Source: Planctomycetota bacterium | Lineage (GTDB): Bacteria; Planctomycetota; Phycisphaerae; UBA1845 | DNA: 64,000 nt | NCBI GenBank assembly: GCA_024280855.1 | Contig: JAJRPG010000085.1 | Coordinates: 47,190 to 111,189, forward strand | Direction: 5' to 3' | In this document: one piece after another, positions 1 to 64,000 of the stretch | How positions within the stretch are numbered: position 1 is the stretch's first letter | Layout of the letters: each line of letters begins with the position of its first letter | Notes under the pieces: model-generated | Database searches by the model: none | What the model was told of the DNA's origin: nothing | What the model saw: only the letters and a program-made list of their open reading frames with translations | Program-made: the position numbers and the translations under genes

Positions 1-45
1 TACGAACGAAACTTCAGCGATGAGCGGTATGGAGGCCGGATTGAA

Positions 46-777
46 ATGGAACGAAGCCTTGTTGTCAGCGACGTAGACGGTACGCTGCTTGGCGACGAAG
101 GTGGCACGCGGCGGTTCGGCGAATTTATTGCGTTGCACCGGGCTTCGCTAAAGCTTGTCTACGCCTCGGGCCGTTTTTTTGATTCGCTTATTAAATCAAT
201 TCACGAACATCAGCTCCCCGCGCCCGACGCGATGATTTGCGGTGTGGGTAGCGAGATTCGAGATTACCCGTCCGGCGAAATTGATGGTCAATGGCAGCAG
301 CACGTTTTGCAGGTTTTTTGTGCAGACGATGTGCGAAAGGCTCTGCGGTCATTCCCTGGCTTGGTCGATCAACCTCAGGAGTGCCAGTCGCCCGGAAAAG
401 TAAGCTATTTTCTTCATAATGCTGGCGCGACTCAGCTTGACGCATTGCGTGACACACTAAAATTTAAGGGGATTCACTCGGATATCGTGTATAGCTCTGG
501 TCGCGATTTGGATGTCATGCCCCAAGGCGTCAACAAAGGTTCTGCGGCGATTCATTTGGCTAAGCGCTGGGAAATATCGCACAATAATATCGTTGTTTGT
601 GGGGATTCGGGCAACGATCTTCCGATGTTTCAGTTAGGCGTGCATGGTGTCATCGTGGCGAATGCTCAGGCAGAGCTAGCTGACTATCATCGGCCTGGTT
701 TGTTTCGTGCGACGAAGCCGTGTGCGGACGGTGTGTTAGAAGGCTTGAATTATTGGCTTACGGAAGCAGTGAATTAA
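46..777 (+). CDS. HAD-IIB hydrolase, sucrose-6-phosphate phosphatase-like (possibly the C-terminal domain of a longer SPS-type protein running off the 5' edge)
   Basis: HAD motifs VVSDVDGTLL, SGR, NKGSA and GDSGNDLPMF. The reading frame is open from nt 1 to 46, so an upstream extension cannot be excluded. The TAA stop abuts the next ATG (775-780). Confidence 0.7.
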   Translation: MERSLVVSDVDGTLLGDEGGTRRFGEFIALHRASLKLVYASGRFFDSLIKSIHEHQLPAPDAMICGVGSEIRDYPSGEIDGQWQQHVLQVFCADDVRKALRSFPGLVDQPQECQSPGKVSYFLHNAGATQLDALRDTLKFKGIHSDIVYSSGRDLDVMPQGVNKGSAAIHLAKRWEISHNNIVVCGDSGNDLPMFQLGVHGVIVANAQAELADYHRPGLFRATKPCADGVLEGLNYWLTEAVN

Positions 778-2103
778 ATGCACATCATTGATGAAGCATT
801 CGAGAAGGCCAAAGAGGTTCTTCATCTTAATATCACGGACCTAGGGTTCACGGCGTGTAGCCTGCAACACGATACGGATCCTAATAGTAATTATCGTAGT
901 GTCTGGGCGCGGGACTCTGCGATGACTTCGATTTGGGTTTTGCCGCTTGAAGATAAAGAGCTGACGCAATGCGCGAAGCGATCTTTGGAAACCATTCTTG
1001 GTGCGCAGACGCGCGATGGCCATCTGCCTAATTATGTAGATATAAAAACCGGGCATCCTGAGTATGGTGGCGTTGGGAATATCGCAGGGATCGATGGCTC
1101 GCTTTGGATATTGATCGCGGCTTGGAATTATGTGAAAGCCACCGGCGATGTTGAATTTGCCACGACGCACTTCGACAAATTGCATCGAACGATGAAATGG
1201 CTTCGTGCCCACGATTCGAATAACTGTGGGCTGCTGGAGATTCCCGAAGCCTCTGATTGGACTGATCTTTTTCCGCGCTCGTACAACGTGCTTTATGACG
1301 AGGTACTTTGGTATCGCGCGAATGTAGATTTTATTGAATTGCGTAAGCTGAACAACAGGCCTGTTGATCGATACATCAATCGTGCGGCCCGGATTCGGAA
1401 AATCCTAAATGACCAGTTTTGGCCCAGTCCTGATGCCAGCAGAGATTCGCCTGTATCTTTTGCCAGTACGCAGTTTGCGCTGGGCCGTACACGATATTTG
1501 ATTGCACAGATTACGCCGTTTGGTTTTAGTTGGCGCTGCGATGTATACGCCAATATCATCGCTTCGCTTTATGGTATTTTGGATGAAGAGCGATCCGAAA
1601 GAGTCTGGCGGTTTTTACGACAGATTGGCATTGATAAGCCCTATCCGGTTCGCGTGTTGTACCCCGCGATTAGGCCTGGTGATCCTGATTGGCGCGATTA
1701 CTTTTTGGTTAATCTTCAAAATCTGCCAGGTCATTATCATAATGGCGGCATTTGGCCATTTGTTGGCGGGTTGTGGGTTCGTTTTCTAAGTCGAATCGGT
1801 AAAAAACAACATGCCCAGGAAGCGCTGGAAAGCTTAGCCAAGCTCTGTCGGTCTGGTATCGATCAGGATTGGGAGTTTACTGAATGGGCGCACGGAACCA
1901 GCGGCGAACCAATGGGGAAAGCGTTTCAAACCTGGAGCGCCGCTTCGTATGTAGCTGCTTATATGAGAATGCATGGTGATAAAACCATAGAAATTGCATC
2001 CAGCGGTCCTGAAGAAATTAAGATACAGGAAGAGTGTGGCCTGCCAGATGCCGTGGCGGATAGCAGCATCGATCTAGATCGGGAAACGATTGACGAAACT
2101 TAA
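778..2103 (+). CDS. Six-hairpin glycoside hydrolase, alkaline/neutral invertase-like (GH100 / amylo-alpha-1,6-glucosidase superfamily)
   Basis: 441-aa ORF with WARDSAMT, EASDWTDLFPR..VLYDEVLWY and YHNGGIWPF motifs typical of GH100/GDE_C enzymes. Translationally coupled to the SPP-like gene, with fructokinase next door. Confidence 0.65.
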   Translation: MHIIDEAFEKAKEVLHLNITDLGFTACSLQHDTDPNSNYRSVWARDSAMTSIWVLPLEDKELTQCAKRSLETILGAQTRDGHLPNYVDIKTGHPEYGGVGNIAGIDGSLWILIAAWNYVKATGDVEFATTHFDKLHRTMKWLRAHDSNNCGLLEIPEASDWTDLFPRSYNVLYDEVLWYRANVDFIELRKLNNRPVDRYINRAARIRKILNDQFWPSPDASRDSPVSFASTQFALGRTRYLIAQITPFGFSWRCDVYANIIASLYGILDEERSERVWRFLRQIGIDKPYPVRVLYPAIRPGDPDWRDYFLVNLQNLPGHYHNGGIWPFVGGLWVRFLSRIGKKQHAQEALESLAKLCRSGIDQDWEFTEWAHGTSGEPMGKAFQTWSAASYVAAYMRMHGDKTIEIASSGPEEIKIQEECGLPDAVADSSIDLDRETIDET

Positions 2104-2119
2104 GCGACCTGTAGAAGTC

Positions 2120-3028
2120 TTAAGCCATTAGATGCTTTTTTTTTAGCGACTCGAAATCTGAGGATATGTTCGGCATCGCCCCCGCATGGGAGGCTACAAG
2201 TGAACCAACGTCATTGGCGAACGTAGCTATCTTATCCAAACTCTCTCGCTTCAATAAGCCATAGATTAACGCAGCGGTGAAAGCATCTCCAGCACCAACT
2301 GCGTCAGCGACTTCGATGGTCTTTCCCGGTATTTCAATATGATCGTTTTCGTCGGCTGCGAAACATCCATCTTCAGCTTTGGTAATGAACACATGCTTGG
2401 CTTTATATTTCTTGATTAAATGCGTGGCGAAGGATGCGTGGTCAGTCATGGTTATGTTTAGTAGATGAGATAGTGTCACGACTTCGTCAGCGTTGAGCTT
2501 GATGACGTGCGCTCGTGCCATGGATTGTTCAATCCAATCAACATGTAGCCAGGGTGGCCGAAGATTGATGTCGTATACGACCATCGCCTGCGACGCGGCT
2601 TGAATGGCTTGTGTAATTGAGGCTCTTGAAGTCTCGCAGCGTTGTGCCAGTGTTCCGAAACAGAGCGAGCCTGCGTGTGCAATCTGGTCGGTCAATTGGC
2701 TAGTCAATCGAATGTGGTCCCATGCGACGTTTTCGTGAATCGTGTAGCTGGGATGGTCAGGGTCTGCGGTATCAACGGTGACGGTCCCGGTTGGGTGGTT
2801 AGGGTCTCGGTGAATGCCAGCCGTATTTAACCCGTGAGATTGAATCGCATCTAATAGATCATCACCTAATGAGTCTACGCCAACACCCGATACGATTAAA
2901 CTTTCAAGGCCAAGCTGGTTGGCATGATAGGCTACGTTGGACGGTGCGCCGCCTGGCCTTTTTTCGTTTCCGAAGCAATCCCAAAGTAGTTCGCCGATGC
3001 CAATGATGAGTGGGTTATTATTTTTCAT
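2120..3028 (-). CDS. PfkB-family sugar kinase (fructokinase-like)
   Basis: C-terminal DAVGAGDAFTAAL signature and N-terminal IIGIGELLWD. The ORF extends to 3136, but the conserved N-terminus starts at ATG 3028 (MKNNNPLIIGIGE). Confidence 0.8.
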   Translation of the reverse strand: MKNNNPLIIGIGELLWDCFGNEKRPGGAPSNVAYHANQLGLESLIVSGVGVDSLGDDLLDAIQSHGLNTAGIHRDPNHPTGTVTVDTADPDHPSYTIHENVAWDHIRLTSQLTDQIAHAGSLCFGTLAQRCETSRASITQAIQAASQAMVVYDINLRPPWLHVDWIEQSMARAHVIKLNADEVVTLSHLLNITMTDHASFATHLIKKYKAKHVFITKAEDGCFAADENDHIEIPGKTIEVADAVGAGDAFTAALIYGLLKRESLDKIATFANDVGSLVASHAGAMPNISSDFESLKKKHLMA

Positions 3029-3137
3029 CTCTAAAAAATGGTGGTTGAGTGACACCTTAGGTGCATCTGGATGTGCCATGCTAACTAATTCGCGTCCAAC
3101 TCGCGCATGATTACAAAGTGGGATTAACAATCTCAAT

Positions 3138-3208
3138 CAACTGGACAAGGTGGGCGTCGCCCTCGAGCATTCCTTTCAGGTTGGAGGATTTTAAGTCCAA
3201 GACGCAGG
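3138..3208 (-). pseudogene. Decayed partial copy of tRNA-Leu(UAA): anticodon arm to 3' end plus 4 nt of flank; non-functional
   Basis: Ungapped alignment of 3138..3208 with 7651..7721 gives 51/71 identities. Identical runs include caactgg, caagg, cctttcagg and gattttaagtcc. Same orientation as the intact gene. The T-loop is destroyed and the D arm and 5' acceptor are absent. Confidence 0.55.
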
Positions 3209-3401
3209 ATCGTAAAGATTGTTTTGTACTATTGTCATTCCATCGAGAGTGAATGAGTGCGGCGCATCGCATGGCCTCGTGTTACACCTATTCACCCACA
3301 GAGCAGCGCATGGGTAATTAGATTTTTACAAGATTTTCAAACGATTCACAGTTGTTGATACCGGCAGGAACTCAAAGTGAGAAGCCTTCGCGATTATATG
3401 C

Positions 3402-3857
3402 CTATTCTAGCTGCGGGTTAAGTTTGATTGGGCTAGAGGGTTGGCAGAGTGGTGTGCTTCTTCCCGGAGCCGTGAGTAATTCTTCTATTGTCGTTGAGGC
3501 GAACGACTGTTCAACTAGTTCGGTGGCTTCGTCCAGTCGCTTGTGCAGGGGGCAAAGATTTGTCCCGTGCGTTTCAATTCCCAAGGGGCAGGAGTCAATC
3601 CTCTTGATTGGGGCAACGACGTTCACAACATCAAGAACTGTTATCGATTCTGCAGACCTAGCAAGAGTAAACCCACCTCCCAAACCTCGCTTAGAGTTAA
3701 CCAAACCAGCCTTACGCAATGTTTGTAGAACTTTGGGAAGATAACCAGCCGGTACTTTGGTCATTTCTACTAATGTCGGTGTTATCACTGGCTCTCCGCT
3801 CCCTTGAGCGATAGCTACGATGGCTCGTAAAGCGTACTCCGCAGTAGGTGAAATCAT
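3402..3857 (-). CDS. Rrf2-family transcriptional regulator (NsrR-like)
   Basis: N-terminal wHTH (AEYALRAIVAIA...LPKVLQTLRKAGLVNSKRGLGGGFTLAR) and a C-terminal Cys cluster (CPLGIETHGTNLCPL). Divergent from the qNor gene. Confidence 0.85.
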   Translation of the reverse strand: MISPTAEYALRAIVAIAQGSGEPVITPTLVEMTKVPAGYLPKVLQTLRKAGLVNSKRGLGGGFTLARSAESITVLDVVNVVAPIKRIDSCPLGIETHGTNLCPLHKRLDEATELVEQSFASTTIEELLTAPGRSTPLCQPSSPIKLNPQLE

Positions 3858-3877
3858 TGTAGTCTCCGAAACTAACT

Positions 3878-3899
3878 ATTTGGACCTTGACGTCCAAAT
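3878..3899. promoter_or_regulatory. Perfect inverted repeat ATTTGGAC-N6-GTCCAAAT in the Rrf2/qNor divergent region; candidate Rrf2 operator
   Basis: 8-bp arms read directly from the sequence. It lies 21 nt upstream of the Rrf2 start and 74 nt upstream of the proposed qNor start. A TTGACG hexamer sits in the spacer and right arm. Confidence 0.4.
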
Positions 3900-3972
3900 G
3901 GTACGCTATATGCTGGGAGACGTAAAGAGGGTATTTGGAGTCAATTGGCCACAAAGGTTCGGAGGTGTTTTG

Positions 3973-6237
3973 GTGAACTATAGAAAATATTGGATCACGT
4001 TTACAGGCGTAATGGTGATTTCGTTCGCTGTATTAGGTTATTATGGGAGAGAGCTGTATCGACAAGCGCCTCCTATTCCAACTCGAGTTGTGTTATCAGA
4101 CCAAACCGTGTTATTCACTGGTCAGGATATTTCTGATGGACAAAATGTTTGGCAATCGATGGGGGGGCAGGAGGTCGGTTCGGTATGGGGGCATGGGGCG
4201 TATGTCGCACCTGATTGGTCGGCTGATTGGTTGCACCGGGAATCTACATGGTTGCTGGAATATTGGGCGACAAACGACCACGGCAAGGCATATGCGTCGT
4301 TACACAAAGAAGTTCAAGCTTCACTTCGCCAGCGACTCAAGACCGAACTACGCACCAATACTTACGATTCTCAGACGGGCGACCTGCTAGTCTCGACTCA
4401 AAGAGCGGAAGCGATCCGCGTGGTAGGAACACACTACACCAAGCTGTTTGGAGACGATGCGTCACTTGATGAACTTCGTGATGCATACGCCATCCCACCG
4501 AACTCCATTAAGACATCAGATCGTAAAGAAAAGCTCAACGCTTTCTTTTTTTGGACGTCTTGGGTTTGTTCGACGAATCGGCCGGGTAAAGACATTACAT
4601 ACACCAACAACTGGCCAGCTGAAAATTTGATCGACAACCGTCCCACAAGCGCCATCTTAGTTTGGTCGGTGGTGAGCGTGGTGGTTTTGCTTGCGGGCAT
4701 TGGCGCACTTTCGTGGTACTTCGCAGTGATTCGTGGTAGGGATGAAGCGCCACACGATGTTCCGCACGCGAACCCCATGCTAGATCTTTCACCAACACCT
4801 TCTATGAGAGCGACGTTAAAATATTTTTGGATTGTGACGGCGCTGATGCTTGTACAGATTGGACTCGGGGCCATCACTGCCCACTACGGTGTTGAAGGCT
4901 CAGGTTTTTATGGGATTCCACTAGCTGAATGGTTACCCTATGCAGTGACTCGTACATGGCATTCTCAGCTTGGCATTTTCTGGATCGCAACCGCATGGCT
5001 TGGCACGGGATTATTCATGGCCCCAGCGGTTTCTGGGCATGAACCCAAGTTTCAGCGTCTGGGCGTTAATGTGCTGTGGGTTTGCTTGGTGGTGATCGTG
5101 GTAGGGTCGATGGCTGGTGAATGGCTCGGTGTACAGCAACGGCTAGGATTCGTCTCTAATTTTTGGTTTGGTCACCAGGGTTATGAATACGTCGACCTGG
5201 GCCGATTTTGGCAAATTTTTCTGCTCATAGGGTTGTTTCTTTGGCTTGCCCTCATGCTTCGTGCGATGTGGCCGGCGATCAGAAGGCCTAATGAGAACCG
5301 AAGTCTGCTGGGGCTATTTCTCGTCGCGTCTGCTGCAATAGCCATGTTTTATGGTGCAGGACTCATGTGGGGGCGACAAACCAACTTGGCTATCGCCGAG
5401 TATTGGCGTTGGTGGGTTGTCCATTTGTGGGTCGAGGGATTCTTCGAGGTTTTCGCTACGGTCGTGATCGCCTTTTTGTTCACGCGTATGGGATTGTTAC
5501 GCGTATCAACGGCTACGGCGGCGGCCTTGTTTTCGACGACGATATTTCTTGGTGGCGGCATTATTGGCACGTTTCACCATCTATACTTTACAGGAACACC
5601 AACGGCAGTCTTAGCCCTTGGTGCTACGTTCAGCGCGTTGGAGGTTGTTCCACTGGTTCTCATTGGAATGGAAGCCTACGAGGGCTTACGTCTCAGTCGC
5701 GTTCGTCCATGGGTTTCAGCCTACAAGTGGCCCATGTATTTTTTCGTGGCTGTTTCATTCTGGAACTTAGTTGGTGCCGGCTTATTCGGCTTCCTCATTA
5801 ATCCGCCGATCGCGTTGTACTACATGCAAGGCCTGAATACTACGGCTGTCCATGCGCACACTGCGCTGTTCGGCGTCTACGGCATGCTCGGTATCGGTCT
5901 CATGCTCTTTTGCCTGAAAGGAATAGCCGTTCGTCAGGTGTGGCGCACACGAGTATTGTCCTTCGCTTTTTGGTCAATAAACATTGGGTTAGCGCTGATG
6001 GTTTTAATTAGCGTGTTGCCAGTAGGGCTTATGCAAACCTGGGCAAGCGTAGAGTACGGAATGTGGTACGCAAGATCTGCGGAGTTTTTGCAGACAGACC
6101 TGGTAAGCACTCTGCGATGGCTGCGTGTCATCGGCGATACGATTTTCGCGGCTGGGATTGTTGCACTGGCGTGGTTTGTGCTGGGGCTAGTTACGGGTTG
6201 GTCAATCGAAAAAGAAGCTAAGTCGATTACAAAATGA
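3973..6237 (+). CDS. norB: Quinol-dependent nitric oxide reductase (qNor, single-subunit NorB/NorZ type)
   Basis: Heme-copper oxidase core (WWVVHLWVEGFFEVF, HHLYFTG, HAHTALFGVYG) with an N-terminal TM plus periplasmic extension, ~750 aa. The ORF opens at 3820 but overlaps the divergent Rrf2 gene. GTG 3973 is preceded by GGAGG (3961-3965). Confidence 0.88.
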   Translation: MNYRKYWITFTGVMVISFAVLGYYGRELYRQAPPIPTRVVLSDQTVLFTGQDISDGQNVWQSMGGQEVGSVWGHGAYVAPDWSADWLHRESTWLLEYWATNDHGKAYASLHKEVQASLRQRLKTELRTNTYDSQTGDLLVSTQRAEAIRVVGTHYTKLFGDDASLDELRDAYAIPPNSIKTSDRKEKLNAFFFWTSWVCSTNRPGKDITYTNNWPAENLIDNRPTSAILVWSVVSVVVLLAGIGALSWYFAVIRGRDEAPHDVPHANPMLDLSPTPSMRATLKYFWIVTALMLVQIGLGAITAHYGVEGSGFYGIPLAEWLPYAVTRTWHSQLGIFWIATAWLGTGLFMAPAVSGHEPKFQRLGVNVLWVCLVVIVVGSMAGEWLGVQQRLGFVSNFWFGHQGYEYVDLGRFWQIFLLIGLFLWLALMLRAMWPAIRRPNENRSLLGLFLVASAAIAMFYGAGLMWGRQTNLAIAEYWRWWVVHLWVEGFFEVFATVVIAFLFTRMGLLRVSTATAAALFSTTIFLGGGIIGTFHHLYFTGTPTAVLALGATFSALEVVPLVLIGMEAYEGLRLSRVRPWVSAYKWPMYFFVAVSFWNLVGAGLFGFLINPPIALYYMQGLNTTAVHAHTALFGVYGMLGIGLMLFCLKGIAVRQVWRTRVLSFAFWSINIGLALMVLISVLPVGLMQTWASVEYGMWYARSAEFLQTDLVSTLRWLRVIGDTIFAAGIVALAWFVLGLVTGWSIEKEAKSITK

Positions 6238-6293
6238 AACCACGAAGAATTGGTAACACCGGCAAGAATGGCCGGGGAAAAATGGAGATAGCT

Positions 6294-7028
6294 ATGTTCA
6301 CGAATGAATCAAGAGAACTTACCGTCGGAGAATTAGTCGTTGAAAATCCGAGCCGGGCACGTGTGTTTGAGAAGTTCGGTATTGACTATTGCTGTGGCGG
6401 TAAGATACCGCTCGCTCAAGCCTGTGGTAAGCGTGGTGCAGATATTGAGATTGTTCTGGAAGCGTTGCAACAGTGCGAAACCGGCGCATCACCGGAGTCT
6501 CAGAAGGATTGGTCTAAGGAACCGATGACATCATTAGTGGATCATATTCTGTTGACGCATCACGCATACCTTCGCGAGGAATTTCCACGTCTGACCCAAT
6601 TGACCGAAAGGGTGGCCCAAGTGCATGGCGAGCGTCGCTCTGAATTGCTTCAAGTACGCGATGTATTTATGGCGCTGCGCAATGAATTGGAAATGCACAT
6701 GCAAAAGGAAGAGCAGATTTTGTTCCCTATGATTAAACAGCTGGATTCTGACCCGGCAGGCGAGACAGTGGGCCACTGTGGGTCTATCGCGAATCCAATC
6801 AGCATGATGGAACACGAGCACGATAATGCTGGTGATGCTTTGGGTCAGTTGCGAGATTTGACCGGAGGGTTCGTCCCACCCGAAGACGCATGCAATACCT
6901 ACCGAGTCATGCTCGACAGCTTAGCCAATCTCGAAGCGGATCTTCATCAGCATATCCATAAGGAGAACAATATACTTTTCCCGATGGCTATCGCGAGGGA
7001 GACAAATGCTGTTCACCAAAATTCTTGA
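6294..7028 (+). CDS. ytfE: Iron-sulfur cluster repair di-iron protein (RIC / YtfE / ScdA family)
   Basis: N-terminal ScdA_N motif (FGIDYCCGG) and hemerythrin-like His/Glu repeats (HHAYLREE, HMQKEEQILFP, EHEHDNAGD, HIHKENNILFP). ATG 6294 has a GGAGA RBS; alternative starts are at 6282 and 6234. Confidence 0.88.
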   Translation: MFTNESRELTVGELVVENPSRARVFEKFGIDYCCGGKIPLAQACGKRGADIEIVLEALQQCETGASPESQKDWSKEPMTSLVDHILLTHHAYLREEFPRLTQLTERVAQVHGERRSELLQVRDVFMALRNELEMHMQKEEQILFPMIKQLDSDPAGETVGHCGSIANPISMMEHEHDNAGDALGQLRDLTGGFVPPEDACNTYRVMLDSLANLEADLHQHIHKENNILFPMAIARETNAVHQNS

Positions 7029-7163
7029 TTTCGTATGACATCTTGTTGGGCAGAAGTATATCTCGTTGGTCGAGAGCCTGCACAACATGGTAATACCTGA
7101 GAATGCACACTGCGGATAATTTTAGGCGACACTGCGTCATTCTCGTACTAAAAGGAGACAAAA

Positions 7164-7247
7164 ATGGAAGCACTAGGAATTATGTCGGGATTTATGTTTA
7201 TTGTTTTTTCTTTACCGTTTTTTCTGCTCGCGCTTTTGTTTGGGTAG
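7164..7247 (+). CDS. Small hydrophobic peptide (27 aa, MEALGIMSGFMFIVFSLPFFLLALLFG)
   Basis: ATG preceded by AAAGGAG (7151-7157). Single predicted TM helix, located downstream of the NO module. It is too short for the ORF track. No homology evidence. Confidence 0.3.
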   Translation: MEALGIMSGFMFIVFSLPFFLLALLFG

Positions 7248-7654
7248 AGGCTATCTGGTGACATACTCTAGTCCACTCATGGGGGAGTGGGCTAGCGTGA
7301 TCTTGAGTCTGTCGAGTTTTTTTCGCACTCATCTGTCTGGCTTCCTTTCGATTTCTTCAACCAGCGAAGCGTGTTAAGCTTTTGTGTTAGATCCAACGAT
7401 GAGGAGCAGGAGCGATACAGGCTGCAATTTCAATGGTTGGGGGAGCGCATGTTGCTTTGAGTAGTCACGGATTGGTGTGGACCGGTTGATTATTCAAAGA
7501 CTCGCAGAATATATTTGTTGCACAACAGAACAGTATCCGCACGCCGATGAAACGCGAAGCTGTGAATAAACTTTCAGCGGGTTAGGTTTTTACGAGATTC
7601 TTACGAGACTTTGTTTTTGTGATTTTCGCTTGCCCCAAAAACCGCACTTTCAAC

Positions 7655-7739
7655 TGGGCAAGGCGGGAGTCGAACCCGCACGTCCCTTTCAGGACAGGGG
7701 ATTTTAAGTCCCCGGCGTCTGCCATTCCGCCACTTGCCC
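7655..7739 (-). tRNA. tRNA-Leu (anticodon UAA), type II with long variable arm; CCA not encoded
   Basis: Reverse complement is GGGCAAGTGGCGGAATGGCAGACGCCGGGGACTTAAAATCCCCTGTCCTGAAAGGGACGTGCGGGTTCGACTCCCGCCTTGCCCA. It folds as a cloverleaf with a 7-bp acceptor, a GGGGA/TCCCC anticodon stem around loop CTTAAAA, and a GCGGG-TTCGACT-CCCGC T arm. Confidence 0.95.
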
Positions 7740-7758
7740 GCGTGAGCGTTAGACGAAG

Positions 7759-7787
7759 TTTATAAGCAAGAATTTGGAAATGGACAA
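7759..7787 (-). promoter_or_regulatory. Sigma70-like promoter for tRNA-Leu (TTGTCC-17 nt-TATAAA)
   Basis: On the minus strand the -35 TTGTCC is at 7787..7782, followed by a 17-nt spacer and the -10 TATAAA at 7764..7759. That is about 19 nt upstream of the mature tRNA 5' end. Confidence 0.45.
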
Positions 7788-7984
7788 GTATGTGTAAAAA
7801 AAACGCCTTGCATGAGAAGTAAGAACTCCTTACACTTGAGCTACTAAGGATTATTAGTCTGTCGAATTGCGGGTGTTTCCGCCCTTTCAATTACGGCAGT
7901 TGCTAGCATGTTAGGGGTCGGGTAAAAGCAAATTTTCTTACGCCCAGCCGGTTTTGTCGGGAAAATTGTACAGTTACGCATATT

Positions 7985-8596
7985 GTGGAGCTAGCTATGG
8001 GTGCAAAAGTAGCGGTGGGTGTTGCGGAAATTGATGGTATTCTCAAGGCGATGCTGACCCTCTCGCGGGCGACGGAGCGCGTGCTTGAGTCGAGCAGCGT
8101 CTCCAAATTTTCCGGGGAGACGGTTGGTGTATCCAAAGTTCAAGTGTTGAGGCTATTGAATACTCAAGGTGAGCAGATGCCCAGTCAGGTTGCGCGTTTT
8201 TTGGGCGTGAGTAAGCCTGCGGTAAGTCAAATCATTTCCGCGATGCTACGTTCAAAGCTGATCGCAAAAAAAGCTAAGTCTGTTGATGGCCGTGAAGTAT
8301 ACATTTGTTTGACTAAGCACGGGAAGACGGCGTTCCATGAAGTCGTTAAAGAGCAGCGTCATTTGGTTCGAACTGCGTTGAAGCATGTGGGCAACGGCGA
8401 AGCGAAAACCTGGGCAGCTTCTATGCATTCAATTAGCTCGGCTATTTCCAGAGCAGATAAGACATTCGATGATTACTGTTTACAATGTGGGGCACATGCT
8501 GATGGTAGATGTGTTTTGCAAGGTGGCGATTCCGGTTGTGCTTTCATGGAGAATGATAAAAAGTTTAAGTTGGATAGGCCCAGGGGCAGCAAGTAA
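7985..8596 (+). CDS. MarR-family winged-helix regulator with a C-terminal CX2CX7CX8CAF motif
   Basis: wHTH core (VQVLRLLNTQGEQMPSQVARFLGVSKPAVSQIISAMLRSKLI...DGREVYICLTKHG). Cys motif CLQCGAHADGRCVLQGGDSGCAF at 8477..8545. Confidence 0.75.
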   Translation: MELAMGAKVAVGVAEIDGILKAMLTLSRATERVLESSSVSKFSGETVGVSKVQVLRLLNTQGEQMPSQVARFLGVSKPAVSQIISAMLRSKLIAKKAKSVDGREVYICLTKHGKTAFHEVVKEQRHLVRTALKHVGNGEAKTWAASMHSISSAISRADKTFDDYCLQCGAHADGRCVLQGGDSGCAFMENDKKFKLDRPRGSK

Positions 8597-8997
8597 CTAG
8601 GTGTGATTGTTAGCGCCAATTCCATGATTGGCTGGTGTTCGTTATATAGTTCTCTGCCTTTACAAGCCCGTGTCTGGCCAAAAGTTCTGCGGGGAAATCA
8701 TCACGATTTGTCAGTGTGAGTGTACACTTTTCGATATGACGTGATTGTTTGGATGCTGGCTGAAAATAAATTTGCTTAATTTTGTTTTTGTTATGTGGCA
8801 ATCGCCTATAATGGATAGAGTATCGAAGCTGTTGTCTGGTTGTCACGGGACTGGAATGATATGGGACCGGGAAAAGTGGTATAAGCCGTATAGATGTTAG
8901 AAGCAGATATGACCATGAAATCAACCTATTTTAACCTTTCCATTGGGGATGTTACCTACGGGTTCCATACTCAGGAAACGTTTGGCCATGAGCATTC

Positions 8998-11900
8998 ATG
9001 CCCTTTGAGGTCATCATGCTATTTGCGCGAAAAAGTCTTGTGGCCTGCAGGATTTCGATTCGGCTTTTAATACCCGGGGGGGCTGCCGTGATCGTTTGTG
9101 AATCGAAAGTTGTTACCAAGTCTTTGTACCATGCCTTTTTTTGTCTATTGACTGGCTGCTTGTTGATGTTGGGGGCGTGTAATAGTGCGCCAGATATATC
9201 TTCTGGCGGGACCAACCAAGCGTCTGACACTGGAGATCCAAGTTCTGATTCTATGCCAGGTGACACTGTTGTTGTTATTGGAGCGGCTGATACCGGAGCG
9301 GATGACGACGACTTGTCACTCATCGCCAAGGCGGATGATTCGACGGACGGGCTTTGGCAGATTGGCGTCGAATCGAAGCGGCGCGTTTCATTGAATGAAT
9401 TCCGGTATGAATGGGATTTCGGAACCGGCGAGATTTTCACCGGCATGATGCAGCGCCGCGTATTTTCTAGCGCGGGTTTGTATACGATAACAGTAAAGGT
9501 GTTTAATCGAAATGACGTTGTTGTAGCTACACTTACTTTGGAAATTGATATTACGGCCCCTGGTGAACCGCCGGTGGCTGACGCTGGTCCTAATCAGGTG
9601 ACGCTTGAGGGCGACTTTGTGTTGCTTGATGGTGCAAATAGCAACGATCCCGCAGATGCGCCGCTGCTTTTCACGTGGACACAAATAGGCGGAACGCCAG
9701 TCTCTTTGGCTAATGCTGATGGCACGGTGGCAAGTTTCGCTGCGCCGCTCGTTGATGAAGACGAAACTATTCAATTCAAGCTTGCGGTGAGTAACGGTGT
9801 TAGTGTTGTCGAGGATATAGTTTTTGTTGATATTTTGAATCGAATCGATAATTCCACCAATACCCTAGTCGTTTATGCCGGTGAAGATCAGACGGTGGCT
9901 ATCGGAGAAACGGTTACGCTGGACGGTAGCCGAAGTAGCAGCACGGATGGGCCGTTATCGTTTTTGTGGACTCAGGTTTCCGGTACGTCGGTGACTATCA
10001 ATGGCGTTACAAGCAACATGGCTACTTTTGTAGCGCCGAATGTTTCCTCTGCGGACCTGTTGACATTCGAGTTAATAGCTTCTGAAGGTAGCCAAATTTC
10101 TCAGGATTTGGTTAACGTGACGGTTGAAGCGAGCGTGACTGATGACTGTCCGAGTGATGCGAATAAAACTGATCCCGGGCAGTGCGGATGCGGCATTGCG
10201 GATACGGATTCTGATGGCGACGGTGTGCTTGATTGTAATGACGGGTGTCCAAATGATCCTGGTAAAAGTGATCCGGGCACTTGTGGGTGTGGTGTTTCGG
10301 ATGTTGATGCGAATGGTGATGGTGTCGCGGATTGTACCGATCAATGTCCCGATGATCCTAATAAAAGCTCACCAGGCCAATGTGGCTGTGGCGTGAGTGA
10401 TACTGATTCCGACAACGATGGTACGCCCGATTGCAATGATGGATGTCCTGGCGATGCGAATAAAATCGTGGTTGGGATATGCGGCTGTGGCGAGCTGGAT
10501 GTTGATACCGACGGGGACGGGGCGTTGGATTGTAACGACCAGTGCCCAGCTGACGCGAACAAAACTCTGCCGGGGATATGTGGCTGCGGAAGAGCGGATG
10601 TCGATGGCGACGGTGATGGCGCTCTTGATTGTAACGATCAATGTCCCAAGGATGCCAACAAAACGCTAGCGGGTGTGTGCGGATGTGGGAATGTCGACAA
10701 GGATGTTAATGGAGATGGCATTTGTGACTCGCAGGCGCCTACGGTTAGCGACCAAAGTGCTACGACCAATCAAGACTCAGCGAAAACCATTACACTGGCT
10801 GGTATTGATTTAGACGGCGATGATCTGACGTTTAGCATTACGTCCGGGCCAGGTAACGGCTCGTTGGGTTCGGTGAATAATAGTGGGACGAGTAGTGCGA
10901 CAGTGGTTTATACCCCCACGGTTGGTTTTTCTGGCACAGACACTTTTGACTTCAAGGCGAATGATGGCGCGATAGATTCTAATGTCGGGACCGTAACGAT
11001 TACTGTCAGCGCCGTGTCGCAAAATCTGACGCTAAGTTTTTCGACCTATTTAGGCGGTAGCAGTGAAGATACGATTCGTGATGTCGTTGTTGATGCAGCT
11101 GGGTTTATATATGTTACTGGCGGCACGAGGTCTTCGGATTTCCCCACGACGGCTGGGGCTTATGACCGGACATTGAATACTGGCAGTTCGTTGGTGCATG
11201 ATGTTTTCGTAGTGAAGTATTCGCCAGCAGGTAGCATCGTTTGGTCTACTCTGCTAGGCGGGCCTGGCTACGATCGCGCATATGCGATTGAAGTGGATCA
11301 AGCGGGTTTTGTATATGTTGGCGGTAGGGCTGGGGCTGGTTTCCCAACGACTAGCGGCGTTTTGCAGCCCAATTTTGCAGGTGATGTTGATCCGAATAAT
11401 AAATATGGCACTCAGGACGGATTTGTCGCTAAACTTTCGCCTGATGGCTCAAGCCTTGTTTGGTCAACATATTTTGGCGACGACGACCGTGCGTTTATTC
11501 GAGATATTGATATCGACAGCCAGGGTTTTGTTTATTTGGCTTTGGCTGAGCTTTCGCGCACGAATCCTCATGTGACAAGCGGGGCGTATCAAACAAGTCA
11601 TGGCGGCTCTACGGATGGCGTCATTGCGAAGTTATCTACAGATGCGACGCAGGTGATGTGGGCTAGTTACTTCGGGGGCAGTGGTCGTGATGTCGGCACG
11701 CCGTCCATTCGGGTGGACTCCTTTGGGCAAGTTCATGTGCTTGGGTTTACGAGTTCAACTAATATCCCTACGACAGCAGGGGCTTATGACCGCACGTTTA
11801 ATGGCGGCAAGGGGGATTTGCATTTAGCGAAGTTTTCGGCAGATGGTTCGCAGTTGCTTTATGGAACCTATCTGGGTGGGTCCGATGTTGAGTTCACTGA

Positions 11901-12468
11901 GACGCATGGGCTGGCGCTGGATAGTGCGGGCAATGCGTATGTAGCTGCGACGACCAGGTCTACGAATTTTCCGACGACGAGCGGTGCGTTTCAAAGGGCG
12001 TATGGCGGAAATGGCGGGTCTGGAACAGGTAGCGGGACGAATTATTCCGGCGATGGTTTTGTTGCTAAAATCTCGGCAAATGGTTCTACCTTGTTATCTA
12101 GCACGTTCCTTGGTGGTCGATATGGCGATGGTGTTGAAGGCATTTCAGTGATGTCAAATGGTGATGTGTTTGTAGCGGGTACGACATTTTCTGATAATTT
12201 TCCTACCACGGCGGATGCTTACCAGAGCAATGGCGGGACCAAGGGCGACTTCTTCGGCGCGTTGCTTGCCAGTGATTTGTCATCCGTAAAATATGTGAGT
12301 TATTTAGGTGGTAGTCGCGACGATTACGGTCGAAGTGCAGCGACGGATGACAATGGCTTTGTGTACGTTGTTGGTCATACTAAATCGACGAATTGGCCCA
12401 GACTCAACGCCGCGCAGACTACGCTAGGCGGAAGTTTGGATGGGGGGATTGCTAAATTCGCGTACTAG
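8998..12468 (+). CDS. Large secreted or lipid-anchored surface protein: PKD-like Ig domains, six TSP3-like Ca-binding/Cys repeats, a cadherin/Ig-like domain and SBBP beta-propeller repeats
   Basis: Lipobox-like LLMLGAC near the N-terminus. Two PKD-like segments (PVADAGPNQ..., VYAGEDQTV...). Repeats of the form DxDxDGxxDCxDxCPxDxxKxxPGxCGCG. An FSGTDTFDFKANDG...VTITV domain. Recurrent xFVxKxSxDGSxLxxSTYLGG propeller repeats. A GTG at 9088 is an alternative start. Confidence 0.85.
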   Translation: MPFEVIMLFARKSLVACRISIRLLIPGGAAVIVCESKVVTKSLYHAFFCLLTGCLLMLGACNSAPDISSGGTNQASDTGDPSSDSMPGDTVVVIGAADTGADDDDLSLIAKADDSTDGLWQIGVESKRRVSLNEFRYEWDFGTGEIFTGMMQRRVFSSAGLYTITVKVFNRNDVVVATLTLEIDITAPGEPPVADAGPNQVTLEGDFVLLDGANSNDPADAPLLFTWTQIGGTPVSLANADGTVASFAAPLVDEDETIQFKLAVSNGVSVVEDIVFVDILNRIDNSTNTLVVYAGEDQTVAIGETVTLDGSRSSSTDGPLSFLWTQVSGTSVTINGVTSNMATFVAPNVSSADLLTFELIASEGSQISQDLVNVTVEASVTDDCPSDANKTDPGQCGCGIADTDSDGDGVLDCNDGCPNDPGKSDPGTCGCGVSDVDANGDGVADCTDQCPDDPNKSSPGQCGCGVSDTDSDNDGTPDCNDGCPGDANKIVVGICGCGELDVDTDGDGALDCNDQCPADANKTLPGICGCGRADVDGDGDGALDCNDQCPKDANKTLAGVCGCGNVDKDVNGDGICDSQAPTVSDQSATTNQDSAKTITLAGIDLDGDDLTFSITSGPGNGSLGSVNNSGTSSATVVYTPTVGFSGTDTFDFKANDGAIDSNVGTVTITVSAVSQNLTLSFSTYLGGSSEDTIRDVVVDAAGFIYVTGGTRSSDFPTTAGAYDRTLNTGSSLVHDVFVVKYSPAGSIVWSTLLGGPGYDRAYAIEVDQAGFVYVGGRAGAGFPTTSGVLQPNFAGDVDPNNKYGTQDGFVAKLSPDGSSLVWSTYFGDDDRAFIRDIDIDSQGFVYLALAELSRTNPHVTSGAYQTSHGGSTDGVIAKLSTDATQVMWASYFGGSGRDVGTPSIRVDSFGQVHVLGFTSSTNIPTTAGAYDRTFNGGKGDLHLAKFSADGSQLLYGTYLGGSDVEFTETHGLALDSAGNAYVAATTRSTNFPTTSGAFQRAYGGNGGSGTGSGTNYSGDGFVAKISANGSTLLSSTFLGGRYGDGVEGISVMSNGDVFVAGTTFSDNFPTTADAYQSNGGTKGDFFGALLASDLSSVKYVSYLGGSRDDYGRSAATDDNGFVYVVGHTKSTNWPRLNAAQTTLGGSLDGGIAKFAY
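10141..10734 (+). repeat. Six tandem 99-nt (33-aa) coding repeats (TSP3-like Asp-rich plus CGCG module)
   Basis: Six consecutive units starting DDCPSDANKTDPGQCGCGIADTDSDGDGVLDCN. The spurious alternate-frame ORFs at 10072..10669 mirror the periodicity. Confidence 0.85.
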
Positions 12469-12515
12469 AATTGTGGCTATAGCAGCGGATTCGCATCGAT
12501 GCCAGTAAACAATGG

Positions 12516-12673
12516 GTGCAAGACAGATTAGGCGGGATGGGCACACCGAGTCGGGGTCAGAGCCGCACGGCGCAAGCCTGCGGGCAAGTCTTGTGAATCT
12601 ATGGGTAGCGAAGACATGCCACCAGGCTCGCGCTAGGTGCTCTGACATGAATCGCCGCAATTCTGTCTTGCAC
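12516..12673. mobile_element. MITE-like non-coding element, copy A (158 bp, 12-bp perfect terminal inverted repeats, imperfect palindromic core)
   Basis: TIR GTGCAAGACAGA (12516-12527) pairs with TCTGTCTTGCAC (12662-12673). Flanking direct repeat cagtaaacaatgg (12503-12515) versus cagtaaacgatgg (12674-12686). The core is shared with 23542..23685. Confidence 0.5.
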
Positions 12674-12723
12674 CAGTAAACGATGGCTAGCTAGCGTGGC
12701 TGTGTTGCTGTAAAGTGCCGTCC

Positions 12724-15066
12724 ATGAGACGGATAATTAGAAATGATGCTTGGCGGTGCTGCGGTCTAATGGTCTTGCTGTTTGTTTGCGCAGGACAAAT
12801 CGCAATCGCGCAGGATAGTGGTACATCAAAACAGGGCGACGCTGCGACTAAGGCTGCGACTAAGGCTGCGGCTGATTCCGCGGCTTCGGATAAGAAATCT
12901 GCTAAACAAATCAAGCCTCGACGCACGCTCGATCTTAGTAATCCGCGTGCGACGATGCAGACATTTCTGCTAGCGATGCAGGATGCCGTCGGTGAGCATC
13001 CAGAGCGCATAAACGATGCGGTTCAATGTTTGAATCTTTCAGAGCTGGAAGGTGATGAAGCTGCGAAGTCTGAGCGAGCGCAGCGATTAGCTACGCGCTT
13101 GCATGTTGTTGTGGATAAGATCGCAGTGCGCCTTGATGATATTCCGGAAAATCCTGAATCACTATCGTTTATAGTTTACGCTTTCGGTGCTGACGAAGAT
13201 GGGCATGATGCTTCGCAGATTGTTATTGCGAGCGATCCTGTTGCGAGCGCGTGGCTGTTTACGCCGCAGACTTTGTCGTCGATGGTTTCGTTTGAGCAGT
13301 CGGTAGCGGAGACGGTAAAGCCTGATGAGGCGAAGGATTCTGACGTGCCAGCGGCTCGTCGGTCTGCGCGAGCAGCGATGGGCGGATTTCTGAAGGCGAT
13401 GAATGCCACGCCGCAAGATACAGAGCAAGCTTTGCATTTCCTGGACCCTACAGGCCGAGATGCGGAAGTTTGGGATGTGCGCGGTAAAGAGATAGCTATA
13501 AAGCTGAAAAACGTGTTGGACAAAATCAAGGAGGTCGTGCTTCTCGATATTCCAGACGACCCGGCTGGTGAGACGTATGTTTGGTATCAGTCGAGTGATG
13601 GGGCTTCGCGCATCGCGATGGCGAGAATTGCAGAAGTGCCCAAATTTCCCAAGGATTGGAAATACACGCCGCAAAAAGGTGAATGGCGTATCTCGTCGCA
13701 GACGTTGGATGCGGTTGATGTGCTGTATGGCGAATTTGAGGATAAACAAATCGTGCAAGCATTGCGCGAAGCGGGCGTTGAGGAATCGTTGTCGCTGACG
13801 ATGCAACTTGAACGCATAATGCCGCCTCGACTGCGAGAGGATTTTCTTGGCCTGACGTTGTGGAAGTGGTGTGCGCTGCTTTTGTTTATTCCTGCTGGTT
13901 GGCTGATTCAGTTGGTCACTGCTTTTATCGCTTCGATTTTGCTTCGTAATTGGTTGCAACGACAACGGCTGGATTTAGAAATCAAAGCCCGGCGGCAGAC
14001 GGCTCGCTCTATTGGGGCGGTGTTGACCGTTTTGGTCTGGTATTACGCGATTCAGTTTTTAGCTTTACCTGAGCAGTTACTGGGGACACTGGCACGCGGG
14101 CTAAAACTCGCACTTGGTTTGACGACGGTGTGGGTTGGCTATCGTGTGGTTGACATCATCGGGGGCAAGATTGCGTCCACGAAGGAAGTTCAGCTAACAC
14201 GTTTCGATGACGTGCTGATTCCGATGTTGCGAAAAATCCTTCGCGTTCTTGTCGTTGTGGTCACGCTGATTTTTGTGGTGCAATGGATGGGGCAAGATTG
14301 GACGACGCTGCTGGGGGCCTTGGGCGTCGGTGGTGTGGCGTTAGCTTTTGCCGCGCAGGATACGATTGGTAACTTTTTCGGTTCGATTACCGTTTTGTTT
14401 GACCGCCCTTTTGGCATTGGCGACTGGATTGTCATGGGCGATGTTGAGGGCACGGTGGAGCGGGTTGGTTTTCGTTCTACCCGGGTGCGGACTTTTTATA
14501 ATTCCGTGATAACCGTGCCTAATGCAAAAATGATTAATATGAACGTCGATAACTACGGCGCTCGCTCGTTTCGTCGGGTGCGCATTATGTTATCGCTTAC
14601 TTATAGTACGCCGCCTGCGAAGATAGATGCGTTTTGCGAAGGTGTTCGTGAACTGTTGCGGCTTCATCCTTACACAAGAAAAGACTATTACCAGGTGTAT
14701 TTCAATCAGTTCGCAGCTTCCTCGCTTGATGTGCTATTGTATGCTTTTTTTGAAGTGCCGGATTGGAGCACGGAGCTGCGCGAGCGTCATAATTTATTCT
14801 TAGACATTATGCGTTTAGCTAAGCGGCTTGGCGTTGAGTTCGCCTATCCCACGACGACTATTTGGATGGAGCGTGCGAAGCGCGGTGAAGGGAAGGGTTT
14901 AGGCGATGTCGATAAATTCCCTGCGGACGCTCACGCTGCGGACGCTCACGCTGCGGGCGTTTCTCACGCGGCTGAATTGTTTGAGCAGGCGTATGGACAG
15001 CCTACGAAAAAGCCTTCGCCTGTAGTAATTGAAACATCGCCTCGTTCTCAACGGCCAAGCAAATGA
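12724..15066 (+). CDS. Mechanosensitive ion channel (MscS family) with a large N-terminal periplasmic domain
   Basis: Signal peptide MRRIIRNDAWRCCGLMVLLFVCAGQIAIAQ. MscS core GNFFGSITVLFDRPFGIGDWIVMGDVEGTVERVGFRSTRVRTFYNSVITVPN. The ORF opens at GTG 12715. Confidence 0.85.
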   Translation: MRRIIRNDAWRCCGLMVLLFVCAGQIAIAQDSGTSKQGDAATKAATKAAADSAASDKKSAKQIKPRRTLDLSNPRATMQTFLLAMQDAVGEHPERINDAVQCLNLSELEGDEAAKSERAQRLATRLHVVVDKIAVRLDDIPENPESLSFIVYAFGADEDGHDASQIVIASDPVASAWLFTPQTLSSMVSFEQSVAETVKPDEAKDSDVPAARRSARAAMGGFLKAMNATPQDTEQALHFLDPTGRDAEVWDVRGKEIAIKLKNVLDKIKEVVLLDIPDDPAGETYVWYQSSDGASRIAMARIAEVPKFPKDWKYTPQKGEWRISSQTLDAVDVLYGEFEDKQIVQALREAGVEESLSLTMQLERIMPPRLREDFLGLTLWKWCALLLFIPAGWLIQLVTAFIASILLRNWLQRQRLDLEIKARRQTARSIGAVLTVLVWYYAIQFLALPEQLLGTLARGLKLALGLTTVWVGYRVVDIIGGKIASTKEVQLTRFDDVLIPMLRKILRVLVVVVTLIFVVQWMGQDWTTLLGALGVGGVALAFAAQDTIGNFFGSITVLFDRPFGIGDWIVMGDVEGTVERVGFRSTRVRTFYNSVITVPNAKMINMNVDNYGARSFRRVRIMLSLTYSTPPAKIDAFCEGVRELLRLHPYTRKDYYQVYFNQFAASSLDVLLYAFFEVPDWSTELRERHNLFLDIMRLAKRLGVEFAYPTTTIWMERAKRGEGKGLGDVDKFPADAHAADAHAAGVSHAAELFEQAYGQPTKKPSPVVIETSPRSQRPSK

Positions 15067-15114
15067 TGCTTCATCTTAGTGGTCAAAATGGCCAAGCATT
15101 CGAGAGGTTAAGCT

Positions 15115-16920
15115 TTGCCTGAGTCCGGTCTATTACAGTTAGCAGGTATCGTCGTGCTTGGCGTCGCGGCTCAGTGGATTGCCTGGCGCGTGGGGTTGCC
15201 GTCAATTCTGTTACTGCTTACAGGTGGTTTATTGGCTGGTCCTGTGACTGGTTGGCTTAAGCCCGATGCGCTATTCGGGGAGTTGCTGGCGCCGTTCGTA
15301 TCCTTGTCCGTCGCGCTGATTCTTTTTGAAGGCGGGCTGACGCTAAAACTTAGCGAGTTGCCGAAAATCGGCGGATTGGTGCGCAATCTTGTTACTATCG
15401 GAGCCGCGATTACCTGGATAATCACAGCGGCTGCGGCGCACTATATTCTTGGCTTGCCCAATTCTTTATCCGCATTACTCGCCGCGATTTTAGTGGTTAC
15501 AGGCCCAACTGTCATTGGCCCCATGTTGCGACATATCAGGCCAACGGGTGTCGTGGGTCCGGCACTTCGATGGGAGGGTATCGTCATTGATCCCATCGGG
15601 GCGCTGCTAACGGTTCTCATTTTTGAAGTGCTGGTCATCGGTGAAGCGAAGGAAGCCTCTGTACATATAGCTATTGCTTTGTTGAAAACGGTTTTCGTTG
15701 GCGGCGGATTAGGACTCTTAGCTGCGGGCTTAATGATTTTGTTGCTCAAGCGATATTGGGTGGCGGACCATTTACAAAGCGCGTTTGCGGTGATGTTGGT
15801 GATGGCTTCATTTGCGCTTTCGGATTCCGTGCAGCATGAGTCGGGCTTGTTAGCTGTGACCGTTATGGGATTTGTTTTAGCCAATCAAAAGCAGGTTGAA
15901 GTTGAGCAAATCGTCGAGTTCAAAGAAAATTTGCAGGTGTTGTTGTTATCGATTTTGTTTATCGTGTTAGCTGCTCGTTTGGATCCAGAAGTATTGTCCA
16001 GTTTTGGCTGGCGCGAAGTTGGCTTTGTTTTAGCCCTTATTTTAGTGGCTCGACCTGCGGCTGTGTTTGTTTCTACGATGGGAAAGTCGCTGGAATTTGG
16101 TCAGCGGGTATTCTTGTCCTGGATGGCGCCGCGAGGAATTGTAGCGGCTGCGGTTGCTTCGGTGTTTGCGATTCGACTAGAAGCGCAGGGGATGGCTGGG
16201 GCAGAGGTGTTAGTGCCTATCACGTTTTTAACCATTATTGCTACTGTTGCAGTTTACGGATTAACCGCCCCGATATTGGCTCATCGCTTAGGCGTTGCAG
16301 AGTCTAGTCCGCAGGGCGTGTTATTCGTAGGCGCGCAGTCTTGGGTGCGCGACATGGCTATCGTTTTGCAGCGTGAGGGATTTCGTGTCTTGCTGGTTGA
16401 CGCGAATCGAGACAACATCCGCGAAGCACGCATGGCTGGTCTTCCCACATTTCATGGCAGCATATTAGCCGAGCAGGTACTCGATAAAATTGAATTGGGT
16501 GGCCTGGGAAAATTAATCGCCTCAACGCCGAATGATTGGGTAAACATTTTAACGGTAAGGCGATTCGCTCGGATATTTGGTAAAGTCAATTGCTTTCAGG
16601 TGATGGCTCGGCAAAGCGATAATCATGACGATAGGCATCGCTATTTGAGAGGGCGAAGGCTGTGGTCGCAGGATGTTTCTCATGCGGGGATGGCTAGCCG
16701 ATTGGCGTCTTCGCACGAGGTGAAAGCGACGAAAATTTCGGAGCAGTTTGATTACGACGCTTACCAGAAGCAATATGGTGCAGATGCGATTCCGCTGTTT
16801 GTGATTCATGAGGGCAAAAAGTTAGAGCCTGTGACAGCCGATGAGCCGGTGGTCCCGCAGCCTGATAGTGTGTTGATTGGACTCGTTCGAGAGGAAAAGG
16901 ATAAGCATGACGAACGGTAA
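15115..16920 (+). CDS. Cation/proton antiporter (CPA1, Na+/H+ exchanger family) with a C-terminal RCK/TrkA-N-like domain
   Basis: About 12 TM segments, with LFEGGL and SWMAPRGIVAAAVAS motifs. The C-terminal soluble domain begins VLFVGAQSWVRDMAIVLQREGFRVLLVD. TTG start. Confidence 0.82.
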   Translation: MPESGLLQLAGIVVLGVAAQWIAWRVGLPSILLLLTGGLLAGPVTGWLKPDALFGELLAPFVSLSVALILFEGGLTLKLSELPKIGGLVRNLVTIGAAITWIITAAAAHYILGLPNSLSALLAAILVVTGPTVIGPMLRHIRPTGVVGPALRWEGIVIDPIGALLTVLIFEVLVIGEAKEASVHIAIALLKTVFVGGGLGLLAAGLMILLLKRYWVADHLQSAFAVMLVMASFALSDSVQHESGLLAVTVMGFVLANQKQVEVEQIVEFKENLQVLLLSILFIVLAARLDPEVLSSFGWREVGFVLALILVARPAAVFVSTMGKSLEFGQRVFLSWMAPRGIVAAAVASVFAIRLEAQGMAGAEVLVPITFLTIIATVAVYGLTAPILAHRLGVAESSPQGVLFVGAQSWVRDMAIVLQREGFRVLLVDANRDNIREARMAGLPTFHGSILAEQVLDKIELGGLGKLIASTPNDWVNILTVRRFARIFGKVNCFQVMARQSDNHDDRHRYLRGRRLWSQDVSHAGMASRLASSHEVKATKISEQFDYDAYQKQYGADAIPLFVIHEGKKLEPVTADEPVVPQPDSVLIGLVREEKDKHDER

Positions 16921-19159
16921 ACGTAGATGTTTGGTGATATTGACGATGCTCTTTTGGGGCATGGGAACGATTGGTTGTGCGAATCAAAACGGTGGGATGA
17001 GTATGAGTCATAGCATGGTTGCGTCGGTCGCGGACGATACTTTTTTGGAATCATTCGCTGCGACGAGGCGTTTTTCGTTAGGGCATCCGACGGCGATTAC
17101 GGTGACGCCGGATGGGCGAGAAGTGTTGTTTCTTCGTTCGGGGCCGAGAAGCTTTGTGCGTGATTTGTATTCGTTTGACGTAGCAACTGGTGAAGAAAAT
17201 AAAATTCTGACATCAGAGAAAATTCTTGAAGGTGCTGTCGAAGAGCTATCCATTCAGGAGCGTGCGCGACGGGAGCGTATGCGCATGACAGCCCGAGGCA
17301 TTGCGACCTATCGATTGAGCCAGGATGGCAAGCAAATTCTCGTTCCACTTTCCGGTCGATTATTTGTGGTTGATCGTCAGACTCAGAAAGTTAAAGAGCT
17401 TGAGAGTGAAGCGGGGTTCCCGATTGATCCGAAATTTTCTCCCGATGGCAAGCATATATCCTGCGTGCGCGATGGCGAGGTTTATGTCATTGACTTGGCA
17501 TCTGGGGTTGAGCGAAAGCTTACCACAGGCGCTGGCGGTACGATTACCAATGGGCTATCGGAGTTTGTTGCGCAGGAGGAGATGGGGCGTTTCAGCGGGT
17601 ATTGGTGGTCGCCTGATAGTCGTTTTATTGCTTATCAGCAGACTGATGTCGCCCAAGTTGAAACATTTTATATTGCAGACGCCGCACATCCCAGCCGTTC
17701 GCCGCACACTTGGCCTTATCCGCGTCCGGGGAAAAATAATGCCCAAGTAAAGCTTGCGGTGATGCCTATAGATGGCGGTGATTCCGTTTGGGTGCGGTGG
17801 GACGCTGAGGCGTATCCGTATTTGGCTAGTGTTCGTTGGTCGCCCAAGGCGCCTCTTACTATTCTTGTTCAAAATCGAAAACAAACGGAAGAGCTGCTTC
17901 TGGCGATTGATTCAAATTCCGGGGAATCAAACACGCTTTTAGTTGAGAAAGATGATGCGTGGATCAATCTCGATCAATCCATGCCGTATTGGATGCCCGA
18001 TGGTCAGCGTTTTTTGTGGACGACTGAGCGCGGTGGCGCGTGGCAACTGGAATTGCGTGGGCGCAGTGGCCAATTGATTAAGATTCTTACTTCGCTGGAG
18101 TTTAATTTTAAGCGTTTTCTGCATTACAACCAAACCCAGGAACAGCTATATTTGTCGGGGACGGATGATCCCATACAGTCGCATGTGTATCGGATGAGTT
18201 TGAACGATACAGAATCATTGCCTACTCGATTGTCGAAGGCCGATGGTTTGCATGGCGCTTCGTTTGCTAAAGATAATCACTGCGAGGTGTATGTTCATTC
18301 AGAAAGTTTAACGGATGGAAGTCACCGTCAGACAGTGCGAACGTTGGATGGCCGCAAGCTGGGTGAACTGAAAAGTGTCGCGGAGGCCCCGCCGTTTACG
18401 CCTCATGTTGAGTTTGTCACCGTCGATCATAAGCAAAAATTTCGAGCCGCGATCATACGCCCACGTAATTTTCATAAGGGCAGAAAATACCCTGTCATCG
18501 TGTATGTTTACGGCGGGCCTCACGCTCAAACGGTGCAGGCGAATCCCAATAATTATCTGTTGCAACAATGGTTAGCAGACCACGGGTTTATTATTGTTAC
18601 GATGGACGCACGCGGTACACCATCACGTGGCCGAGCCTGGGAGCGTGTGATTAAGAATAATGTGATTGACATTCCGCTTAACGATCAGGTCGAAGGTTTG
18701 CAATCGCTGGGAAAGAAGTACGCAGAGCTTGATATGTCGCGCGTAGGTATTTACGGCTGGTCGTTCGGCGGATATTTCTCCGCGATGGCTGTCATGCAAA
18801 GGCCGGACATCTATAAAGCAGGCGTGTCAGGTGCGCCGGTTTGCGATTGGCTTGATTACGACACGCATTACACCGAGCGATATATGGGCCTGCCGGACGA
18901 AAATGAATTCGGCTACGAGGCCTCGTCCGTACTTTCGCATACGAGTAAATTGAGCCGCCCACTGCTAATCATTCACGGCACAGCTGATGATAACGTGTAT
19001 TTTATGCATAGTTTGAAGATGTCTAACGAGTTATTTCGCGCGGGTAAAACGCACGACTTCCTACCGTTATCCGATTTTACACACATGGTAGCTGACCCCA
19101 ACGTGACGAAACAAATTAACCGCCGCATTGTCGGGTATTTTATGAAGCATTTGCAATGA
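16907..19159 (+). CDS. Dipeptidyl-peptidase IV (S9B prolyl oligopeptidase family), lipoprotein-type signal
   Basis: DPPIV N-terminal propeller motifs (FVAQEEMGRFSGYWWSPDS). Catalytic GWSFGGY Ser, GTADDNV Asp and a C-terminal His. Signal LFWGMGTIGC. ATG 16907 overlaps the upstream stop by 14 nt. Confidence 0.9.
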   Translation: MTNGKRRCLVILTMLFWGMGTIGCANQNGGMSMSHSMVASVADDTFLESFAATRRFSLGHPTAITVTPDGREVLFLRSGPRSFVRDLYSFDVATGEENKILTSEKILEGAVEELSIQERARRERMRMTARGIATYRLSQDGKQILVPLSGRLFVVDRQTQKVKELESEAGFPIDPKFSPDGKHISCVRDGEVYVIDLASGVERKLTTGAGGTITNGLSEFVAQEEMGRFSGYWWSPDSRFIAYQQTDVAQVETFYIADAAHPSRSPHTWPYPRPGKNNAQVKLAVMPIDGGDSVWVRWDAEAYPYLASVRWSPKAPLTILVQNRKQTEELLLAIDSNSGESNTLLVEKDDAWINLDQSMPYWMPDGQRFLWTTERGGAWQLELRGRSGQLIKILTSLEFNFKRFLHYNQTQEQLYLSGTDDPIQSHVYRMSLNDTESLPTRLSKADGLHGASFAKDNHCEVYVHSESLTDGSHRQTVRTLDGRKLGELKSVAEAPPFTPHVEFVTVDHKQKFRAAIIRPRNFHKGRKYPVIVYVYGGPHAQTVQANPNNYLLQQWLADHGFIIVTMDARGTPSRGRAWERVIKNNVIDIPLNDQVEGLQSLGKKYAELDMSRVGIYGWSFGGYFSAMAVMQRPDIYKAGVSGAPVCDWLDYDTHYTERYMGLPDENEFGYEASSVLSHTSKLSRPLLIIHGTADDNVYFMHSLKMSNELFRAGKTHDFLPLSDFTHMVADPNVTKQINRRIVGYFMKHLQ

Positions 19160-19216
19160 TTTATACGTTAAACTGCGGAAGTTTTCTCGACTCTATCAAG
19201 CTACTGTTGCGTCGCT

Positions 19217-20182
19217 ATGATGCTTGCGATGATGATTGACTTCGGAGCTTATACTGGCCACGCTGCTGGCATTACGACGGCGTTGTTGTGGACAGCGACT
19301 TCGCTGCTATTCACGGCTAGCGGTCGTCGTTTGGGGACAACTGTTCTCAACACGATTCGGTTATGCTGTGCCGTTATTTTGTTAGCTACAACGCACCGCA
19401 TTCTAAACGGCTATTGGATTCCCCACGCTCAGAGTGAGCAGGTATTTTATCTTGCGATTTCTGGATTGATCGGGCTTAGCATCGGCGACCAGGCCTTGTT
19501 CACCGCGTTCGTAGAAATTGGCCCCAGACTTTCAATGTTGATGATGACAACGTCGCCGATATTGGCCATGCTTTTTGGCTGGTTAGCACTCGGCGAAACC
19601 TTGCCGACGTCAGCCTTGCTCGGCATTGGCCTTACCGTTGGCGGTGTCGGGTGGGTTGTGCTGGAAAGGCCCAAAGTTAAGTCCGGCAGTTCGCCGCGAA
19701 GACTCCGAGGCTATGCGTTCGCCATGATCGGCGCAGCGTGCCAAGCTGGCGGGTTAATGTTGAGTAAAATAGGCATGGGGCATGGCTGGCTTGATTCCGA
19801 TCAACACATGCCTCCGCAGACCGCCACGCTTATTCGGATGTGTTTCGCCGCGCTTGGCATGATCCCAATCATCATCATCTATCAAAGGCGAATGAGGCGT
19901 CGAGCTGGAAATGCCGCAGCCTTTCCGCGCGTGGGATCGAAATCAGTGGGCGTGACGTTCGCACTTTGCGGCGCGGTCGTTGGCCCATTTCTCGGTGTGT
20001 GGATGTCGCTTGTCGCATCAGACCGTGCGCCGCTGGGTATCGCCCAAACGCTTTGTTCGCTCACGCCACTATTTATTCTGCCGTTTGCGGTTCTCATTCA
20101 TAAGGAAAAGCTCAGTATGAGAGCCGTGGGCGGGGCGGTGGTCGCGGTGCTTGGATCGGGGCTTTTGTTTTTGGATTTTTGA
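19217..20182 (+). CDS. EamA/DMT-superfamily transporter
   Basis: About 10 TM helices in two internally duplicated halves. GLSIGDQALF and WLALGE motifs typical of EamA domains. Confidence 0.72.
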   Translation: MMLAMMIDFGAYTGHAAGITTALLWTATSLLFTASGRRLGTTVLNTIRLCCAVILLATTHRILNGYWIPHAQSEQVFYLAISGLIGLSIGDQALFTAFVEIGPRLSMLMMTTSPILAMLFGWLALGETLPTSALLGIGLTVGGVGWVVLERPKVKSGSSPRRLRGYAFAMIGAACQAGGLMLSKIGMGHGWLDSDQHMPPQTATLIRMCFAALGMIPIIIIYQRRMRRRAGNAAAFPRVGSKSVGVTFALCGAVVGPFLGVWMSLVASDRAPLGIAQTLCSLTPLFILPFAVLIHKEKLSMRAVGGAVVAVLGSGLLFLDF

Positions 20183-20235
20183 TGGCGCCGCTTTGACATT
20201 AGGCGCACAACGAATATTTCTAAGGGAACTTTTTC

Positions 20236-20778
20236 GTGCATCGAGAAAATTTACTGGAAAAATTAGATAACTATCACCCTTCGGATGCCTCTGAGGTTGA
20301 GGCGCGATTGCGCATGATCTCATTTGTAAAAGAAAATCCAGATTGCTTTCAGCGTCACCTCAAGATCGGTCACATCACCGGTTCGGCTTGGCTAATGAGC
20401 CGCGATGGTCGTCGCGTATTGCTTACGCATCACCGGAAGCTTAACAAATGGCTGCAATTGGGAGGTCATGCGGATGGAGATTCGAATATCTTAGCCGTTG
20501 CCCTGCGCGAGGCGAAGGAGGAGTCTGGCATTGAAAACATTTTGGCCGTGACAGAAGATGTATTCGATTTGGACATTCACGAAATTCCGCCGCACGGACA
20601 AGAGCCAGCTCATTGGCATTACGATGTGCGGTTTCTGTTTCGTGTTGAGGGCGATGATACTTTTATCGTTTCTGAAGAATCGCACGAATTAGCCTGGGTT
20701 ACACCAGATCAGTTGCACGCATTGGATACTGACGCATCGGTGCAACGTATGGCTAAAAAATGCGTAGCGATAGTTTAG
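20236..20778 (+). CDS. NUDIX hydrolase
   Basis: Nudix box GGHADGDSNILAVALREAKEESGI. GTG start. Confidence 0.85.
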   Translation: MHRENLLEKLDNYHPSDASEVEARLRMISFVKENPDCFQRHLKIGHITGSAWLMSRDGRRVLLTHHRKLNKWLQLGGHADGDSNILAVALREAKEESGIENILAVTEDVFDLDIHEIPPHGQEPAHWHYDVRFLFRVEGDDTFIVSEESHELAWVTPDQLHALDTDASVQRMAKKCVAIV

Positions 20779-20819
20779 GCAGGTCAACCTTTCGCCAGTA
20801 GACGAAAGAACGACCTGCC
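20778..20819. terminator. Nested hairpin between convergent genes (GGCAGGTC...GACCTGCC with inner CTTTCG/CGAAAG); possible bidirectional terminator
   Basis: An 8-bp outer stem and a 6-bp inner stem read from the sequence. There is no U-tract on either strand, so the function is uncertain. Confidence 0.35.
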
Positions 20820-20839
20820 CTACAGATTCAGAATAGTCG

Positions 20840-22297
20840 CTAGAATTTCATTTGGTATTGAACATAGAATAAATCGGCGTCTTCGCTCGGTCCGGTTTGC
20901 TCGATGACCGTACTATCCCAGAAGTGGGAATAGCCAAACAGCATCGACTGGTGTTTATCCATCTTGACCGCGACAGTGAGGTCTAGTTCATGTCCGATTT
21001 CCCGGCCACTGTTACCAAAAATATCACGGCGACCAGCACCAGCCCCGGCATTATAAATAGCATCACGTTTAGCGTTAAGCCAAAATGTGTGATAGGCCGC
21101 TCTCGCCTTGACTTTTTTCGCTACTGGCCAAGCGGTTAGGTTTACGTTTACAGCGGTAATGTTTTGCCTTCCGATTAGGTCCATGTATCCGAAGTATTTG
21201 TGGCCGAGTGGGAATAATTGGTTAAACGTGCCGACCTTGCCATCAAAGGGGTCTTCGTCGCCGCTGGCCCAGTCGAAACCTGCGCCGATTCGAGGTTTTC
21301 CTGAAGCGTCGGCGAATGTGTAACCACCATCGATAGTCCAACTCCAGGCTTGAATCGTATCACCTGCCCAAGTGCCCCATTGCCCAGCTATTTCAGCTTC
21401 GTAGTCCATAGGCCCATGCTTGCCCCAGAACCTGCTGCCGAGCATGTATCGCGTGGTATCGCCGATGTTGCCATTAGGATTTACCGTCTTATTCGTATTG
21501 TTAATGGCTAAAGCGTATAAGTCCAAGCCGTGATTCGGAATGCCCTTATAAGTTGCATAGGCGCCATAAAAATCAAAGTCCTCATTGTATCGGTCGCGTT
21601 GCTTACGTTGAACGATGACGGGTTTTACGAAAAACAAATCCACGTCCCACGTTTTACCCTTGGCAAATAATTTTACACCATCGAAGCGGCGTCGAATATT
21701 TCCCCATTCAAAAGGAGAGATAAACCTTTGGTTTCCGTATTGCAAGTCCTGCCGACCTACGCGAAGCGTCAACGGCAAATCCTCACCCAGCACGCGAATG
21801 TCGAAAAATAATTGTTGCAAATCCCATTTGTTTTCATCGATACCGCGCAAAGGTAAATCACGATGCTCATCGAAAGCGCTCATCCCTTGTACGAAAACTC
21901 GAAATAGTTTCTGGTATTTGAAATCAGCGTGAAGCATATAGCGGTATAACTCAAACGTATCGTTCGCTGGCTCGGTGGCACCAAAACCCTTATTGGTTTC
22001 CGATTCCAGTCGAAAGCGAAATTCGCCGCCGAGTGTCAAATTCCAATCGTTGCCCAGGTCGATGTTTTTGAGCGGGTCAAAAAGGTCTGGTTCATAATCA
22101 TATGTTGCGTCGTCGGGGTAGCTAAAATTCTCGTCGTACCGAAGGTTTAATAATTTCGGATGGTTAACCTTCTTAATTGACAACGTCTTGTCAGCAGGGG
22201 GTGCGTCTGTATTTTGTCCTAATGAAATGCTTGGGCAAACGCATAGCATGGCGTAAATGCCAATCAGATGGGACGAGTGAACTCGATTGCGAAACAT
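20840..22297 (-). CDS. Outer-membrane beta-barrel porin (alginate-export/AlgE-like family)
   Basis: Signal peptide, alternating amphipathic beta-strand pattern, aromatic-rich, and a C-terminal YQMKF ending in Phe. The family assignment is by overall resemblance only. Confidence 0.55.
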   Translation of the reverse strand: MFRNRVHSSHLIGIYAMLCVCPSISLGQNTDAPPADKTLSIKKVNHPKLLNLRYDENFSYPDDATYDYEPDLFDPLKNIDLGNDWNLTLGGEFRFRLESETNKGFGATEPANDTFELYRYMLHADFKYQKLFRVFVQGMSAFDEHRDLPLRGIDENKWDLQQLFFDIRVLGEDLPLTLRVGRQDLQYGNQRFISPFEWGNIRRRFDGVKLFAKGKTWDVDLFFVKPVIVQRKQRDRYNEDFDFYGAYATYKGIPNHGLDLYALAINNTNKTVNPNGNIGDTTRYMLGSRFWGKHGPMDYEAEIAGQWGTWAGDTIQAWSWTIDGGYTFADASGKPRIGAGFDWASGDEDPFDGKVGTFNQLFPLGHKYFGYMDLIGRQNITAVNVNLTAWPVAKKVKARAAYHTFWLNAKRDAIYNAGAGAGRRDIFGNSGREIGHELDLTVAVKMDKHQSMLFGYSHFWDSTVIEQTGPSEDADLFYVQYQMKF

Positions 22298-22528
22298 GAT
22301 AGGTCTCCGTGGTTGAAACTAAGACTCAACAACACTATAACTCGCTTAAAATTCTACGGATTTACTACGATTCGGCAACCGGGGAAATTCTACAAGTTTC
22401 TCGGTGTTGAGATTTTATTTATAGGTGTATGATGGAGAAAGATAGGCGTCGAAATATCTCACATGGCGATTCGACGCCTAGCCAGTAATCGATAATATGA
22501 ATCGATGTCACAGTGGGGGGGGCAATAC

Positions 22529-22954
22529 ATGGCTAATGAGAGTCGAAATCCTGCGGTTGGTGAATGCACGATCGATATCCAGGTGCGCTATGCAGAATGC
22601 GATGCGATGGGCTATCTGCACCACGGCAGATACTGGGAATATTTTGAGATGGTCCGTACCGAGCTGCTCAAGCAGAATGGCTTCCGTTATCGAGACCTCG
22701 AAGCTGCGGGCACATTTTTCGTGGTATATAAATGCAGTTGTCGATATTTGCTGCCCATTCGTTATGACGACGTAGTCCGCGTCACGGCGACAGTCATTCG
22801 TACCACGAGGACGCGCGTGGATCATACCTACGAGATGAAGGTCGGAAGCCAGTTGACCACCGAAGCCACCTCCACCCTCGCCTGTGTGGGGCGAGACGGC
22901 AAGCCCACCCTGATGTCAGACGAGTTATGGTCCTGCACAAGCGCGAATCACTAG
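22529..22954 (+). CDS. Acyl-CoA thioesterase, 4HBT/YbgC-FadM hotdog family
   Basis: The N-terminal VRYAECDAMGYLHHGRYWEYFE motif contains the catalytic Asp context of YbgC-type thioesterases. An alternative start lies at 22505. Confidence 0.8.
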   Translation: MANESRNPAVGECTIDIQVRYAECDAMGYLHHGRYWEYFEMVRTELLKQNGFRYRDLEAAGTFFVVYKCSCRYLLPIRYDDVVRVTATVIRTTRTRVDHTYEMKVGSQLTTEATSTLACVGRDGKPTLMSDELWSCTSANH

Positions 22955-22965
22955 CCAAGTAAGGG

Positions 22966-23415
22966 CTATTGAGGAACCAACGTATCGGTTGCGGCTATGG
23001 AAAAATTCCCATCAACCACTTCGATATCGCAAATAGTTGCTGGCCCGGCCTCGGTAAAATAGGCCTGCTGGACGCCGTCTACCATCCCGAATCTCACTTG
23101 GAATGCCCCGGCGACGCCTCTACCCAACAGATTACCTTCCACTTCCCAGTCTTCAAATCTGCTACCATCCTCAGCCCAGATGAGCGTCTTAGCCTGGGCG
23201 TCAAACCGAACGATTTGGTTATCAATATCGAGTACATCCATCGTCGAAAACTCGGAGTCCGGGTCGGTGAAAATGGCCAAATTGGTCGTATCGGTAGTCC
23301 CATCAGTATCGGTCATCATGTCAATTATATCGGTTGTCACAGGCACGCACGAGGCAATCGCACATAGGCATAATGCCAGGATCGAGAGTCGAGAGTAGTT
23401 TGACAATGATGTCAT
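22966..23415 (-). CDS. Hypothetical lipoprotein
   Basis: Signal peptide plus lipobox (LALCLCAIASC). ATG 23415 has an AAGGAA RBS. No recognised domain. Confidence 0.5.
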   Translation of the reverse strand: MTSLSNYSRLSILALCLCAIASCVPVTTDIIDMMTDTDGTTDTTNLAIFTDPDSEFSTMDVLDIDNQIVRFDAQAKTLIWAEDGSRFEDWEVEGNLLGRGVAGAFQVRFGMVDGVQQAYFTEAGPATICDIEVVDGNFSIAATDTLVPQ

Positions 23416-23541
23416 TTGAATTCCTTTGTTTTTGGTAGAGTTCAGCAATCTACTTGCTCGCCGTTGTATCGGCCTGTTTCGTTAAAAATAGTCAGGTTCG
23501 TCGGTTTGGTCCAGTATTTGCAAGAGTAATATGCGTGATGG

Positions 23542-23685
23542 GGTGTATGACAGTTTTGGCGGGCATTTTTCAGAGCACCTGGCGCGAGCCTGGTGGCACT
23601 CTTGTCCGAAACTACTAACTAAACGTTAATAAGCAAAAGACATGCCCGCAGGCTTGCGCCTACGGCTCTGATCTCGCATACCACC
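23542..23685. mobile_element. MITE-like element, copy B (inverted relative to copy A, with an internal deletion)
   Basis: Shares the cores tcagagccg.a.ggcgcaagcctgcgggca and gccaccaggctcgcgc.aggtgctctga with 12516..12673. Ends GGTGTATGACAG and CTCGCATACCACC resemble the copy-A TIR. Confidence 0.45.
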
Positions 23686-23946
23686 GTTATGGTAGCATCG
23701 AACCACCCGTCAAAAATGTCACACACCCTGCGTGGTGATGGCGAATATATAGCCCGAAATTTCCATCAGGTATGGTCCAGTTGTGGCTTGGCGTATCATT
23801 TGGGAGCCAGTCATTTTTGGGTCGTCCTCAAGGCCAGTGGCAAAAGACGCCGAAATGTCCTTTGTTTCCCATTGTACCCATGCGCGGGAGTGCTAGACTA
23901 CGCCGCTCTGGAAGTGACGGCATAGCGGGTACAAGGGTAGCTTACG

Positions 23947-25560
23947 TTGAATGGAGAATCTTTCGTGACGACACACGGTTACAATCCTAGCCAATTCGGC
24001 CTCGAAGCGCATGGCATAGATCAGCCGGGCGAGGTATATTGGAATCTATCGTCTGCAGAGCTATATGAAATCGCGATATGCGCTAACGAAGGGCGTCTCG
24101 CGGCTAATGGCGCTATCGTTTGTGAGACGGGCATACACACCGGCCGATCTCCTAAAGATAAATTTATTGTAAGGGAAAGCTCAACTGAATCTGATATCGG
24201 TTGGGGAAAAGTAAATAAAGAAATTTCCGAGGCGCAGTTTGACGGTCTGCATCGTCGGATCATCGAACATTATCGCGGTCGAAAGCTGTATGTTCGAGAC
24301 ATGGCTGCTGGCGCTGAAGAGGAAACGCAGATTCCCATTCGCGTCGTAACCGAAACGGCTTGGCACAATCTTTTTGCCTCTCAGCTTTTTATACGTCCGA
24401 AGTTTGGCTCAACAAAAAATCACCAGCCAAAATTTACCATACTCAACGCACCGACCTGCATGGCAGATCCGGCTGTGGATGGTACTCATTCCGAAACATT
24501 TGTCGTCATTAACTTTGCCAAAGGGCTTGTACTTATTGGCGGCACTGCTTATGCGGGTGAAATTAAGAAAAGTATTTTCTCGATTATGAATTACCTGTTG
24601 CCAACTGCTGGTGTTTTGAGCATGCACTGCTCGGCTAACATCGGCGCGGATGGTGATACGGCCCTGTTTTTCGGATTAAGCGGAACGGGTAAGACGACGC
24701 TCTCTGCCGATCCAGAAAGAAGACTGATTGGCGACGACGAGCATGGCTGGAGTGATCGAGGCGTGTTTAATATCGAGGGCGGTTGTTATGCCAAGTGCAT
24801 CAAGCTTTCGCTGGAAACCGAACCTCAGATTTATCAGGCTATCAAGTTTGGATCCGTGCTGGAAAATGTCGTCATGGACGATGCGACTCGTGAAATAGAT
24901 TACGACGCGACCACGCTAACCGAAAATACACGCGTCGCTTATCCCATTGATTATATCAATAACGCGGTAATACCTAGTATCGGTGGGCATCCTAAAAATG
25001 TTGTGTTTCTAACGTGCGATGCGTTTGGTGTGTTGCCGCCAATTTCCAAGCTTACGCCTGAGCAGACGATGTATCATTTTCTTGCTGGTTACACGGCTAA
25101 GGTTGCCGGCACGGAAGAAGGTGTCACAGAGCCACAAGCGACGTTTAGTTCTTGCTTTGGCGAGCCTTTTTTACCGCTTCCACCTCAGCGCTACGCAGCT
25201 ATGCTTGGCGAGCGGGTTGAGAAGTACGATGTAAAATGTTGGCTCGTAAATACCGGGTGGACAGGCGGGGGGTATGGCGTGGGCAGACGCATGAACTTGT
25301 CTCATACGCGAGCCATGGTCAAAGCTGCTATTTCAGGCAAACTAGACGATGTAGAATTCGTGGCTGATCCTATTTTCGGAGTTTCGACGCCGACATCTTG
25401 TCCCAGTGTTCCAGCAGATGTGCTTACGCCAAGACTTACCTGGGCCGACCCTCAGGCTTACGATGCCAAAGCTAAAGAGCTTGCTTCTTTGTTCGCTGAA
25501 AATGTGAAAACGATCAAAGATTTGTCCGAAGCCATCGCTGCGGCAGGCCCACAAATTTAG
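23947..25560 (+). CDS. pckA: Phosphoenolpyruvate carboxykinase (ATP)
   Basis: GRSPKDKF, the kinase-1a loop [17 protein letters not shown] and NIEGGCYAK motifs. TTG start, with an alternative GTG at 23965. Confidence 0.95.
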
Positions 25561-25619
25561 ACGCCATCTCGATTGGCGAGGATGAGATTATCCTTCGGTG
25601 TGCGGTTTCGTTCCAGCCA

Positions 25620-25946
25620 CTATGGCCCGACAATAACACGTTCACTTATCTGACGAATTTCGCTGACGAGAGGTTGGCAGTCGTCGCCATTACTTTCTTT
25701 GGCAGCGACCTCAAGGAGGGCGGCTTTTTCCGTTAAAATGGGATAGCCATAACCTGCGCCACTACCTTTTAGTTGATGAGCCGCGACCCTTAAGCCCTCA
25801 AAATCTGATGCTGTGATAGCCGTTTCCATTACCGTAACACGTTCGCCCAAACCTTCTACGAATTGCACTACGATTTCAGCGAATGAAGCATCTTCACGCA
25901 CGAGTTCCGAAACGATAGGGTCGTTAGATATTGCTTGTTCAGTCAT
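25620..25946 (-). CDS. Hpt (histidine phosphotransfer) domain protein
   Basis: 108 aa with the AAHQLKGSGAGYG phospho-His motif. Confidence 0.75.
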   Translation of the reverse strand: MTEQAISNDPIVSELVREDASFAEIVVQFVEGLGERVTVMETAITASDFEGLRVAAHQLKGSGAGYGYPILTEKAALLEVAAKESNGDDCQPLVSEIRQISERVIVGP

Positions 25947-26180
25947 GTCTATTTCCGTTTGGTCTAAAGGAGCGACAGCTAACTAGATTCTCAGATGCCT
26001 TCGGGCACGCCAGTAATATCGACTATTATCCGGGCAAAGTTGTGTCATACGCTTGGCGTACCAATGTGGTGGCGGGTGCGGGTGTTGTTCCGATAATTGC
26101 ATTATGCTGGCAGGCCTACATTCATTTTTTATTCGGATAAAGGATTCACCCTGGTATTCTGATCTTGATTTTTGGCACGC

Positions 26181-26221
26181 CATAGCCAAGGCAGGTCTAC
26201 GACCGTGCCCTACAAGCGAGC
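26181..26221 (+). repeat. 41-nt intergenic direct repeat, copy 1
   Basis: catagccaaggcaggtctacgaccgtgccctacaagcgagc matches 26369..26409 at 38/41 positions. Confidence 0.8.
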
Positions 26222-26368
26222 ATTCCGGTAGGGCATGTCGTTCTTTCGCTTACTGGCGAAAGGTTGACATGCCTGAACTATTAGGGCGCGTAACGCCGCC
26301 ATTTCCACGAAAACATGGCGGATTTCATGGCATTCGGGTTTCGGTATCTCTGCAAAATTTGATGCGTA

Positions 26369-26409
26369 AATAGTCAAAGCAGGTCTACGACCGTGCCCTA
26401 CAAGCGAGC
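26369..26409 (+). repeat. 41-nt intergenic direct repeat, copy 2
   Basis: aatagtcaaagcaggtctacgaccgtgccctacaagcgagc, 188 bp downstream of copy 1 and about 50 nt upstream of the 26462 ORF. Confidence 0.8.
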
Positions 26410-26461
26410 TGGGGAATCTTGCGTAGCTGTACTTCATGACGTTACAATGGAGTGATTACTT

Positions 26462-27421
26462 ATGACGATAGCTGCATGTGACATTCAAGACGTTTCGTTT
26501 TCTCTAACCGGGGCGCTGCATCATGTAATGAGTGCCACTGGTCATGCCGTATCTCCGGACGATCTTCACGCCGCATTGGGTTTATCGCTCATGATTTGTG
26601 CGTCTGCGGATACCCCGACAGACTGTTGGCCAAGCCTTGCGAGAGATGCTTTTTTACCTGAGACGTGTAAACTTTTTGGAATTACGGTACGCGATCTGCA
26701 CCCTCCCGAAGCCGCGAGAGGGCTGCAACAAGCCGAGGCTTTTGAACAGCATTTCACCGCGTCGTATCTTCCTCACATAGAACGGGCACTTGAAAACGGG
26801 CAAGCAGTTCTCGCCTGGCAGGGTTGGTCAGGGCGGCAAGGCGAGTGGGGGATCGTGACGCAAAGTTGCGATGAGGGCGTTGGCATCGCCGGCGTTGCTT
26901 TTGCGGGTTTGTCTAACAGCGAGGTTGCTTATTCACCAGAGGTCGTGGCTCTTTCACGCCCTCCGCTACAAGTCTATGTGATTGAGACGAATGAACCTTC
27001 TATGCCTGGTGCGCAGTCTCTAATAGATGTGTCTTTGTCCAATATGAAGCGAGCATGGTCGCCCGCCATCGGAAAACAGTTCGGCATACTGGTTGGAGCC
27101 TCTGCTGCCCAGCGCTGGATGGAGCTAGCTACGGTGAACCAGGAATCATGGGATGCGTCTATTAAAGTCGCTTCATCCTGGTCGAAAGGCTGCATGAGTT
27201 TTTTGCGATTTATTCAACAGCACCAAGGCCAGCAAACACCCGAAAATAGTGTAGCTGTCAATAAAATGACTCCGTACATCAAGGAGCTACAAAACATCCT
27301 TCGAGACGTGTTAGATTGGTCAGCAGGTGCTGGTCTGCGCCTTACGAATATGCAGGATGGGCGGTTGTCGGACCTAATTGATGCCATACACGATTTTCAG
27401 CGTGCTCTCGAAGCTTGTTAG
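26462..27421 (+). CDS. Hypothetical protein (319 aa)
   Basis: Long ORF with ordinary composition and no motif I can assign. The N-terminal Cys followed by an LTGALHHVMSATGH segment vaguely recalls BtrH-N/C39-like folds; this is weak. Confidence 0.5.
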   Translation: MTIAACDIQDVSFSLTGALHHVMSATGHAVSPDDLHAALGLSLMICASADTPTDCWPSLARDAFLPETCKLFGITVRDLHPPEAARGLQQAEAFEQHFTASYLPHIERALENGQAVLAWQGWSGRQGEWGIVTQSCDEGVGIAGVAFAGLSNSEVAYSPEVVALSRPPLQVYVIETNEPSMPGAQSLIDVSLSNMKRAWSPAIGKQFGILVGASAAQRWMELATVNQESWDASIKVASSWSKGCMSFLRFIQQHQGQQTPENSVAVNKMTPYIKELQNILRDVLDWSAGAGLRLTNMQDGRLSDLIDAIHDFQRALEAC

Positions 27422-27547
27422 CCAATCTGTCCCGAAACGTCCGAGAATTCCCAACTCTAAATAACGCCGTTGGCAGTGACTTCGATAGTCGTTGTTGATA
27501 ACATGTATAGGCGAAAAAATGTTGCGATAATTGAGGGGAATGATTTG

Positions 27548-28393
27548 ATGGCACATATAACTAATAACACCAATGAACGGTCCACGGCTGTATCGTCACG
27601 GCGATTATCCTGCGTGGCTGCGTTGATGATGATACTGACTGCGTATCCCATAGCTGTTCGTGCGGATGTCGTGACTCTGACTTCTTCAAAAGACAACACG
27701 CTGTATGAAGACGCCGCAGGTTCGCTTAGTAACGGTTCAGGTGAACATTGTTTTACAGGCAAAAAGAATAACGGCATCATAGACCGAGCCGTCATGGCTT
27801 TTGACATTGCTGGCAACATTCCCCCCGGCGCGGTCGTAAATAGCGTGAGTTTGACCCTGACCCTGTCCCGTGAAAACTCCGATGCCCAGGTTATTACGAT
27901 GCACCGATTGTTAGCCGATTGGGGCGAGGGTGCTTCGGTAGCGGGTGGTGGTCAGGGTGCAGGCGGACCTTCTGCTGCTGGCGACGCGACGTGGATACAC
28001 ACGTTTTTTTCCGGCTCTTTCTGGACTACACCCGGCGGTGATTTTGACCCAACCATTAGTGCGATGCAGACCGTCGATGCGGAAGGCGTTTATACCTGGA
28101 ATTCAACACCTGAATTAGTGGCCGACGTGCAGGCATGGCTTGATAATCCGGCCAGTGATTTCGGGTGGATTCTCATCGGTGATGAAAACGCTGGCGGCAC
28201 TGACAAACGATTCGATACGAGAGAGTGTGACGATACTGGCGGCACTGATTGCGCATTAGCGGATCGTCCACAGTTGATGATTGATATTACCGTACCTCCA
28301 GTGCCCTCCGTTTCGACCTGGGGGATACTCGCCATGCTCTTGCTCACGTTGACTTTCGGCACCGTGATTTTTTCAAAGAAATTTACAGCATAG
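27548..28393 (+). CDS. Secreted DNRLRE-like domain protein with an IPTL-CTERM-like C-terminal sorting tail
   Basis: Signal peptide. SKDNTLYED...RAVMAFDIAGNIPPGAVVNSVSLTLTL...WGEGASV...ATW...WTTPGGDF pattern. C-terminus VPSVSTWGILAMLLLTLTFGTVIFSKK. GAGGGG RBS before ATG 27548. Confidence 0.6.
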   Translation: MAHITNNTNERSTAVSSRRLSCVAALMMILTAYPIAVRADVVTLTSSKDNTLYEDAAGSLSNGSGEHCFTGKKNNGIIDRAVMAFDIAGNIPPGAVVNSVSLTLTLSRENSDAQVITMHRLLADWGEGASVAGGGQGAGGPSAAGDATWIHTFFSGSFWTTPGGDFDPTISAMQTVDAEGVYTWNSTPELVADVQAWLDNPASDFGWILIGDENAGGTDKRFDTRECDDTGGTDCALADRPQLMIDITVPPVPSVSTWGILAMLLLTLTFGTVIFSKKFTA

Positions 28394-28824
28394 AAAATAC
28401 CTAAACCACTAGAGTTACCCAATCTGGTAGAGCATAGTCCCATAACACAGATTCAAACGGCTCGGTATAAAGTGCCAATTACTGAGTAGTTTTATCGAAC
28501 AGCTTTAAGCATATTCTGCGCTTAAAGAACATTATTGCTATTAGTGTTTCATTTTGCTAGCATGAGGAAGCGATTTTGCGTATCCACGCGACAGGCTCTC
28601 CGTGTGGAAGGTGGGGCCACCTTCCGGTAGAGCTTGATACATCGCGCGTCCAGGGACGGTAATAAGAACAGTTGCACCTTTCGATTTAGCGAGTGATTCG
28701 CTCTGATCGAAATGGTTTCGATGGATATAGGGATAGTTTTTGCGCGTTGATTGTGTGTAATCGAAAACGGCCGAAATAGATCGGAAATTACATTTTGTTT
28801 TTTGGGAAATATCAGGAGAAGATT

Positions 28825-30642
28825 ATGAGAAAGTATCTTAGTTTAGGTATGTTGGTTTTAGGGCTGATGCTCAGCCCGGTGATGGTTCAGGCTGTTCCTG
28901 AAGGGGAAGCGTCGGATGCGTCAGGTGTTAATGACACGACGGGGATGGCTCAAGGTCTAGGCGCATTAGGTGCAACGCCATTGGAAGTAGATGGTTGGAT
29001 TTCTACGAATGATCCCGACGACATTGACTTCTACTCTTTCACGGGAACCATGAACCAATGGGTGGCCCTTGGTATTAATCACGGAGACGGTAGAGGCGGA
29101 CTTGACGACGTAGACACGGGGCTGGCCTTGTTTGCGCCAGATCAACGGTTGATCGCTCGTGATAATGACACGATGGGAAACGATCCATTGATCGCTAGTG
29201 TTAGATTACCCATGACGGGAACGTATTATGTGGCCGTGACTCATAATGACAACGAACCAAACAGTTTGTCCGGTGGCGATGTAGCATTTGTAGATCTTCA
29301 TTTGGGCGGTGAGTTAATCGTTGGCGCTATGCTCGACACAATTCAGAACGGTAATGGAGCCGACTCAGGCGACTATACGCTTACCATTGTTGACGCTGAC
29401 GTGCTCGTGCCAGTTGCTCACTCGGCATATGGCGGCGGGCAAGAAGGTCTACCGTTTGATCCAGGCAAGCGTCGCAGTCAACTTTATAACGGCGCACCTC
29501 GTGCATCAATCGGCGTTGATGGCTTAACGTTTAACGCGGTCGATGGCGATTTTGAATTAGAATCGGCTACTTTTGGGCCAGCACGTGTGTTTGATGATGA
29601 CAGTCTGGTTTACTTTTCGGTGGATTCGGGGACCGGCCGCGGCGATCTTGATGATACAGGTGTTGACTTAGCCTCAGGTAACGGGCAGCGTGCGGCTAAT
29701 GTGTATAGCTCATCACGCAACGAGTCCAATGAGTTGGCCATTGAAGCCTGGCGTATGGGATATGAGCCTGATGCTAGTCCCAATATGGACGCTCTCGTTA
29801 TGGGGACCGCCTCCGAAAACGCATACCCAGTTTTCCAGGGCAATTCGGTTGTTGATTTTGTCTATGACCACACTTTTCCAGTATATTTCACGACTGATGA
29901 CGATGAATTTGCTAACTCTGAATCTGACATTCTAGTCGTAAATTCTCCAACCGATGCACCACATGTGTTTAAGTATGCCGCTGAGCTTGGCCTTGATGAT
30001 GATGTTGATGATACCCAGATTGATGGGCTTGTCATGATCATCAAAGATGGTGTCTTAGGTGTAGCTTTTTCTCTGGAGGTTGATGGTGCTTTTGGCCTTT
30101 CTGGTACCGCAGTAGATGATGAAGAAGGTGGTTGCTATGAGGGTACAAACGTCTACTTCTCACCTTGTGATGGAACCAATGAATTGCTCATTTCCGGTGA
30201 AGATTTGGGCTTCCAATGCGGCGGCGACATTAACGCCCTCGATATGATGTTCACCCCACCACCACCACCGTCGTCAGGCACTGGCGTTCAAGGTCCACAG
30301 GGTCCACAGGGTGAAGACGGTGTCGATGGTGCAGACGGTGCAGACGGTGCCGATGGTGATGGTTTTCCAGGGCCAGTCGGACCAGCCGGGCCAACCGGAG
30401 AACAAGGTGAGCAAGGAGAAGCCGGCCCAGTAGGTCCAGCCGGTCCACAGGGCGAAGCCGGTCAAGACGGTGCTAATGGCCAAGATGGACCAGCGAGCGC
30501 TCCAGCACCAGGTCAAACTGTGCCAGAAGGTGGTACAAGCACGAATCCGCTATGCGGAACTATGAGCGTAGCCACGATTCCGACCATGCTGTTTGGCCTG
30601 CTCGCTATGGGCTTCATGCAGCGTCGCGCTCGTCGCTGGTAA
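28825..30642 (+). CDS. Secreted protein with a PPC-like N-terminal domain, a collagen-like GXY region and a C-terminal sorting-signal-like tail
   Basis: AGGAG RBS and a signal peptide. DDIDFYSF...GTYYVAVT pre-peptidase-C-terminal-like segment. About 23 GXY triplets (30283..30495). Tail [21 protein letters not shown]. Confidence 0.7.
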
Positions 30643-30706
30643 GACAGAGGCTGCTTCGTCACGATAGACATCGTGCGTTGCAACTTCTAATTTTGATGAT
30701 AGCTAT

Positions 30707-30742
30707 GCCCTCGCTTTCTGAATTAAGAAAGCGGGGGCTTTT
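30707..30742 (+). terminator. Rho-independent terminator after the collagen-like gene
   Basis: 12-bp stem (gccctcgctttc / gaaagcgggggc, one G-U pair), 8-nt loop, then TTTT. Confidence 0.55.
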
Positions 30743-31282
30743 AATTGTCCAATCATGCGTCAACCGTGATCTCGTAATCCGTCATACTCGCGGAGGCGGG
30801 TATCCAGAAAAGTAGCAACACTGGATGCCCGCTTGCGCGGGCATGACGCGAGGGGGAATCGGTCTGCTGAAATGCCCGGAAGTGCCAGTCTCAAGAATGA
30901 GTGCGTACAGAATGTGAGTGTGCGTTCGGAACAGTGTGAATTGTCACTTGAATTGAGACGGCTAGGGAATAGTCGTTCGCGGAGGCATTTAGGGGATTTA
31001 CGGCATCGTGTGATGTTCCTGGCGGTATAATGGGCCGTTTCCTGTGAGTAAAAAACATATTAAATGTCTCTTTACGCGGTTGACGGATTGTCGTAGTATG
31101 CCGTCCGGTTGGCTGGCATGCCACAAGGTCATAGCGTTTATGTTCTGTTTCGACGAAGCACATCCTATCGCAAAGCCCGGTTCGTTTGCCTTCCTTTTTG
31201 GTCCAAAGCGTGGACCATTTTCATATGCGGCCCCAACAAAAATTTTGGGACGCAGATACCCATCTAAGTAGGAGATGAGACG

Positions 31283-31600
31283 GTGGGCAAGAAATTGTAT
31301 ATCGGGAACCTTGCGTATTCAGTCAGCAGTAGCGATCTGGAAACAATGCTAGGACAGTACGGAAGTGTAGAGAGTGCTCAGGTCATCAGTGACCGTTCAA
31401 CTGGTCAAAGTAAAGGCTTTGGTTTTGTTGAAATGGCAAGTGAGTCAGAAGCACAAGCTGCTATTTAAGGGCTGAACGGTCAAGACAATGAAGGTCGTGC
31501 ATTGACCGTAAACGAAGCCAAGCCACGTGAGCCAAGATCAGGCGGTTACGGTGGCGGCGGTGGTGGTGGCGGCGGCGGCGGTCGTCGTGACCGTTACTAA
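31283..31600 (+). pseudogene. Glycine-rich RRM (RNP-1/RNP-2) RNA-binding protein interrupted by an in-frame TAA at 31466..31468
   Basis: GTG start. RNP-2 LYIGNL and RNP-1 KGFGFVEM. After the TAA the same frame continues [43 protein letters not shown] to a TAA at 31598. A strong terminator follows the second stop. Confidence 0.8.
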
Positions 31601-31658
31601 GCACTGCATGTAATTGCTTTTTGCCCTTTCGAGGGTGAAATTATTGCAACATTAAGAA

Positions 31659-31689
31659 GGGCCAATCCGAAAGGGTTGGCCCTTTTTTT
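31659..31689 (+). terminator. Rho-independent terminator of the RRM gene
   Basis: 10-bp stem gggccaatcc/gggttggccc (one G-U pair), GAAA tetraloop, and a T7 run. Confidence 0.85.
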
Positions 31690-31704
31690 ATGTAAGCTTC
31701 TCGA

Positions 31705-32325
31705 TTAAGGAAGGTCGCGCAAAATCGCTCGTACCGGGCTGGCATCAAAACCCACCAGCGGTAGTGGTAAAGCTATAAGTTCATAGCAACCTGTGGGAAC
31801 GTCGTTGAGTCTTAGACCTTCCAGTATAGCCATGTTGTTTCTATGCACGGCTTGATGGGACGGTAACTTTTTTGAATCAAAAAGATCGACGCTTGGTGTG
31901 TCGATACCAATTAATTTGACGCCTTGCGTGGATAACCAATCAATAAGGTCGGGGGAGAATGCCGCGAAGTCCTGGTTGAATGACAAAAAATTCGGGAACG
32001 TGTTTGTACGAAATAGAACCCGTTCGGCTTTAACGTCTGTGGTGAAATCATCGCATGAAAAACGTCGGCTGCGTGTCGCGCTGACGTCGATGACCTGACA
32101 CTTTCCCAAGTAAAAATCCAGCGACCTTTCGTGTATCGCCTCTGCGCCGGCGGCATAATGATTCGGCCCGTCTGCATGTGCGCCAAGGTGAACAGTAGCT
32201 CGGAGGGTTGACAGAGTTATTGTGTCACCATCTTCGATACGACAAAGTACTTCCCGCGTGGGAGGTGTGTCTCCTGGCCAAACGCTGAGGGACTCGGTGA
32301 TGGGCGGTGTGATGTCGTAGATCAT
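31705..32325 (-). CDS. kynB: Kynurenine formamidase (cyclase-family arylformamidase)
   Basis: End-to-end resemblance to bacterial KynB: WPGDTPP, HLGAHADGPNHY, LIGIDTPSVD, MAILEGL..DVP.G.YELIALPL...DASPVRA. Confidence 0.88.
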   Translation of the reverse strand: MIYDITPPITESLSVWPGDTPPTREVLCRIEDGDTITLSTLRATVHLGAHADGPNHYAAGAEAIHERSLDFYLGKCQVIDVSATRSRRFSCDDFTTDVKAERVLFRTNTFPNFLSFNQDFAAFSPDLIDWLSTQGVKLIGIDTPSVDLFDSKKLPSHQAVHRNNMAILEGLRLNDVPTGCYELIALPLPLVGFDASPVRAILRDLP

Positions 32326-32466
32326 GTCGTGGTCCTTGTGTTTTAGCGTTCTACAGGCATGTACTCATGCCACCCAATTATTAAATCGATGCCATAAGTT
32401 ATAGTATATGGTTTGATCGTTCGAATTGAAAATCTCTGTGATACAGTCACTCACTAGCGGGTATAG

Positions 32467-32916
32467 TTATGGTAAAAGTCCGCCAAAGTGTGCCGCCTGA
32501 TACCAGGAAAAACAGGCCATCCATTGGTAGATGATAATCACATTTACTGAGCAGACGAGGATCGCGGCTAGTTCTCCCAAAGCGGTTCTGCGTGACAGGA
32601 GTATTAGATAGAGGCCCATCGTGGCTAAGGTTATTTTATAGATGATGAAATGGGCTGGTGTTGACAACAGGAATGCAGCGATTGGGTTGGCTTCAAATAG
32701 TAGTCCATGGCTTAGCGCGAGGAGCGTCAACTCTAAATCTACTGCGTTGAGTATGGCTAAGATTATCGCAATGATGAAAACTCGAAGACTTCGAGATGGG
32801 CAGCTTGATAGCACGAACGAGGAGAATTTTGAATGTAGTATTGAAATGTTAGAGCATGCAAGCCCTGGCACATGACAGGGCCGAGCGGTTTCAGGGGTGT
32901 AGTTTGGAATATTCAT
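32467..32916 (-). CDS. Small multi-pass membrane protein (DUF5658-like)
   Basis: 3-4 TM helices with a LEANP-type motif (LLFEANPIAAFLL). The start codon is uncertain. Confidence 0.45.
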   Translation of the reverse strand: MNIPNYTPETARPCHVPGLACSNISILHSKFSSFVLSSCPSRSLRVFIIAIILAILNAVDLELTLLALSHGLLFEANPIAAFLLSTPAHFIIYKITLATMGLYLILLSRRTALGELAAILVCSVNVIIIYQWMACFSWYQAAHFGGLLP

Positions 32917-33049
32917 TACGCTGGGGTATCGGATTTCCCGGTGGGTGATTTGATTTCATCTTGCAGATTGTTGTGGCGGATGCCATTTTGGCGAGATAAT
33001 TGGCCCGGACCGATTGCGAAATTGGCCCTAATCACCGAATATGGGTCTC

Positions 33050-33565
33050 ATGTCTGATGAATCGAATAATCCGGTCTTATCGCATATCGATGCCAATGGG
33101 CAGGCTTGCATGGTGGATGTTTCAGGCAAGGAATCCACTGTTCGGGAGGCGATGGCATCAGCCATGCTGGAAATTTCTCCTGAGGTGCTGACCGCGCTTC
33201 TGGCTGATGGGCTGAAGAAGAAAGATGCCCTGGCGACGGCTCGGGTAGCGGGAATCGCTGCGGCTAAGCGGACGAGCGAGTGGATTCCGCTGTGTCACCC
33301 TTTGCCGCTGGACTGGGTTGGCGTGGTGTTTAGTACGCCGGGTCAGGGGCAATTACGGATTGAATGCACGGCTAGGACGACCGCGAGAACGGGCGTTGAG
33401 ATGGAAGCGCTCACCGGAGTCACGGCTGCGGCGCTGACTATTTATGATATGGCTAAGGCTGGCGATAAAGGGATTCGTATTGGGCCGGTGCAACTGGAGA
33501 CGAAAACTGGTGGTCGCAGCGGTGCGTATTCTCGAACGGGCGCCTGCGAAAACGAAGATAAGTAA
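33050..33565 (+). CDS. moaC: Cyclic pyranopterin monophosphate synthase accessory protein MoaC
   Basis: MVDVSGKESTVREA, KKDALATARVAGI, LIPLCHPLPL-type and TGVEMEALT motifs. Confidence 0.9.
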   Translation: MSDESNNPVLSHIDANGQACMVDVSGKESTVREAMASAMLEISPEVLTALLADGLKKKDALATARVAGIAAAKRTSEWIPLCHPLPLDWVGVVFSTPGQGQLRIECTARTTARTGVEMEALTGVTAAALTIYDMAKAGDKGIRIGPVQLETKTGGRSGAYSRTGACENEDK

Positions 33566-33586
33566 CTAAGAGATTTTACGAAATTC

Positions 33587-34576
33587 ATGATACCGACCTC
33601 ACCAACCCAACCCGTACTTGCTGATTTATATCGCCCGGTGAGCGATGATCTTATTGAGGTCGAGCGCATTTTCGATGCGGAATTAGCGGGTGATTTGCCT
33701 TTTATTGATAAGCTCTGTGAAAGAGTTCGTTCGTATCGCGGGAAAATGTTGCGGCCTGCGCTGCTGCTGCTCACGGCTAAGACTTTTGGTCCTTGTGATG
33801 AACGTGCCCATACGCTAGCCGCGGTGGTCGAAATGGTACACATGGCTACGCTCGTTCATGACGACGTGCTGGACGAGGCGAGCGAGCGACGGAAGCAGCC
33901 GACAGTGGCTTCGGTGGAGGGGAATGTCGCAGCGGTTTTGCTTGGCGACTATCTAATCAGCCATGCCTTCCATCTTTGTAGTTCGCTAGATAGCCAATTC
34001 GCATCAAGACGAGTCGGGGCAACTACGAATATCGTTTGCGAAGGTGAGTTGTTGCAGAATCTTCATTGCGGTGACATGGCGTTGAGCGAGGATGTGTATT
34101 TCGATATCGTCAGGCGGAAAACGGGCGTATTGACGGCTGTGGCGTCTGAGCTTGGTGCGTATGCGGGGGGGGCGAGCGGTGAGGCGATGTCTGCTGCTTA
34201 TGAATTTGGGCTGGCTTGTGGTATCGCGTTTCAGATTGTTGATGATGTCTTGGACATTGTGGGTGACCCATCGCGTGTCGGGAAAACTTTGGGACAGGAT
34301 ATCTTACTGGGCAAATTGACGTTGCCGACCATCTTATTTATGCAGTTTGAGGGGGATGATTCCAAGAGCTTGGCTGAGTCTTTGTCGTCGGGGCGGTCCG
34401 TGAATCGGCAGTCGTTGGCGGATATGTTGCGGGAAAAGGGTTGTATTGATGCCGCATTGGCGGTGGCTAGGTCTCATGTGAAGCGCTCTCAACAACATTT
34501 GGAAGTCCTGCCAACTGGTGCTGCTCGGGATTGCCTGATGGGCATGGCTGAATTTATCATGCGACGTCGTTTTTAG
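33587..34576 (+). CDS. Long-chain trans-polyprenyl diphosphate synthase (IspB/HepT type)
   Basis: First Asp-rich motif LVHDDVLDE and second FQIVDDVLD. GKxxGxD motif. Confidence 0.9.
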   Translation: MIPTSPTQPVLADLYRPVSDDLIEVERIFDAELAGDLPFIDKLCERVRSYRGKMLRPALLLLTAKTFGPCDERAHTLAAVVEMVHMATLVHDDVLDEASERRKQPTVASVEGNVAAVLLGDYLISHAFHLCSSLDSQFASRRVGATTNIVCEGELLQNLHCGDMALSEDVYFDIVRRKTGVLTAVASELGAYAGGASGEAMSAAYEFGLACGIAFQIVDDVLDIVGDPSRVGKTLGQDILLGKLTLPTILFMQFEGDDSKSLAESLSSGRSVNRQSLADMLREKGCIDAALAVARSHVKRSQQHLEVLPTGAARDCLMGMAEFIMRRRF

Positions 34577-34810
34577 GTTTCGGATCAGAAATTTCCTGGC
34601 TAAATTAACCACACTAGAATCCAAATTCAGTGGTATTAGGGCTTGTGAGGGGCTAAAATCAATGGATTGATCGCTATTTAAGGGTACATAATCTACTAAA
34701 TCCTGATTTGGGGTTAGTCGCGGTAAGCGAATTGCCGATTGGATCATTGGAGAAGCGTAGTTGTGATTGGGATTTTTCAGCTAATAACGTGATGAGAATA
34801 ATATAGAGGT

Positions 34811-35905
34811 ATGCGTTCGATCGTTTTATCATCTGCTGTGGTTTTGTTGTGGCTAATGCCAGGCTTAGCTTCTGCGCAGCTTGCTCGATCTGAATCACCT
34901 GTTTCGGTGATGGATTCCTATGGTAATGCCAGGCCCGCTCGGACGAATCGGCGAGCTGTAGGCGGTTATGCTAATGATATCCAACGTAAGGCGCTGGGTG
35001 GATATCAGAACATAGGCCGACGTTTGGATCGCCGAGGCGGGTTTGCCAATATAGTGCAATCGGGCGGTGTAGCTGGCGGACGGGGATTGTTTCAGACGGG
35101 CCAATTTTCGTCTGGGCCTATGGGGCGATTTTCACTGGCACCGTCTGGGATAACGGCCTCACGGTTTGCGTTTAACAGGTATGGCGGTTTTTCTCGCAGG
35201 TCGGCTATTGATCCTGAAAAGGTTGGCGATCTGTTGGCACGTCGTCAGGAATTGATCGCTGCGACGACAGTGAATGCGCCGGTGCATCGAGCCTTGGGGC
35301 AGCGTGGTGCTTTTGATCCTGGGCTGATGAGCATTGGTACGACTCCTTTTGTTCCTTCAGATGTTCCCATCGGTGGGGATGATGCGGTTCCGATTGCGGA
35401 TTTGTTGCTTGAATCAGCAGATGCTCAGACGCAGCGATTGGTGCTGCAAGGGTGGTCGTGGTTTGCAGAGAAGCGATATGGCCAGGCGTATCGATCTTTT
35501 GAATCGACTTTGATTGTCAATCCTGAAAATGTTCAGGCGCGAGTTGGTCGGGTATTTAGCCGACTGTCTGCTGGGGCGATGCGGTCGGCTATGACGGAAA
35601 TTGCTTTTCTGCCTCGTCATTCTGGTAACCCGTTTGCACAACCATTTGTACTGGCAGAAAAATATCATTCGCGCGACGAGGCGTCACAGATACTTTTTCA
35701 AACACGATTATTTGCAGAGCAGAATATGTCGGTTGTCGTGCCGCAGGCTCTTTATGTCTACGTTCAATGGTATTTAGGTGATAAGAAAGAAGCGTCTCGG
35801 CTGGCGGTGTTGCTGTCCAAACGAAATCCAAGTTCGCCATATGCTAATTGGCCTGCGCTGATGCAGGCGTCGTTGGCTTTGCCTCATAAGGTAGTTGGTG
35901 ATTGA
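34811..35905 (+). CDS. Hypothetical secreted protein with a TPR-like C-terminal half
   Basis: Signal peptide LLWLMPGLASAQ. Gly/Arg-rich low-complexity N-terminal half. TPR-like helices (YGQAYRSFESTLIVNPENVQA). Confidence 0.5.
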   Translation: MRSIVLSSAVVLLWLMPGLASAQLARSESPVSVMDSYGNARPARTNRRAVGGYANDIQRKALGGYQNIGRRLDRRGGFANIVQSGGVAGGRGLFQTGQFSSGPMGRFSLAPSGITASRFAFNRYGGFSRRSAIDPEKVGDLLARRQELIAATTVNAPVHRALGQRGAFDPGLMSIGTTPFVPSDVPIGGDDAVPIADLLLESADAQTQRLVLQGWSWFAEKRYGQAYRSFESTLIVNPENVQARVGRVFSRLSAGAMRSAMTEIAFLPRHSGNPFAQPFVLAEKYHSRDEASQILFQTRLFAEQNMSVVVPQALYVYVQWYLGDKKEASRLAVLLSKRNPSSPYANWPALMQASLALPHKVVGD

Positions 35906-35933
35906 GAGAAGCACTCGTTTTCTAAATTAGGTT

Positions 35934-37943
35934 ATGATAAAAGACGAGAACAATTCTGGATCACAGGGCGTGCGCGGGGGCTTTCTTAGTCGAAACCGCA
36001 TGTGGTTAGTGGTTTGCGTATTTGCGGCGCTATTCGCGGCTGCGTTGTTTTCGTCGTTTTTGCTATCTTATAACTTCAAGTTTGTTTTATATCCCAAGCC
36101 AGCGGTGTCGTATTTGTGGCTAACGAATTTGTTTCTGCCGCTATTGGTGATGTCTATTCCTATCAAGTTGCTCGTGTTTCATTTTACGGGGCAGTTTCGG
36201 GGGTCATGGCGTTATGTTGGGTTAGCCGATGTTTTTGGTGTCATCTATGCGTCACTGGTCGCTTCTTTCGTTTTTCTATCATCATATTTCGTGGCTGAAA
36301 ATGTTTGGAATAATATTTTTAATATCCCGTTGATCGATCGGCCTCCTGGCCCTTTACTTCGTCAGTCGGCTGTTTTCTCTGTGGACTGGGCTGCGACGAT
36401 TGTTTTTGTTTGCGCGGCGAAAGTGTTGGTTCGCTTTTATTATGAAGATGTTCAATCTTCGTCTCCAGTAGGCGTTAAGACGCGGGTGTTGATTGTTGGC
36501 GCGGGTGATGCGGGAGAGGGCTTGCTGAGAGAGCTATTGCGCAGTCGTCAGGATCGTTACGAGTTTGCCGGTTTTATTGATGACGACGTGGCTCAACTGC
36601 ATGGCCGCATTCATGGCGTTCCGGTGATTGGTCGCTCTGGCGATATTCGCAAGCTTTGCGAGGAGCGAAATGTTCACGAAGTACTCATTGCCCGTCCGAA
36701 TTTATCGCCGCGAGACATGCGCGAAATGGTGGAGAAATGCGAAGGTACTGGTGTTATCTTTCGGACGATTCCCGCGTTGACGGATGTAGCTGAAGGGCGC
36801 GTAAAAGTTACGCAATTTCGTGAGGTTGATATTGCTGACCTTTTGGGCCGAGAAGCGGTGGTGTTGGACACCGAAATCATTGGTCAGCAGATTCGCGGGC
36901 AGGTAGCGTTGGTCACGGGGGCGGGCGGTAGTATTGGCTCTGAAATGTGTCGTCAGATATCCGAGTTTCAGCCTCGTCGATTGGTGTTGGTGGAGCGATC
37001 GGAGAATGCGCTTTTTGAAATTGATCGAGAACTTCGCGCTCGTTATCCACAATTAGATATTGAGCCTTTTGTGGCTGACATTTCTGATCGTGAGCGGTTG
37101 GATAGTTTGTTTCGCTACCATAAACCTGCGGTCGTGTTCCATGCGGCGGCGCATAAACATGTGCCGATGATGGAGCGAAATGCTGGCGAGGCGATTAAGA
37201 ATAATATCGTAGGGACGAGTACGGTAGCTGATGTAGCGATTGCTAATGAGGTTAGCCGTATGGTGATGATTTCTACGGATAAAGCGGTCAACCCGACGAG
37301 TGTTATGGGTTGCACGAAGCGCGTGGCTGAGATGTATGTTCAGGGCTTGACGCATCGCGGCCAAACGGAATTTATCACGGTTCGGTTCGGCAATGTGCTG
37401 GGCAGTAGTGGTAGTGTGGTGCCGATATTTCGTGAGCAGATTTTGCGGGGCGGGCCAATTACGGTGACGCATCCTGAGATGGTTCGATATTTTATGACTA
37501 TTCCAGAGGCTGCGCAGTTGGTATTGCAGGCTGGTGCGATGGGGAAGGGTGGCGAGATATATGTGCTGCATATGGGCGACCCGGTGCGCATCGTGGACCT
37601 TGCGCGGGATATGATTACATTGAGCGGGTTGCGCCCTGGCGTTGATATCGATATCGTTTTTTCAGGTACACGGCCTGGTGAAAAGTTGTTTGAGGAATTG
37701 TCCAGCGAAGGTGAGCATATTGGTGATACCGGTCATAAGAAAATAGGCGTGTGGAAGCATAGGCCAGAGAATTTTGAAGCGGTTTGCTCCGGCATTGAGA
37801 AATTAAAGAAGCTGGCGGACGCTGGAGATTTTGAGGAGATTCGCTGCGTATTGTCTACTCTTGTCCCTGAATATGACTATGGGAAAGAGGCTAGTCTGCC
37901 CCCGGCTGGTGAGTCAGCGGTAACGCCGACGTCTGTGAAGTAG
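35934..37943 (+). CDS. Membrane-anchored polysaccharide biosynthesis protein, CapD/WbpM/PglF-type nucleotide-sugar 4,6-dehydratase
   Basis: 4 N-terminal TM helices. Two Rossmann segments (VLIVGAGDAG; VTGAGGSIGSE). SDR core STDKAVNPTSVMGCTKR. Confidence 0.85.
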   Translation: MIKDENNSGSQGVRGGFLSRNRMWLVVCVFAALFAAALFSSFLLSYNFKFVLYPKPAVSYLWLTNLFLPLLVMSIPIKLLVFHFTGQFRGSWRYVGLADVFGVIYASLVASFVFLSSYFVAENVWNNIFNIPLIDRPPGPLLRQSAVFSVDWAATIVFVCAAKVLVRFYYEDVQSSSPVGVKTRVLIVGAGDAGEGLLRELLRSRQDRYEFAGFIDDDVAQLHGRIHGVPVIGRSGDIRKLCEERNVHEVLIARPNLSPRDMREMVEKCEGTGVIFRTIPALTDVAEGRVKVTQFREVDIADLLGREAVVLDTEIIGQQIRGQVALVTGAGGSIGSEMCRQISEFQPRRLVLVERSENALFEIDRELRARYPQLDIEPFVADISDRERLDSLFRYHKPAVVFHAAAHKHVPMMERNAGEAIKNNIVGTSTVADVAIANEVSRMVMISTDKAVNPTSVMGCTKRVAEMYVQGLTHRGQTEFITVRFGNVLGSSGSVVPIFREQILRGGPITVTHPEMVRYFMTIPEAAQLVLQAGAMGKGGEIYVLHMGDPVRIVDLARDMITLSGLRPGVDIDIVFSGTRPGEKLFEELSSEGEHIGDTGHKKIGVWKHRPENFEAVCSGIEKLKKLADAGDFEEIRCVLSTLVPEYDYGKEASLPPAGESAVTPTSVK

Positions 37944-38031
37944 ATTCAGTCGTAAATTTCTGATACACATTGGTCTGTAGAGTCGTCGTTCTAAGTTAGT
38001 ACCTTGTCGATCAAAACGGAGTTGCTTTAAC

Positions 38032-39165
38032 GTGTTTGAAAGTATGATTGAAGTGTTCCCGTGGGATTTACACGACGGCGACGTTGAGCGGGTGTTGGAT
38101 CATCTGCAAGGTGAGCTGGGCATTGAGTCGCTGGTGATCCCTGTTATGGTGTCGCCGATTTCTCAGCTACGCACCCAAAAGATTAGCCCGCATATGTTTC
38201 GGACGCGAGGCGGGGCTTTTTTTCATCCCGATGAGGATAGATATCAGGCAACGCGGTGCAAGGTGGCTATGTCATCCTGGCTAAAGCAAAAGAGTCCTAT
38301 TGAGAATACGCTTCGCGCTTGCTGTGAACGTGACATTGGTGTGCGGGCGGGTGTCTCTCTTATGCACCATCCGCGAATTGCGCGTCGCCATCCGGAGTTT
38401 GCGGTGAGAAATGCGCTAGGCGACTGTTCTACAACTTTATTGTGTCCGTTTAATGCGGATGTGGAATCGTTTGGTGCGGCGGTGATGGCGGACGTTTCTG
38501 CTCGTGAGGGTGTTTCGGGCATTCATCTTGTTGATCCAGACACGTGCACGCATCGAGTAGATGGCTGGGAAAAATCCCCATGGCAATCGCTTGGGCCATT
38601 TACGCAATTTTGCTTATCACTTTGCTTTTGTGAATCGTGTTATCAGCGAGCGCATGGGACGGGGTATGATTTAGGGAAAGCGCGAGAGATGGTTTGTGGT
38701 TTGATCGATACGGCTATTCAATCTTCTGAGCATGCGACTGTCGATTGGCAGGCGCAGGTTGCGGATCATGATGGGTTGATGGCGATGCTTCAATGGCGAT
38801 CGGTAGGTTTGGTTAGTGTGTTGTCGGGGTTGTTGGAAGCATCTGAGGTGTCGGTCTGGCTTGATCGTGGGGGACTTGATGCGGAATGCGTGTCGGGGAT
38901 TTCTGCGTGGCCTGACGAGTGTAGCGTTGTGGCAAACATTGGTTCGATCGAAGATCTAGACGCGCTGGATGCTGGGCAACGCGGTAAGTTGTGTATGAGA
39001 GTCGGGCCTGAGGTGGCGGGTACGGATTTGGTTAGCTTGTTGAAGCAGGCGAGTTCTTCGGGTGTGCCGTCAGCTGTGATCGGTAACTATGGGGTGATGC
39101 CGCGTAGCCGGGAGGATTTTGTTCGACAAGCAGTGCGTTTTTCCCGCCGAGCCTCGTCGGTCTGA
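38032..39165 (+). CDS. Hypothetical protein (377 aa)
   Basis: Long GTG-initiated ORF with no recognised motif. Confidence 0.45.
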   Translation: MFESMIEVFPWDLHDGDVERVLDHLQGELGIESLVIPVMVSPISQLRTQKISPHMFRTRGGAFFHPDEDRYQATRCKVAMSSWLKQKSPIENTLRACCERDIGVRAGVSLMHHPRIARRHPEFAVRNALGDCSTTLLCPFNADVESFGAAVMADVSAREGVSGIHLVDPDTCTHRVDGWEKSPWQSLGPFTQFCLSLCFCESCYQRAHGTGYDLGKAREMVCGLIDTAIQSSEHATVDWQAQVADHDGLMAMLQWRSVGLVSVLSGLLEASEVSVWLDRGGLDAECVSGISAWPDECSVVANIGSIEDLDALDAGQRGKLCMRVGPEVAGTDLVSLLKQASSSGVPSAVIGNYGVMPRSREDFVRQAVRFSRRASSV

Positions 39166-39185
39166 TTTTGTCAGCATGATCGGGA

Positions 39186-39728
39186 TCACGAATTCGTAAG
39201 TTCAACAATTCGCTTGGCTATGGTGGCTGGTAATAAGTTCGTTGATTCGATGATGTGCGCAGCTGCCTTTTCGTAGAAGGGTGATCTTTCAGCTAAGAGG
39301 TTTGCTATTTCGTCGAATGGATTATCGCCTCGCAGGGCAGGTCTATCTGAGGTTGTGGCTTCGTGCTGCTCAATTCTTTTTCTAAGTTCGTCTGCCGTGG
39401 CTTGTAACCAAATGATGGTGCCGATGGTGCGAAGGTTGGTTACGTTTTTCGGGTCGAGAATAGCCCCTCCGCCTACACTGAGGATCTCCGGTGGTTGTTG
39501 AGCTAGTTCGGTTATGACGTTTTTTTCGTATTGACGAAATTGAGATTCTCCTTCGTCGCAGAAAATTTCGGCGATGGTTTTTCCGGTGTTTTGTTTTATA
39601 AGATCGTCAGTATCGACATATGGTTTTCCTGTTAGAGCGGATAACTCTTTGGCGACGGTGGTCTTGCCGCAGCCTCGATAACCAATCAATACGATATTCG
39701 ATGAGAGGTATTCGTGCGGTGCTTTCAT
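39186..39728 (-). CDS. aroK: Shikimate kinase
   Basis: P-loop GYRGCGKTT, DTD, and the SVGGG lid region. 4-nt overlap with the upstream aroDE gene. Confidence 0.9.
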   Translation of the reverse strand: MKAPHEYLSSNIVLIGYRGCGKTTVAKELSALTGKPYVDTDDLIKQNTGKTIAEIFCDEGESQFRQYEKNVITELAQQPPEILSVGGGAILDPKNVTNLRTIGTIIWLQATADELRKRIEQHEATTSDRPALRGDNPFDEIANLLAERSPFYEKAAAHIIESTNLLPATIAKRIVELTNS

Positions 39729-41272
39729 GTTGAAGGCCGGCTTTCCTTGGTCAACTCATTTTCTATAAGTTGATAAGCTTTGGTTGTGTCTGCGGTTTGC
39801 CTGGTCCATAGTTGAAACTGAGCGGCTGCTCGCCTGATGAACATGTCCAAGCCGTTTAATGTTGACTTGCCTTGTGCCTGTGCATCCAAGAGAAGTTTGG
39901 TTGGCATCGGGCGATAGATCAAATCGAAAACTAGGTCGTAGGATTTTAGTGCAGCCGGTGACATGGGTGAGTCGTTTGTCATTGGCCACATGCCGACGGG
40001 GGTGCAGTTGATAAGTAAGTTAGATTTACGTTGGCCACGCTGCGACCAGGGTTGAGAAGTTACTTGGAACTGCTCAGCTAGGTGTTTTGCGGGTTCGTCT
40101 CTGCGACTGTAGATGGTTATGTCACAGGCATGGCTTGTTAGGCCTGCGACGATCGCGCGGGCAGAGCCTCCTGCGCCGAGGACGTCTACCGTTAAGTTGG
40201 CTAAGTCTTTGTGCTGGCATTTAAGGGCTGCGACGATGGCGTCTATGGCTGCGTGACAATCGGTGTTGTAGCCTAGTGCGTTTTGTTGGTCGCCGAAAAC
40301 GAGTGTGTTGACTGCGCCAATGGATTGAGCGAGTCGGTCTGCTTTTTGGCCAACGCAGTCGAGGGCTGCTTGTTTGTGCGGTACGGTTACGCTGAATCCG
40401 GAGATGCCTAGCCAAGGTCTTTTGGCGCACTCGTTTAGGAATGTCGGTAAAGCGTTCGGGGTGTTGTTGACGTGAAGCGGGAGATAGACTGCGTTGATGC
40501 CCGCATCTGCGAACCAGGTGTTGAATAGCAGGGGACTCATCGAGTGGGCGACGGGATGGCCTAAGACACCGAATACTTTCGTTGACGAATCAATCGAATT
40601 CCATCGGTAATGGCTAATCATTTTGTCAACGCTGATTTGTCCGGGGGCAGTCTCGTCCGATGAATCTAACGAGCAGTAAGTGCCGAATGCCCCGAGCTTG
40701 CGGGCGAGAACGCGGGTCCATAAGCCGCATTCTTTCATGGCGATGGCGATGACTTTGTGCCCGTCGCGGTGCATGAGGTCTAGGGCTGCAAATGAAACGT
40801 TGATGTGCTTCGAGGTGTAGGCGATTTTAGCGATGGCTGTTTTGTGGGTGGTTGGCAAGTGAGTAGGAAAGTTTGCCACGTCGTCTGGGCAGTCATCGAA
40901 ATGGTGGCTTGAAAGTATGATGCGATCGTTGCGAAGTTGGCCGGTCAGGGAGGCTGGTAAATTGTTCCAATCGTTAAGTTCAAAATCAATGTACGCACCT
41001 GTTGCTTGTGCGGCTGAGGTTAGTTGTTCGAGTCTTTCTGACGGCAACGCGGCACTGTGTCCGCCTTCGTATACGCTTCGACATGTGACGATCCATGTTT
41101 TTTCTTTTTGGTCTTTGAGTAGTTGGTGGATCGGAGCGATTGATCCTTGATACTTGTCTAAACGAAGTTCAATCGCGTCTGCGCCTATCGCCCATGCGCG
41201 ATGCACCTGCTTAAGCATCGCAGCTTCGTCTTCTATCATGATTGAACAAATCAATTGCGTCATGCGCGTCAT
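39725..41272 (-). CDS. Bifunctional 3-dehydroquinate dehydratase (type I) / shikimate 5-dehydrogenase (AroD-AroE fusion)
   Basis: The N-terminal half is type-I DHQase-like (ADAIELRLD...). The C-terminal half has AroE motifs (GHPVAHSMSPLLFN, NVTVPHK, NTD, GAGGSARA). Confidence 0.85.
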   Translation of the reverse strand: MTRMTQLICSIMIEDEAAMLKQVHRAWAIGADAIELRLDKYQGSIAPIHQLLKDQKEKTWIVTCRSVYEGGHSAALPSERLEQLTSAAQATGAYIDFELNDWNNLPASLTGQLRNDRIILSSHHFDDCPDDVANFPTHLPTTHKTAIAKIAYTSKHINVSFAALDLMHRDGHKVIAIAMKECGLWTRVLARKLGAFGTYCSLDSSDETAPGQISVDKMISHYRWNSIDSSTKVFGVLGHPVAHSMSPLLFNTWFADAGINAVYLPLHVNNTPNALPTFLNECAKRPWLGISGFSVTVPHKQAALDCVGQKADRLAQSIGAVNTLVFGDQQNALGYNTDCHAAIDAIVAALKCQHKDLANLTVDVLGAGGSARAIVAGLTSHACDITIYSRRDEPAKHLAEQFQVTSQPWSQRGQRKSNLLINCTPVGMWPMTNDSPMSPAALKSYDLVFDLIYRPMPTKLLLDAQAQGKSTLNGLDMFIRRAAAQFQLWTRQTADTTKAYQLIENELTKESRPST

Positions 41273-41399
41273 GGACCCTCGCCTTGTGTGTCGTCATTCT
41301 CTGTGCATATCGTAACGATTAGACTATAAGAAGTGAAATTTGGTTAGGGTAGCCCCGTGAAGCAAGGGATGTGTTTCAGGCACTTGTTGGATTTTTGTT

Positions 41400-42065
41400 A
41401 TGGCGAATGACGTAAATAAAGGCGTGATATTTGATCTTGATGGCACGCTGCTCGATACGCTCGAAGATATTACTGACGCGGTCAATGCCATGTTTGACAG
41501 GCTGGGGTATGAGATGACCACCGTGGAGCATCTTCGTAGTTTGATCGGTGAAGGGCTGGCAAATTTGTTAAGACTCGCTTCTGGTGAAACAGGAGACGAA
41601 AAAATCTCTCACCTTGTTGAATGTTATCGAGCGGAATATCTCAGCAGGATGTTGTGTAAGACTCAATTATACGCGGGCATTTCCGAAGTGCTGGATACGA
41701 TTGTTGAGGCGGGTATGCCGATTTGCGTGCTGTCTAATAAGCCGCATGAGTTTACTGCGCCGATTTGTGAGGCGTTGTTATCTCGTTGGCCTTTCGTGCA
41801 ATGTCGGGGGAGTACGGCGGATCGAGCGCGTAAACCAGACCCCGGCGTCGCGCTGGAATTGGCTTCGATGATGCAGATTGATCCTGCTAATGTTTTTTTC
41901 GTCGGCGATTCTGATGTGGATATTCTTACCGGTCAAAATGCTGATATGGCCAGCGTTGGCGTGACATGGGGTTATCGTGACCGATGCGTCCTCGACGAGA
42001 CGAATCCTGCGTTTGTGGTGGAATCGCCGGACGAGCTGCTTGGCGTGCTGATGCCAAAAAACTAG
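41400..42065 (+). CDS. HAD-IA hydrolase (phosphoglycolate phosphatase-like)
   Basis: FDLDGTLLDT, SNK and VGDSDVDILTG motifs. Confidence 0.8.
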   Translation: MANDVNKGVIFDLDGTLLDTLEDITDAVNAMFDRLGYEMTTVEHLRSLIGEGLANLLRLASGETGDEKISHLVECYRAEYLSRMLCKTQLYAGISEVLDTIVEAGMPICVLSNKPHEFTAPICEALLSRWPFVQCRGSTADRARKPDPGVALELASMMQIDPANVFFVGDSDVDILTGQNADMASVGVTWGYRDRCVLDETNPAFVVESPDELLGVLMPKN

Positions 42066-42173
42066 CGATTCGGGAGTAAGATTTAGGTCTGATAATGTTT
42101 ATATCTTTGAGGATTGGGGTGGTCGTTTCACGCCAGAAGAGAGAGGGGCGGCTTAGCGACCGATATTCGTGGT

Positions 42174-42788
42174 ATGGATACATCATCAGAACCCACATTG
42201 AGTCGTTGCCTGAGCGATTTGTTGCAGCCTTTTGAGAAGCTTGATCTTTCGCTGGATGACGGCAGTGCTTATCGCCAATTTCGATCTAAAGAGCCTGCGC
42301 TCGTGAGTTGCGTGGATGACATTTCAAAGAGCCAACAGGCGTGTCTTCAGGTGTTGTCGTTGACCTATGCGGGCGAGAATGTTGGCGCGATTTCTCTTGT
42401 TGTGCAATCGAATTTGGTGAAAAAGACGCAGAATAATCGCTTTGGTCGTATTGATTTGGTGATCGTTGATCCTGCCTGGCGCGGTTATGGGCTGGGTAGT
42501 GTTTTGGTGTTGGGCGGGTTGGTTCATCTGTTGGATGTGTGGGGGCCTCGCTTGTATTCGATTAGTTCGTTAGCCGCCCACGACGCGATTTCCAGCATCC
42601 TGAATAAGTTAGGGTTTCATGGCGAGGTTCGTTCGGGGAAGGATTTTGTTCACGAAGAACGTAAGTTAGCTGGCGACGATCATCGTCATATGTTAGCTGA
42701 TTTGACTGATGCCATGTCAACGGCTTTGCAAACGACGAACTATCGTCTTAGACAACACCAAAATGAAATGCATGCTTCACATGCATAG
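42174..42788 (+). CDS. GNAT-family N-acetyltransferase
   Basis: Acetyl-CoA binding motif VIVDPAWRGYGLGSVL. The ORF opens at 42114, but the ATG at 42174 is more plausible. Confidence 0.62.
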   Translation: MDTSSEPTLSRCLSDLLQPFEKLDLSLDDGSAYRQFRSKEPALVSCVDDISKSQQACLQVLSLTYAGENVGAISLVVQSNLVKKTQNNRFGRIDLVIVDPAWRGYGLGSVLVLGGLVHLLDVWGPRLYSISSLAAHDAISSILNKLGFHGEVRSGKDFVHEERKLAGDDHRHMLADLTDAMSTALQTTNYRLRQHQNEMHASHA

Positions 42789-42817
42789 GCTACCGTAGTT
42801 ACTGCAAGGTATTTCTC

Positions 42818-43798
42818 ATGTCTAAACAAGTTGGCTATTACTGGAATTCATCTTTATCGCAGCGTGAATCTGGCGTTTTGTGTCCTGAAAAGCCGGTGCG
42901 AAATGATGTACTCAACCCAGAGAGTATCGACGGACTTTCTAAAGCGATGGTTCGGCGATCCTTTAGTTCTCGTGGTGAATCAATTTTAGGGTTAGTCCAT
43001 ACGGCTGAGCATATAGAGTTTGTGCGCAGCACCTGCGCGGGGTCTAAGAAAAATTTGGACCGTGGCGATACTGCGGCTACGAAAGATACATTTGAGCAGG
43101 CGTTGCTGTCTGCGAGCGCTGGTTGCGATGCGGTGGATGCCGTGATGAAGGGGGAATTGAGTAGCGCGTTTTGTGCGGTGCGCCCGCCTGGTCATCATGC
43201 CAATGCGATACGTTCGATGGCTTATTGTGTATTTAATAATGTAGCTATCGCAGCCAGGTACGCGCAACAAACGCACCAAGTTGATCGGGTACTCATTGTC
43301 GATTGGGATAATGACCCTGGGAACGGAACGCAGGAAATATTTTGGCAGGACGAAACTGTTTTTCTATTGTCCTATCATCAATCAGATTTGTTTCCCCAGG
43401 CTGGCGCTCATACGCTCATTGGAGATGGACCTGGGCGGGGCTTTAATCGAAACGTGTCTATGGCGCCGGGGACAACGGTTAAGGTTTATCTTTCGACTTT
43501 TGAGAATATCTTGTCTCAGGTGATGAGGGTTTTCTCGCCGGGCTTGGTCATTATCTCGGCTGGTTTTGATGCCCATCATACTGAGCGAGCATCCAAGCAG
43601 GCCTTGCGAGAATCCGACTTCGCTCGCATGACTGAGATTGTCCATGAAGTCACATTTCCGCATTGTGGCGGCCGAATCGTGAGCATCCTGGAAGGGGGGT
43701 ACAACACCGCTACGCTTCCCCTGTGCGTCAAAGCTCACTGCCATGCGCTGGTTTCAGTTGTTTCAGTGCAGAAACAAGACTTGGCGACATCATCTTAG
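42818..43798 (+). CDS. Histone deacetylase-family (class II HDAC/AcuC-like) deacetylase
   Basis: RPPGHHA, DWDNDPGNGTQ and SAGFDAH motifs. Confidence 0.85.
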   Translation: MSKQVGYYWNSSLSQRESGVLCPEKPVRNDVLNPESIDGLSKAMVRRSFSSRGESILGLVHTAEHIEFVRSTCAGSKKNLDRGDTAATKDTFEQALLSASAGCDAVDAVMKGELSSAFCAVRPPGHHANAIRSMAYCVFNNVAIAARYAQQTHQVDRVLIVDWDNDPGNGTQEIFWQDETVFLLSYHQSDLFPQAGAHTLIGDGPGRGFNRNVSMAPGTTVKVYLSTFENILSQVMRVFSPGLVIISAGFDAHHTERASKQALRESDFARMTEIVHEVTFPHCGGRIVSILEGGYNTATLPLCVKAHCHALVSVVSVQKQDLATSS

Positions 43799-43954
43799 AC
43801 TATTCTAATCACACGAGCATATAGCCGGGATCACTATCGACCGATAAGAGGGTCTAGGCTATCACTAGTCGTCCGATGTTTGCGGAATTACTTATCGGTC
43901 GTCATGCGTTAGAATGCGCTTGGTTATGGTGATTGAAACAAGAGGTGTTAATCA

Positions 43955-45055
43955 GTGACGGATCGCAATCTCAAAATCGTATGCGTGTGTGGTGCTCGGC
44001 CTAACTTTATGAAGATCGCGCCGATTGTGGATGCGTTACGCACTTGCAAGAACGTGGAAACTATTTTGGTTCACACGGGGCAGCATTATGACCGGGCGAT
44101 GAGCCAGTTATTTTTTGAAGAACTTGGTATCCCGGAGCCTGATGTAAACCTTGAGGTCGGTAGTGGTTCACACGCCGTGCAAACTGGTCTTATCATGCAG
44201 CTGTTTGAGCCGGTTTGTCTTGAGCATAAGCCCGACTGGTTGATTGTTGTTGGCGATGTTAATAGTACGATTGCGTGCGCGATGGTGGCAGTGAAACTTG
44301 GTATTAAAGTTGCGCATGTGGAGGCGGGGCTTAGAAGTTTTGACCGAGCGATGCCGGAAGAGATTAACCGTTTACTCACGGATTCGATCAGTGATTTGTT
44401 ATTGGTGAGTGAGCCTAGCGGTGTTGAGAATTTGCGTCGGGAAGGGGTTGCCCAAGAAAAGGTTCACTTAGTTGGCAATGTGATGATCGATACGCTTCTC
44501 CATAGCAAGGAGCGTGCGAGTGAATCGAAAATTCTTGGTGAGTTGGGCGTGAAGAAGGGCGCGTATGCCGTGGTCACGTTGCATCGGCCTAGTAACGTGG
44601 ATGATGCTGAAACGTTTGCGTCTATCCTTAAAGCATTGAAAGTTATTGCTGAAGAGTTGGCGATCGTATTTCCGATGCATCCGCGATCTCGTGCGAATTT
44701 GACGAAGTTAGGATTGGATGATGCGGCGAAGGCCGCTAACGTGAAAATTGTTGATCCGCTTGGTTATCTTGATTTTCTAAAGTTGACAATGGATGCGGCT
44801 ATGGTGCTGACGGACTCTGGCGGTATTCAGGAAGAGACGACGATTCTTGGTGTGCCTTGCCTGACGCTGCGTGAAAATACGGAGCGGCCTATTACGATTA
44901 CCGAAGGGACGAATCGCTTGACCGATTGTGATACTGAGGCGATTTTGCAGGCGTATGGTGAGATTCGGGAGTCGCCACCCTGTGGCACCGCTCCGGCGCT
45001 GTGGGACGGTCACGCTGCGGAGCGTATCGTTAAAATACTTGTGGAATCATGTTGA
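43955..45055 (+). CDS. wecB: UDP-N-acetylglucosamine 2-epimerase (non-hydrolysing)
   Basis: GARPNFMKIAP, HTGQHYD, GDVNST, HVEAGLRS and DSGGIQEE motifs. Confidence 0.9.
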   Translation: MTDRNLKIVCVCGARPNFMKIAPIVDALRTCKNVETILVHTGQHYDRAMSQLFFEELGIPEPDVNLEVGSGSHAVQTGLIMQLFEPVCLEHKPDWLIVVGDVNSTIACAMVAVKLGIKVAHVEAGLRSFDRAMPEEINRLLTDSISDLLLVSEPSGVENLRREGVAQEKVHLVGNVMIDTLLHSKERASESKILGELGVKKGAYAVVTLHRPSNVDDAETFASILKALKVIAEELAIVFPMHPRSRANLTKLGLDDAAKAANVKIVDPLGYLDFLKLTMDAAMVLTDSGGIQEETTILGVPCLTLRENTERPITITEGTNRLTDCDTEAILQAYGEIRESPPCGTAPALWDGHAAERIVKILVESC

Positions 45056-45133
45056 GCGGATACCGTGGTGCGGTAAATTAGAATTCATAGGTTCACTGCT
45101 TCGAGGCACAGCAGTGGAAGGAGTTAGATAGCG

Positions 45134-46450
45134 ATGAAGATGGCGGTTGTGGGGACCGGTTATGTTGGCTTGGTAGCAGGCACTTGCTTTGCGGAAAGCG
45201 GGAACCGGGTGATTTGTGTTGATTGCGACGCGCAAAAAATCGAGCGACTCAAGCAGGGTGAGATTCCTATATACGAGCCGGGCCTGACTGAGTTGGTGAC
45301 GTCTAATGCGCGATCTGGCCGATTGACTTTTTCGACAGATTTGGAAGAGGCGATAAAAGATTCGCTGGTTATTGTCATCGCTGTGGGTACGCCGCCTAAG
45401 GCGGATGGCTCTTCCGATCTTTCCGCGATATTGAATGTAGCTACGACGATCGGTAAGACCATGAATGGTTATCGCATCGTTGTGATGAAAAGCACGGTTC
45501 CTGTTGGCACGCATAAGTTAGTATCAGATACGATATCACAATTAAGCGATCACGCCGTTGATTATGTGAGCAATCCTGAGTTCATGAAGGAAGGGGCTGC
45601 GATTGATGATTTCATGAAGCCCGACCGCGTGGTGATTGGTGCGAACAACCCCGCTGTGGTGGAAATCATGCGTGAGTTGTATCAGCCTTTTATGCGCCGC
45701 ACGGATCGTATTTTAGTCATGGACCCGGCTAGTGCAGAGATGACGAAGTACGCAGCGAATGCGATGTTGGCGACAAAAATATCTTTCATGAACGAAATTT
45801 CGGGGCTATGCGATCATTTTGATGCGGACATTGAGATGGTGCGTCATGGCATTGGCTCTGATTCGCGTATTGGTGATGAGTTTTTGTATGCGGGCGTGGG
45901 GTATGGCGGTTCTTGTTTTCCCAAAGATGTTAGTTCGCTAGTTTCTATGGGCGCGCGTGCTGGACACCGAATGCATGTGGTCGAAGCCGTCAATGATGTG
46001 AATCAAATTCAGCGACAGCGCTTTGCGAAAAGAATTGTTGACCATTTCGGAGAATCATGCTCTTCCAAGACCGTGGCTGTGTGGGGTTTGGCTTTTAAGT
46101 CTAAAACGGATGACATCCGCGAGTCACCAGCTATTGATTGTGTAAAAATATTTTTGGAAAAAGGCATGAAAGTGCAGGCGCATGATCCTGAGGCGATGGC
46201 TAATGCTGCGCGTGAATTGGGCGACGGGGTTAAGATGTGTGATGATGCTTATGAAGCGCTTGACGGTGCTGATGTGCTGGTGGTCTTTACGGATTGGTCA
46301 GAGTTTCGCACGCCGGATTTTGATATGATTGCGGAAAAGATGCCGAGTAGATTGATTTTCGATGGCCGAAATATGTATGAGCCTCAGGTGATGGCTAAGC
46401 GCGGGTTTCATTATCATTGCGTTGGTCGTCCTTCGGTGACGCCGGCGTAG
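45134..46450 (+). CDS. ugd: UDP-glucose 6-dehydrogenase (nucleotide-sugar dehydrogenase)
   Basis: GTGYVGL Rossmann motif, NPEFMKEG, catalytic GGSCFPKD, and the C-terminal UDP-binding domain. Confidence 0.9.
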   Translation: MKMAVVGTGYVGLVAGTCFAESGNRVICVDCDAQKIERLKQGEIPIYEPGLTELVTSNARSGRLTFSTDLEEAIKDSLVIVIAVGTPPKADGSSDLSAILNVATTIGKTMNGYRIVVMKSTVPVGTHKLVSDTISQLSDHAVDYVSNPEFMKEGAAIDDFMKPDRVVIGANNPAVVEIMRELYQPFMRRTDRILVMDPASAEMTKYAANAMLATKISFMNEISGLCDHFDADIEMVRHGIGSDSRIGDEFLYAGVGYGGSCFPKDVSSLVSMGARAGHRMHVVEAVNDVNQIQRQRFAKRIVDHFGESCSSKTVAVWGLAFKSKTDDIRESPAIDCVKIFLEKGMKVQAHDPEAMANAARELGDGVKMCDDAYEALDGADVLVVFTDWSEFRTPDFDMIAEKMPSRLIFDGRNMYEPQVMAKRGFHYHCVGRPSVTPA

Positions 46451-46482
46451 CGTTGGGTTGGTGCCAATTGGTTTCCAAAAAC

Positions 46483-47436
46483 ATGAGTAATATTGTTGTT
46501 ACTGGTGGAGCGGGTTTTATCGGTTCGCATCTTTGCGAGGCGCTGCTTCGTGATGGGCATAATGTTATTGCGCTGGACTGTTTCGATGACTTTTACGACC
46601 CGGCGGTAAAGCGCCGCAACCTTGTTCATGCCCAGGCCTACTCTCATTTCATGCTGGTTGAAGGGGATATTCTCGATCAGTCTTGTGTGTTTGATACGAT
46701 CGACAATCAAACCGATGTCGTTGTGCATCTAGCCGCTCGTGCGGGCGTGCGGCCTTCCATTGAGCAGCCCTTGTTGTACCAGGATGTGAATGTTCGTGGC
46801 ACGCTGAATATACTGGAGGCTTGTCGCAAAGTTTCGAATTGTAAACTTATCGTAGCTAGTAGCTCCAGTGTTTATGGCAACCGCAAGGAAGTTCCTTTTC
46901 GTGAGACTGACGCGGTTGACGATCCAATTTCTCCGTATGCTGCAACGAAAAAATGTTGTGAATTGCTGTGTCATACCTATCATCATTTATACGATTTTCC
47001 TATTGCGTGTCTACGATTTTTTACAGTGTACGGGCCAAGACAACGGCCTGACCTTGCCATTCATAAGTTTGCCAAATTGATCGAAGCGGGTGAGCCGATT
47101 CCCGTTTTTGGTGACGGCAGTATGATGCGTGATTTCACTTATATCGACGACATCATTCAGGGTGTAATGTGCGCGATTGATCGGAGTGAGGGTTATCGCG
47201 TTTACAATCTTGGCGAGTCTCAGCCGGTGGCTCTGAGAGATTTGATTTCGGGATTGGAAAAAGCGTTAGGGAAAAAAGCGATCATCGACCGTCAGCCATT
47301 GCAGCCTGGGGATGTTGAGCGGACCTATGCCGACATTGATCGAGCGCGAGAGGAGCTAGGTTATAATCCATCCACCGATTTCGAGACGGGCTTGCAACAT
47401 TTCGTGACTTGGCTACGAGATGAGTCCAACGCTTGA
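46483..47436 (+). CDS. NAD-dependent epimerase/dehydratase (UDP-glucuronate 4-epimerase-like SDR)
   Basis: VTGGAGFIGSH, SSSSVYG and the YAATK catalytic motif. The ORF opens at 46417, overlapping ugd, but the conserved N-terminus starts at 46483. Confidence 0.85.
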   Translation: MSNIVVTGGAGFIGSHLCEALLRDGHNVIALDCFDDFYDPAVKRRNLVHAQAYSHFMLVEGDILDQSCVFDTIDNQTDVVVHLAARAGVRPSIEQPLLYQDVNVRGTLNILEACRKVSNCKLIVASSSSVYGNRKEVPFRETDAVDDPISPYAATKKCCELLCHTYHHLYDFPIACLRFFTVYGPRQRPDLAIHKFAKLIEAGEPIPVFGDGSMMRDFTYIDDIIQGVMCAIDRSEGYRVYNLGESQPVALRDLISGLEKALGKKAIIDRQPLQPGDVERTYADIDRAREELGYNPSTDFETGLQHFVTWLRDESNA

Positions 47437-47764
47437 TCCCTAGCCACATCTCTTTTCTGAACACTTCATACTTCAGGCTGTTAGATGTCAGGAAGCTGAC
47501 CAACTCAGTTAGAACTTCGTAATCTAACAGAGTGAAATGTGACGTGTGGAATAAGGCCGGAATGCTAAGTCTGGAACTGGACCTCAGTATACAGGCCATA
47601 CCTTAATGACCGATAATTAACTGCTCATAATTACTCACGATCCGTACGAGCGATAAGACCAGATTGTAAACGTTTGTAGATTATCATCCATGTGATTATT
47701 CGCCGATATTTCATTAGTGCAAAGCATTGTTCTTCTATCGTGTTTGGTCAAGTAGATCCTAACT

Positions 47765-48250
47765 GTGAAACAGAAAGTGCAAATACCTTTGCGAAGCGCC
47801 CTCATGCGTGGATTTACTCTTGTAGAATTGGTATGCGTGGTTGTCATTATTGGCATGATGGCCACTATCGCAGTCCCAAGGTTTGGCAATTCCATTGCGT
47901 TGCATCGAATTGAATCGGCCGGCAGGCGTATCGTGGTGGACCTTGCGCTTGCACAATCACTGGCCAAAACTACAAACAAAAGTATCAAAGTTAAGTTTGA
48001 TGTTGCTTCAAATTCGTACATTTTGAGTAAAATACCACACCCTGACCATCCAAGTCGCGAATACGAAACATTTCTACAAGAGGAACCTTACGTCGCCACC
48101 ATTGAATCCGTAGATTTTGGGGGAGGCAACGACATTAAATTCGATGTGTTTGGTGTTCCAGATAATGGTGGATCGATTGTCATCCGTGTGGGAAATAGAG
48201 TTCGAACAATTTCGGTTGACGCAGACACGGGGAAGGCCAGTGTGCTATGA
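47765..48250 (+). CDS. Prepilin-type minor pseudopilin, GspH/FimT-like
   Basis: The leader ends RG|FTLVELVCVVVIIGMMATIAVPRF (class III signal with Glu+5). 161 aa. ATGA overlap with the next gene. Confidence 0.75.
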   Translation: MKQKVQIPLRSALMRGFTLVELVCVVVIIGMMATIAVPRFGNSIALHRIESAGRRIVVDLALAQSLAKTTNKSIKVKFDVASNSYILSKIPHPDHPSREYETFLQEEPYVATIESVDFGGGNDIKFDVFGVPDNGGSIVIRVGNRVRTISVDADTGKASVL

Positions 48251-49413
48251 CAACCCTGCGTAAGCATAAGAAGCCACGTCGTCATCCTGTGCGCCGATTA
48301 GGTTTCACGCTCGTTGAGTTAACCATGAGCATGGCTATCATGACCATTCTCATGGGCACTATGACATCTGTCATAGTCGTCGCTAGCCATGCCATTCCCG
48401 ACAGCCAAGATCCCATCACAAAAAAAATAAAAGCCATGGAAATAGTAGATCTGATGGCTAGTGAGATTTTCTATGCAAATGCCATTACGGAGGCATCAGT
48501 AAATTCTGTCACCTTCACTGTCGCAGATCGCGGACACGGCGCCGCTGGGCCGGAAACTATTCGTTATGAATGGTCAGGGACGCCGGGCGATCCACTCACA
48601 CGGCAGTACAACGGCGGAACAGTTACAACAATAATTGATGATGTTCAGCTTTTCACACTGGTCTTCACGGCGAGCACTAAGCCGCTGCAAGGGGCACCGA
48701 AGGTGCTGCTCGTGGTTGGCGACGACGTATCTCTGAACGCCCAGGACCTGGCCAAGCAGGCACTGATCGAATCCTTTGGATTCTCGGTCCAGATAGTCGC
48801 AGCGTCCAGAAGTGTGGCGGAATTCAGCCCTCTCATCGCCAGCCACGACGTCATGTACATCTCAAACCAGATTACCAAGGCCGATATTCTCAACAAGTCC
48901 CTGGATCTTGCGATCGGCATAATCACCGAGAAGCGTAAGCTATACGACGACTTGGGAATCGCAGCGAAACCAAGCTGGGATGATTTGGACAGAGTCCACT
49001 TAATCGACAACACACACGAAATTACATCCCCCTTTGCCATCGGAGAAGTGATCATTTGCGACTCGACCCAGCAACTCAACTACATCACGAAGACCAAACA
49101 CGCCCCTGGGCTTCAAATCCTGGCCGATTGGGCTGGCTGGCCCGAGTTGTCCGTCCTTGACCTTGAAGCCGAGCAGTACGGCGGCGGCACCGCTAAGGGT
49201 CGTCGTGTGCAGCTACCCTGGGGTGACTCAACAAATTTTGACACGAATAGCCTGAACACGGACGGTCTAACCATCATGCGTCGAGCGATTGCCTGGGCAG
49301 CTGCACGTGTTGTGTACACTGGCGCCCGCATCGACTTGCAATTGAACGGTGTTTCAGTGGCTGCCAGATCGCAAGTGTCGATTCTTAACAAACCCAAAGC
49401 GATTGCGCCATGA
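48247..49413 (+). CDS. Prepilin-type pseudopilin (PulJ/PilW-like N-terminal part) fused to an unassigned ~200-aa alpha/beta domain
   Basis: RRLG|FTLVELTMSMAIMTILMG signal. The C-terminal domain (48697..49305) is paralogous to the one in the next gene. ATGA overlaps at both ends. Confidence 0.65.
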   Translation: MTTLRKHKKPRRHPVRRLGFTLVELTMSMAIMTILMGTMTSVIVVASHAIPDSQDPITKKIKAMEIVDLMASEIFYANAITEASVNSVTFTVADRGHGAAGPETIRYEWSGTPGDPLTRQYNGGTVTTIIDDVQLFTLVFTASTKPLQGAPKVLLVVGDDVSLNAQDLAKQALIESFGFSVQIVAASRSVAEFSPLIASHDVMYISNQITKADILNKSLDLAIGIITEKRKLYDDLGIAAKPSWDDLDRVHLIDNTHEITSPFAIGEVIICDSTQQLNYITKTKHAPGLQILADWAGWPELSVLDLEAEQYGGGTAKGRRVQLPWGDSTNFDTNSLNTDGLTIMRRAIAWAAARVVYTGARIDLQLNGVSVAARSQVSILNKPKAIAP

Positions 49414-51035
49414 TGCTTATTAATGCCAGGAGCAATCTTAGTGCTATGCGTCGCCGAGGGCTAACGCTGCTCGATATACTCATCTCCATTCCGCTCGTAG
49501 GCATCGCTCTGGTGGCGGCATTAAACACTGCCGGCGCGTCCAAAGCCTCCCAGTATAAAGTCAACAATATGCGACAGGGCCATTTACTAGCCCAGGATTT
49601 AATGTCAGAAATTCTGCAGCAGGACTTCTATGACTCAATAGATGGATTTTTAAGTTTTGGACAAGAGGGTATTGTACCAATCACGTTGAATCGTAGCCTA
49701 TTCGACGACACGGATGATTACAACTTATGGCAAGCCTCTCCACCACAGTACAAAGATGGAACGGAGATGAGCGATTTGCCAGATTGGCAACGCACAGTTG
49801 ACGTCGCATGGCGAATGCCAGCAGATTTACAACAAATCTCAGCTACAGCTACAACTATTAAACATATTCGAGTGAATGTTTTATACAAAGGTATGGCTGT
49901 TGCCGAAATCGAAGCCTTCAAGACAATAGGTCTACCACCGCTGGAAGCTTGCTGTTTTGCTGGCAGTTTATGTGAGAATTTGCGCAGCGAAGCTTGTACA
50001 TTACAAGGCGGGACCGCGCTTGGGACGAGTACGAATTGCGCTCTTAGCGCATGTCCTGCAGGACCTAAAGTTTTGTTAGTCGTGGTTGATGACACCGCTT
50101 TAACTGCACAAGAATTAGCTCAGAAGGTACTCATTGAATCATGGGACAATAGTGTTGTGCTTATCTCGGCGTCGGCCATGCTCTTCGAATTTGATGCGGC
50201 GGTGGCTGACGCAGACGTGGCATTCATTACTGTGGGGATTACATCAAGCGATCTGGGCACCAAGTTAACCGCCGCCGCAATCGGCGTTGTGAATACGCAT
50301 CCCGAATTACTTTACGACCTCAAGTTTTCATCCGGGGCCGCTTACTATTATGATTTGAGCGCTGGCGTAGTTATAGACAACACTCATCCCATCACATCCA
50401 CTTTCACCAATGGTCCCCTGACCTTTTCGACGACTAATCAATGGTTTGTGGAAAATCAGAACGGCTTAGCTAGTGGTGCTCAGGTTCTAGCAGTACTCAC
50501 TGATTCGACTAGGGCTTCGCTGTTTGTCTTCGAGGCAGGAGCCTCATTGGTGGGAGGCACACCGTCACCAGGTCGTCGAGTTGAATTGCCTTGGGGGTTT
50601 ACAGACTTCGACTTCAGTACACTCACGGCGGATGCACAGACAATTATGAAAAACGCCATAGAATGGGCTGCTGCGGAAAATATTGCAGCGATTGCGGTGT
50701 GTGGTGACGGCACATGCGCGGTGGGTGAGGAATGCAGTTGTGTGGCCGACTGCGGACCGCCAACCGTTTCCGAGATCATTAACTCCACATGCAATGATGG
50801 CAAAGACAACGACTGCGATAACTTAACCGACTGTCAAGAGTTATCATGTTTTCTTGATCCTGCATGCGCGGTGGTATGCGGTAATAATGTTTGTGACAAT
50901 GGTGAGGATTGTAGTAGTTGCGCCGCAGATTGTCCTGGAAAAACTAAGGGGAAGAAACCTAAACGATATTGTTGTGGGAATGGAATTGCTGAATCAGCTG
51001 AGGGCGATGGGAGCATTTGCGATGGAAACTACTAG
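49410..51035 (+). CDS. Atypical pseudopilin (GspI/PilV-like, G|LTLLD with Asp+5) with two Cys-rich modules and the same ~200-aa domain
   Basis: RRRG|LTLLDILISIPLVGIALVAAL. Cys-rich linker (EACCFAGSLCENLRSEACTL...CALSAC). Domain at 50064..50675. 119-aa Cys-rich tail containing NDGKDNDCDNLTDC and CGNNVCDNGEDC. Confidence 0.65.
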   Translation: MMLINARSNLSAMRRRGLTLLDILISIPLVGIALVAALNTAGASKASQYKVNNMRQGHLLAQDLMSEILQQDFYDSIDGFLSFGQEGIVPITLNRSLFDDTDDYNLWQASPPQYKDGTEMSDLPDWQRTVDVAWRMPADLQQISATATTIKHIRVNVLYKGMAVAEIEAFKTIGLPPLEACCFAGSLCENLRSEACTLQGGTALGTSTNCALSACPAGPKVLLVVVDDTALTAQELAQKVLIESWDNSVVLISASAMLFEFDAAVADADVAFITVGITSSDLGTKLTAAAIGVVNTHPELLYDLKFSSGAAYYYDLSAGVVIDNTHPITSTFTNGPLTFSTTNQWFVENQNGLASGAQVLAVLTDSTRASLFVFEAGASLVGGTPSPGRRVELPWGFTDFDFSTLTADAQTIMKNAIEWAAAENIAAIAVCGDGTCAVGEECSCVADCGPPTVSEIINSTCNDGKDNDCDNLTDCQELSCFLDPACAVVCGNNVCDNGEDCSSCAADCPGKTKGKKPKRYCCGNGIAESAEGDGSICDGNY

Positions 51036-51516
51036 ACACCGCGCGGTTCGGTCTGCCACCAGCCTGAATGCGAACAAGTTTCGCCGCCGCGCTGTAGCCT
51101 ATATCTACTTTTTGAGTTCCACGTTACTCGTCTCTGTTATTGGCTTGTCAGCTTTGATGTTCTCACGGATCCAAAGGCGATCGACTCAAGGTAGCAATCA
51201 ATCCATAGTGGCTCGTTTCTACGCTCAATCTGCACTGGAACTTGGCTTTGCACAAATCAACCTGGACTCAGACTGGCGTACAACATTAAGTACTGGTACA
51301 TGGTTCTCAGCTATGCCAATAGGGCAAGGTAGTTATAGCCTTGATGTGTCCATCGTGAAAAACGGTGACGGTAACACCAACAACGACCCCGTCTTACTCA
51401 TTGGCACCGGCATTTGTGGTCAATCAACCCATAAAATAGAAGTAACACTCGTCCCCTTATCTGATAATGGTGGATTAGTGATTTCCGGTGCAGGATGGAA
51501 ACGTAACACAGGTTAG
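51022..51516 (+). CDS. PilX-N/GspK-like minor pseudopilin
   Basis: The ORF 50854..51516 overlaps the previous gene out of frame. ATG 51022 gives a basic leader, a hydrophobic helix (AVAYIYFLSSTLLVSVIGLSALMF) and a RFYAQSALELGFAQI PilX-N-like helix. Confidence 0.55.
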   Translation: METTRHRAVRSATSLNANKFRRRAVAYIYFLSSTLLVSVIGLSALMFSRIQRRSTQGSNQSIVARFYAQSALELGFAQINLDSDWRTTLSTGTWFSAMPIGQGSYSLDVSIVKNGDGNTNNDPVLLIGTGICGQSTHKIEVTLVPLSDNGGLVISGAGWKRNTG

Positions 51517-51553
51517 AAATAAACCACAGTTACAGCATACATACAAAATAAAA

Positions 51554-51598
51554 CGGAGCGGGAGGGATTCGAACCCTCGGTACGGTTTTGTAACTCCT
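51554..51598 (-). pseudogene. Orphan tRNA 3' fragment (T arm plus 3' acceptor strand)
   Basis: The reverse complement contains GAGGG-TTCGAAT-CCCTC followed by CCGCTCCG. No complementary 5' acceptor (GGAGCGG) occurs within 200 nt, so this is not an intact tRNA. Confidence 0.5.
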
Positions 51599-51689
51599 GA
51601 TATTACAGACACTTACGACGGTGAATTCTCAACCATATGGGCTAACATGCGGGGCAGGGCTAAGAATGGCGTTGATTTCATGCAAATCT

Positions 51690-51905
51690 TGACCTGGCCT
51701 GCTACTCAAAACCTGGTCCAGTTGTTATAGAGTCTTAGCCGCCTGTTGATCGGGCAGGGAGGACTTGGATATGAAACGTAAGCTACACAGTCCTGGGCAG
51801 ATTATTCGCAAGCTTCGGGACGCGGATCGGATATTGTTGGAGGGCAAGGAATTCGCGTCACGAAGGATATTCGTCGGCGCGTCTGTCCGACGATTGAGCG
51901 ATTAG
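51690..51905 (+). mobile_element. IS3-family remnant: TG-initiated terminal repeat and a truncated orfA (44 codons)
   Basis: TGACCTGGCC... lies about 80 nt upstream of an ATG at 51771 with a GGGAGG RBS. The peptide MKRKLHSPGQIIRKLRDADRILLEGKE resembles IS3/IS911 OrfA N-termini and then degenerates to a stop at 51905. Confidence 0.45.
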
Positions 51906-51993
51906 AATTGGGTATCTTGTCTCGGTATCTGAATACTTGAACACAATTTCTTCCACATCCTTCGATGGAATTATTGTCAGGAACAAGCTGCCG

Positions 51994-53067
51994 TCAGGAG
52001 CAGCGATGACTCTTGCGACTATGGAAGGCTCCCATCACGGTGTTGGGCACATTATCCGGCGCCACAACGTGCTGGACCGCTCCGAGCTCGGCCGCGACCT
52101 TGGGCATGCCGTAGACGACGCAAGACTCGCGACTTTGAGCGATCGTCACTGCGCCTTGCTCATTCATATTCAGCAACCCTTTGGCTCCGTCTGCACCCAT
52201 GCCTGTCAATAGTACACCCGCAGCACAAGACCCCACGGTCTTAGCCACCGAATCGAATAACACGTCAACGCTAGGGCAATGCCGATTCACCAATTCGTCT
52301 GTACCGTAGGTGATACATAACTGGTGTCCTATACGTGTTACGCTCATTTGAATTTCACCGCGTGCTACAACAGCATGCCCGGGCTTGAGTAAATCCCCAT
52401 CGACCGCCTCGGTAACCGTCATGGCACTGAATTGATTCAAACGTTCCGCAAAAGACTTCGTGAACCCTGCAGGCATATGTTGTACGATCACAACTGGAGG
52501 AAAATCTGCTGGGACACAGGACAACACGGCTTTGATGGCTTCCGTACCGCCGGTAGACGCACCGATCGCAACAAGATAATTACTAGGATCAAGCCCCAAG
52601 GAGCGAGGTGATCGTCGACTCATAACTGTCGAAACCGGTACGGCAGGTCTAACCGGCACGGCGATTACCGCAGCGCGAATCTTGTCTGCCAGGTCTTGTC
52701 CTAGCCGCCTCAAGGCCTGGCTGCCTCCCGAGACCGGCTTGGCTACAAAGTCGATGGCCCCGAGTTCAATAGCTGCTAGGGCAGCCTGGCTATTGGTTGT
52801 CGCGACACCACTACACATGATTACGGGAACAGGATAGTGTTTTTGGAGTTTTCGAAGAAACGTCAACCCGTCCATCCTGGGCATCTCTATGTCGAGAATG
52901 ATGACATCTGGCTGGTATTCGATGATTAATTCGCGAGCCTCGTAAGGATCCTTGGCCATGCCGATGACGATGACATCTGGATCATCGGAGAGCACGCGCG
53001 AGAGTACCGCACGTACGGTCGGAGAGTCATCTACGATGAGCACCTTGATCCGTTTAATACCGTTCAC
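51994..53067 (-). CDS. cheB: Chemotaxis response regulator protein-glutamate methylesterase
   Basis: Receiver domain (VLIVDDS...DIEMPRMDG). Methylesterase domain (GASTGG, catalytic His and Asp context). Confidence 0.95.
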   Translation of the reverse strand: MNGIKRIKVLIVDDSPTVRAVLSRVLSDDPDVIVIGMAKDPYEARELIIEYQPDVIILDIEMPRMDGLTFLRKLQKHYPVPVIMCSGVATTNSQAALAAIELGAIDFVAKPVSGGSQALRRLGQDLADKIRAAVIAVPVRPAVPVSTVMSRRSPRSLGLDPSNYLVAIGASTGGTEAIKAVLSCVPADFPPVVIVQHMPAGFTKSFAERLNQFSAMTVTEAVDGDLLKPGHAVVARGEIQMSVTRIGHQLCITYGTDELVNRHCPSVDVLFDSVAKTVGSCAAGVLLTGMGADGAKGLLNMNEQGAVTIAQSRESCVVYGMPKVAAELGAVQHVVAPDNVPNTVMGAFHSRKSHRCS

Positions 53068-53136
53068 GCCACGATCCCTTTTGCATGTGTAACGCCTGCC
53101 AGGTCGATGGTATTCGATTTCAATAGGACACCCATC

Positions 53137-53985
53137 TCAATCCTTTCTGTAGATCGTCGGTGCAACGTATGTTAGTGAGTGCTTGATTCTGTTGAGGCTC
53201 TCAGAGTGTCCGATCAATAGGTACCCCCCTCTAATCAGGTTCTTGGCGTATTGTGCGATTAGGGTTTCTTGCGTGGAATTGTCAAAATATATCATGACAT
53301 TGCGGCAAAAAACTAAATGGAATCCGAAGCGAAACGGAAAAACAGGTGTCATCAGGTTAAAGCGCGCGAAGGTAATAATCTCTCGCACATCGGGAACGAC
53401 CTGCAACCTCGGCCCTTCTTTCGAATTCGTCTGACGGAGATATCGCTGGCCAAGAGCTGGCGGTACTGTGCTGACTCGCTGTGGCTCAAAAAGACCAAGC
53501 TTTGCGCGCCGAAGCATTTGCATGGACAGATCGGTCGCGAGAATTTTCGGCTGAATCCGAGGATGTGCCCTTAACGCATCTCGGACGACCATGGCGATCG
53601 AGTAAGGCTCCTCACCACTTGAACAACCAGCGCTCCAAATTCGGAGCGTCGTGTTTTCGGCACACCAAGCAGGGTCATTAGCCCATTGCTCGATAACGGT
53701 CTTAAGGAAATCGAAATGCCCTTCTTCTCTGAAGAGGTGTGTCGTGTTGGTCGAGACAGCATCGAGCAATGTACTCAATTCGCCTCCCGTTTGATCTTTC
53801 ACGACGTGGTCGAAGTACGCTCGATAGGAAGAGAATCCGCCTTGGCGTAGACGTTTCCCAAGTCGCGTTCTTAGAAGCGGCATCTTATCGTCACCGAGAT
53901 CTATACCACTCTCTGCATAAATAAGTTTCCTAAAGAGTTCGTAATCGCCCCGAGTTAAGTCCTCTACGCGTGTTTGTACTAGCAT
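53137..53985 (-). CDS. cheR: Chemotaxis protein methyltransferase
   Basis: The CheR N-terminal helix domain and the SAM-binding motif IWSAGCSSGEEPYSIAM. Confidence 0.95.
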   Translation of the reverse strand: MLVQTRVEDLTRGDYELFRKLIYAESGIDLGDDKMPLLRTRLGKRLRQGGFSSYRAYFDHVVKDQTGGELSTLLDAVSTNTTHLFREEGHFDFLKTVIEQWANDPAWCAENTTLRIWSAGCSSGEEPYSIAMVVRDALRAHPRIQPKILATDLSMQMLRRAKLGLFEPQRVSTVPPALGQRYLRQTNSKEGPRLQVVPDVREIITFARFNLMTPVFPFRFGFHLVFCRNVMIYFDNSTQETLIAQYAKNLIRGGYLLIGHSESLNRIKHSLTYVAPTIYRKD

Positions 53986-54019
53986 GCATATATTCCTATT
54001 CAGTCTGAGTTGACTATGG

Positions 54020-54490
54020 CTACTTCGATACTACACGCGTGTGATGCGACAGTTCCAGCCATTGGCCATTCACCGACACGCGCGTTTTGTTTTCTGACGA
54101 ATCCGTTGAATCAGCAAGATTAGGTGTCGTCGATGTTTCCACGACTTCGGGAATCGTAAGATGGAACACATCCTCCACACCATACGCAGCCGTGATGTAT
54201 TGACCACACACCACGTTCATAAACTCCTTAATGGCATCGATTGATTCCTGCTCATTAGCCCGATCGGTTGACTCTAATCCCAGCATGTTAGCCGCCAGTT
54301 GATCTGCGAAGCTCCAAGGGCATGTGAGCCGCAATAAGCCATCTGTAGATCCTTCGTAGCCAATTGTCGTTTTTAGCCAGCACTCGCCTGTGGGGGCATT
54401 GATATCGCCTTCATCGGTGAACATGAATGCGAGTTCGGCGAGGATGTCAGAAAGCACCCGCGTCAACGTTGTTGTCGTCTGGTTCTGCAT
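54020..54490 (-). CDS. CheX/CheC-like chemotaxis phosphatase
   Basis: 156 aa. The DAIKEFMNVVCGQ segment matches the D/E-x2-E-x2-N-x3-G motif of CheC/CheX. Sits in a che operon. The start may be internal, given a 44-nt overlap with cheY. Confidence 0.5.
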   Translation of the reverse strand: MQNQTTTTLTRVLSDILAELAFMFTDEGDINAPTGECWLKTTIGYEGSTDGLLRLTCPWSFADQLAANMLGLESTDRANEQESIDAIKEFMNVVCGQYITAAYGVEDVFHLTIPEVVETSTTPNLADSTDSSENKTRVSVNGQWLELSHHTRVVSK

Positions 54491-54872
54491 ATTGTGTAAC
54501 TCCTAGTAATGGAATGAGCACTTCACGAAGCTGCTCGGGTTGGAACGGCTTGCGGACATATCCAGATACGCCTAACTCGCGTAGCTGGTCAATTCGCTTC
54601 TGACTTCCCTCCGTCGAAGCAATCACGATTGGAATATCTTGAAGTTTGGCGTTTTGCTTCATTCTCGTGAGTAATTGAATGCCATTCATCCGGGGCATAT
54701 TGATATCAACAAGCATGACTGCCACGTCATGCTCGCTGAGCTTGGCGAGTGCTTCAATTCCGTCGGCGGCTTCGTAGATTTTACCCACATCCAGACCAAT
54801 CATTCGAATGGTTCTTTTTACCATAGACCGGATCGTTGCCGAGTCGTCCACGATCAAAATGTCTCTTGTCAT
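54447..54872 (-). CDS. cheY: CheY-like single-domain response regulator
   Basis: ILIVDDSATIR, DINMPRMNG, ASTEG and the K of YVRKPF. ATG 54872 is preferred over the ORF start at 54935. Confidence 0.9.
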   Translation of the reverse strand: MTRDILIVDDSATIRSMVKRTIRMIGLDVGKIYEAADGIEALAKLSEHDVAVMLVDINMPRMNGIQLLTRMKQNAKLQDIPIVIASTEGSQKRIDQLRELGVSGYVRKPFQPEQLREVLIPLLGVTQYAEPDDNNVDAGAF

Positions 54873-54882
54873 CGTCTTGTTC

Positions 54883-55755
54883 CTACTTGTGCTCGTGGCT
54901 CTTCGCGTCCGTGCTATTGAATAGCGACTCCACATGTTGAAGGTCGATTATCGTTTGCGCTCCGATGCTTTCCAGGTCATTTATGCCCAGCTTGCGACGC
55001 TCTAATACTTTCGTGTCGGCGCGGGCGTATAAACCATCCTCACCAATCCCGATTCCCAGTAGCAGACACACGCAATTGGCAAGATAAACAGCATCTACAA
55101 GTGGATCAGATGGATCTATCGAAGTTGGATCGTGGTGAAAACGAATACACCGAATGATCGCCGGAGGTAACTTCCATTTTTCGGCGATCATGCCCCCCAC
55201 TTCTTCATGAGAGAACCCGAGGACTTGGTGTTCAGCCTCAACGAATGACATACGTTCATCACTGACACGCCGGACAATCTCCGCGAAATCCGTCGCTACA
55301 TATTCGTTGAGTATCACTTTCCCGATGTCATGGAGCAACCCGGCGGTGAACGCGAGACCAGCATCCGGAAGTCGGAGCCGCTGCGCGAAAAGGGATGAAG
55401 CCAGTGCCACCGCAACCGAATGTTTCCACAGCATGCCCGGTTCCAAACCGTAACCTGGTTGTTCAGAATTTAGCATATTGTTTGTGTGAACAGACATCAC
55501 CAACTGCAGTACCTTGGTGGTGCCAAGGAATAGCATGGCATCATTTAGTGATGTAACTTTTCCAGACAAACCAAAAAAGGACGAGTTACAAAGCCTGAGT
55601 ACCTGCCCCGTGACAACTTGATCGTACTTTATCGCATCGACGATGTGGTCTAGCGTACTGCGCGGATCACCCATAACAGCCATGAGTTTTAGCGCTGTAT
55701 CCGGGAGGGGTTCAAGAGCCCCAACACGATCTACAATATCTTTCACACTGTTCAT
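54883..55755 (-). CDS. HDOD domain signalling protein
   Basis: LEPLPDTALKLMAVMGDPRSTLDHIVDAIKYDQVVTGQVLRLCNSSFFG and an HD-like GLLHDIGK. Confidence 0.85.
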   Translation of the reverse strand: MNSVKDIVDRVGALEPLPDTALKLMAVMGDPRSTLDHIVDAIKYDQVVTGQVLRLCNSSFFGLSGKVTSLNDAMLFLGTTKVLQLVMSVHTNNMLNSEQPGYGLEPGMLWKHSVAVALASSLFAQRLRLPDAGLAFTAGLLHDIGKVILNEYVATDFAEIVRRVSDERMSFVEAEHQVLGFSHEEVGGMIAEKWKLPPAIIRCIRFHHDPTSIDPSDPLVDAVYLANCVCLLLGIGIGEDGLYARADTKVLERRKLGINDLESIGAQTIIDLQHVESLFNSTDAKSHEHK

Positions 55756-56228
55756 AGCTCAGTCTCGCGTCCATGGCTCTTGATAGTGAAGCGCCCGGTG
55801 GCCACATCCAATCGCACAGTACGGGCAGTCGATCCGCCAACGTCCTCCGCATCTATCAACACACCATTTTTCCAAAATATCTTCCGAAGCATGATGTAAT
55901 TTCGCTTGCCGATATTGAATGTTCCACTGTCATCCAAGAGTTGTGATCCACCAGCAATTTTCACGATAAGGTTTTTCTTTCCAGCACCCAATTCATATGT
56001 GGCGCGAAATAGGGCCGGGATACCCGTGTCGGCGAACATCGCAGGTCTTGATTTCGCCTTATCCGGAGAAAGAGCTGATTCAGGCAACATATAGTGAAGC
56101 AATCCGCCAACGCGGACGTTCGGATCCCATATGGCTACACCGATACAACTCCCTAACGAGTACGTCACCAGAGTGGCTCGCGGGTCATTGGCAACCTGAA
56201 AATCTGCGATGTCAACTACTTGATCCAT
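55752..56228 (-). CDS. cheD: Chemoreceptor glutamine deamidase
   Basis: SLGSCIGVAIWDP with the catalytic Cys, and a GLLHYMLP motif. ATG 56228 has an AGGAAG RBS; the ORF opens at 56273. Confidence 0.9.
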   Translation of the reverse strand: MDQVVDIADFQVANDPRATLVTYSLGSCIGVAIWDPNVRVGGLLHYMLPESALSPDKAKSRPAMFADTGIPALFRATYELGAGKKNLIVKIAGGSQLLDDSGTFNIGKRNYIMLRKIFWKNGVLIDAEDVGGSTARTVRLDVATGRFTIKSHGRETEL

Positions 56229-57729
56229 CGCTCTTCCTATCCCCTGTTTTAATGGGTTCGGCACTTTCCCCAAGCTTTGTTACGGGCGCATAGTTGCTCG
56301 ACAAAACACTGATGGCCCCAGACAGCTGGTTAACAGCAACAAATTCGGTCACGTTTTTGACTTTGCGTTTCTCAATTCTTACCGGCCCATGCATCTTCTG
56401 TTGGAACGACGTGCTACGGCGTCCGATTCTGATTGAGACTCCTTCATGTATTAATTTCGACACCAGAACATATGGAATTCCTCGAGCGCGAGCCTCCTGA
56501 AGCATAGTCATGCATTCGCGTTCGGCTTCGTCGGCTTCGGTTTCTATTGTATCCGCCTGATATGTAAGCTCCGTCACTTGTTCCTTTTGGTCCGCGGAAA
56601 GGCGTTTTAAGTCTGCGATCATAGGCTGTACAGATCGTCGAATTCGTTCTGCGTCCTCCTTTTGGACCTTTAGGTTTTCACGAATTCGCTCGGCTTTTTC
56701 GATCACATCGGGATGAATACCGACGGCAATTTCGGTCTTAACATTGGCGTCACTTCCAAGTGTACCCGCCATGACTCCGTCTCGCGCATAAATCCGACCG
56801 CCAATAACTATGCCGTGTTCCACCAAGAGTTTTCCGTCGCAATGCACATGACTGTTCATCAATTCGCTACATATCTTCACATCGCCATCAGCAAGAAGGT
56901 CCGCAGCGTCACAAAACCTTGCCACAATATCCCGGCCGGACTTCACTACATTTCTACCCTTTTGAAGGATTCCACCTCGCACCAAAACATCTCCATGACT
57001 TTCGACCGTGGCCATCTCTATCGCACCACCTATCGTGATTGATCGCTTCGATTTGACTTCAAAACCATCGTGAACCGTCCCGTGAATCTGAATATCCACA
57101 GGGGAATCGATGCACCCAGTCTTGAAATCTACGTCGTTGGAAACGGTAAGGACTTCACTAATGGAAATCAGGTTGCCGGAAAATTCGACTTGTCCAGGTT
57201 CATTGGCGAGCAGAGCCGCAGCGTTCTTCTTGCTCCTCAGAATGCTCTTGTCGAGTACAATGTTCGTAGGCTTGCGTAAGGGCGTGAGCGTCTTACCGAA
57301 GACGTCAATACCATCCACGCCCGGAATCGATGCCACAAGGAATCCGATTAGCTCTCCAGCATGGACAAAGTGAATCGAGTTATAATTGTAGTAGCTGACA
57401 GACGCATCGCCTTGCCAGTCCTTCTCTTTCTTAAGGAACGACTCCTGCCGCTGAAATGCTTCGCCCACGCATTCCACGGCTGGTCGTCCCTCGGCAATAA
57501 GAAACCGCTCCGACCTCTCCTCGACCTTGTTCGCTTGAGCCAAAATTTCCGGAATCCTTTGTGTAACAGACTCGCTAATGTCGATCTTGCCTTCTTTGAG
57601 AACGCAAACAATTTCCTTTAAGGTGAACGGCGACGGATCATCGGGGTTCAATAGACAAATCCACGCTTGAAGACAATCACTTGACACCTCAATCGCCACT
57701 CTATGACCAGTTGTTGTAACAGCCATCAT
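56212..57729 (-). CDS. DUF342 / FapA-like protein
   Basis: 505 aa. Central beta-helix repeats (VDIQIHGTVHDGFEVKS..ITIGGAIEMATVESHGDVLVRGGI...) followed by a C-terminal coiled coil. Confidence 0.78.
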   Translation of the reverse strand: MMAVTTTGHRVAIEVSSDCLQAWICLLNPDDPSPFTLKEIVCVLKEGKIDISESVTQRIPEILAQANKVEERSERFLIAEGRPAVECVGEAFQRQESFLKKEKDWQGDASVSYYNYNSIHFVHAGELIGFLVASIPGVDGIDVFGKTLTPLRKPTNIVLDKSILRSKKNAAALLANEPGQVEFSGNLISISEVLTVSNDVDFKTGCIDSPVDIQIHGTVHDGFEVKSKRSITIGGAIEMATVESHGDVLVRGGILQKGRNVVKSGRDIVARFCDAADLLADGDVKICSELMNSHVHCDGKLLVEHGIVIGGRIYARDGVMAGTLGSDANVKTEIAVGIHPDVIEKAERIRENLKVQKEDAERIRRSVQPMIADLKRLSADQKEQVTELTYQADTIETEADEAERECMTMLQEARARGIPYVLVSKLIHEGVSIRIGRRSTSFQQKMHGPVRIEKRKVKNVTEFVAVNQLSGAISVLSSNYAPVTKLGESAEPIKTGDRKSDGSSS

Positions 57730-57747
57730 CGGTACTCGTTTCTATGT

Positions 57748-58404
57748 TTATTGCGGACCGCAGCGCGGGTCTGCGGAATCAACACCCAATTCAATAAAAT
57801 GGGGCGTAGATGCTGAAAACGAACAAGGGCAGTCGCCTGGCCCTTCGCTGAGATCGAAGTCGAGATTAGCCCGTTGCGCTTTTCGAAACGCGCAGTGCTC
57901 GCTGGAATTGGCGCTGGTACATTCACGCACATCAAGTGCCCAACACTCCGCACAAGTGATCCCGAACCCCGCCGAGTCCGCCACCAACTCATACGCCAGT
58001 TTTTCGAGCATTGTCGCAGCGATTTCTTGCTGATCTTTATCGAGCTGCGCGACCGACCGCTCGATACGGTCTCGTTGAGCTAAGATAATGCGCCGCGTCA
58101 CTTCTATTCCCAAGGGTGCCAGTTCGAAAGCTTCCGTGTCTCCGCTACTCGACTCGGATTCGTGTCTGATGAACCTCAAACGAACCATCTCACGTAAGAC
58201 TTCGTCCATCATCACCGTGTTAACACCAACGAAGGCAGCGATGGCTCCAAGAGTCTTAGTTCCGTGCCAGCGGAGGAGCCGCATCACTGCCAGACCGTTG
58301 GTGGGCAATCCTTCACTTTCCGGGATTTCTCGCTCCAGCACGGCATAAGTTGCCTGGGCAAGCTGCAACAGTGACCGCCAGATTTGTGTATTATTATCAT
58401 GCAT
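57748..58404 (-). CDS. MarR-like winged-helix protein with a C-terminal CX2CX7CX8CAF motif (paralog of 7985..8596)
   Basis: wHTH (LAVMRLLRWHGTKTLGAIAAFVGVNTVMMDEVLREMVRLRFIRHE). Motif CAECWALDVRECTSANSSEHCAF at 57886..57954, plus further Cys (CPC, C near the end). Confidence 0.65.
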   Translation of the reverse strand: MHDNNTQIWRSLLQLAQATYAVLEREIPESEGLPTNGLAVMRLLRWHGTKTLGAIAAFVGVNTVMMDEVLREMVRLRFIRHESESSSGDTEAFELAPLGIEVTRRIILAQRDRIERSVAQLDKDQQEIAATMLEKLAYELVADSAGFGITCAECWALDVRECTSANSSEHCAFRKAQRANLDFDLSEGPGDCPCSFSASTPHFIELGVDSADPRCGPQ

Positions 58405-58480
58405 GGATTCACCTTGTTATATATCTACTGCCTTTTTATTTGGCCACGTTGCCCTATCTCGGTCGGTTCTACTGCATGTA

Positions 58481-59005
58481 TTATTGATCAACATCTGCGC
58501 CAATCTCAACCAGCTGTTCCGATGAAATAATTCTATCAATGTCTAGAAGAATTTTAACGCTTCCTTCTACCTTCCCCATGCCAAGAAAATAGCTGGAATC
58601 AACGGAGGCTCCGAGATCGGGAGGGTCTTCTATCTGATTATCATGAATGCTGTATACCTCTTGAACAGTATCAACGATCACACCCATCAGAACTCCGACA
58701 TTGATGACGATGATGCATGTCTTGTCGTTGTATTCCATTAAAGGCAAATTGAATTTAGATCGAAGGTCAATGACGGGGATCACTTTGCCGCGAAGATTAA
58801 CTACGCCTCGTACAAAGCTCGGTGTCTGTGGCACTATTGTAATGTCCAGGATTCCGATGATTTCGCGGACTTTGAGAATATCGAAACCGTATTCTTCCCC
58901 GGCCAATAGAAAGGTCAGGTACTTGGTATCCAATCCCGTTGTTGAATCTGAACAGTGATCGCTTACCGCATTTTGCTTGTTCGAAATTGTCGTAGTAGCT
59001 TCCAT
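58481..59005 (-). CDS. cheW: Chemotaxis coupling protein CheW
   Basis: FLLAGEEYGFDILKVREI, VVNLRGKVIPVIDLR and GVIVDTV motifs. AGGAG RBS. Confidence 0.9.
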   Translation of the reverse strand: MEATTTISNKQNAVSDHCSDSTTGLDTKYLTFLLAGEEYGFDILKVREIIGILDITIVPQTPSFVRGVVNLRGKVIPVIDLRSKFNLPLMEYNDKTCIIVINVGVLMGVIVDTVQEVYSIHDNQIEDPPDLGASVDSSYFLGMGKVEGSVKILLDIDRIISSEQLVEIGADVDQ

Positions 59006-59017
59006 CGTTTCGAACTC

Positions 59018-59992
59018 CTAAGTAAGTTGCATCGCATTTGTATCATGGGCAGCCATCGGGCTTTCGCCACACAAGACAGGATCAATCGGACTACCATCCG
59101 ATGACATGGCTAATGGATTAGATCTTGATCCGCATGCTGAAATCTGGCTATCTCGATAAGCAAGGGAGATTCCGAGAACGTCCAAAATTAGTCCGACTCG
59201 CCCATCGCCAAGGATGGCCGCCCCGGAAATTCCGCGAAGACCTTCGAACCGTTCACCGAGCGACTTAATGACAACTTGCTGCTGTCCGAGCAACTCATCT
59301 ACGACAAGCCCGATCTCTCCACTTGCGTATTGGGCAATCACTACCATCGCATTACATGGATCAACGTACTCGCCGAGCTGGAACAACGGCCCTAATGGAA
59401 CGAGCGGAATCAGACGACCCCGAACATTGAGTACGGCACCAGAGTGCTGCACAGTCGTGATCTGTCCCGGCTTGGGACGCAGCGCCTGCTCAACCGCGAT
59501 GGTTTGGATGATGAAGCGTTCCGAACCAACTCGCAGGAGCATGCCATCAATGATAGCCAGCGTCAGCGGAAGGCGAATCGAAAACGTACTCCCTTTGCCG
59601 AGGGTCGATACGATGTCACATTTCCCTCTCAGGTTCTCTATATTTCGCCGAACTACATCCATGCCTACCCCGCGCCCGGATACGCCAGTCACGACCTCAG
59701 CAGTCGAGAACCCGGGCGCGAATATGAGGTTGTATGCTTGCTCGTCGGAGAGACGCTCACCCGGTTGCACGATGCCCTTCTCAATCGCCTTCTTGATGAG
59801 TGCGTTAGGGTCGAGTCCTTTCCCGTCATCGGTAATTTCAACAACTATGTTACCGCCACTATGAAATGCGGAGAGCGTCACATTTCCCGAATCCGACTTT
59901 CCTGCTGCACGCCGCGCATCGAGTGGCTCGATGCCATGATCCACAGCGTTCCGAACCATATGCACAAGCGGATCGCCGATCTGCTGAATCAC
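59018..59992 (-). CDS. cheA: CheA histidine kinase, C-terminal fragment (P4 HATPase and P5 CheW-like domains)
   Basis: N box HMVRNAVDHGIE, G1 DDGKGLD, G2 GVSGRGVGMD and a CheW-like tail. Separated from the N-terminal fragment by a frameshift at a T5/A5 run (60039..60043). Confidence 0.85.
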   Translation of the reverse strand: MIQQIGDPLVHMVRNAVDHGIEPLDARRAAGKSDSGNVTLSAFHSGGNIVVEITDDGKGLDPNALIKKAIEKGIVQPGERLSDEQAYNLIFAPGFSTAEVVTGVSGRGVGMDVVRRNIENLRGKCDIVSTLGKGSTFSIRLPLTLAIIDGMLLRVGSERFIIQTIAVEQALRPKPGQITTVQHSGAVLNVRGRLIPLVPLGPLFQLGEYVDPCNAMVVIAQYASGEIGLVVDELLGQQQVVIKSLGERFEGLRGISGAAILGDGRVGLILDVLGISLAYRDSQISACGSRSNPLAMSSDGSPIDPVLCGESPMAAHDTNAMQLT

Positions 59993-60033
59993 GTTCTTGT
60001 CGAGCTCGGTATCTTCACCAGTAATCGTAAGCT

Positions 60034-61470
60034 CTACGTTTTTCCAACTTTTCGTGAGACATCACGAACAAGGCGAGCCATCTTTTGAAACGTAGGTCCA
60101 ATGGGAATCATGCGCATCGCCATGGCAGCATCCTGAACGTCTCGGACGATTTTCGTTGCCTGCGCAACATCTTTTGAGAGCTTCGGAGCCATGCTGAGTT
60201 GCGAACTCGCACTAACTTGTGTCTGAGCAATCACAAGCTCGCCGACCATGTCAATCAACGAATCAAGCTTTCTCGTGTCAATGCGTACAGATTGTTCACC
60301 GCCTCCATTTCCTATTTTGGTTGTCGTCTCAGGCTTGGTCTTGCTTTGAGGTCGTAGGGCCTGGCTAATTTGTTTGGCGCTGGCCGCCCCAATTTCGATT
60401 AGCGTCTCACCAACTTTTTTCGGATCGGATTCACGATCCTGCTTGGCCACTGCATAGTCCACCACTTCTTGAGGCACCGCGCCCTGCTCCACCAGGTTTT
60501 CTCCAACCGTCTGTTGCGAGCCTCCGGTATTAGGCACGATACCAACAGGTTCGATCCTACCTGCGACGATGTCACGGAGTTTGGCAATCATGTTTTCAAT
60601 CGGAGGTTGTGGAACTGATTCACTCGTCGGATCACTGAGGTACTCACGAATGCTTGCAAACTGCACCTTTATAATATCCACGACTTCAAAAATCAGATCG
60701 ATTAGCCCCGCCGTCACCTTGCGTGTTCCCTTGCGAGCTTGATCTAGCAAGGTTTCCGCTTCGTGAGTCAAGCTCACGATGTCACGCAGATTCAGGAAAC
60801 CAGCCGCCCCCTTAATTGTATGGAACGGTCGAAAAAGAGAATCGATGGCTTCGGTGTCATCAGGTGCACGTTCAACATCAAGCAGTGCAGCCTCGATGGA
60901 GTCGAGATGCTCACCAGCCTCTTCAGCGAAACCGGCTACCATTTCCGTTTCGTCGTCTCCGATTATCAATGGTTCTGCAACATACCCTGGCTGAGATTCG
61001 TCTTTTCCTGATGCGGGTTCGTCTTTCGCCGCCACAGTGTCAACTTCGGATTCCGGTACAAGCTCCTCCGGACTAGTCTCCTGGTGTCGGTCAGGCTCAT
61101 CATCTTCAAACACTCGGTCCATACTGGCGGCAACAGTTTCGTCGCTCGGAATACCTGGGGCGGTGGGGCAATCCGGCTCTACGGGAAGGCTCGTCATGGT
61201 ATTTGGTAAACTGGATATCGACGCAACGATCTTACGCATGACTGTACTAGGGTCATCAGCCTTTCCGAGAATCAAGGCCTCCAACGAGCTGACCAAGTCC
61301 TTCGCTTCTTGGCACGACAGCGCATCGATACCGGCCACTACTAGTTCCTCGCACAGCTCATGCATTTTAGCCAAGCCAGGAAGATCGTTTTCGTCGATGC
61401 CATCCAACAGCCCGTGAAGGCTTTCGATGCATGCTGTCGTCGAGAAGCTTTTTGGAATTTCTTCGTTCAT
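60034..61470 (-). CDS. cheA: CheA histidine kinase, N-terminal fragment (P1 Hpt, linker, P3 dimerisation)
   Basis: Hpt H-box FRPFHTIKGAAGFLNL and P3 SVRIDTRKLDSLIDMVGELVIAQ. It ends ...RDVSRKVGKT* exactly where CheA proteins continue into P4. Confidence 0.85.
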   Translation of the reverse strand: MNEEIPKSFSTTACIESLHGLLDGIDENDLPGLAKMHELCEELVVAGIDALSCQEAKDLVSSLEALILGKADDPSTVMRKIVASISSLPNTMTSLPVEPDCPTAPGIPSDETVAASMDRVFEDDEPDRHQETSPEELVPESEVDTVAAKDEPASGKDESQPGYVAEPLIIGDDETEMVAGFAEEAGEHLDSIEAALLDVERAPDDTEAIDSLFRPFHTIKGAAGFLNLRDIVSLTHEAETLLDQARKGTRKVTAGLIDLIFEVVDIIKVQFASIREYLSDPTSESVPQPPIENMIAKLRDIVAGRIEPVGIVPNTGGSQQTVGENLVEQGAVPQEVVDYAVAKQDRESDPKKVGETLIEIGAASAKQISQALRPQSKTKPETTTKIGNGGGEQSVRIDTRKLDSLIDMVGELVIAQTQVSASSQLSMAPKLSKDVAQATKIVRDVQDAAMAMRMIPIGPTFQKMARLVRDVSRKVGKT

Positions 61471-61473
61471 AAA

Positions 61474-61947
61474 TTAGGATCCTCCTTGCGTGACATAGAC
61501 AAGCTTTGAATTGGACGCGCTATCCGAAGCGTCCACATTATGGCAAACAGTCCCATCCAATTCAGCCAATGTTTCGCCAAGCAAGGCATCACGCACGCGT
61601 TCATTCAGTCGTTGCAAACCACGATGTGCGTTACACATGCGTTTGGGATTGCGATTACACGTCCTGGGACGCAGATGTTCGTCCTCTTCCGGTGGATTAA
61701 GTGCGTCCAATACCTCAACCACAGGTATCTCATTGAGCGACTTAGTCACGACATAACCGCCGAAACGCCCACGAATCGAATCAACAAGCCCGGCGTTATT
61801 GAGACTCTGCAGCACCTTGGACGCTTGGTCCCGAGGTATACCCAGAGAAGCAGCCACGACCGGCGCTGAGAGTGGCGTGCCATTCTCTTGACGCTTCAAA
61901 AAGCATAGTGCGTATATTCCATGTACGGCGGTCCGAGAGAACAACAT
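61474..61947 (-). CDS. Rrf2-family transcriptional regulator (second copy in the window)
   Basis: MLFSRTAVHGIYALCFL...ASKVLQSLNNAGLVDSIRGRFGGYVV, and a C-terminal Cys/His-rich part (RTCNRNPKRMCNAHRG). AGGAGG RBS before ATG 61947. Confidence 0.85.
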   Translation of the reverse strand: MLFSRTAVHGIYALCFLKRQENGTPLSAPVVAASLGIPRDQASKVLQSLNNAGLVDSIRGRFGGYVVTKSLNEIPVVEVLDALNPPEEDEHLRPRTCNRNPKRMCNAHRGLQRLNERVRDALLGETLAELDGTVCHNVDASDSASNSKLVYVTQGGS

Positions 61948-62255
61948 TTTAACTCCTCCTTGATACCAAATCACGCCAATTATTCCTTTGCTAATACTGG
62001 CATCGTCTCTTGCCGACACTTGTATTAGTTAATCCGGAATTAAGAACTCCGGTTTCAGGGTTGATAACAGGGAACGTTAATCGGACGCTGTTTATCGAGG
62101 GCGACGTAACGTGGAAGACGCCAATCATCAGTCTTTCGAAATGCCGCCGCTGTGTCATTCCCGCCAGAAGTTCTGCTCGAATCTTCAGGTGGATTAATGT
62201 GGAAGAACGTGCCAAACCAAGGCACACACGAACAAAACCAGAAAGGAACTGCAAC

Positions 62256-64000
62256 ATGTCGCTGTTTAGCAATCGAGGAGTAGGCATAAAGATCGGGCTC
62301 GGGTATGCAACAGTTGCACTCATTCTTGTGGGTGCCGTATCCACCACGATTTGGCAGGTTAGTCGTACTGCGGAGGTCACCAACCGGGTAATCGATCTTC
62401 GTGCCCCTACCGCACAGGCAAGCCTGGGAATGATGAACGGAATGAACCATTCACTAGCAGCTCTACGTGGATGGATCATCCTAGGCAAAGACAAGTTCAA
62501 ACAAGAGCGTGCCATCGCTTGGTCAAAAGAAATTGAACCAGCGCTGGCCACCATGAAAGAGTTCGCAACCAACTGGACAGATCCGCAAAACATTGAACGA
62601 CTGAATGCGATCGAGGCGAAGCTCATTGACTTCAAAAATTTTCAGAAGGAAATCGAGGACATTGCCCAGACTGTTGAAAACACGCCGGCCAAGAAGATTT
62701 TATTTGAACAAGCAGCGCCTCAAGCGCAGATTTTGAGTAAGCAGATTACAAGGATGATCGATCTGGAGGCTCAATACGACAGCACTTCCGCCTTGGAGGC
62801 GACACAGGGCATCACCCGCGCCATGAAGCTAGCTGAGGTCATTACCGAACAAGTCGCTACCGACCGCGCGTATTATGCCAAAAACGTTGTTGCCAAACTC
62901 AAGTCGGAGAATCCAGACTTCCAAGCAGGTGTGGGATATCATGATATAAGCGGCGCGATACCACCACCAGCCACCTTTGTACGTGAAACCTCCGAGGCCC
63001 TGGGCGACAGCGCCGGATATCGATATGAACTACTAAGCGAGTGGAATATCAACAAGGAGAAAGGACTCCATAATAGCTTTGAAACAGAAGCCTGGAAAAG
63101 CCTGTCTCGTAATCCAAATACACCTTATGTCGAGTTCATCTCCACAGGGTCGGGAGTCGAATATCGTTACGCGACTGCAGATATTGCTTCTTCCCAGAGC
63201 TGTGTTTCCTGTCACAACAGCCACACGGACAGTCTCAAAAAGGACTTCAAAATTGGTGACTTGATGGGCATTCTCGTCGTCTCTTCGCTCGTAACCCAGG
63301 ATCAGGAAGTCGGGGAAGTCCTGCTAAACCTTGACGACGACAGCCATACAGTAGGCGGCGTTATCGAAGCATCTCGTAGGCTGTCGAAGGATATGTCCTC
63401 ACGTAAGGCTGTGTTTGGGATGATGGCGGACACTAGGGGAACCCTCGGCTTAGGACTCGGTGCCATACGCGCATTCCTGCTTTCAGGCGAGACAAGATTC
63501 AAACAGGAGTTTGTAAAACTTTGGACCAAGAATACAAAGCGTTTCGGTGATCTAACCGCACATGTAAATATTCTAACACCCGAACAACATGAAGCCTTTA
63601 ACATTTTCGCTGCCGCGCGAAAGAAGTTTGATCCGCTACCACAGAAGATGTTTACCATTCGTGGCGGTGATGACTGGAACTTAGCCAATAGATGGCTTGG
63701 TACTAAAGCTGCGCCTGCTGCGTTTACGATTAAGAAAAACCTTGATGCCATGATCGCTAGCCAGCAGAAACTTATGGCCACCGACATGACCGAGGGAAAA
63801 AGGCTTACAACTGCTCTTATGACAACACAGTGGATCCTACTCGGCGCAGGCATCGCCCTTTGTACGATTCTAGGCATACTCATCACGCGTTCAATCACTA
63901 AGCCGATCAACCAAATAATCGCCGGCCTTAACGAAGGTTCTGATCAGGTCAATGACGCGGCATCGCAGGTTTCCTCGTCTAGTCAACAATCCGCGGAGGG
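62256..64000 (+). CDS. Methyl-accepting chemotaxis protein (5' partial; runs off the window) with a periplasmic c-type-heme Tll0287-like (DUF3365) sensor domain
   Basis: Hand translation from ATG 62256; this gene is not in the ORF track because it is open-ended. TM1 GLGYATVALILVGAV. Helical ligand-binding modules. GYRYELLSEWNIN...EYRYATADIASSQSCVSCHNSH with CxxCH at 63201..63215. TM2 WILLGAGIALCTILGILI. HAMP start ITKPINQIIAGLNEGSDQV. Confidence 0.85.
   Translation, partial: MSLFSNRGVGIKIGLGYATVALILVGAVSTTIWQVSRTAEVTNRVIDLRAPTAQASLGMMNGMNHSLAALRGWIILGKDKFKQERAIAWSKEIEPALATMKEFATNWTDPQNIERLNAIEAKLIDFKNFQKEIEDIAQTVENTPAKKILFEQAAPQAQILSKQITRMIDLEAQYDSTSALEATQGITRAMKLAEVITEQVATDRAYYAKNVVAKLKSENPDFQAGVGYHDISGAIPPPATFVRETSEALGDSAGYRYELLSEWNINKEKGLHNSFETEAWKSLSRNPNTPYVEFISTGSGVEYRYATADIASSQSCVSCHNSHTDSLKKDFKIGDLMGILVVSSLVTQDQEVGEVLLNLDDDSHTVGGVIEASRRLSKDMSSRKAVFGMMADTRGTLGLGLGAIRAFLLSGETRFKQEFVKLWTKNTKRFGDLTAHVNILTPEQHEAFNIFAAARKKFDPLPQKMFTIRGGDDWNLANRWLGTKAAPAAFTIKKNLDAMIASQQKLMATDMTEGKRLTTALMTTQWILLGAGIALCTILGILITRSITKPINQIIAGLNEGSDQVNDAASQVSSSSQQSAE

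Follow-up and report, generated by a model that had tools for sequence, protein, structure and literature searches.

Core proteins are the main basis on which chemosensory pathways are classified; novel signalling logic usually emerges among lineage-specific accessories. In the Bacillus/Thermotoga/spirochaete type, chemotaxis clusters carry CheD and a CheC/CheX-type phosphatase. Zinc-thiolate sensing occurs in chemoreceptors such as Helicobacter TlpD through the CZB domain, which folds as a four-helix bundle and is part of the receptor polypeptide itself. The FapA/DUF342 family is flagellum-associated, its genes occurring near che and flagellar genes (PMC11607428), and the sCache_heme (DUF3365/Tll0287-like) sensors include the Geobacter MCPs GSU0582 and GSU0935 (PMC12889525; PMC2577667). 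NO-sensor behaviour of signalling-type sCache_heme domains has been described in a 2026 preprint for one Pseudomonas (P. azotoformans) protein, which belongs to another clade than the receptor discussed below (PMC12889525).

The window analysed here, a whole stretch of 64,000 nt from a Planctomycetota bacterium, contains a gene cluster that represents a variant, specific to its lineage, of an established signalling system. We read it, with a probability of about 0.5, as a self-contained, Phycisphaerae-specific chemotaxis-type pathway, whose most likely role is taxis in response to NO or redox cues in the periplasm, with two built-in Cys-rich wHTH proteins. The gene order proposed in a first-pass annotation (Rrf2-cheA-cheW-MarR-like-DUF342-cheD-HDOD-cheY-cheX-cheR-cheB) was confirmed, with all eleven genes on the minus strand and with Pfam support, and the intergenic gaps of -44 to +76 nt make the array operon-like. 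All members of the Che core (MCP, CheA, CheW, CheY, CheR and CheB) have Pfam matches, with cheA needing a 1-nt correction. By position in the window, the features are:

51994-61947, minus strand: che array of eleven genes, Rrf2 to cheB (Pfam support)
51994-53067, minus strand: cheB, REC plus methylesterase (Pfam CheB_methylest, E 1e-62)
53137-53985, minus strand: cheR (Pfam CheR and CheR_N)
54020-54490, minus strand: cheX-like phosphatase (Pfam CheX, 48.5 bits against a cut-off of 27)
54447-54872, minus strand: cheY, single REC domain, 141 aa (Pfam Response_reg; best NCBIfam match CheY)
54883-55755, minus strand: HDOD-domain protein, conserved in all loci (Pfam HDOD, E 5e-57)
55752-56228, minus strand: cheD, 158 aa (Pfam CheD, E 3e-29)
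56212-57729, minus strand: DUF342/FapA-family protein, 505 aa (Pfam FapA, E 3.6e-55, and FapA_N, E 3e-21)
57748-58404, minus strand: MarR-4Cys, 218 aa, predicted MarR fold with an acidic wHTH (profile, predicted fold and motif)
58481-59005, minus strand: cheW (Pfam CheW, E 5.6e-36)
59018-59992, minus strand: cheA, C-terminal portion with HATPase_c and CheW-like P5, its frame being -1 with respect to the N-terminal portion
60034-61470, minus strand: cheA, N-terminal part (Hpt and dimerisation domains), ending at a premature stop
61474-61947, minus strand: Rrf2-family wHTH protein, 157 aa (Pfam Rrf2, PF02082, 75 bits against a cut-off of 30)
61987-62016, minus strand: conserved 30-nt element TCGGCAAGAGACGATGCCAGTATTAGCAAA, which may be a promoter or operator and precedes the Rrf2 start by 40 nt
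62256-64000, plus strand: MCP, 581 aa seen, cut by the window end (Pfam 4HB_MCP_1 and Tll0287-like)

Start codons were placed within the open reading frames of cheD (likely Met16 of ORF 55752-56273, the resulting 158 aa matching the related locus L001), cheY (Met22 of the listed ORF) and Rrf2 (Met25 of the listed ORF, as homologues indicate). The first 4 nt of the HDOD gene are also the last 4 nt of cheD, and the Rrf2 stop falls 3 nt before the cheA start. Both FapA_N and the FapA beta-solenoid were detected in the DUF342 protein, placing it in the FapA/DUF342 family. An Rrf2/qNor/RIC module, previously described as NsrR-like and drawn into the same story, is present at 3.4-7.0 kb of the window but lies 50 kb from the che cluster and shows no specific link to it.

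The related loci all belong to MAGs of uncultured Planctomycetota/Phycisphaerae. The same synteny was found in nine other distinct loci, and this recurrence shows that the arrangement is not due to chance. The order cheA-cheW-MarR4C-(DUF342)-cheD-HDOD-cheY-cheX-cheR-cheB, with DUF342 optional, recurs in L001, L002, L004, L006, L007 and L009, and in L008 without cheY and cheX; L015 shows cheW-MarR4C-cheD-HDOD-cheY, and L016 shows MarR4C-DUF342. Directly after cheW and before cheD or DUF342, in nine distinct loci (35-68% identity), lies the MarR-4Cys gene, a fixed slot that marks it as an integral component. Both embedded regulators co-occur with chemosensory genes in these relatives: MarR-4Cys was present in every che locus examined, and the Rrf2 clade was found only beside cheA or MCP genes (upstream of them in five distinct contexts), so that each is a conserved part rather than a recent insertion. 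The Rrf2 gene itself was found in three che loci, and its absence from L002, L006 and L009 indicates that it is dispensable for the module. The DUF342 gene is likewise a variable accessory, occurring only in the window, L006 and L016.

The divergently transcribed MCP, which had been credited with a periplasmic c-heme sensor, does start at 62256 on the plus strand and does carry a CXXCH motif. The protein runs through TM1 into a periplasmic 4HB module, in which a Tll0287-like/sCache_heme domain is nested, and then through TM2 into the first part of the signalling domain; HAMP is lacking. The Tll0287-like domain (PF11845) scores 62.3 bits against a cut-off of 24.1, and its CVSCH (residues 316-320, 63201-63215) lies between TM1 and TM2, which places the protein among the sCache_heme/Tll0287-like sensors. 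Full-length homologues in L002 and L007 are ~880 aa long, and the signalling arms span ~19 and ~18 heptads by a rough count; paralogues in L011-L014 lack exactly residues 187-382, the heme domain. The sole cysteines of this domain are those of CXXCH, and the axial Cys is absent, in agreement with signalling-type sCache_heme domains. Because the sensor has the architecture reported to be NO-sensing (PMC12889525), a redox or NO input to the pathway is plausible, and by analogy with the P. azotoformans protein the domain may bind heme covalently and release NO slowly (PMC12889525). The earlier proposal of a redox- or NO-responsive pathway is thereby plausible as to its input, through the c-heme domain and an Rrf2 protein whose nearest solved relatives are RsrR and IscR.

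Membership of the Rrf2 family is also indicated by TIGR00738 (76.9 bits against a cut-off of 73.3), and the protein retains a basic DNA-binding wing. Its nearest solved relatives are RsrR (PDB, E 3e-12, the best match) and IscR (E 1e-9), and the NsrR and IscR equivalog models give 32-38 bits against cut-offs of 182-207. It is not of the canonical Fe-S type: the CX5CX5C triad is missing, and the loop that would hold three cysteines (CX5-6CX5-6C) has only C97-x7-C105-x2-H108. Candidate ligands conserved in the alignment are C97, C105 and H108 (61624-61659), C15, and H9/C135 (at least 90%). A mixed-ligand site of the RsrR kind, with two loop Cys plus His/Glu from the partner subunit, may be present, the conserved positions being H9, C15, C97, C105 and H108. 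The 30-nt element occurs only in the window, L001 and L007, which are the loci headed by Rrf2, and had a match in 0 of 100 shuffles.

The other wHTH protein, MarR-4Cys, is one component of this variant signalling system, previously undescribed. The CX2CX7CX8C motif noticed earlier (57892-57954) is real, with C151, C154, C162 and C171 invariant in 27 homologues, and the protein carries a conserved acidic tail, LDPDLSEGPDDCP. Pfam and NCBIfam models all stay below threshold; the window protein gave zero Pfam matches even at E<=1, and 24 of the 27 relatives match PF01047 only weakly (best E 3e-6), short of the gathering score. MarR ancestry is seen only by profile (PDB MarR, E 2.4e-5) and by predicted fold, the AF2 model (pLDDT 85.8) matching Rv0880 at E 6e-6 and ST1710-DNA at TM 0.81 in Foldseek, within a TM range of 0.76-0.81 against MarR structures. 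Going by this model, MarR-4Cys has a dimeric winged-helix MarR fold.

The first-pass annotation had counted it among DNA-binding proteins, a view that the che-embedded clade, monophyletic in an NJ tree, does not favour. The wHTH charge is -1.1 in this clade vs +6.3 in non-che relatives, the whole-protein charge is -9 vs +9.4 in the wider MarR+Cys4 family, and the wing basic pair is kept in 22% of the clade vs 99% of that family. The features that contact DNA (a basic wing, D-x-R/RR, and a polar or basic start of the recognition helix) are thus missing: the wing DRR aligns to 'eds' in MarR-4Cys (PDB MarR profile alignment), and the recognition helix of the clade begins acidic. Together, the acidic wHTH and the loss of the basic wing make classical DNA binding doubtful, as judged from charge and motif loss only; given that the HTH segment LRLLRWHGxKT is highly conserved in the clade, with R45 and K50 retained, there is room for an altered DNA specificity. 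The wider family, defined here by a C-terminal CX2CX7CX8-9C after a MarR domain and including MarR-4Cys, is large and unnamed. At E<=1e-3, a search of representatives clustered at 50% identity gave 668 relatives, of which many are plain MarR proteins; the motif is present in 127 of the 177 top relatives, 94 of these with the exact 7,8 spacing. Neither Pfam nor NCBIfam has a model of the MarR+CX2CX7CX8C family, and we found no member of it that has been characterised. From their sequences, these proteins look like bona fide basic regulators, and a distant basic member (P0046) does not adjoin che genes.

In the pathway that we propose, the heme-c Cache (Tll0287-like) receptor would act through CheW to control CheA, to judge from the domain set; CheA would phosphorylate the stand-alone CheY, CheX would dephosphorylate it, and CheR, CheB and CheD would serve receptor adaptation, with the flagellar motor as the most likely output. 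Rrf2 and MarR-4Cys probably do different jobs. Rrf2 is probably a metal- or Fe-S-dependent repressor gating transcription of the operon and receptor via the 30-nt element. MarR-4Cys descends from the large family of basic MarR regulators with a C-terminal Cys4 site, the wing and recognition-helix start having turned acidic in the che clade while the Cys4 site stayed invariant. Rather than a classical repressor, it is most likely a dimeric cytoplasmic redox or metal sensor that acts by contacting other proteins; candidate partners are the signalling complex, the FapA-like protein and the HDOD protein.

Alternatively, Rrf2 and MarR-4Cys may be ordinary transcription factors, each repressing or activating their own che and MCP promoters by Fe-S or thiol status around a standard chemotaxis pathway. 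We think this less likely. A wHTH fold in both proteins, the genuinely basic look of the wider MarR+Cys4 family, the strongly conserved HTH segment of the che clade and a promoter-like hexamer pair at 58509-58480, just upstream of the MarR-4Cys gene, all speak for it; the lost wing pair and acidic recognition-helix start of that clade speak against it, promoter-like sites are not enriched vs shuffles, and the cheW-MarR4C and upstream intergenic regions across the loci hold no conserved operator-like sequence except the Rrf2-tied element. A more novel reading of MarR-4Cys is put forward tentatively, and we would not bet on it: as a new chemosensory accessory, a MarR-fold dimer that has given up DNA binding would pass the cytoplasmic redox or NO state directly, through an invariant Cys4 site holding a metal or an Fe-S cluster, to the CheA/CheW/receptor complex or else to a FapA-like or HDOD partner. 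The site could also be purely structural zinc.

The output, too, can be read otherwise. The first-pass annotation had raised a transcriptional or non-flagellar output, for which we found no support, and we think an 'alternative cellular function' pathway very improbable, in which gene expression or a second messenger would be controlled and MarR-4Cys and/or HDOD would be the CheY~P effector. As had been claimed, there are no flagellar genes among the window ORFs of at least 150 aa, nor does one adjoin the cluster, whether here or in the regions flanking it in L001, L002 and L006-L009; moreover, an HDOD protein is invariably encoded beside cheY, the gene directly upstream in L006 encodes a hybrid kinase bearing HD_5, a domain of HD-GYP type, and cheY and cheX are both missing from L008. 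Against such a role, the response regulator is a stand-alone CheY (also its best NCBIfam match) paired with a CheX phosphatase, a receiver domain is absent from MarR-4Cys, the FapA-family protein points to the flagellar pole, and a flagellin gene lies 8 kb from the Rrf2-MCP module in L011, a related Phycisphaerae MAG. Only slightly less improbable is a decaying cluster with a dead pathway. The cheA gene (Pfam Hpt, H-kinase_dim, HATPase_c and CheW) has a premature stop at 60034-60036, with the rest in another frame, a detail missed in the earlier annotation: a 1-nt deletion in an A-run, where the window reads GGAAAAACGTAG at 60034-60045, gives ...RKVGKT*, and one extra A restores ...RKVGKNVELTITGEDTELDK, the same in-frame reading as in 7/7 homologues. 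The change is, however, a single base in a homopolymer (A5 instead of A6), typical of assembly error, and a -1 ribosomal slip on GGAAAAAC would likewise restore the frame; both halves are still 61-85% identical to intact homologues (70-85% for the C-terminal part), and every other cluster gene is undisrupted.

Taken as a taxis pathway, the cluster and its heme-Cache receptor form a candidate NO/redox taxis system in an environmentally abundant, poorly studied phylum. Within it, a transcription-factor-descended protein is fixed in one che-operon slot across a Planctomycetota class, with the Cys4 site kept and the DNA-reading residues apparently lost. If MarR-4Cys acts on the signalling complex, it would be a case of chemotaxis having taken over the fold of a regulator to supply a redox input; if the accessory reading is true, the pathway would have periplasmic (heme) plus cytoplasmic (thiolate) redox inputs.

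Like clusters of the Bacillus/Thermotoga/spirochaete type, this one unites CheA, CheW, a stand-alone CheY, CheX, CheD, CheR and CheB in one operon; unlike them, it has an HDOD and two Cys-rich wHTH proteins fixed in the operon, and flagellar genes are not adjacent. The FapA/DUF342 gene lies beside che genes, as described elsewhere (PMC11607428). With the sCache_heme sensors the receptor shares a periplasmic c-heme CXXCH fused to an MCP and, as in the NO-binding signalling-type representative, an absent axial Cys, but its heme domain is nested in a four-helix-bundle periplasmic module, insert-less paralogues exist and HAMP is lacking. Rrf2 has the fold and wing (RGRxGGY) of RsrR, IscR and NsrR, and its C105-x2-H108 is equivalent to IscR C104-x2-H107; it differs in its C-x7-C-x2-H spacing rather than CX5CX5C, in falling far below the cut-offs of all equivalog models, and in being translationally coupled to cheA. 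MarR-4Cys is predicted to share the dimeric wHTH fold of MarR repressors (ST1710, Rv0880, OhrR) over ~140 residues, whereas its che clade has an acidic wHTH, no basic wing, an acidic tail and, as an addition, the invariant Cys4 module. CZB sets a precedent for a Cys-metal site by which a complex that controls CheA is informed of redox or oxidant conditions; unlike CZB, with which MarR-4Cys shares no known homology, the Cys4 site here resides on a separate MarR-fold protein.

The first-pass annotation had described an 11-gene chemosensory array, and its gene order and operon layout were borne out by the ORF listing and Pfam scans, with one correction to cheA. On the minus strand the genes run Rrf2–cheA–cheW–MarR4C–FapA/DUF342–cheD–HDOD–cheY–cheX–cheR–cheB, where MarR4C encodes the MarR-4Cys protein with the CX2CX7CX8C motif:

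61474-61947, minus strand: Rrf2 protein, its start placed at Met25 of the listed ORF as judged from homologues
58481-59005, minus strand: CheW (ORF listing and Pfam)
57748-58404, minus strand: MarR-4Cys protein, 218 aa (ORF listing)
56212-57729, minus strand: FapA_N + FapA/DUF342 protein (Pfam)
ending at 51994, minus strand: CheB, last in transcription order (Pfam)

The array is operon-like, since spacing between its genes ranges from -44 to +76 nt, cheA starts 3 nt from the Rrf2 stop, and the HDOD start overlaps the cheD stop by 4 nt. The cheA frame is interrupted in the window at 60034-60045 (GGAAAAACGTAG); with one A added it reads ...RKVGKNVELTITGEDTELDK, as all seven homologues do in frame. 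The interruption is most simply explained by an assembly error in a homopolymer. Neither sigma-70 promoter-like nor terminator-like sites were enriched over shuffled sequence, and Rfam gave no matches inside the che cluster.

The cluster's most interesting element is an acidic, MarR-derived protein with a Cys4 site, whose gene holds a constant place between cheW and cheD. It has 28 close relatives, and the loci recovered through them, all from Planctomycetota/Phycisphaerae MAGs, were compared with the window proteins by tblastn. Six of these loci (L001, L002, L004, L006, L007 and L009) show the order cheA–cheW–MarR4C–[DUF342]–cheD–HDOD–cheY–cheX–cheR–cheB, DUF342 being limited to the window, L006 and L016; L008 has the same order without cheY and cheX, and L015 (39% identity) has cheW–MarR4C–cheD–HDOD–cheY. 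This synteny makes the MarR-4Cys gene a fixed component down to about 35–40% identity. In L016, pgi is followed by a MarR-4Cys gene (35% identical) and then DUF342. The co-occurrence check thus agrees with the proposal that the regulators belong to the cluster, the accessories being conserved with the che genes across related loci. A metagenome scan returned a single match, a truncated remnant adjoining selB/selA. None of the papers searched describes a che operon with an internal MarR or Rrf2 gene, or an HDOD+CheD+CheX cluster.

Two of these loci have unusual neighbours. The L008 variant (2885-7593, Phycisphaerae MAG OFTM303) has, immediately behind cheB, an ORF with a weak globin match (Pfam Globin, E 2.9e-4), and L006 encodes at 2127-6821 a 1564-aa hybrid protein (PAS-HisKA-HATPase-Hpt-REC-REC-GAF-HD_5) directly upstream of cheA, where Rrf2 would be.

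The window MarR-4Cys protein matched nothing in Pfam or NCBIfam. Its family profile, searched against solved MarR proteins, matched 4xrf (E 2.4e-5), and about 140 residues of the AlphaFold models resemble MarR structures (Rv0880, E 6e-6; the ST1710–DNA complex, TM 0.81). The Cys region fell below pLDDT 50 in a first AF2 model from 27 sequences, which was remedied with a 113-sequence alignment; the second model reached pLDDT 85.8 and pTM 0.79. Residues C151, C154, C162 and C171 are invariant in 27 homologues and form a candidate metal site that, judging from the motif, could hold zinc or an Fe-S cluster. An exhaustive profile search yielded 668 relatives at E<=1e-3, and CX2CX7CX8-9C occurs in 127 of the top 177 (exact 7,8 spacing in 94). 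These proteins make up a large and so far unnamed MarR family marked by a C-terminal Cys4 site, of which the papers searched give no description. One distant member, P0046, is encoded away from che genes, and the window itself holds a second member, 1 kb to the downstream side of the Rrf2/qNor/RIC module:

7985-8596, plus strand: second MarR+CX2CX7CX8C protein, 203 aa (...YCLQCGAHADGRCVLQGGDSGCAF...), basic and with a canonical wing, of the wider-family type
7655-7739, minus strand: tRNA-Leu(TAA), with RIC on one side and the second MarR+Cys4 gene on the other

The genome therefore holds both the che-embedded form and a presumably DNA-binding form. Two che-clade members, P0036 (401 aa) and P0044 (343 aa), are tandem duplicates with two MarR-like repeats per chain and Cys4 on the second only, an arrangement consistent with dimeric action of MarR-4Cys.

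The 27 che-embedded members form a single clade in a neighbour-joining tree and differ strongly from the other 86, members of the wider family.

Features of the che clade and the wider MarR+Cys4 family (che clade, 27 members; wider family, 86 members)
wHTH net charge: -1.1; +6.3
Whole-protein charge: -9.0; +9.4
Basic pair in wing: 22%; 99%
LRLLRW signature: 96%; 0%

The recognition helix begins with S/T-Q in the wider family and with D-E in the che clade, the wing DRR of solved MarR aligns to 'eds' in the che-clade HMM alignment, and the che clade has gained a conserved acidic tail, LDPDLSEGPDDCP. These substitutions suggest that the che-clade protein is a regulator fold that has retained its dimer scaffold and Cys4 site and has probably given up classical DNA binding. 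The conserved HTH segment may still let MarR-4Cys recognise an unusual DNA target, but no conserved operator candidate was found: a search of intergenic regions and k-mers across loci for a shared operator recovered only the ribosome-binding site and an Rrf2-linked element. The earlier statement that the operon embeds DNA-binding proteins probably stands for Rrf2 and probably fails for MarR-4Cys, with its acidic wHTH and lost basic wing.

The divergent MCP begins at 62256 and runs past the window end. As first annotated it has a periplasmic c-heme sensor: two transmembrane segments flank a 4HB module and a Tll0287-like domain that contains CVSCH. No HAMP domain was detectable. A 2026 preprint reclassifies DUF3365/Tll0287-like domains as 'sCache_heme', with CXXCH conserved in 99% of members (PMC12889525). 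According to that preprint, one representative that is joined to a signalling module and has no axial Cys binds NO, releases it slowly and forms no stable complex with O2. In the window receptor and its full-length homologues in L002 and L007, the only periplasmic cysteines are the two of CXXCH, which places the receptor with the signalling type. The heme domain is nested in the four-helix-bundle module, and MCP paralogues in L011–L014 lack exactly residues 187-382; the sCache_heme domain has thus been inserted as a discrete unit into a sensor of four-helix-bundle type. Matches to window residues 1-186 and 383-567, with the heme segment absent, lie at 10576-12600 in L011 and from 11725 onward in L013 and L014. 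A redox or NO input, as originally suggested, is plausible and now has literature support in the signalling type (PMC12889525); with the accessories conserved as well, the earlier interpretation is supported in part.

The full-length homologues (L002, 3959-6610; L007, minus strand, about 3516-6158) also have a long low-complexity linker and a conserved ...(D/G)LKDF C-terminus, a possible CheR/CheB tethering peptide of variant type. Genes for Alginate_exp-type outer-membrane porins directly adjoin the heme MCP in L002 (2047-3711) and Rrf2 in L013 (8156-9640); the window porin gene (20840-22297, minus strand) is 40 kb away, and the association is perhaps coincidence.

A transcriptional or non-flagellar output, also proposed earlier, found no support. 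The response regulator is a stand-alone CheY accompanied by a CheX phosphatase, and the cultivated Phycisphaera mikurensis is flagellated. FapA/DUF342 has been described as a flagellar superoperon member (PMC11607428). On these grounds motor control is the favoured output; an ACF-type output is a less likely possibility. No flagellar genes occur among window ORFs of at least 150 aa, as the first reading had it, and none in the cluster flanks, which differ in every locus; in L011 a flagellin gene lies 8 kb from an Rrf2–MCP pair.

Convergent with cheB is a four-gene run (47765-51516, plus strand). Two of the four genes encode N-terminal prepilin-type methylation motifs (pseudopilin/GspH-like), and for the remaining two no family assignment was supported; they are not genes of a motility pilus motor. 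Some 400 bp past cheB, at 51554-51590, the 3' portion of a tRNA/tmRNA-like sequence stands alone (T-arm and acceptor, GGGATTCGAACCC core); it drew no tRNA call from ARAGORN and only sub-threshold Rfam matches. This could mark a former integration boundary; in L002, cheB is followed by genes for a phage-type integrase and for replication. By eye, the short ORF at 51773 resembled the N-terminus of IS3 OrfA, and it was set aside, having no Pfam match.

The Rrf2 gene stands ahead of cheA in three loci, namely the window, L001 and L007, and more distant members of its clade (50–55% identity) lie directly upstream of MCP genes paralogous to the window receptor, one such locus additionally carrying a Tll0287-type MCP. 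The clade is thus tied to chemosensory genes yet dispensable, being missing from L002, L006 and L009. A 30-nt element (61987-62016), 40 nt ahead of the Rrf2 start codon, keeps at least 27 of 30 positions in the three Rrf2-headed loci and is missing elsewhere. It is a candidate promoter or operator; a sigma-54 promoter was rejected, the GG/GC spacing being one base too long. The Rrf2/qNor/RIC module is present as annotated, at 3.4–7.0 kb, distant from the che cluster, and no support emerged for a link between them. Its NsrR-like Rrf2 (3402-3857, minus strand), adjoining qNor, resembles the che-linked protein in its cysteine pattern at only ~31% identity: it too lacks the CX5CX5C triad, having C-x11-C-x2-H together with a C-terminal Cys.

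RsrR is a redox-sensing [2Fe-2S] Rrf2 regulator. The che-linked Rrf2 passes Rrf2 models with its RGRxGGY wing intact, and its nearest solved relatives are RsrR (E 3e-12) and IscR (E 1e-9). The canonical CX5CX5C triad is not present in the alignment; its invariant candidates are C15, C97, C105 and H108, while H9 and C135 are at least 90% conserved. Fe-S cluster binding is plausible and would be non-canonical. C105-x2-H108 mirrors C104-x2-H107 of IscR.
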